This document shows, piece after piece, positions 1 through 64,000 of a DNA stretch of 64,000 nucleotides (positions within the stretch are counted from its first letter, which is position 1; each line of letters starts with the position of its first letter). The notes under the pieces are model-generated. The model was given only the letters and a program-made list of their open reading frames with translations. It was not told where the DNA came from and ran no database searches. The translations under genes were made by a program, and so were the position numbers. Source of the DNA: Basidiobolus meristosporus CBS 931.73 (taxonomy: Eukaryota > Fungi > Basidiobolomycota); the NCBI GenBank assembly GCA_002104905.1, contig MCFE01000261.1, forward strand, positions 45,623 through 109,622. Reading direction: 5' to 3'.

Positions 1-2979
1 TATTGTGGGCGCTACGGGCTCAGTTGGGGCTATTATCCCTACTGGAATGTGCTCTTATAAAGATGTGCGCAGGTGGCTTCGGAGCCCTTTGTCAAGGCTT
101 CGTTATTCTCTCCCCAACATGATAGAGAATGATGATGGCTTTGAAGTGACTTGAAGCAGAAGCCCATTGGCCGTATGGCGTTGTCAATAGAACGTGTGAT
201 CTCGAGATCAATTTAATTGAATTAGATGTTTCTGGTTCTGATTCTAGAGGCAGCAGAATGAATTACGCTCACATGCTTATATGGCTCAATCTAATCGGCA
301 GTTTTCTTGTACAAGTCCTGCACACGAAAATATAGTTAGAAATATTGAAATCTATTTGAGCCAATCCAAACTACTATCAATATATTCCATAACATATGCG
401 TAACCTGTCCGCTGAAGTGAGCTTGCATGTGAAGTTCAAAAGTGTTTTGGCTACAAGTGTGATGGCTATTCGACAATGCCTTATGCGTCTACATATAGGA
501 ATACTGCAGCTGCTCAGTGGCTAGATTGTAGGATTGTTGATGTCCCTCGATTGTTGAGCATAAATTTGATAGTTTACCGTCAATGGCTTTAAGAAGGTTT
601 GAGATCATCATGGCAGATACTGGTTAATGCTCAGAAACCCCCGTGAGGGATCTTTTTTGAGCAATGGGAGCGCCTGAGTTTGAGAAAAGTAGAACTAGCA
701 ACAGTTTTTATGCATACCATTTTGTCCTTCCAAATTTCTGTGGTTTCCCCACATAGCTATGACAGAAATCTTGCATGAAAATGGTACGAGCAGAATCGGG
801 AGAGTAACCAGATTCCAAATCTTACCAAGATGATGGTAGCACCCTCTCTAAGAAAAAAAATTAAGAAAAGGCCAGCAGAATACCATCATAATGTCAGCTG
901 AATTCCAACTTTCCTAAAAGTGACAACCCTCAATATCTCAGGTACTAGCTTCGTAGCAGACAAGCAGACATCCTTTCCAGGGGGAGACTAGGCCAACTAG
1001 CATTCATACCAAATTTGGTAATCAGCTGCTCATTACTTCCACCAAAAATTGCAACTGAAAATTTGGAAGCAGAAACACCAGCAGAACACCAGCTAAAAAT
1101 CCAATGAATTCCAACTTTGAGATCTTTCATAGGGACTGTTGGGCTCCTGATGTTAAACAAACACGTCATTATAGCATAGTATGCCATGCATCCATGTGGA
1201 ATTGCAGAGGTTACAAGCAAGTCCATATATGCCAATATTGGAGCAGGTTCAAAGCAAGGAAATGGAAAAAACAAGAAATCCTGGTTTTATTGGCCTACTT
1301 CATCTCATGCCAAACATGTGTTTTTAGAAGACTATATACATTGTTATCTAATCTCACGGCTGAGCCCTATGCCTCGAAGGGCATTCCCCAACTCAATCAA
1401 GCAAATGAACACATATAATGTATATTCTAACATATAGTATCACTACATCCTTTGATACACTATGAGGTGAATGGCACAATCAAGGATTTGAATCCAAGTC
1501 TTAACACGACAAAAGTTAACCTGTGAAATTAGCACCGAGTATGAGATTTCAATAGCCCTTGAATTTTGCCTACGATATGAGTCTCCCTACATAGGTGACG
1601 GAGTTTTGAATTGTGCATCTACTCCACTACCAGCATCAAGCGCAGGGCGTTCAAATGGGGGATGATCGTAGTGTAACCTAGGCTACACGGAGCTCTCGCA
1701 GACCAATTCAATATTAGTGCTTAAATAGTGTTTCCACTGATCACTGTTAGATGAGATATTGCCCGTTCAATGTAAGCAATACTCTTCAGCTGAATACCCA
1801 ATTGTAATTACTTGGGTATACTCCTGAAGCAGGGGTTTAGCTTAAATGGCATCTATTTATTAGTGTAGTAAAGTTTGTTTCGCTCCGCTATATTATGGTT
1901 TGGTGTGGAAGTATTTGTAGGATGTTGTTAGGTTCCAAATTTCTCGGAATGTGGGTTTCTGTACTTGTAAATATGCAAATGTTGGTATGAGCTGATGTAA
2001 ATTGCTGGTTTTTGTTGGAAGCTGGTATCTGGTAGAGATTCGGAGCAAGGGATTTGTCAAAATCCATTTTCGGTCAAGTTGGCGGAAAAAATCAAGTCCA
2101 AGTTCCAAACTTGGCGGATTCTTTAAGACATCACATTCCCATTGGTCCTTCACTCCCAGCCAATACCAGTGAGGAGGCTTCAGTCCACTATATTAATTAT
2201 TAAATGGAGGCGAGCCACAATCTTGGTAGATTCAACGAGGATTGACGCCTTAGCTTAGTGTGTGCGTGTATCCAGATCGAATACCGCACTCTGCCTTGGG
2301 TTTCTGTGTGTCAACCGAACATGTATATCATAGCATCTTTCTCTACTAAGAGTCAACCCACTCCTTGCCCGCCATGGTGCTTATTTTATTCAACACTTGC
2401 GCAACCGCCTAGTCTCTACATGAGGTATCGGGCTGACAGTCGATGCCAAATTCGTTGAGCATAGTCAGAATCAAACAGGTGATCATTGAGGTGCAACTAA
2501 TCTCTCTGATAGAGAGGGATCTGCAGACCAATCAACACATCGGATTCTTAAACAATGGATCCTAAGCTTTTCCCATATCAGGGTCTCTTCCGTTTTTGAG
2601 GCAACACTGGCTATCCAAAAGAGGCATGGAAAGAAACGATGACTATGGCACAGTATTGACCATGTGTCCCAATCATTCGGTCACATCTTGGGAAATCTAC
2701 AGAACCATTAAATGCTCGACCTTTAGGAGCTCAGACATTATGTTGGGAAGCTGGCAAAATCCGTGATTTTTTACTCCTAGTATCTTGAATAGGATACATT
2801 TAATTTATCTGAATTCCTATGTGGGTGGGGGAATTGAGAAATCCTATCTATGCCAGGAGCTTTGTACTATTCGAAAAAGTGTAGCAGAATGCCATATCCA
2901 GAAGAGTTACATCAACAACAGGAGGAAATCAAACGCCTTTCCCGTCTTATCGTCTCTCACTATGCGAGGCTCCACCAAC

Positions 2980-2989
2980 TATATAAAAG
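2980..2989 (+). promoter_or_regulatory. Candidate TATA box of the BTB gene
   Basis: TATATAAAAG about 85 bp upstream of the ATG at 3074; AATAAA at 3728-3733 downstream of the stop. Confidence 0.45.
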
Positions 2990-3073
2990 GAGTGCTACCC
3001 ATTCAGTATCCACAAAACCAACAACAGCAATAGGCTCTTGCTTATACGATCATCTCAGTTAGAGAACACTCCG

Positions 3074-3652
3074 ATGTTTGTAACAACAAAGAACGCGCAG
3101 TTGTGCATGGGAATGCATCCTTCTTGGTGCGCTCCGCAATCTCAGGTTCCGTTGAAGAGCTGGGCGGTAATCCAGGACAACCCTACTTTACGAGAAAGCC
3201 ACATCCGCGTCTCGGAGACCCACGCAATCCCCCGGGTGTATGTCACCAAAAACCTACGTCAAATGGCCTCGATTCTATTCAACAATCCCTTCTCCACCCA
3301 AACCCATTTGCACGTAGTCGACAGAAACGGAAAATCGGCAGAGTTTTGGGTCCATGATTTCTATTTCACTCAGGATAGCCGGGTGCTATGGGATTTACTG
3401 CGCAAGCCAACATCACCTCCTATCCAGCTTTCAAGTGGTCAGAACACCGCTGAGGTCAACCATGTCCACCTTAATGTTTCCTGCGTGGACTCGTTCGCAC
3501 AGCTGCTTCGGTGGATCTATACGCGCGATGACGATGCATGGCTTCGGTCCTTAAACGAGGAGAACTTCGAGGCAGCTATGGATTGCGTGGCCCTGCTAAG
3601 ACTCAGTCAAGAGGCCTATTACGTACTGGCCCGTTTCTACGAGGCCATGTAG
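3074..3652 (+). CDS. BTB/POZ-domain protein (192 aa, apparently intronless)
   Basis: First ATG of ORF 3038-3652 is at 3074. FNNPFSTQTHLHVV...EFWVHDFYF...SRVL...SFAQLLRWIYT...LL has the spacing of the BTB consensus (FNNxxxSD..., F.VH...L...S..F, F..LL.YIYT). CpG-rich, with flanking TATA and AATAAA. Confidence 0.7.
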   Translation: MFVTTKNAQLCMGMHPSWCAPQSQVPLKSWAVIQDNPTLRESHIRVSETHAIPRVYVTKNLRQMASILFNNPFSTQTHLHVVDRNGKSAEFWVHDFYFTQDSRVLWDLLRKPTSPPIQLSSGQNTAEVNHVHLNVSCVDSFAQLLRWIYTRDDDAWLRSLNEENFEAAMDCVALLRLSQEAYYVLARFYEAM

Positions 3653-5149
3653 CAATTTGTTATTCGCTTATCTGGATATTGCGAGAAGACAAAGAGTCCG
3701 ATATCAGTTATATTGTAGTGATATGTAAATAAACATTCGTCAGTTAATTTCGCATGCACTTGCATCGGAGGAACATCGGCCATTTATCAAGTTTGTTGCT
3801 CTGGCCCTAGAAGCTGTAACACAAGTGTGACAATTTCCTCTCCGATAAAATCGCCATATACTAGCTCACATGGATTGAATTGACTATCCCTCTTTTTGGT
3901 TGGGTGATACCGGATGTAGATAATGAACAAGGGTATTAGAGTAGATAATCATACAAAAAGAGCGAGAGATCAGGCAGTCACACATCTACCGAAGCTGTAT
4001 GGAGTAACAGCCTTGACTTATGTGCAACTGCGGGTGAGTGTCCATTAGGCTGGCGCTGACTCACTCTTAACCGCTGATATCCAGTTCCCACTTGACTAAT
4101 TTAGGGAACCAGGTAAATAATCAGGGGAATTGTTTGCTTTATGGAAAGTGTGAGATGGTATAAGGATCTGGATGTAGAACCAGCGATAGCACCAGCGGCC
4201 AAGAATATACTTCTCTGAGTTGACTCATTGGTTTTGGTCGTATTGATCTTCTGGATATCCAAATATGCAGTAGAAGCTGTTGTAATGGTGAGTAGAGGGT
4301 ATGACAAGAAAGGCCTAGCCTCTAGCCAAGTCTGTATCGATTTCGAAGTTCAAGGAACGATTGCCCAATGATTTTAAACCTTCCAAGAATGGCAAGTTCG
4401 CTGAAAACCAAATTCCGCAACACTGCTGCCAGAGAGATCCCTAATATCCACAATTACCATGGGGTAGCAGGGTTTCCTCTTCGTCTTTGACGAGTTTTAC
4501 CTAACGTGTTCCTAATCCTACCTAATGCAATCTTCATCAGGAATCTAAAGGAATCTGTGGTCTATAGAGTAAATATGGCAATAATGAGCAACCACCAGCG
4601 ATGGTGTTCGGCTATATTTTCACCATTCAACCTCATCATGGAAAAAGAGTATTTCCATGACTGTGATGATACTTTAAGATGATGTCTGAGCTTCTGGTAT
4701 AGCCACTTGGCTGATGAAATTTACATGTACTTCGATCAAGTCGTAGATTCTTGTTGCTTCCACTGGCTGTTTAGAGTTCTGAAAGAGTTCTCTTGTATTT
4801 ACTACCTCTATCATGTACTATTGAATACCGTGTAAGTGCCTTGAAGTGCATAGTGATGCCCCAAGAATAAGTTAGACCGCATATATCGATTCTCACAAAT
4901 CGTGGTTTTAGCCTTTACAATGGTAGCCGATCAATACGTGTCAGAGTAAGCTACTTATAAATATACATTATATATTATGATGGATTAGTGGAGTTCTAAT
5001 TTGTCTCAGATGTATATATATCCTAAATCCTGAATATTTTGATCGAGGCCTGGAATTTGGATTTCATTGTGTTGCAAAAAAAATCCGAAATTTCAAGGTT
5101 TTCTCCAAAATCGTCAATATGCTACAAAATCAAGGAAGGAGGGTGACTA

Positions 5150-5570
5150 AAACCATCAAATGCTTCCAAAGTACCAGACCTATCTCCACTAAGCCTCTGG
5201 TCAGCAATACTTATTCCATATATTTGGTGGTACTCTACTAATCATGCAGGCACTTTCACTTGCACACATAGATGGTAAGATACCTCTCCTTGAGTTACCT
5301 TGGATTACATAAATATCTCTATCTGCTGATCCCTTTGTGTTTACACCCAAATATTCCACTAACCTAGATAATTAGCTGATAGTCAATAAGCATTGCTACT
5401 TCTTTCTCAAATTCTTTATGAGCTAATGCTGGATGTTTCCTTTAATTCCACAGGATTACTCCTTTACAGTTTAGCAAAGTGCACCCTCCAATGGATATTC
5501 TGTCTTCTGAGATTGTACCCTACCTACATCAGAGTATCCACCAAGCTTCTGTTTCCAGTTTGTTTGAGTA
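5150..5570 (-). mobile_element. Highly decayed Copia RNase H fragment
   Basis: Minus strand reads GYSD...DRISIGGCTLLNCKGVILWN*RKHPALA, like DRRSTTGYTLLYCKGAISWNSRKQPTVALS of family B. Boundaries approximate. Confidence 0.5.
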
Positions 5571-5577
5571 TACTTTA

Positions 5578-6239
5578 TGCTGTAAGAGACTTAGTGATAC
5601 TGGAAGTGAATGGTAGAATATGTAGATTATGTGGTTTTGACCAAATGATTGATTGAATGTGAGAATTGTACTTATAAATTTACCAGGTTGTGGCAGTGCA
5701 CATATGTAGAATATGCTTAGGAAGACCCCAAGAGCATGTGTGCAAAGCTTAGGGCTGTTCAAGCAGCTTTGAGATTTTTGCATGCCCTGGGTACTTGATA
5801 TTTTTGCAAAGATATTGGATGCAAATATAATATGGAATTTGGCCAGAATTCTCATTGATTTGTAGACAACAGTCTAAGTGACTACATTTGGTCAGTATTT
5901 TGGTGTATCTACAGAGCCTATTATACTCCTACTCTGTCATATACTTGTATTTACCAGTCCTAATTGTAATCCACAACTTTCAAATTTGCCTCTAACTAAT
6001 GATTTTATCCAGATGTCTCTAATCATATGATCCAAAGGACAATAAATGAGTGAGCCAAGTACCTCATTATAGCTTCTTATATGAAATGATATCCAATGCC
6101 CATGTGCTTAGCTCTAGCAAGAAAAGTTGAATTTCTACCTGATTGTATACAACCTTGATTATCTTCATATTTTGTGGTAAAATCTTCCTGACTTTAGCCC
6201 AAATCATCACACAGGCTTCATAGCTATATGGCTTCCTTT
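5578..6239 (-). mobile_element. Old Copia-B-type LTR plus RNase H 3' end; host of the element at 6240 (resumes at 9519)
   Basis: TGCTGTAAGAG... resembles the family B LTR. Joining 6239 to 9524 restores the sequence encoding YMAACEAAKEA. Confidence 0.65.
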
Positions 6240-9200
6240 TGTTGCAATATTCTGAGGAGTATTGGAAGTGATGTGGAGAACTAGAGGATTTACATGTTAT
6301 TCACTTGTAGATTTATTGAGCAAAAGTATGGTATTTATACTTTTGATAGAGTAGAGAGAACAAATGTGCAGAGTTTGTTAAGGAAGGTCCCAAGAGTATA
6401 TGTGCAAGTTTGGGGTCTTTTGGACAACTTTGAGAAAAATAATAATCTGGGTACCTGACAATTTGGTGAAAGTATTCTAAGTAAATCCCAACAAGAAGTC
6501 TGGTCAGGAAAGAATGCTAGTCACAGTATAAGATCTATGTGACTAAGTTAGCATGAATATTTAGGTGACAACTCAATAATTACAACACTCCCACTCAACA
6601 AAATATTCATAAGTAATAAATACATATTGAGAGTGTGCAATCTGTAATAAGTGTATAAGGCTTGACTGTGTTGCATACTAGACTAATATATTATCCAACA
6701 ATATATGCATCTGTGTACAACTTAATTTAACAAGTAACTTGGAATTCAATGTGCATATCTACTTGGTAGTGTGCCTAAAAAATTGGAATGATCTGATCAT
6801 AATACTAATCATCAACTTTGATCAGTTGTACAGACTTGAATAATAAGCTGAGTCTAATTGAAAGATTGTAATAATAATATATAGCCTCTGGGCTATCTAA
6901 TGCCTCTTATTTGAGCAAAATTGACCCACTTTTGGTCAAGTTAAGGTTTTGTCATTTACAACAGATTTGGAGTTTCCTTATTTCCAGCCAACAGTCTAAT
7001 CCATTTAGACAACTTCACTGTTTGTCCATATTAGGCTCAGGGACAGTTACTTCCATCATACAGATGCTATATAAGGTAAAAATAGTGACCTACTTTGGGT
7101 CAAGCTAAGGTTTTGTCATTTAAGCCTGATCCAGATTATCCTTGTTTCCTGGCACTGTGGCACATATGATATGGCCAAAAAAGAAGGTTTTTGCTCAACT
7201 CTGAGCTGGGATGGCCTGCTCCCACTTGAACCATGTCTGCTTAGCAATTCAGATCCACAAAAATGATCTAGAATGGTCATCTTTGTCTTCTTTAAGTAGC
7301 AATAACTTTCTTAGGACTGATTACTTCATTTGCAGTAGATTCAATGTCCATTTGCTTCATGATTTACCCAGTTTGGTTTTGGACAACACCATAGGTTGTT
7401 TGGTGGCTATTCTTAGAGTGCTTCTACTGATTTGGATTGATACAGCTGCTTTTGTCTTATCAGAATATACTTGTAGTATAGAGATTGGCACTTTTTCAGA
7501 AGTGAGAATCTCTTTAACAAGGGCTTTGATTATCCTTATTCTCCTGATAGTTATTCTCAGCCTTGAGGTCAGTTTAAAAGGCTAACTGATCTTCTCAGTG
7601 TCTGCAGAATCCATAAAAACCATCTTGGTGGATCCTTGCACCTTTTTCTTTCAGCTCCAAAGACAGCAGATATCAAGACTTCTGCATTAAATAATCTGAT
7701 CCAATATGCACTACAATATCTGACAGATCCTGTTGAAGTTTCAAGGCTCATGTGGGATTTATGGCTTGAGACCTTTGTACAAGAGGCTCCATAGAGTATA
7801 TCTGCATTGCCAGATAGTCCAAATATGGCCTACATAGGTTTTGGCTCTATTTGGGAAGTACCCTAGTATGCAGTAGTATTATTTTCCATTTTTTCTTCTT
7901 TTCTTTTTCTGCTGATGACCCAGGCATAATCCCTTTTGTGGGGTAGTTCTGGACTTCCTTGCAGGTGGGACCCCGGTGTTTTTGAGCACAAGAGTCTCCA
8001 TGACATCATTGTTCCAGAATATCTGACTATTTGAGAGTGAAATAATCAAAATTGGCATCCACTCAAAACAGTCATAACTTTTGATAGAGTTGACCAAATT
8101 TGATCAAATAAACTGTATTTCATAGCTAGCTTCATCAATAACTTGGTAGCAAATTCTAATATATTAGTATCTTGAGTTGTGGAGCTTGGTGGTGATTTGA
8201 TCAATCAAAATTCATCTGATCTGATCCAGAGTAGTTAAATATCACCCAGTGTTTTCTCCCACTATAATAAATGATATATATATAACAAGTATAAAGTACT
8301 ATATTATCTTCTGAGTGGCTCTTAGCTGTGTACTGACCAACTGTTGCTTGGTTGTATACTCCAATCAGGCTTGCAATTATATGCTTCACTCCTTTGGCTG
8401 GTGGTAAAATCTTCTTGAGTTAATTGTGCTAAATTTGTATAATACATTCTCCCACTGTTTTGAGACTTAAACAGAGTGATAGCACATCTAACAGCTCCAT
8501 ATTTAGCTCCTGGTACACTGGTTTCAGTATCAAAACACTTGATACAATTATAGCATTCTTCCAATGGATTGTGTAGTACAAATCTGTACTCCAGGTGGAT
8601 ATATATGTATTATATATCATTGGGATCCTTACAACTCAGGGAGCTTGTTTCTGAAATATTTTTCCATCAGTAGATAGTCTGGAATGGCAGTTAAAAGCTC
8701 TGGTATTTGCACTCTCAGCTGTATTTTGAGAGGCAACAGATTTGGTAAAATCTTCCTCCTGCAATCATTCAATGATGATCTATTCTTTTTTGCAATTCAG
8801 GTTAATATCCTATCCAAAAGCTTGTCTAACAGTCAATTGAGGTCATATGAATACATATAGCAATATATTTCATTGTATATCTGGACCCTCAATTGCTGGA
8901 ATTACACTATTTTCTTCAGTAGTGGCACAGTGCCAACATACTATATTTCTTGACATATTTACATGACAACTTGATAGACTCTCCTTCATAACCAGCTTGA
9001 GTAGTTACTGAATGAGTCTTTTGAAGGCATGGCCTTCTTCTCCACAGCAATATCCTCATGAACATAGTCCTTGTAGCTGTGGTAGTCATCTTAAACTTTG
9101 GCAGGGCAATAGTGCAGAAAGTCATTCTCCAGACTAGCAGAAAAGGATCCATGGCAAAGTAGACACCAAGAGGACAGCAAGCTTGGGGCTCATAACCTGT

Positions 9201-9518
9201 TGCAATATTCTGAGGAGTATTGGAATGTTATTCACTTGTATATTTATTGAGGAAAAGTATGGTATTTATACTTTTGATAGAGTAGAGAGAACAAATGTGC
9301 AGAGTTTGTTAAGAAAGGTCCCAAGAGTATGTGTGCAAGTTTGGGGTCTTTTGGGCAACTTTGAGAAAAATAATAATCTGGGTACCTGACAATTTGGTGA
9401 AAGTATTCTAAGTAAATCCCAACAAGAAGTCTGGTCAGGAAAGAATGCTAGTCACAGTATAAGATCTATGTGACTAAGTTAGCATGAATATTTTGGTGAC
9501 AACTCAATAATTACAACA
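6240..9518 (-). mobile_element. Non-autonomous LARD-like LTR element with Copia-B-type LTRs, PBS and PPT
   Basis: LTRs 6240-6587 and 9198-9518 (TGTTG...CAACA); 5-bp TSD CCTTT (6235-39, 9519-23); PBS complement GGGGCTCATAACC at 9185-97; PPT complement CTCCCACTC at 6588. The 2.6-kb interior has no long minus-strand ORF or recognisable pol motif. Confidence 0.85.
9185..9197 (-). promoter_or_regulatory. Primer-binding site (half-tRNA-iMet type)
   Basis: GGTTATGAGCCCC directly follows the 5' LTR on the minus strand. Confidence 0.8.
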
Positions 9519-9645
9519 CCTTTGCTGCCTCACAGGCTGCCATATACACTGCCTCTGTGGCAGAGAGTACTGAAGTTGGTGGCTTTCTTTCTACTCACAC
9601 CACTTGACACACCATCTTGCTGTGAGAAAAGTGGTATAGTGGTTC

Positions 9646-10680
9646 TGGTAGTAGGAGTCTTGGAGATATTGGAAGTGATTGGGAGAACAAGTAAATTATG
9701 TGGTTTTCATGTACTGATATATTGAATATATAAGTAGTATTTATACATTACATGTTCTTGGCAGAAAAGCATGTACAATTTGCTTAGGAAGATCCCAAGA
9801 GTATTTGTGTAAAGTTTAGGGCTGTTTGGGCCACTATGATAACTTTTATGTTCTGGGTATCTTATGTTTTAGTGAAAATAATTTAAGTAAATTCTTATAA
9901 GGAATTTGGTCAGTATTTTCTGAGATTTGTATTTAATAAACCAGGAAACTGGGCTGGGTGAATATCAAGGTGGAGTTGCAAATCTTCAAAGCACTCTTGC
10001 ATGACTAAATTTTCACATTAGCTAATCCTAGCTGTGATCTGCAATAATAAATTTATATTTAGCTAATGGTTTGGTGAATATGTCTGCAATCATTTCATCT
10101 GTAGAGCTGCAAGCTAAGTCAAGTGAGTTACTCTAAATGATGCCTGATATCTATGTTGTTGTATCCAAGATAAAAGTGAAATAATACTCTTGAATGAGTT
10201 AACTGAACCTAAGTGACAATTAAGTGCAGAATCTTAGAATTGTCAAGAGTGACAGAAGTATTAGCATAGAAGTTATGGTCTAGTATTGGTTTTGCATATA
10301 GTTAAGTTGGGCTATAAAGGCAACAGAGTTGGTTTACTATACAGGCTAGGCATGGTGTTCTTGGGAATGCACAGAATTGTTGAATTCTTAATTTTGCTGA
10401 GGCAAAATTGTAATTTTGTTGAGACACACACTAAACCAAGAGGTTGAGTAATCATTATTTGAATTTTTCTGATCAAGTTGAATTAGTAAGTGCCAAGTGA
10501 CTGGACTAATTGAAATCTGTTGGGGTGTTGATAGGTGCATAAGATAAATGAAAAATTGCATCATTAATCAGCTGATGTCTTGGCAACTACTAAGTGGTTG
10601 GATAGATCTCAGATGACTAATACTTTGGAAAGGCTTAGCAGATCAGTTGTGGATGTAATGACCACTTGAAAATTGATTAG
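9646..10680 (-). mobile_element. Truncated Copia-B-type LTR and decayed RT/RNase H remnant
   Basis: GAGTCTTGGAGATATTGGAAGTGATTGGGAG (B LTR) at about 9655. GCTAATGGTTTGGTGAATATGTCTGCAATCATTTCATC (ADIFTKPLA region) at about 10060. Boundaries approximate. Confidence 0.6.
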
Positions 10681-10681
10681 G

Positions 10682-10822
10682 TGTAACAACTAAAAATCAA
10701 CCCTGAGAAGTGATAAAATAAACCATAAGAGGGACTGGTTATATGGGTTAGGGCAAATCAGTTAGGTACTAGATTTTCTAACAAAGTGAAATTGGCTAAG
10801 TTTTAAATGTTGATGCACAACA
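10682..10822 (-). repeat. Candidate short (about 141 bp) 3' LTR of the Gypsy element
   Basis: TG...CA-bounded segment right after a purine run (GGGAGGAAG) at the end of the chromodomain ORF. No second copy in the window. Confidence 0.35.
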
Positions 10823-11416
10823 TCACTTCCTCCCAGGAGAGGAGTTTTCTGATACCTTCTGGGTTCCCCTGTGGCTCCAATACTGATAAATGAAGGCAGC
10901 ATCATCAAAGTTGGTGTAAAGATCCCAGGTGTTGTGTTTGGCATCATAACCTTTCCACATGACTAAATAATGGCAATTTGGTTCTTCTCCATCAAGGTCA
11001 CCAATAGCTTCAACTTCATAGGATTCAGAAGTAACTGGGTCTTGAGATATAAGCTTGAGTGAAGAAGGTGGAAAGTATTTGGGTAGCAGTGCTCCAGTAT
11101 TGTCCTGAAGTACATAAGTTCCTCCAGTGGTAGATCTGAAAACTTTGAATGGGCCTTCATATTTAGAGTCAAGTTTAGATTGGCAGATTGGGTTTAGTGT
11201 CATGACATATGACCCATCTGGGAAGCTGCTGTTCCTGTGTCTTGAGGCATACATTAAAGTCATCTTTTGCTGTGAGGCCTTACATCTGGCACTGATAGCA
11301 GGGTAGACAATGTTGGTAAGGTACTCAAGCCGGTTCTTTAGCTTATCTGTATTCAAACTTGCTAACTCTATATTCTGGTAATCCCCAAAGTGGTTGTATC
11401 TTCTTCCAAAAATCAA
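10823..11416 (-). pseudogene. Gypsy integrase C-terminus with chromodomain
   Basis: YEVEAIGD...HYLVMWKGYDAKHNTWDLYTNF matches the chromodomain consensus YEVE.I......YLVKWKGY....NTWE. Confidence 0.85.
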
Positions 11417-11434
11417 AGAAAATGGTGTTGATCC

Positions 11435-11783
11435 TGTTGTAAGAGTCTTGGAGATATTGGAAGTGATTTGGAGAACAAGTAGATTATGTGGTTTTCACTT
11501 AATGATTTATTGAATGTAAAAGTAGTATTTATACTTTTACCTGGTCTTGGCATTACAAACACGTAGAATAGGTTGAGGAAGGTTCCAAGAACATGTGTGC
11601 AAAGTTAGGGGCTGTTTGGGCAACTTTGAGAATTTTCATGTTCTGGGTACCTGGCATTTTGGTGAAAATATTCTAAGTAAATCCCAACAAGGAATTTGGT
11701 CAGTATTCTCTAAGATTTGAAGGTGATGATCTAAGTGACTAAGTTAGGTGAATATTTAGGTGGAAATACAAATTTTTACAACA
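11435..11783 (-). mobile_element. Solo LTR of Copia family B inside the Gypsy integrase
   Basis: 349 bp, nearly identical to 59066-59414; TSD GATCC (11430-34, 11784-88). Confidence 0.95.
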
Positions 11784-13975
11784 GATCCATGTAGAGCAGC
11801 AATTTTGGTGTTGATAGTATACTGTATAGTAGGAATGTACTTGTCCCAATTCTTCTTGATACTTTGATAGATTTCCTGATGATGCTCACTGAGGTCTGAA
11901 CATGTCTTTCAGCAAATGCATTAGCTTTGGGATGATATGGGGTGACCAGACAGTGATCAATGGCACTATTCTGGCACAGGGATTTGATCACATGATTTAC
12001 AAATTCTGTTCCATTACCCAATTGAATGACCTCAGGGAATTCAAAAAGGCAGAAGAGCTTGAATAGTGCCTGTGCAATAGTGGCAGCATACTTCTCTGGG
12101 ATAGCTTTGAGGAAGACAAAACATGTGCAGACATCCACTATTACAGAGAGATAGTGATTACCATCATCACTAGTGGTGAAAGGTCCAGCTAGATCAAATG
12201 CAATATGATCCATAGGAAGGCTTGCATTGATGGGACTCAACAGGTGAAATCCATGGTGGCTGATATTGTAAAGTTGACATTCTCTGCAAGACTTGACAAT
12301 TTCCAGGCAGTCAGCTTTGATATTTGGCCAGTGATAACCATCAGAGTGTAGCTTCTTCATAAGTGTGTCAGCTCCAAAGTAGCCAAGTAAATGACTCCTC
12401 TGTATCAATGTTTTTGTTTAATTAGCATATGGGATTTTCCAGGTTGTTAAATTCAGTTAAGGGATTATTTTGAAAGTTGTAGTGAGCTTACTGATTATGT
12501 CAGTAATCACATGTCCCTCCCAAGGTGAAGTTAGGAAAAGTCTTGAAAGGTGGTCAGGCAGGATGTTGAGGACTCCTGGGCAATGAATAACTGTATATTC
12601 ATAATCAATTAGAGTATCAAGCCAGTTGGTGAGCATTGGAGTCAGAGTATTTTGAGTATGGATATAGAAAAGGACTTGGTGGTCTGTGTACAAGTAAAAG
12701 AGTTACCGCATAAGTACTGATGAAACTTCTTCAAGGCAAAGACTATGGCAAGTAGCTCCTTCTTGGTAGCAGAGTAGTTTCTCTCAGCAGGTTGTAGGGA
12801 TCTGGCTTAAAAAGAGATCCAGTGAGGTGGATTTTGGTCTTCATCCTGGTATAGGACAGCCCCTGACCCAATATTAGATGCATCTATAGCAACAACAAAG
12901 GTCTTAGTAGAGTCTGGGTAGGATAGGGAGGGTGCTTGTGGGAGCAATTGGCAGAGTGACTCAACTGCTTAATCACGAGTCTTGTTCCAGGCAGAGGGAA
13001 GATCAGGACTATGGTGTAATGATTTCAAAGGGGCACTCAAAGAGGACATGAGAGGAATGTGTTCCCTGAAATAGCTGAATACTCCAAGATAATGTTGGAG
13101 TTGCTTAGAGCTAGTGGGTTTTGGCCATTCAAGAATATTGACCAGTTTGAAAGGGTCAAGTTGGTGGCCATCTGAGGTGTATGGTGCATTCTTTAGTATT
13201 ATGGCCATGACTCTCTAGAACTTGCTGGTAAGTGTCTTTAGGCCAAAGGGAGCTCCCTGAACATCCATTGCATATTATTCCAAGTAAAGGCAGTCTTATG
13301 CTGATGATCAGGATGGATCTGGAATTGGTGATATGCATCCTTCAAGTCCAATTTGGAGAATACTTTTGTGCCTGATAGTGAGGAAAAGATATCCTGGACT
13401 CTTGGAATTGAAAATTTATCATCTTGGAGAAGTTTGTTCAGAGGTCTAGGGTCCAAACAGGGTCTCCTCAGAGTTAGATTTCCATTTGCATCCTTATTGG
13501 GTGCAAGCATCAAAGGGCTGTTGAATGTTGTGTTGACAGGGGCTTGAGTAATAATTCCAGTATCAGCCCACTTTTGGACTATTACATCAACTAAGTGTTG
13601 ACAAGAATGTGGAATTGGGTATTGCCTCCTCCATGTTGACTCACCAGGTGGGGTATTTAGTGTAACAGTGGGCTTTGGAATAGTGCAGAAGCTGTTCTTG
13701 AGTATGGCTTAGTTTCTTTCTATGGCCAGCTGAGTATTCAATTTGACTGAATGAGAATATGCTTGAAAAGTTGGGGTGGACTCCTCTGCTTCTGGATGAG
13801 GTAAGATAATATCTGGAATCTGATCCATTATTGGTGGCTGAGATTTAGTTATTCCAGGATATGAAACTGGTAGTCTGCCTACGTGAAAGCCAAGTTTGGT
13901 GAAGGTGTTTAGACTAATGACTACCTGAGGTCCATCTGGAATCTCAATAACTTTCATTTGATGGATTATAGTCAT

Positions 13976-16860
13976 TGAACCACAATGTATGCTGATTGGG
14001 TTGGTGATACCAATTCTTGGGGCTGAGAGTTCCTTAGCTGCAACTGACCATAACCCTGATTATGCTGGCTGGAAACTCCCATTGAATATGAGATATCTGG
14101 ATGTGTTTCCTGTATGAAGCTCATCAGACTGATGAATATAAGCTGATAAGAGAACTCTGGGCTTTCAGATGGCCCCAAGCTCTCTTGATTTGTTTGTGTC
14201 CTGACCAAGTTAAGGTTTGTTTCCATTAGGGTAGCCGCCAATAAACATACTGCCTCTTGGTACTTCTTAAGTATCTCTTGAAGATATTTGGACTGTCTAA
14301 AGGTGATAGTCTGAGGACTTCTATCCATAGAGACCTCATCCTTGAGTAGTAACTGAGTTCTCCTAGATCAGACACCTTGTGCTTCTTAGATAGGCTGGAT
14401 TTGGCCTCTTCCAATAGTTCTTGGTTATTGGTAGCTAGAGTGAGACCATCAGCATGTAGAGCTAACAAATTGGGATTTGTCCTATCTGGCTGATAAAAGG
14501 TACTATAGTCTGCAGTACTTCTTTGGAAGCTCAAAGATTCCAAATAAGAATCTACTTTGCAATTCCAGGCTCCAAGTGATTGTTTGAAACCATATCGAGA
14601 TTTCTAGAGCTTGCATACCAAATGAGGGTTATCTTGGTCAGCAAGCCTGTAAGGCTGGTCTGTGTACATGTCATCATCAGGCTCCTTATTCAGAAATGCA
14701 GTGTTTTACATCAGCACAGTAATAGAAAACACATATTCTGCTGCAATAGCCATTGGACTTGTTGTGTTGGAGAGTGTCACATTGAGCCATTAGTGTCAAA
14801 TGATACTAGAGTGTGCCAGGGAGACCAAGTGGACTTATACTTGGCCACAGAGTGTGAAATGTAGATCCTCATCTTAATGCAAAGCAACCCCTATGTTACA
14901 ATCATTGTGCTGGAGAAAATCAATTTTTTGCCCTTTTTTTGGGATCAATGTTGTGAAAGATATGTAGGAGCACAGTAGAACTGACAACATGCATCTGGTA
15001 CTCAAGACCCATGGTCCTCTGACTCTAGCTCCTGAGGCTTGTAACACATCACAAAATGCATGGCAGTATCTTGGTCCACTGGCACTAACTAGCACAATAA
15101 GTGCTTTGTATCAGTTTTACTTTAGGGCTAATATTTAAATATAGTGCCAGATGGTGCCAGGTAGTGCCAGTGGACTTAGATAATGCCATGCATTTTTGTG
15201 ATATGTTACAAACCACAGGAGCTAGATTCAGAGTGCCATAGGTATTGAGTACCAGATGCATGTTATTAGTTCTCTGTGCTTTTACATATCTTGCACAATA
15301 TTGATCCCAAAAAAAGGTCAAAAAATGGATATTCTCCAGAACAATAGGTGAAACGCAGGAGCTGCTTTTCATGAGAATCTATAACTATGTTCTACACTCT
15401 GTGGCCAAGTTTAAATTCACTTGGCCTCTCTGGCACACTTTGGCATCATTTGGCACTCATAGCTCAATGCAGCACTATCCAACAATACATGTTGATTATT
15501 AGTGTGATGAATTAAACTTGGCTGCCAGTGCAAGGGTCTCAGAGTAGTCCAGCCCTTTTGTTTGAGAGTATCTTTTGGCCACAAGTCTTGCCTTGTATCT
15601 TTCATCTAAACCAACAGCCTTGTATTTGTCTTTAACAATCACATGCATCCAATTGATTTTTGGCTGATTGGTAATTTGACAAAGTCCCAATTTAATTTTC
15701 AATCAGGGCCTGACACTCCTCAGTCATGGCTGACCTCCAAAACCTTATCTAAGGACTAATTACAGCCTCTTTAAAGTCGGGGGTGCTTCAATATGGACTG
15801 AGTAGGCACAGGCCAAGTTTGTACCCTTCTTATGATAGTAATTTGGGCTATTTGCTGTTTGGTTTGATCTTCTGCCTTGTGATACTGGAATGAATACTTC
15901 TTGGATATTCTTTGGCACTAATTCAGAATGGACAACAGCTATGGAGTCCTCTGGAGTGAAAAATATCTCACTGTAGTGCTCTAGTTCCTTCCAGTCTCTT
16001 TGTAGACTTGAAAACCAATTTTTGTCATCATCTGATTACATTTTTGTTGAAATTCTGCATTTTCATCAAACAACACATCCCTGAACTTGTTCAGCTTCTT
16101 AGCCTTATTATTATAGAGTCTGTATGCTTTTCTTGCATGGTAGTAGCCCAAAAATAGGTACTTTATGCTTTTTGACTAAAATTTTGCCTGATTTGTAGGC
16201 AGTTACTTGGCATAAGCTGTGCACACAAGTATTCTTGGATGTTCTGCATTTGATCCACATCTATACTGGGCCTCAAGTGGAGTAGAATCATGAAGTATTT
16301 GACTATAACTCCTACTTCTGAGATATGAATATTTGGCAACTGATTTGACACAGAAATTGAAGGATAATTTTTGATCATGCATCATAGCTCTTGCCATATC
16401 ACTCATTAATCTATTTGCACATTCTTACACTTCATTCTGCTGTGAGAAGCATGGTACAGTAGTCTCTTGAATTATCCCAAAAACTTGCAGAAGAGGATGA
16501 AGAGTTTAGAGGTATATTCTCTACCACTGTATGTGTGTATAGTATTGATTTTCTCTTCAGTTCCTCTTCCCCACTATGGCTATAAGCACCCTGAGCTCAG
16601 ACAGAACTTCTTCCTTTCTCACCATGAAGTAGACTCACATGTATTTTGCATAATCATTAATCAAAGTAACCAAATACTTCATCCTGCTCAAGGGTGAATT
16701 TGCATAGGTCCACACACTTCTGAGTGAATCAAAATCTAATTTTTCTTTGATTTGATTAATCAGTGCACTTAAGCAGCTGTCTGGCTTATTATTCATATAT
16801 GCAGGCTTCATAGTGCTTCATATTTGCTCGGTGATTAATTCTTATTTCATAAACTAGCTG
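13976..16860 (-). mobile_element. Decayed internal fragment of Copia family B (IN-RT), split by a MITE
   Basis: Collinear with 59900-62100 (RYKARLVAKRYSQTKGLDY, DMARAMMHDQKLS, LLALHADGL); many stops. Confidence 0.85.
14755..15494. mobile_element. 740-bp fold-back MITE related to the PHIS element
   Basis: Inverted arms of about 345 bp around a short spacer (about 15102-15140). ATT TSD (14752-54, 15495-97) restores the Copia host. Left end GGACTTGTTGTGTTGGAGAGTGTCAC resembles the PHIS end AGACTTGTTCCGTTGGATAGTGCCAC. Confidence 0.85.
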
Positions 16861-18243
16861 CTGCTTAATCATTTTACACAAATAGTCAAGATGGATATGT
16901 CCATTTCTCCAGTGCCATAGCATTCAAATGGTCTTAATGAGCTCTATATTTCATTGAGCAGACCTAACCAGCTAATAAATCCAATTGCCCTATATGGCCA
17001 GAAACTCAATGGTGTTTTGACAGCTTCATAGCAAACCTTTGCTGGCATTATTATGACAGTACAGTGGCTTACAGCTAGTTCTGCTTAATGCTCCTGTACC
17101 AATTCACCAAATGGTATTTTTTTTCTACCTCCTGTTGCACCATTCATATATTCTACTTTAGAACCACCCCTCTTTATTTGCTTACCAACTACTACCTTGT
17201 TTCATGATCACATGACATCCCTAGTCTCCAATGTTCAAGCTAAATCATGTTGCTGAAGAAATCCCAGCTCCTTCCAGAAAGTTCTGATACATTCTAGCAA
17301 CTTGTGGAAAGCTCCAACTGAAGATTACACCATGGAACATTATATGGATGTTCCCCTTTGGAATTTATGTAGCCAATACCATATATGGTAACTACATGTC
17401 ACATGACCTGGTCACATGTTCAGCTGACCCCTGACATATCCACATGTGACATTCTAGTCTCTTATTTGGTATATTTCTATCTTGGCACACTTACAGTGCC
17501 TCACCCCAGAACCCCAACAGTAGTAGCCATTATCTCTCCGCATCTATATTGCCAAAAAGTATATATCAGCCTATCCTCCCCTTATGTATTCCCCAGTTTG
17601 ATAAACACAGGTTGTGAATAGACAGCCTTGCCTTGGAAATTTGCCTTGCATTGGAAACACACCTTGCCTTGTTGATCCATACCTAAGTCCTTTCCTAGTC
17701 CTGCCTTGCCTAGCTCTACCCTCCTGACTTGTGTCTATTCATAACACCTTGGATATTCTACATAGAGCTTAAATCAGAAAAAAACTATGACCTCCTGCTT
17801 ACTAACCTCTACAAATGTGCATACATATGCCATATACCTTGTACTGCAGGTAACATATACATCTTGCAAACATATGCTTGATTGTTGTCACTTCTGCCAT
17901 GCATACCTCCTGAATATCTGCAAAGAACTTCTTGGTATTTAGCCAATATATTCCTTCTCCCTCCTGGATTCTAGTCCCCCTATAGATGTGCTCTTGCTCT
18001 TGTTTGTGTGAGTTCTGTAACTGAATGCTGTAGGAGCGGGCTTATCAACAAGAGAGACCTGGCATACTTTGGTAAAGTTCTGCATATAAAGATTATTTTC
18101 TTTTTGCACCCAATCCAACTTTGCATTACTTAACTGATTACCCATGCATTGTGGCTGCTTAGCTTCTTAATGCCAAGGGCATAGGTGTCTCTAAATACAC
18201 ATTGGTCCATGCTATTATCCTGCTTTTCCCCATATGAGAAATT
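16860..18243 (-). mobile_element. Distal fragment of the CACTA-like transposase region (homologous to 42960-43850)
   Basis: Reverse-complement similarity to 42960-43850 (DQCVFRDT...HNAWVIS vs DRCAYRDT...HNAWVIS). At that locus the frame continues from the CACTA motif FWEFPIEQICG. Confidence 0.55.
17200..17746 (+). mobile_element. Solo LTR, family C (547 bp)
   Basis: Homologous to 44376-44902 (TGTCATGATCACATGAC...ATAACA); TSD CCTTG (17195-99, 17747-51); first TG mutated to TT. Orientation not established. Confidence 0.8.
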
Positions 18244-18989
18244 ATTAGACTTGTTCCATTGCACCATGCCAGGGTGTGCGGCGCAATCCGCGGTTGTAAA
18301 AAACAATTGGGCGCAATATTATGGCTACCAGAAGGAAGGATTGTTCTTGGACAATTTTGCACTATGCGGGACAATCTTGCACACTATGGCACAATCTGAC
18401 ACGATGAGGTTGGAACGGATGATTGCGCCAACTCGTAATGTTTGCATCACGTGCGTGATTGGATACCGCTATTATGGCAGGTAAAATCCGGTATTTGGAT
18501 ATGTTTCTTTAATGCAAATGGAAATAAATGTGTATCACACTATAAACTACACTAATACTTACCATTTTGGTTACCCTCACTCCAATTGGACGGTATCTCA
18601 GTGGTTAATTGGTCCAAAAGTATCCTGAAACTGGCAGCCCCCAATTGGCTCATTGACTACTAAAAAAGCTACCTGATTTGCAATCAAATATCCCATTTTG
18701 CTCATTGAGCAAGTAAATCCCTGATCCTAGTGATTGGACAAGGTGTCATAGCCAGCACGTGAGCGATTGTGTAGGTGCAAAACAGATCCAATAGCTGCAC
18801 TGGTATTACAGATGACATATATATATGCAGGGTGTTTATTTTTAGGGGTTCTGTCTCAAATGTGAGATGACCTTGATATTACTTATATCAAAAATTTGAT
18901 GATCACTGATTTGCAACGGCTCAATTCTGATTGCAAAAAAAAAGGGTTGTTGGGATCATTACAAATGTGAGCTATTCAAAGCGATTGCA

Positions 18990-20177
18990 TCATCTTCTCC
19001 TGGGTTTTTTTCTCACAGGGATTACTACTGAAGCATTTGGTAGTGACTCACTTTGCACACCTATACTACTTCCTGGCTGACTATCATCTTGGCTACTTGT
19101 GTATTCATAGTCAGTATTTTGAACTGAACCGGCCTGTAGTGCCACACGCTGACGCGTTCTTTTACTTGCCAAGGGCTCCAGTGGTTGAGGCACTTCATGT
19201 TGGTCATCATCAGTCAGTTCACCAGAAGTAACTTGCTGATGGTCAGGCAAAATGGCACATGCAGGCACGCCTTGACGCGTTGAGATGGCCCTTGGCTGAG
19301 TTTGATGTGATGCTGCAAGTTGACACAACTCGGTCCGCTCCAATGGACTCGTGTCTAAATGAGCAGTTTGGCAAGTTCTTGTAGTTTTGCTCTGAAGCGC
19401 GCGCGTTGACCCAACGCGCATTGACTTGAGGCGGGGTGTTCCGGTAAAGGGTGTTGGCGTACTCTGGACTGACGTGCGCCGGCGCGCTGTGGTTGCAAGA
19501 GATGGTAGGGAATCCAGCAAGGCATGCTGGCGCGATCTAGATGATGTTGCTTGCAGTCTGTATTCTTCCTCCTGAAGCTCACCATTTGATTCCTCAAGGT
19601 ATTCACTTACCCTCTGTCTGATACTTTGGAGCTGTTGCCTGGATGAGTCCTGTGTATATTGCTCTCGGAAGCCACTTAGCTCTACTAATATATCACTTAG
19701 TACATTAGTCATTTGAGGCAAAAACTCATTCAAAATCTCTTTGGTTCCCAAAGTTGAGGCACAAACAGACGCGTCCGGCCCGTACTGTGCAAACTGCGCG
19801 TGAAATTGCTCCCGCGCGGCTTCTTTGTCAAATCCCCTCACTCTCAGCTCATTCTTGACTTCAATACTTGTCTTGTTATATATCTTTTTACATACATTGG
19901 CTGGCATCTTGATGTAGAACTCATGCCACAGCTTTCTACTCAAATTCTTCCATCTTTGTTGACTCTCTGAGGTATCTAGTTCTGCTAGATTAATCAGTAG
20001 TGCCCAAATATCTGTATGAAGGCTCATCATAGACACTTGGGCCATACTAAAATCATTTGGCAAGAATTTGAATGGATCCAACATTGACTTTTCCGGTCTG
20101 GACCGCGCTTGTGAGCTGGGGGATGGGTTTTGTCTGGGTTGTACTAAAGATGAGCTGAGGCTTGGTATGGGGACCAT
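18990..20177 (-). CDS. PHIS accessory protein (395 aa; possible Myb/SANT-MADF-like helix pair, coiled coil, C-terminal NLS)
   Basis: Open ORF inside the TIRs. IWALLINLAELDTSESQQRWKNLSRKL resembles W..I...L......QC..RWKNL; ends VRKKPRRR. Decayed paralogue at 28390-29573. An alternative start MLDPF is at 20084. Confidence 0.7.
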   Translation of the reverse strand: MVPIPSLSSSLVQPRQNPSPSSQARSRPEKSMLDPFKFLPNDFSMAQVSMMSLHTDIWALLINLAELDTSESQQRWKNLSRKLWHEFYIKMPANVCKKIYNKTSIEVKNELRVRGFDKEAAREQFHAQFAQYGPDASVCASTLGTKEILNEFLPQMTNVLSDILVELSGFREQYTQDSSRQQLQSIRQRVSEYLEESNGELQEEEYRLQATSSRSRQHALLDSLPSLATTARRRTSVQSTPTPFTGTPRLKSMRVGSTRALQSKTTRTCQTAHLDTSPLERTELCQLAASHQTQPRAISTRQGVPACAILPDHQQVTSGELTDDDQHEVPQPLEPLASKRTRQRVALQAGSVQNTDYEYTSSQDDSQPGSSIGVQSESLPNASVVIPVRKKPRRR

Positions 20178-20536
20178 AGCAACGGATTTGGATACTTATA
20201 CAGCAGTATATTGACATCAACCTGGTCTTATATGAAATATATATGACAACTAATGTGATTGTTGAAATCTCCATATATTATGCATGATGCATCTCGGATT
20301 GCGTTGACACGGATCAGATCACATCAATCGCAGATTTCCTATTTGATTATAGACCTATGATTAAAGCATCAATAAAAGTATCAAGGCATTGTTTGCAGAT
20401 GATTTTTGCGACATAATGATGGGATATGTGGCAATTGATGGAGATTTAACCATAATGTATTAAAAATCAGATTAATAAGGCGGATCACGCCAAATCAATT
20501 CAAACTGCCTTTATACAATCATCCACCAATTTTAAT

Positions 20537-21421
20537 ATGACTTACTCATCTGAATGGTCTTTTCTCATCAATCCCATCACTACCACTGGATTTCCTTTTG
20601 ACACACTAGAGGAGATCTATTCCAAGTACTGTGGACCATCAACCCCAATCTACTCAAGGAGATCCCTTGTCAAGCTTCTCTGCTATTACAAGAGCTATTG
20701 CCCTACAAGGTTTCATCCCACCATCCATGGCAACAAAAGTCCTAGAAGCTTTCATTCCCAGCTGACAGCAATGGAGAACCACCTTGCAGAGGGTATGAAT
20801 GACTTAGAGCAAGCTTGGAATACTAGGTTCAGAAGCTCCAATAGACTTCCATATCCCAGAGTGTTCAGCAACAGGTTCCATATCAGGAGTATTTTGGATA
20901 CCTTCCCAGTGAGGATTAACAGACCTTCTAGAGGGCAGAGACACTTTTATTCTGGAAAGTACAAGGCACACTGTGTGAAGTTTCAAGCACTGTCTGACAT
21001 TGAGGGTAACATCATCTGGTTTAGTGGGCCATTTGCTGGAAGTAGGCATGACAAAGCACTCTGGGTAGAGAATCATCCTGAATTCAGTAGAGGGGAGAAA
21101 TGTATGGCAGACTTAGCTTATATAGGAGAGGATTGTCAGAGATTAGGATATATTACAGCTTATAGGAAGCCAAGGAATGGTGTACTTAGCAGGAAGCAGA
21201 AGCTCTACAATGAGATATTTAATCATTTCAGAGTAAGGGTAGAGCACACATTTGGATATCTGAAGAGATTCAGCATATTGGCAGGTAATTACAGAGGAAA
21301 GTCATATATAGGAGAAAACAGCAGAATAGGTAAAATAGTTAAGATACTTATTAGTGCACAGTATGTTCATACAAGAAGACATCCACTGAGAGAAATGTGT
21401 CTGGAGCATTATGAAGAGTAA
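20537..21421 (+). CDS. DDE_Tnp_4-type (IS5/PIF-Harbinger-like) transposase, 294 aa
   Basis: ILDTFPVRINRP, QRHFYSGKYKAHCVKFQ, GSRHD, MADLAY, RVRVEHTFGYLKRFSIL: complete D-D-E triad. Confidence 0.92.
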   Translation: MTYSSEWSFLINPITTTGFPFDTLEEIYSKYCGPSTPIYSRRSLVKLLCYYKSYCPTRFHPTIHGNKSPRSFHSQLTAMENHLAEGMNDLEQAWNTRFRSSNRLPYPRVFSNRFHIRSILDTFPVRINRPSRGQRHFYSGKYKAHCVKFQALSDIEGNIIWFSGPFAGSRHDKALWVENHPEFSRGEKCMADLAYIGEDCQRLGYITAYRKPRNGVLSRKQKLYNEIFNHFRVRVEHTFGYLKRFSILAGNYRGKSYIGENSRIGKIVKILISAQYVHTRRHPLREMCLEHYEE

Positions 21422-21607
21422 ATAAAGCAAGGAAAGCACTATTCTGAGCAACATAAGTAAGATTGAGTAAAATTACCAGTAGCTGTATCATACCACAGGC
21501 ATCATGGTAGAAATTATAGTGCCAGATAGTGCCGTAGAGTGCCAGATCAATCTGGCACCATAAACAGGCTGGCACTATGTGGCACTATCCAACGGAACAA
21601 GTCTATT

Positions 21608-22518
21608 GTGATGATCCTGTCAAAAGGCCATCACAGATGCTAAGTCCTGTGACTAAGAGGTATTGTTTCTATCAGGACACTGTGCAAAGACCATCAAAAG
21701 ATAATTGCACCCCAGATATCATAAAGAACTTAATCAAAATATTTTATCACAACAATACAAAAGTGGCTTTTGATTGATTCTCTGCCAATTTTCTCACTTT
21801 CTGATCCTGGACACTCTATCACCTCCTACATTTGTGAGTATATATTGACTATTGCCTCTTTTTCACATTCCTTGCTACCTGACTCAGCTGTTTCTCTTAT
21901 TTTTCATGCAAACAAATTGACTTATTTCAGTTGAAACTCTATATGATCCTCAATAGCCAGTTGTATTGACCTATACAAGTCCCTATACCCTACACTAGCA
22001 TTAAGCCAAACCCCACACTCAAGAAGCAACTTCATTAAGATCCACCACTCAATAACCCAATGAAAATTATTGAGATGGTCCAGTCAAAAGGCTGTCACAA
22101 AGTTAAAGTCTCATGACTAAGAGGTACCGATCCTATCAGGGTACCATCCAGAGACCGTTGAAAAATAATTGCACCCCAGATTTAACAAAAAACTTAGTCA
22201 AAATCTTTCATCACAACAATGTATAAGTGGCTTTTGATTGGTTCCCTACCAATTTGCTTGCTTTCTGATCCCAGACACTCTATCACCTCCAATGTTTGTG
22301 TGAATTGATTGGCTATTGCCTCTTTTTCACACTCCTTACTTCCTGACTCAACCATTTCTCTTACTTTTCATGCGCACCTGTTGATTTATTTCTGTTGAAA
22401 CTTCAGTTGTACCTCAATTGCCAATTGTATTGACATATACAAGTCCCCAAACCCTACACTAATATTAAGCCCAACCCCTCACTCAACAAGCAACTCTATA
22501 AAATTCACCACTCAATAA
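21608..22518. repeat. Tandem duplication of a unit of about 464 bp
   Basis: GTCAAAAGGC at 21619 and 22083; CACCACTCAATAA at 22043 and 22506. A related motif is at about 44000 on the opposite strand. Confidence 0.85.
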
Positions 22519-22519
22519 G

Positions 22520-25500
22520 TATTTCTGCTGTAACACTCTGGTTCCACAACTTTGGCAGGAGCCCAATGGCTTTATGCCACTCTTCATTCACTGGTACCCA
22601 CATGTCCTGGCCTTCAGCCAGCACTGTAAGGTCTAGCACCTCATCTGCCAGTCCTTGCAATATTCCAGTGGGTTTTCTTGAGCACTGCTCTTGAAGAAGT
22701 GCTGCAACCTCTTTGTGTTCCTATTGATGTTCCAAAACTCCACTGAAGGCATTGTGATAGTCTTTTGAGCTCTTGACATTGTAGCTTTGTCTGTGAGTGG
22801 GATCTCTACTCTATCAACAATAGAGGATGTGGAGGCTGTGGTAGATAAGTTGTCTTTTTCAGCAAACTCATCTACCTTGCGGGAGTGTAGCTCAGCCGGC
22901 TGTGCTTCCAACTCTTGTGAACACAGCTGTTTTCTTGATGGTAATTCTTCTGGGCTATGATGGGATTCAGTCTGTTCCTGGCTTGCGGTGTTAATTGGCA
23001 AGAACTGCAGTTTTTTCTGTATGCCTCCCTGTCTCAGGCTTGAATAGACATTTTCCCTTTACCTCTTCCTTTATTGCTGCTAGGTCTTTCACTGCTACTT
23101 CGTCTGAGTGCTTCTTGTAAAGAACTACATTTTCTCCTGGATAAATTCTGCTCTGACGCATCTGTTTTGGCCTGCTCGTCACTTGCTGGTACTCTTACAG
23201 CAGCCTAGGGTTTCTTTTTTGCTTGTTTTGAGCTCTCAACCGTAGTTGTGACAGGCTCCTGTGAAAGTGGCTGGTTTTTTTCACTGCCAGGCTCTTCACT
23301 GCTACTTTGACTGGGTGCTTCTGGAGTGGTACTATGCTTTTTCCTTGATAAGTGTTGTGCTGGTGCATCTGTGTATGCCTACTTATCCCTAATTGGCACT
23401 CTTCCAGCAACCTGATGTCTCTTTTATGCTTATCTGTTGCTTTTGGCCCTGCCTGTAACGGGCTCTTGAGGAAGCCACTGGTTTTTAGCCATGGTACTCT
23501 TGTTCTTTTGTCTGTGATAGTTTCTGCTATTCTTAAGATACTTTCTTGCATACCAAAATTGGCCCAAAGTCTGTTTGCCTGTTTGAATCCAGGATAATGC
23601 TTATGGAACAAGTCAAGTGCATTCTGCTAGGCCTTCAGTTCCTGATGGTTCCATGGTATGCTGGCCTTAAGGTGATGGCATGCTAGACTTCTGACAACCT
23701 CTTGTATATTAGCCCACTGTTCATTATTGCATTCAATGGCTTCACAGATCTTGAATATCTTTTGATTATAGGCTTTGGTATAAATTCCACATTGTCTCCC
23801 TCCCTTGCTGTGATAGGTTATTATGTGGGCTTTATCTTTGGGCACTGTTGTTGTGCTTCAAAGACTGTACAGTACTCCTCTGCCACTACAATGGGAAGTG
23901 GCTCAACTCCTGGCTGTGACATTGAGCTACTTGAGTTCCTTCTTTGCAGCAAAGATATTGCCTTCTCTACCTGGGATATTGATTACTCTACACATATTAC
24001 ATGCTCATCCTGTTTCTAGACTATTTCCTGATTTCTCTGGGCCATTGCATCTATCCTATCAGCCACTGCACCTATATGCTTCATTAATGCTTTGGTATGA
24101 GCTGACAACATACTTGCTAATATGGGTGTAGTACTGTTATCATGGCTGCTTGCTAATCTTTAGCTGAGGGTACTGCATTTACTACATACTCATCTGCCTG
24201 AGAATAATGGTCAGCTTGTGGCTCCACAGAGGTTCTCATTGCCTACTTGACTAAGAACCTGAGGAGTCTGCATTATTACCTTCAATGGGCACACTGCTCA
24301 CAGGGCCTTTTTTGGGTGTAGCCCCACTTGTTCCACTGAGTGTCAAAGCAAGCTGTTGTCCAACCACTTTTCTGCTGCCATCAGTGGTGGCATTTGGTTG
24401 AAAACCACACAACTTTGCTTTATTTTTTGGTGGCATATATATGGAAGTGAGTCAAACCTAAGGGGAAATAGTGTTACATTTACGTAGGTATGTGGTGCCA
24501 GAACTTTATTCATAATGCTTACTATGGCAGGTCATCATTAAATCTTACATTCATGTAGGTGCAGTGTCTCTAAGACAAGACTGTGTCAAGTTCGCATGAG
24601 TATTGACCAAAAAGTGATATAACAGTGTTACATTGCTGAAGGTCAAACTTTTTGCCCCCTGGACAAGACTACTTTGACTCAACACCATAAGAGAAGAGAA
24701 AAACAACCATGTGGCTATTGTGGCAAGCCTCTCAGACATGAAGCACACAAACAGCATAGAAAGTATTACAAGGTTCATGGCTAGTTTTTTGCCACCCAAG
24801 TCATATTTGACCATTCATTGGGCACTACTGTACCAACATTATCTTACCAGTCAGTTGATACTTCTATATTGGCACCTGGCCATCTTTGTCACCTTGCGGA
24901 AACTGAGTCAGGAGAGCTTGTGATGCCTCTAGGCTCACCTCAGCCTTCTGATTTTGGGATGCATAGTGATAGCTTTGACAAGGAAGGTTCACTGATGGAT
25001 TTTGAGCCTATCTCCCCTAACAACAGTTCCACATATGAGCCCAGTCAAATCCCTATATAAAATGAGACAACACCTGTAGAAACAAAAGCCAAGGATACTT
25101 TATGGAGCCAAGTAAGCCCAGTAATCCATCTATTGGTAAATGATGTAATGTTGTGGCTAGAAAAGTGGCACATTTCCACTAATATCAGTAATGGGGGCTT
25201 TGAGGATTTATTACTACTTCTTGCTAAAATCATACCAGGATGCAACTTACCATGTACATGGTACAAGTGGACAACCATTCTGCGGCTGGCAACATATGAT
25301 CCAGAGACTATCCTGATTCCAGCATGTGTTAACAGTTGCATGGCATTCACATCCAAAAATGCTACCATTGCAACATGTCCAAATTGTCAGGAATCCACAG
25401 CCATTGAGGGAAAACATCATTCACACACCAGATACATTCTGGTCATACCCTTTCTGAGGAAGCTGATGCAGTCCAACAAATATTGCAAAGCTATACAGTA

Positions 25501-26291
25501 CCACACTCAGTGTCAATCAAGTACAAACATATCCAATATATTTGATGGCAAACATCACAAACAGCTACAAAGCAAGGGCTAATTTGAAGATACGTATGAC
25601 TATGCCTTTGCTTTAGCACTTGATGGATTCTCATTAAACAAGTACTCAACCAGAAAATCCTGCTGGCCAATGATTCTCATCAATCTGAATCTGTCACCCA
25701 TCTTATGGTATTAGAGCAATAATCTGATGGTAGTCTCACCAGTATCTGGGCCTTAATCACCATCCAGCCTGGATGGCTACCTGTATCCATTGCTGGATGC
25801 ATTTTGTATGCTTTCTAGCATGGTAACAGTAAATGATCATCATGTAAAGCACATATTTTTATCTGCATTGAAAATACCCTTGCCATCAGCAAGATAGCGG
25901 GTTTTTCCAGGCACAATGGACAGTATTGCTATTGAATGTTTGAGATCCAGGGGACTTACTCCATAACTCACACACATTATTATTGCCCAAACACCAGCAC
26001 TAAGAACATCATCTTTCCACAGTGAGAATGTCCAGAAGTAAGCATGCAATTGCAGCAAAGTTGGCAAGCTATAAGCCATTGGCCAGAATCTGGAAGCAAT
26101 TGGACACTGGAGATACTTAAGATAGAGGGTATCAGTTAGAGCAAAAGCTTTGCACTGAAACAATACATTTGCTTTTCAACAATAACCCTACACTGATGAC
26201 CAAGTTGTACATGGGGGTTTTTAAGCTAAATGAGCCCTTTGAGATACTGGAGAAATTTGAAAGAATTGGCAAGATATTACAGAGTATCTGC
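22520..26291. mobile_element. CACTA/CMC-like element copy 1 (accessory ORF on -, transposase on +), decayed
   Basis: Plus strand: ACVNSCMAF..ATCPNC, SNIFDG, ALALDGF, SCWPMILINLNL, SGP.SPSSLDGYLYP (Transposase_21-like). Divergent second ORF MPPKNK...PWNHQELKA...HYPGFKQANRLWA. No TIRs found. Confidence 0.75.
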
Positions 26292-27373
26292 TGTTGCAAT
26301 TTAAGAAGTGATTTAGATATTAGGAACTTATCAAGAAATAGTGATAATAGTTGAACTGTTGTTTATTCATAAAGAAGCTCAGTATTTATACCTTTGTAGA
26401 AGTAATACAGCAGCAACACTAAGTAGGGAGGGCTTCTCAATATTCAGGAGCATTCTCTAACAGTTTCAGGGTTAGTACATAATGTTTGGTAATAGTGCTA
26501 ATTTAATATTGACTATAGGGGAATAATCATAAGATCATATATCTGCAGAAAGTGGCAAAGTTAAGGCAGTAAATGGGTCCTACAGTGACTAAGACTAGTC
26601 TAGAATTGTTAAGTAAATTTTTAGCTGCTGAATGATACCAAATAGTCCAATATTTCAACACTCCCCTGCAACTAAATAATTTCTTAATCCCAATTTCTCT
26701 CTAAGGATCTCAAACTGTGGCCTAGCTAGTGGTTTTGTCAATATGTCTGCCACCATTTTGTCAGTTGGGCAGTAAACTAGCTCCACTAAGTTATTTTCTA
26801 CAGATTCCCTCACAAAGAGATGCTGTATATCAATGTGGTTAGTTCTGGCATGATTAGTAGGATTTCTAGCTAATGAAATATAACTTTGATTTTCCTTGTA
26901 AATACATGTTGGTTCACCTGAATTAAAACCTAAGTCTTTGAATAATTTTTGTAGCCATAAAGCCTCCTTAGTTGCTTGACATGCAGCCATATATTTGGCT
27001 TCAGTTGTAGATAGTGCCACAGTTGGTTGTTTCTTGCAATTCCAAGTAATAGCTGCACCAGCATAAAGAAATACATAGCCTGTGGTAGAGCGTCTGTCAA
27101 TCAGATCCCTACCCCAATCTGAATCACTATAACCATCAAATTTTTGCCTATTAGCTACTCCAGAGTATTCCAGTACCATATTTATGGTACCTTGTAGATA
27201 TCTGAAAATCCGCTTAACTGTTGTAATTTGATCTGATCCATAATTCTGCATGAATTGACTGACTATTCCAACTGCTACTGCAATAACTGGATGTGTAGAC
27301 ACCATCAAGTATATAAGGCTACCAACCATTGATTGATAGGGAAAGTTTTGGTCCATATTTGGTTATTTTTCAT
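26292..27373 (-). mobile_element. 5'-truncated Copia A (RNase H plus 3' LTR 26292-26660)
   Basis: ORF 26655-27356 is nearly identical to the C-terminus of 33213-37130; 369-bp LTR with PPT. Confidence 0.95.
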
Positions 27374-27384
27374 AGGGTAAGTAG

Positions 27385-28090
27385 ATCCTTTGTAATGCTC
27401 TGTTTCCACAACTTTGGTGGGAACCCAACAGGTTTATGCCATTGTTCATTCACTAGTTCCCATACATCCTGGTCTTCAGCCAGCACTGCATGGTCCAGCT
27501 CCCTATCTGCCAGTCTTTGCAATAGATCCTGCTAATATTCAAGTGTGTTTTCTTGAGCACTGCTCTTGAAGAAGTGCTGCAACCTTTTGGTGTGCCAATT
27601 GATGTTCCAAAATTCTACCAAAGGCATTGTGACAACCTCTCTAGTTCCTGGTTTTGTTACTTGGTCCATCAGTGGGATCTCCTCTCCGTCAACAATTGAA
27701 GACATGGAGGCTATGGTAGACAAAATGCCTTTCTGTGCAAACTCATCTACCTCACTGGAGTGTAGTTCAACTGGCTGCAACTTAATTCATGTGAGAACAC
27801 TTGTTTTCTTGTAGGTAATTATTCTTGGCTATGATGGGATTCAGGCTGTTCCAGGCTTACGGCATCAATTGGCAAGAACTATAGCTTTTTTCTCACAATT
27901 CCTTGTCTCTGGCTTAGGTTGACTTTTCACCCTTGACATTTTCCTTTGTCACTGCCAGATCTTTGACTGCCGCTTTGTCTGTGTGCTTCTTGTATTGAAC
28001 TACGTTTTGAATTTGATAAATGCTGCTCTGATGCATCTGTTTGGCCTCCCTGTCCCTTCCTGGCACTCTGTGGGCTACTTGATGCTGGCA
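27385..28090 (-). mobile_element. CACTA-like accessory ORF fragment (copy 2)
   Basis: Collinear with 22530-23200 (VDEFAQKG...EIPL...MPLVEFWNIN). Confidence 0.75.
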
Positions 28091-28097
28091 CAATCAG

Positions 28098-30317
28098 TTT
28101 TATTTATTTGATTTTCCATGCATTATGACTAAATCTCCATTAATTGCCATGTATCCCATCATTATGTTGCGAAAAACATTCTCAAACACTGACAGGGTAT
28201 TTTTATTGATGATTTACTCACAAGTCTATAATCAAATAGGAAATCTGCAATTCAGGTGATCTGATCCATGTCAATGCAATCCAAGATGCATCATGCGTAA
28301 TATATGGAAAATTCAACAATCACATTAGTGTTTGTATATATTTCAAATAAGACCAGGTTGATGCCAATACACTACTGTATAAGTATTCAAATCCTTCACT
28401 ATGGCCCTTATACCAAGTCTCAATTCACCTTTAGTACAACCTGGACAAAGCCCATCCCCCAGCTCACAAGTGCGGTCTGGTCCGGAAAAGTCAATGTTGG
28501 ATCCATTTGAGTTCTGACCAAATGATTTCAATATGGCCCAAGTGTCTATGATGAGCCTTCATACAGATATTTGGGCACTACTCATTAATCTAGCAGAACT
28601 AAATACCTCAGAGAGTTGACAGAGATGGAAGAACCTGAGTAGAAAGCTGTGGCATCAGTTCTACATCAAGATGCCAGTGGATGTATGTAAGGAACAATTT
28701 TGCATGCAGTTTGCCCAGTAAAGGCCGGACACATCCGCTTGTGCCTCAACTTTGGGAACCAAAGAGATTTTGAATGAGTTTTTGCCTCAAGTGACTAATG
28801 TATTATACAATATATTAGTAGAGCTAAGTGGCTTCCAGGAGCAATATACACAGGACTCATCCAGGCAACAGTTCTAAAGTATCAGAGAGAGGGTAAGTGA
28901 ATACCTTGAGGAATCAGAAGGTGAGCTTCAAGAGGAAGAATACAGACTGCCAGCAACATTGTCTAGATCACACCAGCATGCCTTGCTGGATTGCTTACCA
29001 TCCCTTGCAACTTCAGCGCACTGGTGCATGTCAGTCCAACCTATGCCAACACCCTTCACAGGAGTGCCCCACATTGTGACAATGTGTATTGGGTCAACAC
29101 ATGCGCTTCAAAGCAGAACCACCAGAACCCACCAAACCACTCAAAAAGACACAAGTCCATTGGAGCAGGCCAAGTCATGTCAACAAGCAGCATCACATTG
29201 AACTCAGCCAAGGGCCATGCCAGCGTATCAAGTTGCATCTGCACATGCCATTACACCTGACCGTCAGCAAGTTTCTTCTTGTGAACTGAGTGATGATGAC
29301 CAATATGAAGTGCCTCCACCACCAGTGCCTTTGGCAAGTAAAAGAATGCATCAGAGCGTAGCACTGCAGGCTGGCTTAGTTGCATCATCTGGAGTAACTC
29401 AGCGTGGCCAAGCTACAGCATTGCACTCATCAACTAGAAGGCAAAATACTGGCTATGAATACACAAGTAGCCAAGAGGATAGTCAGCAAGAAAGTAGTTT
29501 AGGTGTGCAAAGTGAATCATTACCAAATGCTTCAGTAATAATCCCTGTGAGAAAAAAACCTAGGAGAAGATGATGCAGTTGCATTGAATTGCTATTATTT
29601 GTAATGATTTAAACAACACATTTTTTTTTGTGATCCGCATCAAGCCATTGAAAATCAGTGATCACTAAATTTTTGATATAAGCAATATCAAGGTTGTCTC
29701 ACATTTGAGACAGAACTCCTATAAATATACACCCTGCATATGTATACATCATCTGTGGCACCAGTGCATCCATTGGATCTGATTTGCACCTATACAATTG
29801 GATGCATGCTAGCTATGACACTTTGTCCAATCACTAGGATCAGGGATTTACTTGCTTAATGGGCAAAATGGGATATTTGATGGCAAATCAGGTAGCTTGC
29901 TTATTGGTTAAAGAGCCAATTGGGGGCTGACAGCTTCAGGATAATTTTGGACCAATCAACCACTGAGATACCATCCAACTGGAGTGATGGTAACCAAAAT
30001 GGTAAGTATCAGTGTAGTTTATAATGTGATATGCATTTATTTCCATTTACATCAAAGAAACATATCCAAATACCAGATTTTACCTACCATAATAGCGGTA
30101 TCCAATTGCGCACATGATGCAAACATTACAAGTGGGTGCAATTATTTGTGCCAACCTCATTGTGTCAGATTGTGCCATAGTGTGCAAGATTGTCCCACAT
30201 GGTGCAAAATTGTCCAAGAGGGATCCTGCCAACTAGGAGCTGCAATATTGCGCTTGATTGTTCTTAGAGACTGCAGATTGCACTGTGCACCCTGGCACAG
30301 TACAATGGAACAAGTCT
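28098..30317 (+). mobile_element. Truncated, inverted second copy of the PHIS element (accessory gene only)
   Basis: Reverse complement of about 18247-20480; ends with TIR CAATGGAACAAGTCT followed by AAT; accessory ORF broken; no transposase. Confidence 0.9.
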
Positions 30318-30863
30318 AATATACCAACTTATTGATTAGTGTGATCACTGCTACCTGCTGCTACCTGAGCTTCCAACCCCAAACCACAGGACACTCCCAG
30401 GAAACCACGCTGATAGCCAACTGACCTTGGAGGCACTACTTGTGAGGAATACTAAGAGTAAGTATCTTTTACTATATTTGATTCTTTCCCAAGTTTGTTT
30501 GTGTACAGGCAAAGATACTTTTCTGTCTTTGTAACTATTGACCACAGCTGCACTCTTATCAAGTCCCTGCTGGTGGAGCTTACAGTTGTTTTGTCTTTGG
30601 AAGCTTTAGTACATTGTCATCTTAAAGGAAGCTGAACCCAGTACATACTTTTGTTAAGACACCAACTAAGTCGGGAATTGTGGCTCAATAGTTTTCCCTA
30701 GACCAGCTTGTGGCTTTATTCCCCATCATATTAGATTAGAGACAGTACCCAAGTATTCCTAGCAAGCTTTTGCCAGAGGCTATTGAACCCAGTGAGTACC
30801 CCACACACAAAACACTTGAGAAGCATTAGACTGATCTCTCCCTTGGACTTATACACCACCACA
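30318..30863 (+). mobile_element. 3' half of LTR family D
   Basis: Matches 54545-55089 and ends ...CACCACCACA. Confidence 0.75.
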
Positions 30864-33176
30864 CTGCATTATTACTTTCAGTGTGCACACTGTCCACAGA
30901 ACCTTTTTTGGATGCAGCCATGCTTGTTGCACTGAATGTGCAAGCAAGCTGTTGTCCAACCATTCTTCTGTTGTGGTCATTGGTGGGTTTTGTTGAGAAC
31001 CAGAAAACTTTGCTTTATTTTTTGGCAGGATATATATGGAAGTGAGTCAAACCCAAGGGAAATAGTGTTACATATACCTGTGTATATGGTGCCACATCTC
31101 TACTTATAATGCTTACTATGGCGTGTCATTGTTGAATTTTACATCCATGTATGTGCAATTTCTCAAATATAAGACTGTCTTATGTTCAGATGAGTGTTGA
31201 CCAAAAAGTGATATAATAGTGCTACATTGTGCAAGGTCAATCTGTTTGCCCCATGGACAAGACTACTTTGACTCAACACCATAAGAGAAGAGAAAAAAAA
31301 TTATGTGGCTATTGTGGCTAGCCTCTCAGCCATGAAGCACGCTTAGAGCATGGGAAGTATAACAAGGATCATGGCCAGTGTTTTGCCACCCTAGTCATAC
31401 TTGACCATTCATCAGTCACTAATGTACCAACATTATCTTGCTGGCCAGTTAATACTTTCATATTGGCACCTGGCTGTCTTTGTCACCTTGCGCAAACTGA
31501 GTCAGGTGAGTTTGTGATGCCTTTAGGCTCACCTCAACCTTCTGAATTTGGCATGCAGAGTGATAGCTCTGACAAAGTAGGTTCACTGATGGATTTTGAG
31601 CCTATCTCCCCTAACAACAGTACCATGTATGAGCCCAGTTAAATCCCTATATATAATAAGACAACACCTGTTGAGACAAATGCCAAGGATAATTTATGGA
31701 GCCAAGTAAGCCCAGTAATCCATCTACTGGTGAATGACGTAATATTGTAGCTAGAGAGGTGGCGTGTTGGCACTAATATCAGTAATGGGGGCTTAGAGGA
31801 TTTGTTACTGCTTCTTGCTAAAATCATACAGGGATGCAACTTACCATGTACATGGTACAAGTAGATAACCATGATGCGGCTGGTAACATATGATCCAGAG
31901 ACAGGAAGCTGATGCAGTCCAACAAATATTGCAAAGTTATATTGTACTATGCTCAGCATTAATCAAGCGCAAACACATCCAATATATATGATGGCAAACA
32001 TTACAAACAGCTACAAAGCAAGGGCTACTTTAAGGATATGTATGACCGTGTGTTTGCATCAGCACTTGATGAATTTGCATGAAACAAGTACTCTCCCAGC
32101 ATATTCTGCTGGCCACTGATTCTCATCAACCTCAATCTGTCACCCATCTTATGGAATCAGAGCAATAATCAGATGGTAGTCTCATTAACATCTGGGCCTA
32201 AATTGCTGTCCAACCTGGATGGCTATCTGTATCCATTCCTGGATGCATTTTGTATGCTTTCCAGCATGATAACAGTAAATGATCATCATGTAAAGCACAT
32301 ATATTTATCTTCATTGTAGATACCCCAGCCATCAGCAAGATGGCAGGTTCTTCCAGGCACAATGGATGGTATTGTTGTCAAATGTGTAAGATCCAAAGGA
32401 TACACTCCATAACTCACACACGTTATTATTACCCAAACACTAGCACTAAGAAAATCATCTTTCCACAGTGAGAACATACAGAAGTATGCATGCAATTGCA
32501 GCAAAGTTGGCAAGCTATGAGCCATTGGCTGGAATATGCAATCAATTGGAAACCAGAGATACTTAAGATAGAGGGTATATGTAAGAGCAAAAGCTTTCCA
32601 CTGGGAGCTATGCATTTGCTTTTCACCAATATCCCTATATTGATGACCAAGTTGAACATGTGGCATTTCAAGCTAAATGAGCCCTTCAAGGTAGCAGAGA
32701 AATCTGAAAGAACTGGTAAGCTATTAATGAGTATCTGCTACCCTAAGTACTCCTCACAGGCTCCAATTAATATTCATATGTATATGCTACAATACAAATG
32801 CAAAGACTGTTGAAATATTGGACTATTTGGTATCATTCAGCAGCTAAAAATTTACTTAACAATTCTAGGCTAGTCTTAGTCACTGTAGGACTCATTTACT
32901 GCCTTTACTTCGCCACTTTCTCAAGATATATGATCTTATGATTATCCCCCTATAGTCAGGATCAAATTAGCACTATTACCAAACATTATGTACTAACCCT
33001 GAAACTGTTACAGAATGCTCCTGAATATTGAGAAACCCTCCCTACTTAGTGTTGCAGCTGTATTACTTCTACAAAGGTATAAATACTGAGCTTCTTTATG
33101 AATAAACAACAGTTCAACTATTATCACTATTTCTTGATAAGTTCCTTATATCCAAATCACTTCTTAAATTGCAACA

Positions 33177-33189
33177 GGTTATGAGCCCC
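33177..33189 (+). promoter_or_regulatory. Primer-binding site complementary to the tRNA-iMet anticodon stem-loop
   Basis: GGTTATGAGCCC directly abuts the LTR end; complementary to GGGCTCATAACC of fungal initiator tRNA. Confidence 0.85.
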
Positions 33190-33212
33190 GATTGCCTTAA
33201 TCTATTCTAAAG

Positions 33213-36200
33213 ATGACTTCTACCAGCAAACAAAGCAATACCAACATCTTCCCTGTAAAGGAGAGGTTTGATGGGAAGAACTACAGACTTTGGAGAATCA
33301 AGATGCAGATCCACCTTGAGGAAAGAAAGCTTTGGAATATAGTAACAGGAAAGGAAGTTGAGCCCAAAGGAACAGCAGAAGATGTGGAGAAGTTTCAAGA
33401 GAAGGAGAGAAAGGCCTTCAATGCAATATGCATCAATGTGCAAGACTCCTTCATTGGACAAATCCATGCCTCAAATACTGCCAAAGCAGCATGGGAATCC
33501 TTGGAGAAGATCTTTAGAGCAAAGTCAGTATCAAGCAAGCTTTATTTGAAACGAAAGTTCTTCAACATGAGAAAAAAGCCAGATGATGACATGCTACAAC
33601 TCATTACCAGAATGGAGACACTTGCAGAAGAACTTTACAGTATTAATGCTGGTGTAGATGATGAAGAAAAGATACTCTGTCTGCTTTGCAGCCTACCAGA
33701 CGAGTATGAGCCACTCATACTTTCTTTTGAAAGCAGAGAAGACAACTTGACTTTAGACTATGTCAAAGGAAGACTTCTCCATGAAGAACTCAGACGTAAT
33801 GACCAAGCAGAGAAAATTGAAGATAATGCTTTATTCAGTTCAGAAAGGCATACAGAAAAGAAGGGAAAGCAACAAAACCGAAGAAAACCTGGCTGCTGTA
33901 ACCACTGTAAGAAGCCAGGACACTGGGCAAGAGAATGCAAGAAGAAACAAGCAGACGAAAAACAGAAACTAGAGCAGGCAAACCATATAACTACTGATGA
34001 ACAGCTATTTGTCACTGTACAAGAGAGTGCAAGTAACCAAAGTAATGAATGGTATATTGACTCTGGAGCATCACAGCATATTTGTGGTATAAAGGATTGG
34101 TTCAGCAACTTAAAGACTATTCCCGTAAGAAAGGTTTATCTGGGAGATAACTCTGCATTGGAAGCTACCGCCAGTGGGTCCATACAACTAAATATGAGTG
34201 ATAACTCAGGGGCAACAACAGCAAAACTGACTGACGTACTCTATGTACCTGGAATAGCTAAGAACCTACTCTCAGTCAGTAAAGCAACTACTCAGGGACT
34301 GAAATTTGTTTTTACTAAGCTGAGCTGCTCAATATTGAGTGAAAATGGACAAAAATTAGCTTCGGGAATCAGAGATCACAATATATACAAGTTACAATGC
34401 AAGATCATTGTACCTGAGTATGTCAACATTGCTGAAACCGATGAAACCAACTGGGAGATGTGGCATAGGAGGCTAGGACACATAGGGGAACAGAAAATGA
34501 GCCAATTGGTGAAAAATCAGCTTGTTTTGGGCCTAAAATACTCAATTCCGATCAAATTGAATGTTTGTAAAGGATGTTCATATGGCAAACAAGCTAGGCA
34601 ACGTTTCAAGAGCTCAGAAGGCATCAATACCACCGAAATATTGGCTATTGTACACTCAGACATATGTGGCCCCATGAGAACACTGTCCTTTGGAGCCAAG
34701 AGATACTTTATGACGTTTATTGATGACAAGACAAGATATACATGGGTGTACTTCCTCAAAACAAAGGATGAAGCTTTAGAGACGTTTAAGCACTTCAAGA
34801 ACATGGCAGAAACACAAACTGGGTGTAAATTGAAGGTACTACGAAGTGACAATGGAGGAGAATACTGCTCAAAGGAGTTTGCAAAATACTGCTTGTCTAC
34901 TGGTATACTTCAACAGACCACAGTTCCTCATACTCCACAGCAAAATGGAGTAGCAGAACGTGCAAACAGAACAATAGTAGAGATGGGAAGATCTATGCTA
35001 CATGATAAGGGAATGGACTACAAGTTTTGGGCTGAATCTGTTGCTACCGCTGTATACATCAAGAACAGATGCCCAACAACAGCACTACGTGATTCTACAC
35101 CCTTTGAAGCATATACAGGCAAAAAACCAGATCTCCAGCACCTCAGGATCTTTGGCAGTGATGTTTTTTATCACATCCCTGACAAAAAACGCTCAAAGTT
35201 GGAACCAAAGAGTAGAAAAGGGATCTTTCTTGGGTATTGTGAAGGTACTAAAGGGTATAGAGTGTATGATGGCGAAATTCAGAAGCTGATCAAGAGCAGG
35301 GACGTTGTATTTGAGGAGAATTCAGATCAGAAAGCCACAGAAATCATTGGCCAGCTGCCTGATGATGCAATCAACACAAATGAAGAAGATACGTACCAAA
35401 TCCAGCCAGAGATGGAAGATACTTCTACCAGTTCCAGATCAGAACAGATTATCCCAGTTAGGAGATCTACCAGAATAAGAAATGCCCCTGGATCCTGGTG
35501 GCAGACATCCAATGATCATGAAGAAGCTTATCTTGCCTTATGTGCCGAACCTCAGAATCTGGAACAGGCAATGCAAGGTCCAGATGCTACTAAGTGGCAA
35601 CAAGCCATGCAGGAGGAGTACCAATCACTGATCAAGGCAAAAACGTGGGAACTGGTAGATTTACCAAATGGGAGAAAGCCAATAGGATGTAGATGGGTCT
35701 ATAAGATCAAGATAACCTCAAATGGTGCCGTTGATAAGTACAAGGCTAGATTGGTAGCTAAAGGCTATTCCCAGATCCAGGGACTAGACTTTAAGGAAAC
35801 ATTTGCTCCGGTTGCCAAGTTTAACTCTATTAGGACAGTTCTAGCCCTGGCAGCTGTACACAGTCTAGATCTACACCAAATGGACGTCAAAACAGCCTTT
35901 CTAAATGGGGATTTGCAAGAAACTATATATATGGAGCAACCAGAAGGTTTTACCGATCCAAAAAGCCCCCATAAGGTGTGCAAACTTAGAAAATCGTTGT
36001 ATGGGCTTAAGCAGGCACCCAGAGCATGGTATAACAAGATTGACACATATCTAGAGGAAATTGGGTTCTCTCGTAGCACTGCAGATCACAGTATATATGT
36101 GAAACAGCTCAAAAAGGGTGTGATCATCCTAGTTCTTTATGTGGACAACCTAATTATAGCTACAAGTGATCAAGAGGCACTTAAACAGACGAAATCAGAT

Positions 36201-37130
36201 CTCTTCAGCAAGTTTGAGATGAAAGATCTTGGAAAATTGAGCTATTTTCTTGGAATTGAGGTCAAATTTGACATACCTACGCAGAAAATTGTGCTGAATC
36301 AGTCTAAGTACATCAGGGACATTCTTAGACGCTTCAAAATGGAAAATTGCAAACCTGCAGCAACCCCTATGGACAATAACCTGAAATTAAGCAAATCTCA
36401 GCCAGTTATGGATGAAAACGGCTCAAATATGGACCAAAACTTTCCCTATCAATCAATGGTCGGTAGCCTAATGTACTTGATGGTGTCTACACGTCCAGAT
36501 ATTGCAGTAGCAGTTGGAATAGTCAGTCAATTCATGCAGGATTATGGATCAGATCAAATTGCAGCAGTTAAGCGGATTTTCAGATATCTACAAGGTACCA
36601 TAAATATGGTACTGGAATACTCTGGAGCAGCTAATAGGCGAAAATTTGATGGTTATAGTGATTCAGATTGGGGTAGAGATCTGATTGACAGACGCTCTAC
36701 CACAGGCTATGTATTTCTTTATGCTGGTGCAGCTATTACTTGGAATTGCAAGAAACAACCAACTGTGGCACTATCTACAACTGAAGCCGAATATATGGCT
36801 GCATGTCAAGCAACTAAGGAGGCTATATGGCTACGAAAATTATTCAAAGACTTAGGTTTTAATTCAGGTGAACCAACATGTATTTACAAGGATAATCAAA
36901 GTTGTATTTCATTAGCTAGAAATCCTACTAATCATGCCAGAACTAAGCACATTGATATACAGCATCACTTTGTGAGGGAAGCTGTAGAAAATAACTTAGT
37001 AGAGCTGGTTTACTGCCCAACTGACAAAATGGTGGCAGACATATTGACAAAACCACTAGCTAGGCCACAGTTTGAGATCCTTAGAGAGAAATTGGGATTA
37101 AGAAATTATTTAGTTGAGGGGGAGTGTTGA
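33213..37130 (+). CDS. gag-pol: Copia Gag-Pol polyprotein, 1305 aa (RT motif YVDN)
   Basis: Gag (FDGKNYRLW), CCHC knuckle CNHCKKPGHWAREC, protease WYIDSGAS, HHCC plus DDE integrase (VHSDICG, RSDNGGEY, QQNGVAER), RT (KARLVAKG, LKKSLYGLKQAPR-type motif) and RH (YSDSDW, TEAEY, DNQ, ADILTK). The stop codon is supplied by the LTR TGTTGA. Confidence 0.97.
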   Translation: MTSTSKQSNTNIFPVKERFDGKNYRLWRIKMQIHLEERKLWNIVTGKEVEPKGTAEDVEKFQEKERKAFNAICINVQDSFIGQIHASNTAKAAWESLEKIFRAKSVSSKLYLKRKFFNMRKKPDDDMLQLITRMETLAEELYSINAGVDDEEKILCLLCSLPDEYEPLILSFESREDNLTLDYVKGRLLHEELRRNDQAEKIEDNALFSSERHTEKKGKQQNRRKPGCCNHCKKPGHWARECKKKQADEKQKLEQANHITTDEQLFVTVQESASNQSNEWYIDSGASQHICGIKDWFSNLKTIPVRKVYLGDNSALEATASGSIQLNMSDNSGATTAKLTDVLYVPGIAKNLLSVSKATTQGLKFVFTKLSCSILSENGQKLASGIRDHNIYKLQCKIIVPEYVNIAETDETNWEMWHRRLGHIGEQKMSQLVKNQLVLGLKYSIPIKLNVCKGCSYGKQARQRFKSSEGINTTEILAIVHSDICGPMRTLSFGAKRYFMTFIDDKTRYTWVYFLKTKDEALETFKHFKNMAETQTGCKLKVLRSDNGGEYCSKEFAKYCLSTGILQQTTVPHTPQQNGVAERANRTIVEMGRSMLHDKGMDYKFWAESVATAVYIKNRCPTTALRDSTPFEAYTGKKPDLQHLRIFGSDVFYHIPDKKRSKLEPKSRKGIFLGYCEGTKGYRVYDGEIQKLIKSRDVVFEENSDQKATEIIGQLPDDAINTNEEDTYQIQPEMEDTSTSSRSEQIIPVRRSTRIRNAPGSWWQTSNDHEEAYLALCAEPQNLEQAMQGPDATKWQQAMQEEYQSLIKAKTWELVDLPNGRKPIGCRWVYKIKITSNGAVDKYKARLVAKGYSQIQGLDFKETFAPVAKFNSIRTVLALAAVHSLDLHQMDVKTAFLNGDLQETIYMEQPEGFTDPKSPHKVCKLRKSLYGLKQAPRAWYNKIDTYLEEIGFSRSTADHSIYVKQLKKGVIILVLYVDNLIIATSDQEALKQTKSDLFSKFEMKDLGKLSYFLGIEVKFDIPTQKIVLNQSKYIRDILRRFKMENCKPAATPMDNNLKLSKSQPVMDENGSNMDQNFPYQSMVGSLMYLMVSTRPDIAVAVGIVSQFMQDYGSDQIAAVKRIFRYLQGTINMVLEYSGAANRRKFDGYSDSDWGRDLIDRRSTTGYVFLYAGAAITWNCKKQPTVALSTTEAEYMAACQATKEAIWLRKLFKDLGFNSGEPTCIYKDNQSCISLARNPTNHARTKHIDIQHHFVREAVENNLVELVYCPTDKMVADILTKPLARPQFEILREKLGLRNYLVEGEC

Positions 37131-37854
37131 AGTATTGGACTATTTGGTATCATTCAGCAGCTAAAAATTTACTTAACAATTCTAGGCTAGTCTTAGTCAC
37201 TGTAGGACTCATTTACTGCCTTTACTTCGCCACTTTCTCAAGATATATGATCTTATGATTATTCCCCTATAGTCAGGATCAAATTAGCACTATTACCAAA
37301 CATTATGTACTAACCCTGAAACTATTACAGAATGCTCCTGAATATTGAGAAACCCTCCCTACTTAGTGTTGCAGCTGTATTACTTCTACAAAGGTATAAA
37401 TACTGAGCTTCTTTATGAATAAACAACAGTTCAACTATTATCACTATTTCTTGATAAGTTCCTTATATCCAAATCACTTCTTAAATTGCAACAAAGACTA
37501 TATGAACTGGATACTTATCTATTGAAGTGGCGTTCTGAAGCCTTTCCTACCAAGAGTACATTGGAAGCATTGGGAGTCATATGTGGACATTGTAGAAATA
37601 TTCATCCAGAAGCAGATCACCAATGCCAACTTGACACTTCTACAGCTGTTGTGTGAGGAGTCTGTGACCGGATATGAGCGGCTAAGCTACAAACATAAAG
37701 CTGAATGTGCAGATCTCTGCCACTACTGTATCCATTCTCTACCCCATCTTGCATGATGTGTGGAGAATATTGGGCCTTGCTTCACCTTTTGGGAGTTTTA
37801 GCCTGTTTTCACTAGCTTTTCAATATCTTGTTTCATTCTAGGCCACAATGTACT

Positions 37855-38475
37855 GGCTTCATCCTGGATTACCATCTTGATCTCCTCATCCACCTCATTA
37901 GGAGTGGCTTGATCCTCCAAGTAGTGTGGTAATAGGCTAGGCCAATCTGATTCTTGCACTAAGTTGAGTTGAGCAACTTGTTCTTATTGTGAGAATGCAA
38001 TAGCAACCATGTTGTTTTTTGCAGGGTAGTAGACAATCACCAAATCAAATTGCTAATGTATTCACTCCATCTTGTCATACTTCTGTATAGTACCTTCTGA
38101 GTCAATATAAACTTGAGTGAGGCATGATCAGTCTTCACAGTGCTCTTGACTCCTTCAATGCAGCATCTCCAGGTCTTCAAGCAGTGTATCATGGTAAGCA
38201 TCTCCTTCTCATGCACTAGATTGTTTGGTTCTACTGAGTTCAGTTTTTTGGACTCAAAAGCAACTGGCCAGTCCTTTCCTTCACGTTCTTGGCCCATTAT
38301 TCCACAAATTACATAGTCTGAAGCTTTTGTACCCAGAGTAAACTCTTTTCTGAGGTCTGGGATTCTCAAGCTTGGCAGCTTAGCAAGTTCATTCTTGAGC
38401 ATCTGAAAGTCAGTCTCACAGGCTATGTCCCACTTCATAGCACTGTTCCTCTTGAGATTATCAGTTAAAGGGTTT
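37855..38475 (-). mobile_element. Gypsy RT-RNase H remnant (distinct from the 10.7-14 kb element)
   Basis: FTLGTKASDYVICG...PVAFESKKLN...HEKEMLTMIHCLKTWR...KTDHASL. Confidence 0.85.
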
Positions 38476-38479
38476 TATC

Positions 38480-39400
38480 TAATAGAGGAGCAAACTGTAA
38501 GGCAAAGACATTGGAAGCTTACCTGGAAATGGAGTGGATCAGACACTTGAAAACCTTGGCATATTACCCTAAAACTGATGGAGTCACTGAGTAGTTTAAT
38601 TGATTATTTGGAGAAATGTTGACCAAGTATGCAAATGGAGCCGTCAGTGGATGAGATGAGTTTATAGACAAAGTACTTTTTGCATGCAGAGTTAGAGTAC
38701 ACAACACCACCCAACAATTGCAATTTACTTGGTGTTTGGATGTGAACCAAGGATTCCAGGAGATCCCACACAACCAAAGCTTACCAACATCTTAGGGCCA
38801 TGACTATGTAGAAGTACTAGGGGCCTCCATATTTGGAAACTATATATTTGGCCTGGAACTTGGATAAACATGGCTGTTCAACTGTCATCCATCATTCCAT
38901 TAAAGAATCCAAACTACTCAGTTCTAAAATGGCAACCTGAGCTATGAGCTACTACCTGCCAGACCAGATTTCAACTCAGGCAATTCCAGTCAGTTGGACA
39001 TGAACAGACTTAGCAAGACACAGTTTGGTAGACACCTCAGAAATGGCACTCAGATGCTTTGTATGGTGTTATTACAGGATGATACTCTGCTCCAGTCATC
39101 CATGGAGCAAAGACTCCTCTCAAGGAATATGCAGACTTGTTTTTTGATCAACTGGAAGCCTGCTGCCAGTTAGAGATGTGCATCATGACATCTACACAGG
39201 AAATTGCTCCCCAGTGAGCAAGACACCATGCAGGATGAGTCCATTGGAGTTGGAAGAATTAAAGATACAAATTGATGAAATGTTGGAGCAAGAATACCTG
39301 ACCTAAACTGGTCACCTTGGGGAGCACCATGGCTTTGAGTGAGAGTAAGGATGGATTACTAACAATGAGCATTTACTACAGAGCAGCATATTGTGTTTGT
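38480..39400 (+). mobile_element. Scrambled Gypsy integrase and RT N-terminal remnants
   Basis: TDGVTE.FN..FGEMLTKY (IN); ELEELKIQIDEMLEQEY and SPWGAP (RT), in broken frames. Confidence 0.6.
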
Positions 39401-39759
39401 GAGAAGTATAAGCACCCCAAACATGGATTTGTTGTGATATGCTGCTTGAGTGCATAAGTGAGAGCAGTTTTTAGTCAAGTCAATCAGCTTTATATTTGAC
39501 CTATGAGCTTATTAGTATTCTCTAACAAATAAGTATAATTAGTCATCAGATGAATAAGCAAATCCTTATTATGCAGAAATGAATATGTCAAGGAAGATCA
39601 TAAGGGGTGATGATGATACAGATAAATGAGTCATCTGCAACAATCTATTGCATAATACAAGTTGATCTTGCAATATGCACATAAGTAGCTGCAAGAACCT
39701 CAATTAAGATCAGTTTAAGTTTTAGTGAATATATAGATAGCTCAACTCTCAGTTCCTCT

Positions 39760-42700
39760 ACACCCATATATCAAGATCTGCAACAGGTGTTCTGTTTCTG
39801 GACAACTATTACTGCAATGTCAGCGTATGATCCTCCATGCTTCCAATATACCCTAGGTAGAAACTTTTTCAGTAAGCCCATTCAATCAATAAATATCCAG
39901 TTTGACCAGTCCTTGCATTTGTATTAGTGTATATGAGTATATGTGTTCACTGGAGTCTGCATTAAGTATCTTGGTGAGCAGATACTCTGTCTTTGCTGTA
40001 ACTACATGCTGGTTATGATATGTTCTCTCTGTGCAAACATGATGTTCTTGGTGCTGGTTCTAAAATAATTCTAATGTGTGTGAGCTATGGAGTAAATCCC
40101 CTAGATCTCATATATTTCACAGTATGCACTTTGATATGACAGCTACTTTGCAGTATCCAGTTAGAAAGCACACTGAATCCATCCAACAATGGGTTCATGT
40201 AGCCGTCCAGGTTAGATGGTTATTAAGGCCCAAATATTAGTGAGACTACCATCAGATTTCTGCTTGAATACTATAGGATGGGTGGCCAATTCAGGTTGAT
40301 TAGAACTATTGGCCTGCAGGATTTGCAGGTAGAGTACTTTTTCATCAAGAGTCTATCAAGTGTCAAGACAGAGGCATGGACATACACACCATCCATATAG
40401 CTCTTGTTTCTTAGTTGCCTGTAATATATGCCATTAAATATATTGCAAATGAGTGAACAGCATTGATTGGCAAGAATTGCAGCTTTTTTCTCACACTTGC
40501 TTGTCTCTGGCTTGGGTATGCTTTTTTCCCTTTACCTTTCCTTTATCACTGCTAGGTCTCTTACTGCTACTTTGGCTGAGTGTGTCTTATATTGCACTAT
40601 GCTTTCTCCTGGATAAATGCTGCTCAGATGCATCTGTTTTGGCCTACCTGTCTCTTGCTGGCACTCTATGGGCAGCATGGTGCTACTTTTCTGCTTGTTG
40701 TGAGCTTTCAGTCCATGCTGTGATGGGCTCCTGAAGTAGCTGCTTGTCTTTATCACTGCCAGATCCTTTACTGTTACTTCAACTGAGTGCTTCTTCAGTA
40801 GAACTACACTTTTTCCTGAATAAATATTAGGCTGGTGCATATGTGTCTACCTGCTTTTCCCTTAATGGCACTCTTCCAGCTACCTGATGTCTCTTTGATG
40901 CTTGTTTCAAGCTTTTGGCCCTGCTTGTTACCTGCTCTTGAGGAGGTCACTGGTTTTTAGCCATTACACCCTTGTTCTTCTCCTTCTGATAGCTTCTGCT
41001 ATTCTTACTGTACTTTTTAGCATAGCAATGCTGGCCTAAAATATGTTTGCTTGTTATAATCCTAGAAAATGCTTATGGAGCAAGTCAAGCACATCCTGCT
41101 TGGCCTTGAGTTTCTGATGGTGCCATGATATGCCAGCCTTAAGGTGTTGGCAACCTAGTCTTCTAATGGCCTCCTGAAGATTAGCCTGCACTTCATCATT
41201 GAAATCAACAACTTCACAGATCTTTGATCTTTTTTGATTTTTAGGCTTTAGTATAATACTCTATTTTCTCCCTCCCATGCTGTGATTGGTTCTTCTGTAG
41301 GCTTCATCTTTGGGCACTGTTGTTATGCTTGAGAGACTGTGTGGTGTTCCTTAGCTTGTACATCAGAAAATGGCACAATTCTTGGCTGTAACATTGAGCT
41401 TCTCAAGCTCCATCTTTGCAGCGGAGATAATACTTCTGCTGCCTGGGATATCAATTGCTCTACACCATTTTTCTGCTCATGCTGTTTCAGGACTATTTCC
41501 TGATTTTTCTGGGCCATTGCATCTATCCTATCAGCCACTGCCTCTAATTGCCTCATTGATACTGTGGTAAGAGCTGACACATATTAGCTAACTCAAGTGG
41601 TGGTGATGTTATCATAGCTGCTTGCTGGTCTTCAATTGAAGGTGATGCATTTGCTGTATTCTCATCTGCCTCAGCAATATGGTCAGCTTGCGGCTGTGCA
41701 GGGATTTTTAACTGCCTACTTGACTACAAGCTTGAGGAGTCTGCATTTTTACATTCAGTGGGCACACTTTCCACAGGGCCTTTTTGGGATGCAGCCCCAC
41801 TTGTTGCACTGAATGTAAAAGCAAGCTGTTATCCAACTGTTCTTCTGCTGCTACCAGTGGTGGGGTTTGGTTGGGTGCCAGACAACTTTGCATTATATTT
41901 GTGGCATATATATAAGAAGTGAGTCATACTAAAGGGAAACAGTGCTTCATTAATGTGTGTATACGGAGCCACAACTCTATTTACAATTGCTACTATGGCT
42001 GATCATCATTGAATCATACATTTGTGTAGGTATAATGTCTCAAATACAAGACTACCTTAAATTCACACTGGTATCTGGGCCTAAATCACTGTCCAACCTG
42101 GATAGCTACCAGTATCTATTGCTGGACAAATTTGATATACTTTCTAGCAGGATATCAATAAATGGGTGTCATATCAAAGCACATATTATGATATGCATTG
42201 GATATACCAGCTATCAGGATAATAGCTGGCTTTTCTGGGCACAATGAGCAGTATTGCTGTCAAACATGTGAGATCCAGGGGACCTACTCCATAACTTACG
42301 CACATTATCAGTACCAAAACACCAACAGTGAGAACTTCATCTTTCTGCAGAGAGAATGTACACAAGATAGCATGCAATTGCAGCAAAGCTTTTAGATACC
42401 AGAGAAGTATGAAAGAATTGGCAAAATACCACAGAGTATCCACTACCCTGGGTACTTGTCACAGGCTCCAATCAATATTCATGCACATATTCAACAATAA
42501 TTGTGCTAGGACTGGATGAACTGGATAGATATTTATTCAAGTGGCCTTATGAGGCCACTTCTACCAAGAGTACATTGGAAGCATTAGGAGTCATATGTGG
42601 AGATTGTAGGAATAATTATCCAGAAGCAGATCACCAATATCAACTTGACACATCTACAGCTTTTGTGCAAAGAGTTTATGACAGAATTTGAATGACTATG

Positions 42701-43900
42701 TTACAAGCATAAGGCTGAGCATGTAGATTGTTGCTGCTAATGTATTGATTTGTTACTCCATCTTTCTTGGTGTTTTGAAAATAGTGGACATTGCTTTACC
42801 TTTTGGGAATTTCCTATAGAGCAGATATGTGGGGAGCAAGGAAGTCAAGTCCAGTTGCTAGTACTACCATATCCCTATCTCATCAAGAATAGTATCTTAA
42901 AGTTCATCATGAGTGTCTTGAGTTGGCGCATAAAGAACCGCCAGGAAGAGTTGGAAAATACTGAGGACAGATGTGCATATAGAGACACCTGTTTCTATGG
43001 CATTTTAAAGCTATGCAGCCACAATGCATGGGTAATCAGTTAAGTAATGGAAAGTTGTGTTGGGTGCAATCAGCAACTAATTTTTATTAGTAAAACTCTA
43101 CTAAAGTATGCTGAGTTTCTCTTGGTCATAAACTAATTTCTATACTATTTAATATGAAATTCACACAAACCTAAGCTAAAATGCACCTATAAGGGGGACT
43201 AGAATCCTTCAGGGCAAAGGAATATATTGGCCAAGTACCAAAAATCTCTTGGCTGACATTCAGGAGGTATTCATGGCAGAAGTGGTGGCAACCAAGCATA
43301 TACCTGCAAGATGTATAGGTTACCAGCAATACATGGTATATGGCAACTTTGCAAGTATCACACTTAAAAGCTGTAAATTGAGGTGATAGTAATATGCCAA
43401 TTGTGGCAGGTGTGCATATTAGTAGAGGTTGGTAAACAGGAGACAGTAGTATTTTGTGATTTGAACTACATGTGGAATACCCAAGGTAGTAATGGGTAAG
43501 AAAATAAAGAGGAGTGATACTTCAGTGGAATATATGAATTGTTAAAGGGGAGGTAGAAAAAGGAAATATTATTTGGAAAGTTAGTACAGTATCATTATAT
43601 TGAGTCAGCTGTAGGTTGCAATACTGCTGTAATAGTGCCATCAAAGGCTTGCAATGAAGCCATCTAAACACCCTCAAGTTTTTCTCCATATAAGGCAATT
43701 GAATTTACTTGGGGGTTAGATCCACTCAAATAGTTGCAGAGCTCACTAAGACTGCAACAATGCATGCTACTCTAGGCAAAACACTGTGCAAACACTGTTA
43801 TGTTTTTTAATTTTATTTGGCGGTAAAATTAGCCAAACACTATTGTGATCTTGACATAAGATTGTGTAGATGTTCACAAAATCCAAGCCACCAGCATTAT
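39760..43900. mobile_element. Composite CACTA-like copy 4 (inverted transposase piece, accessory ORF, internally deleted transposase with C-terminal region)
   Basis: 39760-40450 is the reverse complement of the transposase; 40460-41890 is the accessory ORF (-); 41900 onward is transposase with a deletion at about 42060 and FTFWEFPIEQICG (W.FP.ER.CG motif). Boundaries approximate. Confidence 0.7.
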
Positions 43901-44159
43901 AGCAGTCTGCTTACAGATCTTGATTGCTGATCTGGATTGGATCCACCCACAGGACCAAATTATTTTTTATAGGGGTCACATGACAAATAGGTTTTTGAAG
44001 GCCTTTAGACAGGATCATCATAATTATTTCTCATAGAGTCATAAAAGTGGCTGTTCTCATGCTGGTAATTCTTCTTGGCTATTGTTGGATTTCACCTGTT
44101 CTGGGCTGACAGTGTCTATTGGTGCAAATAGCTGCCTCTTTCTCATGCTTCCTTCTCTC

Positions 44160-44372
44160 TGTAGCAATTTAAGCAGTGATTTGAATATAAGGAACTTTAA
44201 GAAATAGTAATAATGCTTCAACTGTTGCTTATTCATACAGAGGAACAGTATTTATACCTTTGTAGAAGTAATACAGCTGTAACAATAAGTCAGGAGGGTT
44301 CCTTAACAATCAGGAGCACTCTGTAACAGTTCCAGAGTAGTACATAATGTTTAGTAAGTATGTTAATTTGAT
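44160..44372 (-). mobile_element. Partial, diverged Copia-A-family LTR
   Basis: TGTAGCAATTTAAGCAGTGATTTG...CAGTATTTATACCTTTGTAGAAGTAATACAGC matches the reverse complement of the A LTR; cut by LTR C. Confidence 0.8.
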
Positions 44373-44375
44373 TTC

Positions 44376-44902
44376 TGTCATGATCACATGACATCCCTGG
44401 TCTCTGGTGCTCAAGCTAAATCAAGTTGCTGAAGAAATTCCAGTTCCTTCTAGAAAGTTGTACTACATTCTAGCAACTTCTGGAAAGTTGCAAGTCAATG
44501 TTACATAATTGAACATTCTATAGACGCTCCCCTTTGGAATTTGAGTAGCCAGATACCATATATTGTAATTGCATGTCACATAACCTAGTCACATGATCAG
44601 CTAACCCCTAGCATATCTCATGCGGTATTCTAGACTGTTCTTTAGTATATTTCTACCTTGGCACACTTACTGTGCCTTATTCTAGAGCCCCATCAGTATT
44701 AGCCAATATCTCTTGGCATCCATAATGCCAATAAGTATAAATAGTCCTTTCCCCCTTATGTATTCCTCAGCCTGATAAATACAGGTCTTGAATAAACTGC
44801 CTTGTATTGGAGATCCTCCTTGCCTTGTTGATCCACACATAAGTCCTTTCTTAGTCTTGCCTTGCCTAGCTCTACTCTCCTGCCTTATGTCTTTTTATAA
44901 CA
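44376..44902 (+). mobile_element. Solo LTR family C without matching TSD
   Basis: Homologous to 17200-17746; flanks are ATTTC and CATTC and belong to different elements. Confidence 0.8.
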
Positions 44903-47900
44903 CATTCTTCATTTTTGCGCTTAATGTCTTCACAGATCTTCAATCTCTTTTTATTTTGATGCTTGTGTATAAAGATAACAGTCTCTCCCTATCATGCTGC
45001 AATATGCTTTTCTGTGGACTATATCACTGGGCAATATTATTTTGCTTCAAAGACTGTATGGTGTTCCTCTGCAATTAAAATGGGAAATAGTACAGCTCTT
45101 TGATGTGATATTGAGCTACCTAAAGTCCTTCTTTGCAGCTTGGATACTGTATTTTCTACCTGGGATATTAATTGCACCATATGCATCATCTGCCCATCTA
45201 GTCTCTGGACTATTTCCAGATTTCCTTGGGCCATTGCTTCTATTCTATCAGCAACTGCTCCTAGTTGCTTCATCAATACTTTGATATGAGCTGACAATAT
45301 ACTTGCAAATACCATTGGTGGAGATGTTATGATGGTCATTTGCTGGTCCTCCACTGGAGGTTTGGCATTTACTTCATTCTCATCTGCCCAAGTATAATGG
45401 TTAGCTTATGGGTCTGCAGAGATTCTCAGTTGCCTACTTCATTGAGAACTTGAGGAGTTTGCACTGTTATCTACAGTGGGCTCACTGTCAGCAGGGTCTT
45501 CTTTGGAGGTAGTCCCACTTGTTGCATTGAATGTGAAAGCAAGCTTTTGTGCAACCATTTTGCTGCTGATGTTTGAGGTGGGGCCTACTTGGGAACTGGA
45601 AAACTTTACTTTAGTTCTTGGAAGCACATATATATGAAACTGAGTCAAACCAGAAGAAAAATAGTGTTATATATTGATGTGCATCTGTTGAGATATTGGA
45701 CTATTTGGTATCATTCAGCAGCTGAAAATTTACTTAACAATTCTGGACTAGTCTTGGTCACTGTGGGACTAACTTACAGCTCTAACTTTGCCACTTTCTT
45801 CAGATGTATGATCTTATGATTATTCCCTTATAGTCAGTATCAAATTAGCACTATTATTAAACATTATGCACTAACCCTGAAACTGTTACAGAATGCTCCT
45901 GAATATTGAGAAGCCCTCCTTACTTAGTGTTATGGCTGTATTACTTCTACAAAGGTATAAATACTGTGCTTCTTTATTAATAAACAACAGTTCAACTACT
46001 ATCACTATTTCTTGAAAAGTTCCTTATATCCAAGTCACTTCTTAGACTGCAACAGTAGCTGATGCCAAGGCTGCATTTATAATGCTTAACATGGTAGGTC
46101 ATGATTCTTGCTTTCTTGTGGGCTTAATGTCTTAAATATAAGACTGTCTTAAATATAAGACTGTCTTAAAATCATCTGAGTATAAGAAAAAAGATACACA
46201 ATAGTGCTAGGTTATTGAGTCTCAAGCTGTTTCCTCCATGGATAAGACTACCTGGATTCAATGCAATAAGAGAAGGGAAAAACAATCATGTGACTATTGT
46301 AACAAGCTTCTCAACCATGAAGCATGCAGACAGCATAAGAAGTAACACAAGGATCATGGCTAGTGTTTTGCCACACAAGTCATATTTACTACTGTATCAA
46401 TAATATCTTTCCAGCCACTTAATACCTCAAAAATGGCACCTAGCTATACTTGTCACCTTCAGCTAACTAAGTTGGAGGAGCTTGTGAAGCCATTTGGCTC
46501 ACCTCAGCCTTCTGAACACAGCACAAACAGTGCAAAAGACTCCCTGATGGATTGTGATTCAAGCTCCCCTCACCACAGTATCCTGCATGAGTCCAGCAAA
46601 AGTTCAGTATGTGATGAGACAACTCCTGCAGAAAAATGCAAGAATACTTTATGGGGCCTATTCAGCCCAGTAATTCACTTGCTGGCAAATGATGCAATGT
46701 TTGGGCTAGAGAGTAGGCATACTTCCACCAATATCAGTAACAAGGGCTTAGAGGATTTGGATATTTCTTGCCACAACCATTCCAGTTTGCATACCATGCA
46801 CTTGGTATAATTGGAAAGCTGTTATGCAGCTGGTAACATGCAGCGCAGAGACCAATCTGATACCAGAATGTGTTAACAATTGCGTAACATTGACATCAGA
46901 AAATGCTACCATTGCAAGGTGTCCAACTTGTCATGAATACACCACTGAATGAGGAAACATTGTTTACACCGCAGATATATTCCAGTAATACCCTATCTAA
47001 AGATGCTCATGCATTCTCATAAGTAGAGCAAAGCTCAAAAGCACCACATTCAGTATCAGTCAGGCATAGGCATTTCCAATATGTTTGATAGCAATTATGA
47101 CAAACAGCTAAGAAGCAAGGGCTACTCTGAAGGTATATACTAGTAAATGAATGTCATGTCAAAGTGCAAACTATTAGCTGCATTCAAGATACCCCAGCCC
47201 TCAGCAAGGTGGCCAGCATTTCTGGGCACAATGGATGGAATTGCTGTCAAATATGTGAGACTCAGGGGATTTACTCATAACACACATACATTCCTGTTAT
47301 CCAGACACCAATTATAGGAACATCATTGTCTCACAGAGAGAATATATAGAAGTCAGCATGCAACTGCAACTAAGCTGGTAAGCTACAAGCCATTGGCCAG
47401 AATACAGCATTAATCAAAGCCAGTGGTACTAAGGATTGAGGGAATCTGTTGGAGCAAATGCTCTCTGCTGGGAATATTGAGTTTACTCTTCAGCAATATC
47501 CCAATGCCAATGACAAAGTTGTACACCAGGTATTTCAAGTTAAGTGAGGCCTGTGAGATACTGGAAAATTTTGGAAGAATTGATAAGAAAATACAGTGTA
47601 TCTGCTACCCAAGGTACTTCTCACAAGCTCTAATCAGTATTCAAATGCAAATGAATTGATTCAAATGCAAGGACTGGATGAGCTGGATATGTGTTTACTT
47701 ACGTGGCCTTCTGAAGCAACTTCTACACAGAGTACATTGGAATCATTGGGACAAATATGTTGACTTTGAAGGAACATTTATCTACAGGTAGACCACTAAT
47801 GCAAAATTTAAACACTTACAGCTTTTAGGCAAGGAGTCCAACACAGTATATGAATTGCTATACTACAATAATAAAGCTGAATGTGTAGATCTATGCTGCT

Positions 47901-47985
47901 ACTGTGTTTATTCTCTACTCCATATTGCTTGATGTGTGGAAAATGATTGGCCTTGCTTCTGCTTTTGAGGGTTTCCAATGGGGTG
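44903..47985. mobile_element. CACTA-like copy 5 with a solo Copia A LTR between its two genes
   Basis: Accessory ORF 5' part on -, transposase on + (46250-47960), collinear with copies 1 and 3. Confidence 0.72.
45686..46054 (+). mobile_element. Solo LTR of Copia family A
   Basis: 369 bp TGTTGAGATATTGG...CTGCAACA; flanks GCATC/GTAGC (imperfect TSD). Confidence 0.9.
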
Positions 47986-47989
47986 GATG

Positions 47990-50340
47990 TGTTAGATATG
48001 TCAAGACCATAAAAAAGTATGAATACTACTTTTACATTCAATATATCATTAAGTGAAGACCACATAGTCTACTTGCTGTCCCAATCACTTCTAGTATCTT
48101 CTGGACTCTTACAATGGGCTATGAGCTCCAAGCTGTCTCTCTCTGGGATGTCTACAGCTGCTATTACTACAATTTTGCTGTTGGCTGAAACGTTAGATGG
48201 ATCTGACTATCAAGTTTGGAAGGTGAAGATAAAGAAAGAAAAAAGTGCCTTTAACTGCATTTGCCTCAATGCCAAAGACAAATTGCTAATTCAATGCCCA
48301 CAAGCAAAAACCATAAAGCATACCTGGAGGGCATTAAAAGACACACACCAGTGATGTTTGGCTGCCAAGAAAATGTAACTTAGACAAATGTTTTGTTCTA
48401 TAAAGATTCTGCCAGGCAAAGAAATGAAAAATCCAATCAACAGAATTACCTTGCTTGTTGATAAGATGGAATCTGTGGGCATACCAACCACTGATGAGGA
48501 TATGATAGTTACCATCCTGAATAGCCTGACAAACTGGTTTCAGGGTCTTGCATCCGCCTTAGAGTTCAGTGCCAAAGATGTGACCTTAATTACATATATG
48601 GAAGGCTCCTGGAGGAAGAATTAGGAAAATCAGGCACCAATAACAAGGAAAATGACAATGCTTTCATAAGCATTGATAACCAGCAAAGAAGGTACTCAAG
48701 ACCCTTTAAAGGCAACAGCAACCTATTTTGCAACAACTGCAAAAGGAAAGAATGCACATCAGTGTGGTGCTTCAGAAAGAGAGATAATCTGCAAAAGAAG
48801 CCTGAATATGGAAATGCTGTAACAATAGAAGATACATATATTGTAAATGCGCTAAATATGACCACAAAAAAGGTTTCTCAGATCTGGTACATTAACTTTG
48901 TAGCATCTCAACATTTTACACACCAAAAAAAACTATGTATACAATATCAAGACATTTAAGTTAAGAATCCATGGGTGGCAATAAAACACTTGTTGTAGTG
49001 GGGGATAGTAACTATCCAAGTAAAATTTGAAAGCAGTGAAGGAGGCCATACACTGACCTTTAAAGAAGTACCCTATGTACCAGAAATAGTCAAGAACCTA
49101 CTCTTTGCAAGCCTGGCAACAGCAGAATTACTCAGTTTCAGCATTGACAGATCTGGATGCATGATCACTGATCAAAATGATGCTCATATTGCTTTGGTAT
49201 TAGAGATCAGAAATTGTATATATTGACTTATATTCCATCATATCTGGAAGTCAATATAAGTAACTTAAATGAAGAACCACTAATGCTTTGGCACAGGAGA
49301 TTTGAACATATCAATTTTGATTATTTGCACAAAATGATTAAATACCAGCTAATTTTTGGTGTAAAGATTGACCACTCCCAGCTAATTTGGAGTACTCTGG
49401 AGCCTGCATATATTAAAAACAAGCCAAAAAATTGTTTAAGGTCTCAGTGTTAATCAAAACTAAGAAAAGTTAGAACTAATTCACTCAGAACAGTGTAGAC
49501 CTATACAAAATGCAACATCAGGCAGGATGAAGTATATAATCACTTACAAGATACACTTTGATTTACTTCATAGATAGAATGGTAGAAGCCCTGTCTAAGC
49601 TCAGGGGGCTTAAAGTTGCAGTAGAGAGAGAAACTGGTGAAAAAATCAAGAAGATATGCTCTGACAATGATGGAGAATATACCTCAAAACTCTTCATCTG
49701 CTTCTGATTAATTCATGGAATAAAGCAAGAGACTACTGTACCATACTCCTCACAGAAAAATGGAGTAGCAGAATATGCAAACAGATCAATAATGGATATG
49801 GGATGATCTAGGGTTCATGATCAAAATTATCCTATGATTTTGGGGCAGAATCAATTGTCACAGCTGTAACCCTTAAAAATAGGAGTTATAACAAGATACC
49901 TCTAATTTTACTCCATTTGAAGCATGGTATGGATACAGACCAAGTACAGAACATCTGCAAATATTTGGGTGCATAGAAGATGCTAGACTACTTCCTGGGA
50001 ATCAGTCAAAATATGAGCCAACAAGTGTAAAATGCATACTTTTGGGCAACTGCAATGAGAGTAAAGCATGCAGACTCTACAATACTAAAGCATAGAGGCT
50101 GAGCAAGTCTAGAGATTTGTTGCTTGGTGAAAATGCAAAATTTCACAAAAATGACATCAGATGAAGACAAAACCTGAACTGAGCTCTACCAATTGTCAGG
50201 ATTGAATTAGAACAAAACAATGAGAATCATATCACTCTAAAAGACTTACAACTATGGTTTGGCCGGAATCAGTGCCTAGATATATCCCAGAAGTGATCAT
50301 TTCAGTATCAAAAGCCAGGAGATCCAACCAGATAAGAAAT
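47990..50340 (+). mobile_element. Decayed Copia B copy (partial 5' LTR, gag, PR, IN), 3'-truncated
   Basis: Degenerate PBS GGCTATGAGCTCC at about 48117; LDGSDYQVWKVK; LMLWHRRFEHINF. Confidence 0.85.
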
Positions 50341-53300
50341 TGTTGTAAGAGTCTGGGAGATATTGGAAGTGACTGGGAGGACTAGTAGATTATGTGGTTT
50401 TCACTTAAAGATTTTTTGAATGTAAAAGCAGCATTAATACTTTTACATATTCTAGACATAACAAACAAATAGAATAGGCTAAGGAAGTTCCTAAGAACAT
50501 GTGTGCAAAGTTTGGGCTGTTTGGACAACTTTGAAAAGTTTCATGTTCTGGGTACCTGGTATTTTGGTGAAAATATTCTAAGTAAATCCCAACAAGGACT
50601 TTGGTCAGTATTCTCTAGGATTTGAAGGTAATGATCTAAGTGACCAAGTTAGTTGAACATTTAGGCGGAATTGCAAATTTCTCACAACACTACCACTCAG
50701 CTAAATGTTCACACTGACTAGTGCTAATTTTGACCTAAGATATTCAAACTTTTCTCTAGCTAATGGTTTGGTAAATATGTCTGCAATCATTTCATCTGAA
50801 GGACAGTAAACTTAGCTTACTACATTATTCTCTATAGCTTCATGTATGAAATGATGTCTAATATCTATGTGCTTAGTTCTAGCATGAAAAGTTAGATTTC
50901 TAACTTGTTGTACACATCCATGATTATCTTTAAATAAGGTAATAGGAGTTTTTGATATTGGCATAAATCTGTAACAAGCTTTCTTAACCACATTGCATTT
51001 TTTGTAACTTCACAGGCTGCCATATACTCTGCTTATGTGGTAGAAAGTACTACAGTTGGTTGCTTTTTACAGTAAAGAAAGGCATATCCAGTGGTGGATC
51101 TTGTGTCTTCCAAATTTTGTCCCCAATCAGTATCAGAGTATCACACAAGATCCTGTTCTGAGTCCTAATAAGTATATCTTAAGTAGATGTCAGAAGTTTC
51201 TCTAGGTATCTAAAAATCTGCTTAATTGCTGCAATAAGATCAGATACATAGTTCTGATTATGTTGGCTGGCAACTCCCACTGAATATGATATATCTGGAC
51301 GTGTTCCAAGCATGATATACATCAGACTGCCAGCCATTGATTGATAAGAAAAGTCAGGGCTTTCAGATTGCCCAAAGCTCTCTTAATTTGGTTGAGTTTT
51401 GGCCAAGTTAAGGTTTGTCTCCATTGGGGTAGCTGCTGGTTTACAGTCTTCCATTTGGTACCTCTTTAGAATATTGTGAGTATACTTGGATTGGCTTAGG
51501 GTTATAGTCTGGGTACTTCTGTCTATGGAGACCTTAATCCATAAGTAGCAACTGAGTTCTCCCAGATTGAACATCTTGAACTCCTTAGATAGGCTGTATT
51601 TAGTCTCTTCCAATGTTGTTTGATTATAGGTGGCTATAATAAGATCATCCACATATAGAGCCAATAGATGTGGACTTTCTCTATCTGGCTGATAGTATAT
51701 ACTATAGTCAGCATTACTCCTTTTTGAACTCAGAGATTCCAAATAAGAATCTATCCAGTAATTCCACGCTCCTGGTGATTGTTTGAGACCATAAAGAGAC
51801 TTTTTAAGCTTGCAGACTAAATGGGGGTTATCTTGGTCAACAAACCCATCAGTCTGACTCATATACATGTTGACATCAGGTTCTCCATTCACAAATGCAG
51901 CTTTTACATCCATGATGACTGAAACACTTATATTTGGCAGCAATAGCCAATATTAATCTGATGGAATTAAACTTGGCTACCAGTGCAAAGGTCTTGGTAT
52001 TGTCAAGTCCATTTGTTTGAGAGTATACTCTGGCCACAGTCTTGCTTTGTGTCTTACAATTGTACCATCAGCCTTGAACTTTGTCTTGAAGACCTATCTG
52101 CATCCAATTGATATTTGGTTGATTGGTAATTTCACTAAGTTCCAAGTTTGATTATCCATCAGGGCCTGATATTCCTCAGTCATTGCAGATCTCCAAAACC
52201 TTCTCTAAGGGCTATCAAGGGCCTCTTTTACAGTCTAGGGCTCATCAATATGGATGGAATAGATATAAGCTAAGTTTGTACCCTCATTGATATAGTAATT
52301 TGGGCTATTTCTTGTCAATTGGATCTCCAGGCATTTGAAACTGGAATGATCACTTCTGGATTTTTCTAGGCACTACCTCAGTGTGAACCATGGTTGTAGA
52401 GTCCTCTGGAGAGAAAAAGTTTTCATTGTTTTGCTCTGATTCAATCCTGACAATTGATGGACTTGAGATCAGATTTGTGTCATCAGCTGATGTCATTTTT
52501 TGTTAAAATTTTGAGTTTTCATCAAACAACACATCCCTGGACTTGATTAGCCTCCTTGTTTTGGTACTGTAGAGTCTGTATGCATTACTCTCATTGCAGT
52601 AGCCCAAAAATATGCATTTTACACTTCTTGGCTCATTTCTGGCCAGTTTTTTGGCAAATGCTGTACACTCAAATATTCTTAGATGTTCTGCACTTGGGCT
52701 GTATCCATACCATCCTTCAAAAGGAGTAGAAGCACAAAGTATTTGGTTATAACTCCTATTCTTAGGGTACACAGCTCTGGCAACTGATTATGCCCAAAAA
52801 TCATAGGATAATCTTGATCATGGATCATATACCTTGCTGTATTGATTAGTGCTCTGTTTGCATACTCTGCTACTTCATTTTGCTGTGGGGAGTATGGTAT
52901 AGTAGTTTTTTGCTTTATCCCATGAATTTTGCACAAGTAGATGAAGAATTTGAGGTATATTCTCCACTATTGTCACATCATGTTTTCTTGATTTTCCCAC
53001 TAGTTTCTCTCTTCACCATGGCTTTAAGCTCCCTGAAATTAGACAGAGCTTCTTCCTTTCTCTCCATGAAGTAGACCCACATGTATCTTGTATAATCATC
53101 AATGAAAGTGATTAAATACTTCATCCTGCCTAAGGATAAATTTTGCATAGGTCCACACAGATCTGAGTGAATTATATCTAATTTTTTTCTTAGTCTTGAT
53201 CAACACAGAGCTCTTCAAGAGTTGTGTGACTTGTTTCCCATATATGCAGGCTTTACAGTGCTCCAAATCAGCTGGGGGATCACTTGTTACTCTGGAAATT

Positions 53301-56039
53301 AGCTGGTCTTTGATCATTTTGCGCAAATAATTAAAATTGATGTGTCCAAATCTCCTGTGCCAAAGCATTGGTGTTTCTTCATTTGAGTTACTTATATTGG
53401 CTTCCAAATATGATGGAATATAAGACAACTTGTATAGACTCTGATCTTTAGTACCCAAAGCGATATGTGCACTATTTTGATCAGTGATCTTGCATCCAGA
53501 ATTGTCAAAGCTGAAACTGAGTCTTTTGGCTGTGGCCTTACTCACAGTAAGTAGGTTCTTGGCTATTTCTGGCACATAGAGTACTTCTTTAAAGGTCAGT
53601 GTATGGCTTCCTTCACTGCTTCTGAGGCTTACTTGAATAGCTCCTTCTCCCACTGCATCAAGTGTTCTGTTGTCATCCATGAAAACCTCTCTGATTGGAA
53701 TTTCTTGATATTAGGTAAAAAGTTCTTTGGGTGTGTAAAGTATTGAGATGCTCCAGAGTCAATGTACCACATCTGAGAATCCTTGTTTGTGGTCATATTT
53801 AGTACAGCTATGAATAGTCTATCTTCAGTTGTTGCAGAATTTCCATATTCAGGCTTCTTTTGCCAATTATCTCTCTTTCTGAGACACTGGTCTGATGTGT
53901 GTCCCTTCCTTTGGCAGTAGTTGCAAACAGGTTGCTATTGCCTATGTAAGGTCTTGGGTACCTCCTTTGTTGGTTATCATTGCTTATTGAGGCATCTTCT
54001 ACTTCCTTCTTATTGGTGCTGTAGCAGGGTGACAGTACCACCTAATGACAGATGTGCTTGTTCCCAAGTTTTCTACTTCCCTATATCTCTACTACACTTA
54101 TTTTAGCTTTATCCCATTTGTCTTACCTGATCAGTACTATTCCATAAGCTGGTTGACTATCAAACCACTTACCTTATTGCATAAGTTACCCCTCACTTTA
54201 TGTAAGATTACTAGCGATAAGTGCTTCTATATTAGGCAAGTAACCGTACCAGTACCTGTGACACATGAACAGCCTGTGTCACCATCTCTACCATTTTCAT
54301 ACCATATACGGTATCCCTATGTTGCACAGGTTTCAGAATACTGATTCCTGATTGGTTGGATGTGCTGTGCCTCTTAGAACCTTCCGGCACCTACTTAGAA
54401 CATTCTTAGGTCATTCTGATGTCATTAAGATTTCTATTGATATCCAGAACCTTCTGGAACACCATGATTAGTAATCACTTAGCCAGTAAGAAAAGTATAT
54501 AAGGGAGGCTATCCCTCAACAATAAATCATCATCCCTTTTATCAATATACCAACTTGTTGATTAGTGTGATCACTGCTACCTGCTGCTACCTGAACTTCC
54601 AACCCCCAATCACAGGACACACCCAGGAAACCATGCTGACAGCCAACTGACCTTGGAGGCATTACTTGTGAGGAATACTCAGAGTTGGTATCATTTATTA
54701 TATTTGATTCTTTCCCAAGTTTGTTCTTGTACAGGCAAAGATACTTTTCTGTCTTTGTAACTATTGACCACAGCTGCATTCTTACCAAGTCCCTGCTGGT
54801 GGAGTTTACAGTTGTTTGGACTTTGGAAGCTTTAGTATATTGTCATCTCAAAGGATGCTGAACCCTGCACATACTTTTGTTAAGACGCCAACTAAGTTGG
54901 GGATTGTAGCTCAATAGTTTTCCCTTGACAAGCTTGTGGCTTTATTCCCCTTCACATTAGATTAGAGACAGAACCCAAGTATTCCTAGCAAGCTTTTGCC
55001 AGAGGTTGTTGCACCCAGTGAACACCCCACACACAAAACACTTGAGAAGTGTTGGACGTTTCTCTCCCTTGGACCTATACACTACCACAGCACTTGATTT
55101 TCTTAATTCTTCATCCAGGAGCATTTCTTATAAGTAATTTAAGGTTAAATCTTCAGTTCTGGACTCTAGGGCTGATACAAGGCCCTGAAACCTGTCTGTT
55201 GGGCTACTCTGGATGGTTACTATCACATCCTCATCAGTAGCTGGTATGCCCACAGATTCCATCTCATCTACCTGCAGGGTAATTCTGTTAACTAAATTTT
55301 GCATTTCTTCTCCTGGCTGCATCTTTGTAGTAAAGAATTTTAGTCTCAGATACATTTTCTTAGCATCTGAACATGACTGGTAGGGGTCTACTAATGCCTA
55401 CCAGGCATTCTTTGCTGTTTTTGCTCTTGAGCATTAAATTAGCAATTTGTCTTTAACATTAAGGCAAATGCAGTTAAAGGCACTTTGTTCTTTCTTCTGG
55501 TACTTAAGGCTTCCTCTCTCACCTTTTGAGGGGGGCCTTCCTCTCCCATGACAATATCCCAAAGGCCTCTTTCTTGTCGCAACATCTTCATCTTCACCTT
55601 CCATACTTGTTAGTTAGATCCATGCAACTTTTGAGCCAACAGAAAAATTTCAGTAATAGACTTAGCAGAGAGTGACAGCTTGGGGCTCATAGCCTGCTGT
55701 AAGAGTCTTTGAGATATTGGAAGTGAGTAGGAGGACAAGTAGATTATGTGGTTTTCACTTGATGATTTATTGAATGAAAAAGTAGTATTAATACTTTTAC
55801 ATGGTCTTGGCATAACAAACATATAGAACAGGTTCAGGAAGGTCCAAGAACATGTGTGCAAGTTTGGGGCTGTTTGGACAAGTTTGAGAATTTCATGTTA
55901 TGTATACCTGGTATATTGGTGAAAATATTCTAAGTAAATCCCAACAAGAAGTTTGGTCAGTATTCTCCAGGATTTGAAGGTAATGATCTAAGTGACTAAG
56001 TTAGGTGAATGTTTAGGTGGAATTACATTCTTTACAGCA
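50341..56039 (-). mobile_element. Copia B copy II (two LTRs, decayed gag-pol) carrying a solo LTR D
   Basis: LTRs 50341-50689 and 55695-56039; PBS complement GGGGCTCATAGCC at about 55682-94; RT LLALYVDDLII. Flanks GAAAT/GATTG do not match. Confidence 0.88.
54020..55089 (+). mobile_element. Solo LTR family D (1070 bp)
   Basis: TGTAGCA...TACCACA interrupts Copia B gag at GGTGC|TTGATTTTC; internal TATATAA and AATAAA; 4-bp flanks GTGC/GCAC; the 3' half recurs at 30318-30863. Confidence 0.75.
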
Positions 56040-59000
56040 GATTGGAGCCTGTGTTAAGTACATATGGTGCTGAATACTCTGTAATATCTTGCTAATTCTT
56101 TCAACTTTCTCCACTATCTCAAAGGGCTCATTTAGCTTGATATGCCCCATGTACAACTTGGTCATCAATATAGTGATATTGTTGAAAAGTAAATGCATTG
56201 CCCCCAGTGGAAAGCTTTTGCTCCAATAGATATCCTCTATCTTGAGTATCTCTGGCTTCTGATTAATTTCATACTCTGGCCAATGGCTTATAGCTTGCCA
56301 GCTTTGCTGCAATTGCATGCTGACTTCTGTATGTTCTCACTGTGGACAGATGATGTTCTTAGTGCTGGTGTTTGAGTAATAACAATATGTGTGAGTTATG
56401 GAGTAGGTCCCCTGGATCTCACACATTTGACAGCAATACCATCTATTGTGCCCAGAAAAGCCAGCTATCTTGCTGATGGCTGGGGTACCTCCAATGCAGA
56501 TAATAGTAAGTGCCTTGACATGATGATCATTTACTGTTATCCCACTGGAAAGCACACAAAAGTTACCCTGCAATGAATACAGCTAGCTATCCAGGTTGGA
56601 CAGTGATTTAGGACTTGATACCAGTAATACTACCATTGGATTTGTGCTCTCATACTGTAAGATAGGTGGCAGTTTCAGGTTGATGAGAATCAGTTGCCAG
56701 CAGGATTTGCTGGTAAAGTACTTGTTTGATGTGAATTCATTAAGTGCCAAGGCAAAGGCATGGTCACACATACCTTCAAAGTAACCTTTGCTTCTTAGCT
56801 GTTTCCAATGTTTGCCACCAAATACATTAGATATGTTTGCACTTAATTGATACTGAGTGTGGTACTTTATAGCTTGACAATATTTGTTGGACTGCATGAG
56901 CTTCTTTAGATAGGGTATTACCAGAATATATCTGGAGTGTGAACAATGTTTTCCCCCAATAGTGGTGGATTCCTGACAAGTTGGACACCTTGCAATGGTG
57001 GCATTTTCTGATGTGAATAGCATGCAACTGTTAACAAATACTGGTATCAGGATGGTCTCTGGGTCATATGTTTCCAGTTGCATGCTGATGTCCATTCATA
57101 CCATGTACATGGTAAGTTGCATCCCAGGATTATTTTGGTAAGAAGTAATAGCAAATCCTCAAAGCCCCCATTACTGATATTATTGTAAATACACCACTTC
57201 TCAAGCTACAACATCATATCATTCACCAGTAGATGGATTACTGGGCTCACTTGACTCCATTAAGTATCCTTGGCATTTTCTTTCCAAAGGTGTTATCTCA
57301 TTGCATAATATGATTTTGTCAGGCTCATGCAGGATACTGATGTTGAGAAGATAAGCTCACAATATGTCAGTGAGCCTGCTTCTTTAGAGCCATCACTCTG
57401 CATGTCATATTCCAAAGGCTAGGGTGAGCCTAAAGGCATCACAAACTCACCTGACTCAGCTTACGCAATGTGACAAGTATGGCTAGGTGCCATCATAGAA
57501 GTATCAACAGGCTGGCAAGATAATGGTGGTACAGTAGTAACCAATGAATGGTCAAATATGACTTTGGTTGCAAAACAGTGGCCATATATCCTGGTAATAC
57601 TTCCTATGCTGCCTGCATGCTTCATGGCTGAGAGGCTTGCTACAATGTCCGCATGGTCTTTTTCTCATCTCTTGCATGTTGAGTCAAAGTAGTCTTGTCC
57701 ATAAGGCAAACAGTTTGTTCTTCCACAATATAACACTATTGTATCACTTTTTGGTCAATACTCATGTGAACTTAAGACAGTCTTGTATTTGAGACACTGC
57801 ACCTACATGAATGTAAGATTCAATGATGACCTGCCATGATAAGCACTATAAATAAAGCTGTGGCACCACATACACACATATTTGTAACTCCATATCCTCT
57901 TTGGAATGATTCACTTTCATATACAAGAGCAGTACCTTCAGTTGAAGACCATCAAGTGGCTGCTGTAACATCACCACCACCTGTATTAGCATGTATGTTG
58001 TCAGCTCATACCAAAGCATTAATGAGGCAATTATGTGCAGTGGTGGCTAGGATAGATGCAATGGCCCATAGAGATCAGGAAATAGTCCAGCAACATGATG
58101 AGTAGACAAAAGGTGTAGAGCAATTAATATCCCAGGTAGAGAAAGCAATATCTCTGCTGCAAAGAAGGAACTCAAGTAGCTGAATGTCACAGCCAAGAAT
58201 TGAGCCATTTCCCAATGTAGTAGCAGAGGAACATTGTACAGTCTCAGAAGCACAACAACAGTGCCCAAAGATAAAGCCCACAGAAAAACCATCATAGCAT
58301 GAGAGGGAGAAATTGTAGTATTTGTACCAAAGCCTAAAGATCAGAAAATATTGAAGATCTGTGAAGCAGTTGAGCACAATGATGAAGTGTGTACTAATAC
58401 TCAAGAGGTCATTAGAAGTCTAGCATGCCAACACCTTAAGGCTGGTATACCATGGGAGCATCAGGAACTCAAGGCTAAGCAGAATGCGCTTGACTTGCTC
58501 CAAGAGTATTATGCTGGATTTAAACAAGTAAACAGATGTTGGGCCAGCATTTGTATGCTATGAAAGTATCTCAAGAATAGTAGAAACCATCAATGGCAGA
58601 AGAGCAAGGGTGCAATGGCAAAAACCGGTGGCTTCCTCAAGGGCCTGTTACAAGCAAAGCCCAAAGCTCCTAACAAACATCAAAGAGACATCAGGTAGCT
58701 GGAAGAGTGCCAATAAGGGGAAAGCAGGCTGACACAGATGCACCAGCACAACATTTACTTATGGAAAAGAGTTGTTCTACTCAAGAAGCACTCAGTCAAA
58801 GTAGCAGTGAAGCACCTGGTAGTGATAAAAATAAGCAGCTACCTCAGGAGCCTGTCACAGCATGGGCTGAGAGCTTGAAACAAGCCAAAAAGTAGCATCA
58901 GGTTGCCTGCAGGGTAACAGCAAGGGACAAGCAGGCCAAAACAGATGCATCAGAGCAGCATTTATCAAGGAGAAAATGTAGTTCTATCCAAGATTTACTC

Positions 59001-59065
59001 AGACAAAGTAGCAGTGAAAGACCTGGCAGTAATAAAGAAAAAGGTGAAGGGAGAAGAGTCTATCT

Positions 59066-62000
59066 TGTTGTAAGAGTCTTGGAGATATTGGAAGTGATTG
59101 GGAGAACAAGTAGATTATGTGGTTTTCACTTAATGATTTATTGAATGTAAAAGTAGTATTTATACTTTTACCTGGTCTTGGCATTACAAACACGTAGAAT
59201 AGGTTAAGGAAGGTTCCAAGAACATGTGTGCAAAGTTTGGGGCTGTTTGGACAACTGTGAGAATTTTCATGTTCTGGGTACCTGGCATTTTGGTGAAAAT
59301 ATTCCAAGTAAATCCCAACAAGGACTTTGGTCAGTATTCTTTAGGATTTGAAGGTGATGATCTAAGTGACTAAGTTAGGTGAATATTTAGGTGGAAATAC
59401 AAATTTTTACAACACTCCCACTCAGCTAAATGCTCATACTGACTAGTCCTAATTTTGACCTAAGATATTCAAACTTGTCTCTAGCTAATGGTTTGGTAAA
59501 TATGTCTGCAATCATTTCATCTGTAGGACAGTAAACTAAGCTAACTAAGTTATTCTCTATAGCTTCACGTATGAAATGATGTCTAATATCTATGTGCTTG
59601 GTTCTAGCATGAGAAGTTGGATTTCTACCTAATTGTATACATCCTTGATTATCTTGAAATAAAGTAATAGGCGTTTTTTGACATAGGCCTAAATCTGTAA
59701 GGAGCTTTCTTAACCACATTGCTCCTTTTGTAGCTTCACAGGCAGCCATATACTCTGCCTCTGTAGTAGAAAGTGCTACGGTTGGTTGCTTTCTTGAATT
59801 CCATGAAATTGCTCCTTTACAGTAAAGAAGGGTGTATCCTGTGGTGGATCTTCTGTCTTCCAAATTTCGTCCCCAATCAGCATCAGAGTATCCCATAAGA
59901 TCCTGTTCTGAATCATTATAAGTGTATCTTAAGCAGATATCAGCAGTTCCTTTTAGGTATCTAAAAATCCGCTTAACTGCTGCAATATGATCAGATCCAT
60001 AATTCTGATTATGTTAGCTGACAACTCCCACTGAATATCAGATATCTGGACGTGTTCCAAGCATGATATACATCAGACTGCCAACCATACATTGATAAGG
60101 AAAGTCAGGGCTTTCAGATGGCACCAAGCTCTCTTGATTTGGTTGAGTTTTGACCTAGTTAAGGTTTGTCTCCATTGGGGTAGCTGCCGGTTTACAGTCT
60201 TCCATTTTGTACTTCTTTAGTATATCTTAAATATACTTGGATTGGCTTAGGGTAATAGTCTGGGTACTTCTGTCTATGGAGAACTTAATCCCTAAGTAGT
60301 AACTAAGTTCTCCTAGATTGGACATCTTGAACTCCTTAGATAGGCTGGATTTAGTCTCTTTCAATGTTTCTAGGTTATTGGCGGCTATAATAAGATCATC
60401 CACATATAGAGCTAATAGAACTGGATTTGCTCTATCTGGCTTATAATATATACTATAGTCAGCGTTACTCCTTTTGAATCTCAAAGATTCCAAATAAGAA
60501 TCTATCTTGCAATTCCAGGCTCTTGGTGATTGTTTGAGACCATATAGTGACCTTTTTAAGCTTGCAGACCAAATGGGGGTTATCTTGGTCAATAAACCCA
60601 TCGGTCTGACTCATATACATGTTGACATCAGGTTCTCCATTCAAAAATGCAGTTTTTACATCCACTTGATGAATAAAAAACTTATATTTGGCTGCAATAG
60701 CCAATATTAATCTGATGGAATTAAACTTGGCTACCGGTGCAAAGGTCTCAGTATAGTCAAGTCCTTTTGTTTGAGAGTATCCTTTGGCTACAAGTCTTGC
60801 TTTGTATCTTTCAATGGTACCATCAGCTTTGTATTTTGTCTTGAAGACCCATCTGCATCCAATTGATTTTTGGTTGATTGGTAATTTGACTATGTCCCAA
60901 GTTTGATTTTCCATTAGGACCTGATATTCCTCAGTCATTGCAGATCTCCAAAGCTTTGTCTGAGGGCTATTTAGGGCCTCTTTTACAGTCTGGGGTTCAT
61001 CAATATGGACTGAATAGGCATAGGCTAAGTTTGTACCCTCATTGATATAGTAATTTGGGTTATTTCTTGTCCAATTGGATCTTTGGCCATTTGATACTGG
61101 AATGATCACTTCTGGGATATTCCTGGGCACTGATTCTGGCTGAACCATGGTTGTAGAGTCCTCTGGAGTGAAAAAATTTTCATTGTTTTGCTCTGATTCA
61201 ATCCTGACAATTGGTGGACTTGAGATAAAATTTTTGTCATCATCTGATGTCATTTTTTGTGAAAATTTTGAATTTTCATCAAACAACACATCCCTGGACT
61301 TGATCCGCTTCTTTGCTTTGGTATTGTAGAGTCTGTATGCCTTACTCTCATTGCAGTAGCCCAAAAATATGCATTTTACACTTTTTGGCTCAAATTTTGA
61401 CTGATTTCCGGCCAGTTTTTTGGCAAATGCTGTGCACCCAAATATTCTTAGATGTTCTGCACTTGGTCTGTATCCATACCATGCTTCAAATGGAGTAGAA
61501 TCACGAAGTATTCTGTTATAACTCCTATTTCTAAGGTATACAGCAGTAGCAACTGATTCCGCCCAAAATCATAGGATAATTTATGATCATGGATTATAGA
61601 TCTTGCCATATCAATTATTGATCTGTTAGCTTGTTCTGCTACTCCATTTTGCTGTGGGGAGTATGGTACAGTAGTCTCTTGCTTTATCCCATGAATTTTG
61701 CAGAAGTGGATGAAGAGTTTTGAGGTATATTCTCCACCATTGTCAGAGCATATTTTCTTGATTTTTTCACCAGTTTCTCTCTCCACCATGGCTTTAAACT
61801 CCCTGAGCTTAGACAGAGCTTCTTCCTTTCTCTCCATGAAGTAGACCCATGTGCATCTTGTATAATCATCAATAAAAGTGATTAAATACTTCATCCCGCC
61901 TAAGGATAAATTTTGCATAGGTCCACAAAGCTCTGAGTGAATTAGATCTAATTTTTTCTTAGTTTTGAATAACCCAGAGCTCTTGAACAGTTGTCTAGCT

Positions 62001-63750
62001 TGTTTCCCATATATGCAGGCTTCACAGTGCTCCAAATTAGCTGGGGGATCAATTTTCACTCCAGAAATTAGCTGATCTTTGATCATTTTGCGCAAATAAT
62101 CAAAATTGATGTGCCCAAATCTCCTGTGCCAAAGCATTGGTGTTTCTTCATTTAAGTTACTTATATTGGCTTCCAGATATGATGGAATATAATTCAACTT
62201 GTATAGATTCTGATCTCTGATGCCCAAAGCAATATGAGCACCATTTTGATCAGTGATCCTGCATCCAGAATTGTCAAAACTGAAACTGAGTCCTTCTGCT
62301 GTGGCCTTGCTTACAGAGAGTAGGTTCTTGGCTATTTCTGGTACATAGAGTACTTCTTTAAAGGTCAGTGTATGGCTTCCTTCACTGCTTCTAAGGTTCA
62401 CTTGGATAGCTCCTTCTCCCACTGCATCAAGTGTTCTATCATCACCCATGAAAACCTTATTAATTGGAATTTCTTGATATTGGGTAAAAAGTTCTTTTTG
62501 GTGTGTAAAGTGTTGAGAAGCTCCAGAGTCAATATACTACGTCTGAGAATCCTTTTTTGTGGTCATATTTAGTGCAGATATGAATAGTCTATCTTCAGTT
62601 GTGGCAGCATTTCCATATTCAGGCTTCTTTTGCTGATAATCTCTCTTTTTGAAACACTGGTCTGATGTGTGTCCTTTCCTTTTGCAGTAGTTGCAAAATA
62701 GGTTGCTGTTGCCTTTAAAGGGTCTTGAGTACCTTCTTTCCTGGTTATCAATGCTTATGAAAGCATTGTCATTTTCCTTGTTATTGGTGCCTGATTTTCC
62801 TAATTCTTCCTCCAGGAGCCTTCCATATATGTAATTTAAGGTCACATCTTCAGTTTTGGATTCTAGGGCTGACACAAGGCCCTGAAACTTGTCTGTCAGG
62901 CTATTCAGGATGGTAACTATCACATCCTCATCAGTAGTTGGTACGCCCACAGATTTCATCTCATCTACCAGCACGGTAATTCTGTTAATTAGATTTTTCA
63001 TTTCTTCTCCTGGCAGCATCTTTGTAGTAAAGAATTTTCTTCTCAGATACATTTTCTTGGCAGCTGAGCATGACTGGTAGGTGTCTTCTAATGCCTTCCA
63101 GGCATTCTTTGCCGTTTTTGCTCTTGAGCATTGAATTAGCAATTTGTCCTTGACATTAAGGCAAATGCAGTTAAAGGCACTTTGTTCTTTCTTCTGGTAC
63201 TTTAAGGCTTCCTCTCCCACGTTTTTAGGAGGGCATTCTTCTCCCATGACAATATCCCAAAGGCCTCTTTCTTGTAGCAGCATCTTCATCTTCACCTTCC
63301 ACACTTGGTAGTTAGAGCCATCCAACTTTTCAGCAGAGGGAAAAATTCCAGTAATAGCAGTAGTAGATATTGCAGAGAGTGACAGCTTGGGGCTCATAAC
63401 CTGTTGTAAGAGTCTTGGAGATATTGGAAGTGATTGGGAGAACAAGTAGATTATGTGGTTTTCACTTAATGATTTATTGAATGTAAAAGTAGTATTTATA
63501 CTTTTACCTGGTCTTGGCATTACAAACACGTAGAATAGGTTAAGGAAGGTTCCAAGAATATGTGTGCAAAGTTTGGGGCTGTTTGAACAACTTTGAGAAT
63601 TTTCATGTTCTGGGTACCTGGCATTTTGGTGAAAATATTCTAAGTAAATCCTGACAAGGAATTTGGTCAGTATTCTCTAGGATTTGAAGGTGATGATCTA
63701 AGTGACTAATGTAGGTGAATATTTAGGTGGAAATACAAATTTTTACAACA
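59066..63750 (-). mobile_element. Full-length Ty1/Copia retrotransposon, family B (disabled)
   Basis: 349-bp LTRs 59066-59414 and 63402-63750 (about 10 differences); TSD TATCT (59061-65, 63751-55); PBS GGTTATGAGCCCC; PPT GAGTGGGAG. Confidence 0.97.
59426..63397 (-). pseudogene. gag-pol: Copia B gag-pol with in-frame stops and two 1-bp frameshifts
   Basis: Starts MSPKL at the ATG inside the PBS. TGG>TAG at protease W(YIDSG) 62537-39; frameshifts at about 61565 and 60552; further stops between 60000 and 60230. YVDD is intact. Confidence 0.92.
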
Positions 63751-64000
63751 TATCTAAGCCAGAGACAGGGAAGCATGAGAAAAAAGCTGCAGTCTTAGCC
63801 AATTGATGCTGTAAGTCCAAACCAGACTGAATCCCATCATAGCTAAGAAGAATTATTAACAAGAAAACAGCTATTTTCACAAGAGTTGGAAGCACAGCCA
63901 GTTGAGCTACACTCCAGTGAGGTAGATGAGCTTGCAAAGAAAGGCAATTTGTCTACCACAGCCTCTGCATCCTCCATTATTGACAGAGTAGAGATCCCAC

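Follow-up and report, generated by a model that had tools for sequence, protein, structure and literature searches.

The 64-kb window analyzed here, by which we mean the whole stretch of Basidiobolus meristosporus DNA at its full length, is a dense nest of transposons. Self-comparison of the window revealed at least two lineages of copia-type LTR elements, referred to as Copia A and Copia B, and one further repeat, assigned below to the CACTA type, that is present as seven partial copies that are 70–86% alike. Pieces of gypsy elements and a PIF/Harbinger-type element are also found (table 1), and one of the gypsy pieces, an integrase, is interrupted by a solo LTR of Copia B at 11435–11783 that is flanked by the duplication GATCC.

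Three smaller repeats were also observed in the window. A piece of ~540 bp occurs twice (17202–17750 and 44378–44906, 80% alike), in contexts and orientations that differ relative to the CACTA accessory region, and may be a small mobile element. Two tandem units of ~450 bp (21604–22055 and 22068–22518, 80% alike) fall in the gap that separates CACTA copy 1 from the Harbinger-type element. Finally, an element of 1.07 kb with TG...CA ends, which is probably the solo LTR of a third family, is present as a full copy inside the second Copia B element (Copia B-II), and the 3′ half of a second copy (30318–30863, 91% alike) adjoins CACTA copy 3 at 30863/30864.

Table 1. Coordinates of the features discussed in the text (positions within the 64-kb window)
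Feature	Position	Strand	Remarks
Gypsy fragments	10823–12408 and 37799–39785
Gypsy chromodomain integrase	10823–12408	minus
Gypsy RNase H	38037–38438	minus
PIF/Harbinger-type element	20537–21421		DDE_Tnp_4
CACTA copy 1	22516–26291	+	accessory-gene side, intergenic repeats, transposase; cut off at the first insertion site
Copia A, inverted and truncated	26292–27361	minus	3′ LTR 26292–26660 and ~700 bp of the pol end
CACTA copy 3, left of Copia A	30864–32807	+
Transposase_21 matches, copy 3	32083–32316 and 32283–32468	+	profile positions 47–104, then 121–155
Insertion stretch, copy 3	32731–32807	+	transposase-frame coding sequence (...LLMSICYPKYSSQAPINIHMYMLQYKCKD)
Copia A, full-length	32808–37493	+	LTRs 32808–33176 and 37125–37493
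CACTA copy 3, right of Copia A	37499–37798	+	homologous up to 37798; a gypsy fragment follows
CACTA copy 7, partial, inverted	39786–40472	minus	unoccupied over the stretch
CACTA copy 4 over the stretch	42394–42830	+	unoccupied; ~180-bp deletion just upstream
A-like solo LTR	45686–46054		in CACTA copy 5
CACTA copy 5 over the stretch	47414–47988	+	unoccupied
Copia B-III, truncated	from 47989
Copia B-II	about 50341–56039		carries the 1.07-kb insertion at 54020–55089
Copia B-II 5′ LTR	55695–56039	minus	complete, positions 1–349 (349-bp LTR)
CACTA copy 6	56040–59065	minus	between Copia B-II and Copia B-I
Transposase_21 matches, copy 6	56583–57095 and 56337–56573	minus	profile positions 35–83, then 115–158
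Copia B-I	59066–63750		LTRs 97% alike

The host repeat and its copies

A first-pass annotation of this DNA had named the host repeat a CACTA transposase. Stop-free pieces of copies 3 and 6 match the Pfam model Transposase_21 (Tnp2), and the matches run colinearly along the profile in these two separate copies; the best of them has an E value of 3.6e-5, and all scores (14.6–23.5 bits) lie below the Pfam cut-off of 28.6. Because the colinear order recurs in two copies, though each match is below the cut-off, we regard the repeat as likely to encode a Tnp2/CACTA-type transposase, and the earlier name can be kept at that strength. The frame downstream presumably resembles the DUF4218 part of plant Tnp2 proteins; a Pfam search of this frame returned no match, and neither did a word-based protein search with the 170-aa CACTA ORF.

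The copies are decayed, with many stops and frameshifts. Element ends, that is, terminal inverted repeats of the CACTA or CCCTA type together with a short target duplication, were not found for any of the copies in the window. The starts of copies 1 and 2 coincide at one internal position of the consensus (22516–22530 and 27378, respectively), and the two copies have different left neighbors. Homologous sequence in copies 3, 4, and 5 breaks off at nearly one point, within a range of ~25 bp midway through the transposase frame (...GPCFTFWEF), at 37798, about 42830–42850, and 47988, respectively. Given the lack of element ends, the common start, and the near-common stop, the CACTA copies are dead internal fragments. 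These common end points were not made by any integrase, which suggests that the copies descend from one truncated fragment that was spread by duplication and not by normal CACTA transposition. Four of the copies share their orientation within 26 kb. Copies 7 and 4 (39786–40472, minus, and 40457–42830, plus) lie head to head and have the same left deletion break point, equivalent to 26060 in copy 1, with ~180 bp deleted in copy 4 and ~220 bp in copy 7; they therefore form one deletion subfamily.

Three Copia insertions within 69 bp of the transposase frame

The first-pass annotation had placed three Copia junctions close together in the transposase, and reading of the junction sequences confirmed all three. 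In copy 1 the CACTA sequence ...GAGTATCTGC runs to 26291 and is followed at 26291/26292 by the end of an inverted Copia A LTR, TGTTGCAATTT; positions 370–1 of LTR A match 26291–26660 at 96%. The inserted piece is 1.07 kb long, is 96.4% identical to 37493–36424 of the full-length Copia A (92.7% at the protein level over aa 1072–1305), and is separated from the next CACTA copy by 16 bp of filler. In copy 6, which is read on the minus strand, CACTA sequence ...CAGGCTCCAATC continues down to 56040, and position 1 of LTR B lies at 56039. Copy 3 carries the full-length Copia A between two copies of a 5-bp target duplication, AAGAC, at 32803–32807 and 37494–37498.

The element in copy 3 is a Ty1/copia LTR retrotransposon: its LTRs are 369 bp long, 98.9% alike and end in TGTTG...CAACA, the target duplication is 5 bp, and the coding order is gag, protease, integrase, and RT. 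An intact ORF at 33213–37130 encodes a gag-pol polyprotein of 1,305 aa that matches the Pfam models Retrotran_gag_2 (aa 31–198), rve (aa 479–575), and RVT_2 (aa 810–1053) with E values down to 3e-84. A search of 5.8 billion clustered proteins with this polyprotein gave no relative that exceeds 47% identity, and the Copia A lineage is thus essentially absent from the protein collection that was searched. Scans of metagenomes with the end sequences of LTR A and LTR B gave no match. Copia B-II lacks a matching target duplication, with GAAAT to the left and GATTG to the right. Its two LTRs agree at only 88%, and the sequence to its left belongs to another Copia B, the truncated Copia B-III; Copia B-II thus has the appearance of a recombinant of two elements.

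To compare the three sites we aligned the six copies that cover the stretch (1, 3, 4, 5, 6, and 7) with MAFFT, using copy 3 as a computationally joined empty site. Projected on copy 3 the insertions lie at 32738/32739, 32768/32769, and 32807/32808, which correspond to alignment columns 208/209, 238/239, and 277/278, or 0, +30, and +69 bp; the sites are thus homologous, as had been proposed, and span 69 bp. The stretch is occupied in three of the six copies (1, 3, and 6) and uninterrupted in copies 4, 5, and 7, and a tblastn search of the window found no further copy that covers it.

The three insertions are independent events. The LTRs of families A and B have no DNA similarity to each other, and the polyproteins are 44–60% identical. 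The insertions also differ in age, with the LTRs of the full-length Copia A 98.9% alike, the fragment in copy 1 at 96% to the full element, and the Copia B-II LTR at ~89% to the LTR of Copia B-I. Duplication of a single insertion event, which the first-pass annotation had already argued against, is ruled out by the differences in position (30 and 39 bp apart), orientation, family, and age. Because the CACTA copies themselves are 14–28% diverged, the insertions took place after the copies had separated. Two of the three junctions, those in copies 1 and 6, are one-sided, the second flank and the duplication being gone, so that only the intact LTR end speaks for the action of an integrase in these two copies.

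The stretch itself lies ~110 codons past the last matched position of the Transposase_21 profile. An open frame runs through it in copy 3 (32472–32807) and in copy 6 (56336–56040) and is recognizable in all copies. The stretch is therefore coding sequence, and a reading of it as an intron or spacer is ruled out by this continuous frame that is common to the copies.

Clustering and the search for a mark

Altogether, seven intact LTR ends adjoin CACTA sequence in the window. In addition to the three described above, these are the Copia B-I junction in copy 6, flanked by the duplication TATCT at 59061–59065 and 63751–63755; an inverted Copia A-like LTR end that adjoins copy 5 at 44159/44160 after ...CTTCTCTC; the A-like solo LTR in copy 5; and the junction at the left edge of copy 3 (30863/30864). 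The second hotspot listed in the first-pass annotation could be read directly from these junctions, since the site at 44159/44160 and the Copia B-I site are only 10–11 bp apart on the alignment. This second cluster lies at the margin of the CACTA element's accessory-gene side. Both clusters are thus in the same CACTA family, and each has been struck by both Copia lineages.

To estimate how often such clustering arises by chance, we simulated random placement of six (Copia) or seven (LTR) events over the CACTA sequence of the window (15.8 kb), with weights set by per-position copy coverage. Three events fall within 69 bp with a probability of 0.018 for the six Copia events and 0.031 for the seven LTR events, and nearest-neighbor clustering of all six to seven junctions, which includes the pair ~10 bp apart, has P ~0.011. 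The sample consists of seven events, all within the window, and the stretch was picked post hoc, after looking. Since it was picked in this way and such an event is expected somewhere among the ~1,700 windows of the genome that were read, P values of 0.01–0.03 do not establish targeting. Hence, of the earlier proposal of targeted integration, the part that stands is that the clustering is nominally unusual (P ~0.01–0.03); clustering of three insertions in 69 bp beyond chance is suggestive, and targeting is not established by a P value obtained inside one window. As a further observation, the spacings of 30, 39, and 10–11 bp are close to multiples of ~10 bp, or one helix turn. By a rough count the probability of this coincidence is roughly 0.03, which with three spacings is weak; the near-10-bp spacings would be consistent with integration into wrapped DNA from a single side.

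A local structural feature had been suggested as a cause of the clustering; among the features that we tested (AT content, hairpins, WW phasing, RNA genes, and shared motifs) no sequence or structural mark of the stretch was found. With 64% AT the stretch is at the 88th percentile within the element, and the second cluster is at the 39th; AT-richness was rejected as a cause because the stretch is only moderately AT-rich and the second cluster is not AT-rich. Single-strand folding of the three unoccupied copies in comparison with shuffled sequences gave no excess of DNA hairpin or cruciform structure (z 0.05, 0.17, and 1.6). The 10.2-bp periodicity of WW dinucleotides, a crude proxy for nucleosome positioning, was inconsistent among three copies (26th, 25th, and 89th percentile). 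No motif is common to both clusters (P = 0.45), and no common feature is evident among the duplicated pentamers, which are TCTGC and CAATC (both inferred), AAGAC, TATCT, and the GATCC of the Copia B solo LTR in the gypsy integrase. ARAGORN identified no tRNA gene and Rfam had no match anywhere in the window, and targeting of Pol III genes in the manner of Ty1 and Ty3 was dropped as an explanation, no tRNA or other known RNA gene being present in the window.

The Copia proteins were examined for a shared targeting module. The integrase C-terminal linkers of Copia A and Copia B have only the usual copia motif in common, and no chromodomain was found in either lineage by Pfam analysis of the Copia A polyprotein and comparison of the C-terminal linkers. 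The only chromodomain in the window is in a gypsy fragment (10823–11416).

Interpretation

Three independent Copia insertions share one 69-bp segment of the transposase coding sequence, each in a different dead, truncated CACTA copy, and we propose that this clustering could reflect a genuine preference of the Copia integrases for where they land at fine scale, a reading that we find about as easy to believe as to doubt. The preference would be for a local property of the stretch as it is packaged in the cell, such as its chromatin, a bound host factor, or the shape of its DNA; the sequence alone does not reveal such a property. The preference would add to a broader bias of these elements toward landing in, or being tolerated in, transposon islands, and would involve no tether to CACTA proteins in particular. 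As the insertions differ in age, any such landing bias would have to be long-lasting.

The main competing explanation is that Copia inserts approximately at random into abundant dead CACTA sequence, and that the clustered look of three of these insertions was flagged post hoc. This is a substantial possibility, although we consider it somewhat less probable than a landing preference. It draws on the in-window P values, which are only 0.018–0.031; on the amount of target, there being ~16 kb of CACTA fragments in the window and only seven LTR junctions; on the failure of every tested sequence feature to mark the stretch; and on the expectation that an event with a probability of 1–3% will turn up somewhere among ~1,700 windows of the genome. 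Pure coincidence has to contend, however, with the second tight pair, 10–11 bp apart and again involving both Copia lineages, which brings the overall clustering P value to ~0.01. A different kind of explanation is that the stretch is prone to breaks or deletion ends and that Copia cDNA or neighboring copies were joined to it during repair in copies 1 and 6. Several features of these two copies agree with this, namely, the survival of one flank only with the rest of the CACTA copy gone, the truncated 1.07-kb piece followed by 16 bp of filler in copy 1, and the recombined state of Copia B-II with its unmatched GAAAT and GATTG and LTRs that are 88% alike; moreover, break points that are not the work of an integrase coincide too, at the start of copies 1 and 2 and within ~25 bp at the ends of copies 3, 4, and 5. 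Nevertheless, the event in copy 3 is a textbook integration with a 5-bp duplication, the LTR ends in copies 1 and 6 lack not a single terminal base, a state that random breakage would seldom produce, and a full insertion followed by a later deletion accounts for copies 1 and 6 equally well, so that we regard a breakage hotspot as unlikely.

The first-pass annotation had also raised the idea of a tethering protein, and in the form of a protein that is encoded by or bound to CACTA and that recruits Copia integrase we consider it highly improbable. That both clusters are in the same element family, with both Copia lineages in both, is what such a tether would have in its favor. Against it, all copies are decayed, truncated at common points, and without recognizable element ends; the stretch is ordinary coding sequence and not a terminal or subterminal binding region; the insertions are spread over a long time; and the C-terminal linkers of the two integrases share nothing beyond the usual copia motif. 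A bolder version of the landing preference itself is that Copia picks its sites with near-base precision through the packaging of the DNA, for example, by fixed nucleosomes on repeated DNA, and that the spacings are the footprint of this packaging. We think this rather doubtful, if still slightly less so than a breakage hotspot.

Ty1 and Ty3 of yeast and TRE and DGLT-A of Dictyostelium are LTR or non-LTR retroelements that target RNA polymerase III genes; their integration windows are tens of base pairs wide, and the Ty1 pattern is nucleosome-phased. These systems need Pol III genes, whereas none is present in the window described here. Ty5, through a Sir4 heterochromatin tether, Tf1, through Sap1 and promoters, and the chromoviruses, through their chromodomain, target chromatin by means of an integrase C-terminal module. 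The silent-looking transposon nest in our window fits a heterochromatin preference in a general way; however, the preferences of Ty5, Tf1, and chromoviruses are regional or linked to promoters, whereas here the target is a stretch of coding sequence, and the chromodomain that chromoviruses carry is missing from Copia A and Copia B.

A landing preference of this kind would be in line with the documented nesting of LTR retrotransposons. In plants, LTR retrotransposons nest nonrandomly in other elements and favor particular regions of the host element, and independent nestings in separate copies are found at positions that are close but do not coincide; targeting and subsequent loss have both been put forward as explanations (Jedlicka et al. 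2019, PMC6911290). The plant study concerns LTR elements inserted in LTR elements, preferences at the level of domains and UTRs, and hundreds of pairs, whereas the present case concerns a fungus, a host that is the transposase ORF of a DNA transposon, a scale of 70 bp, and three insertions. At present the case amounts to a coincidence of three insertions that is well documented but statistically modest, and as an instance of the known pattern of nonrandom nesting it is suggestive.

If the clustering is confirmed genome-wide, it would represent a fine-scale Ty1/copia hotspot that is independent of Pol III genes and promoters and that lies inside the coding sequence of a DNA transposon, in a fungus that diverged early and has a genome enlarged by both types of element, and it would provide a handle on how retrotransposons choose harmless sites in repeat-rich genomes. 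Should the precision turn out to be set by packaging, the copies of a repeat family would all present one small set of landing spots, and the repeats of this early-diverging fungus would provide a natural record, genome-wide, of integration guided by chromatin.
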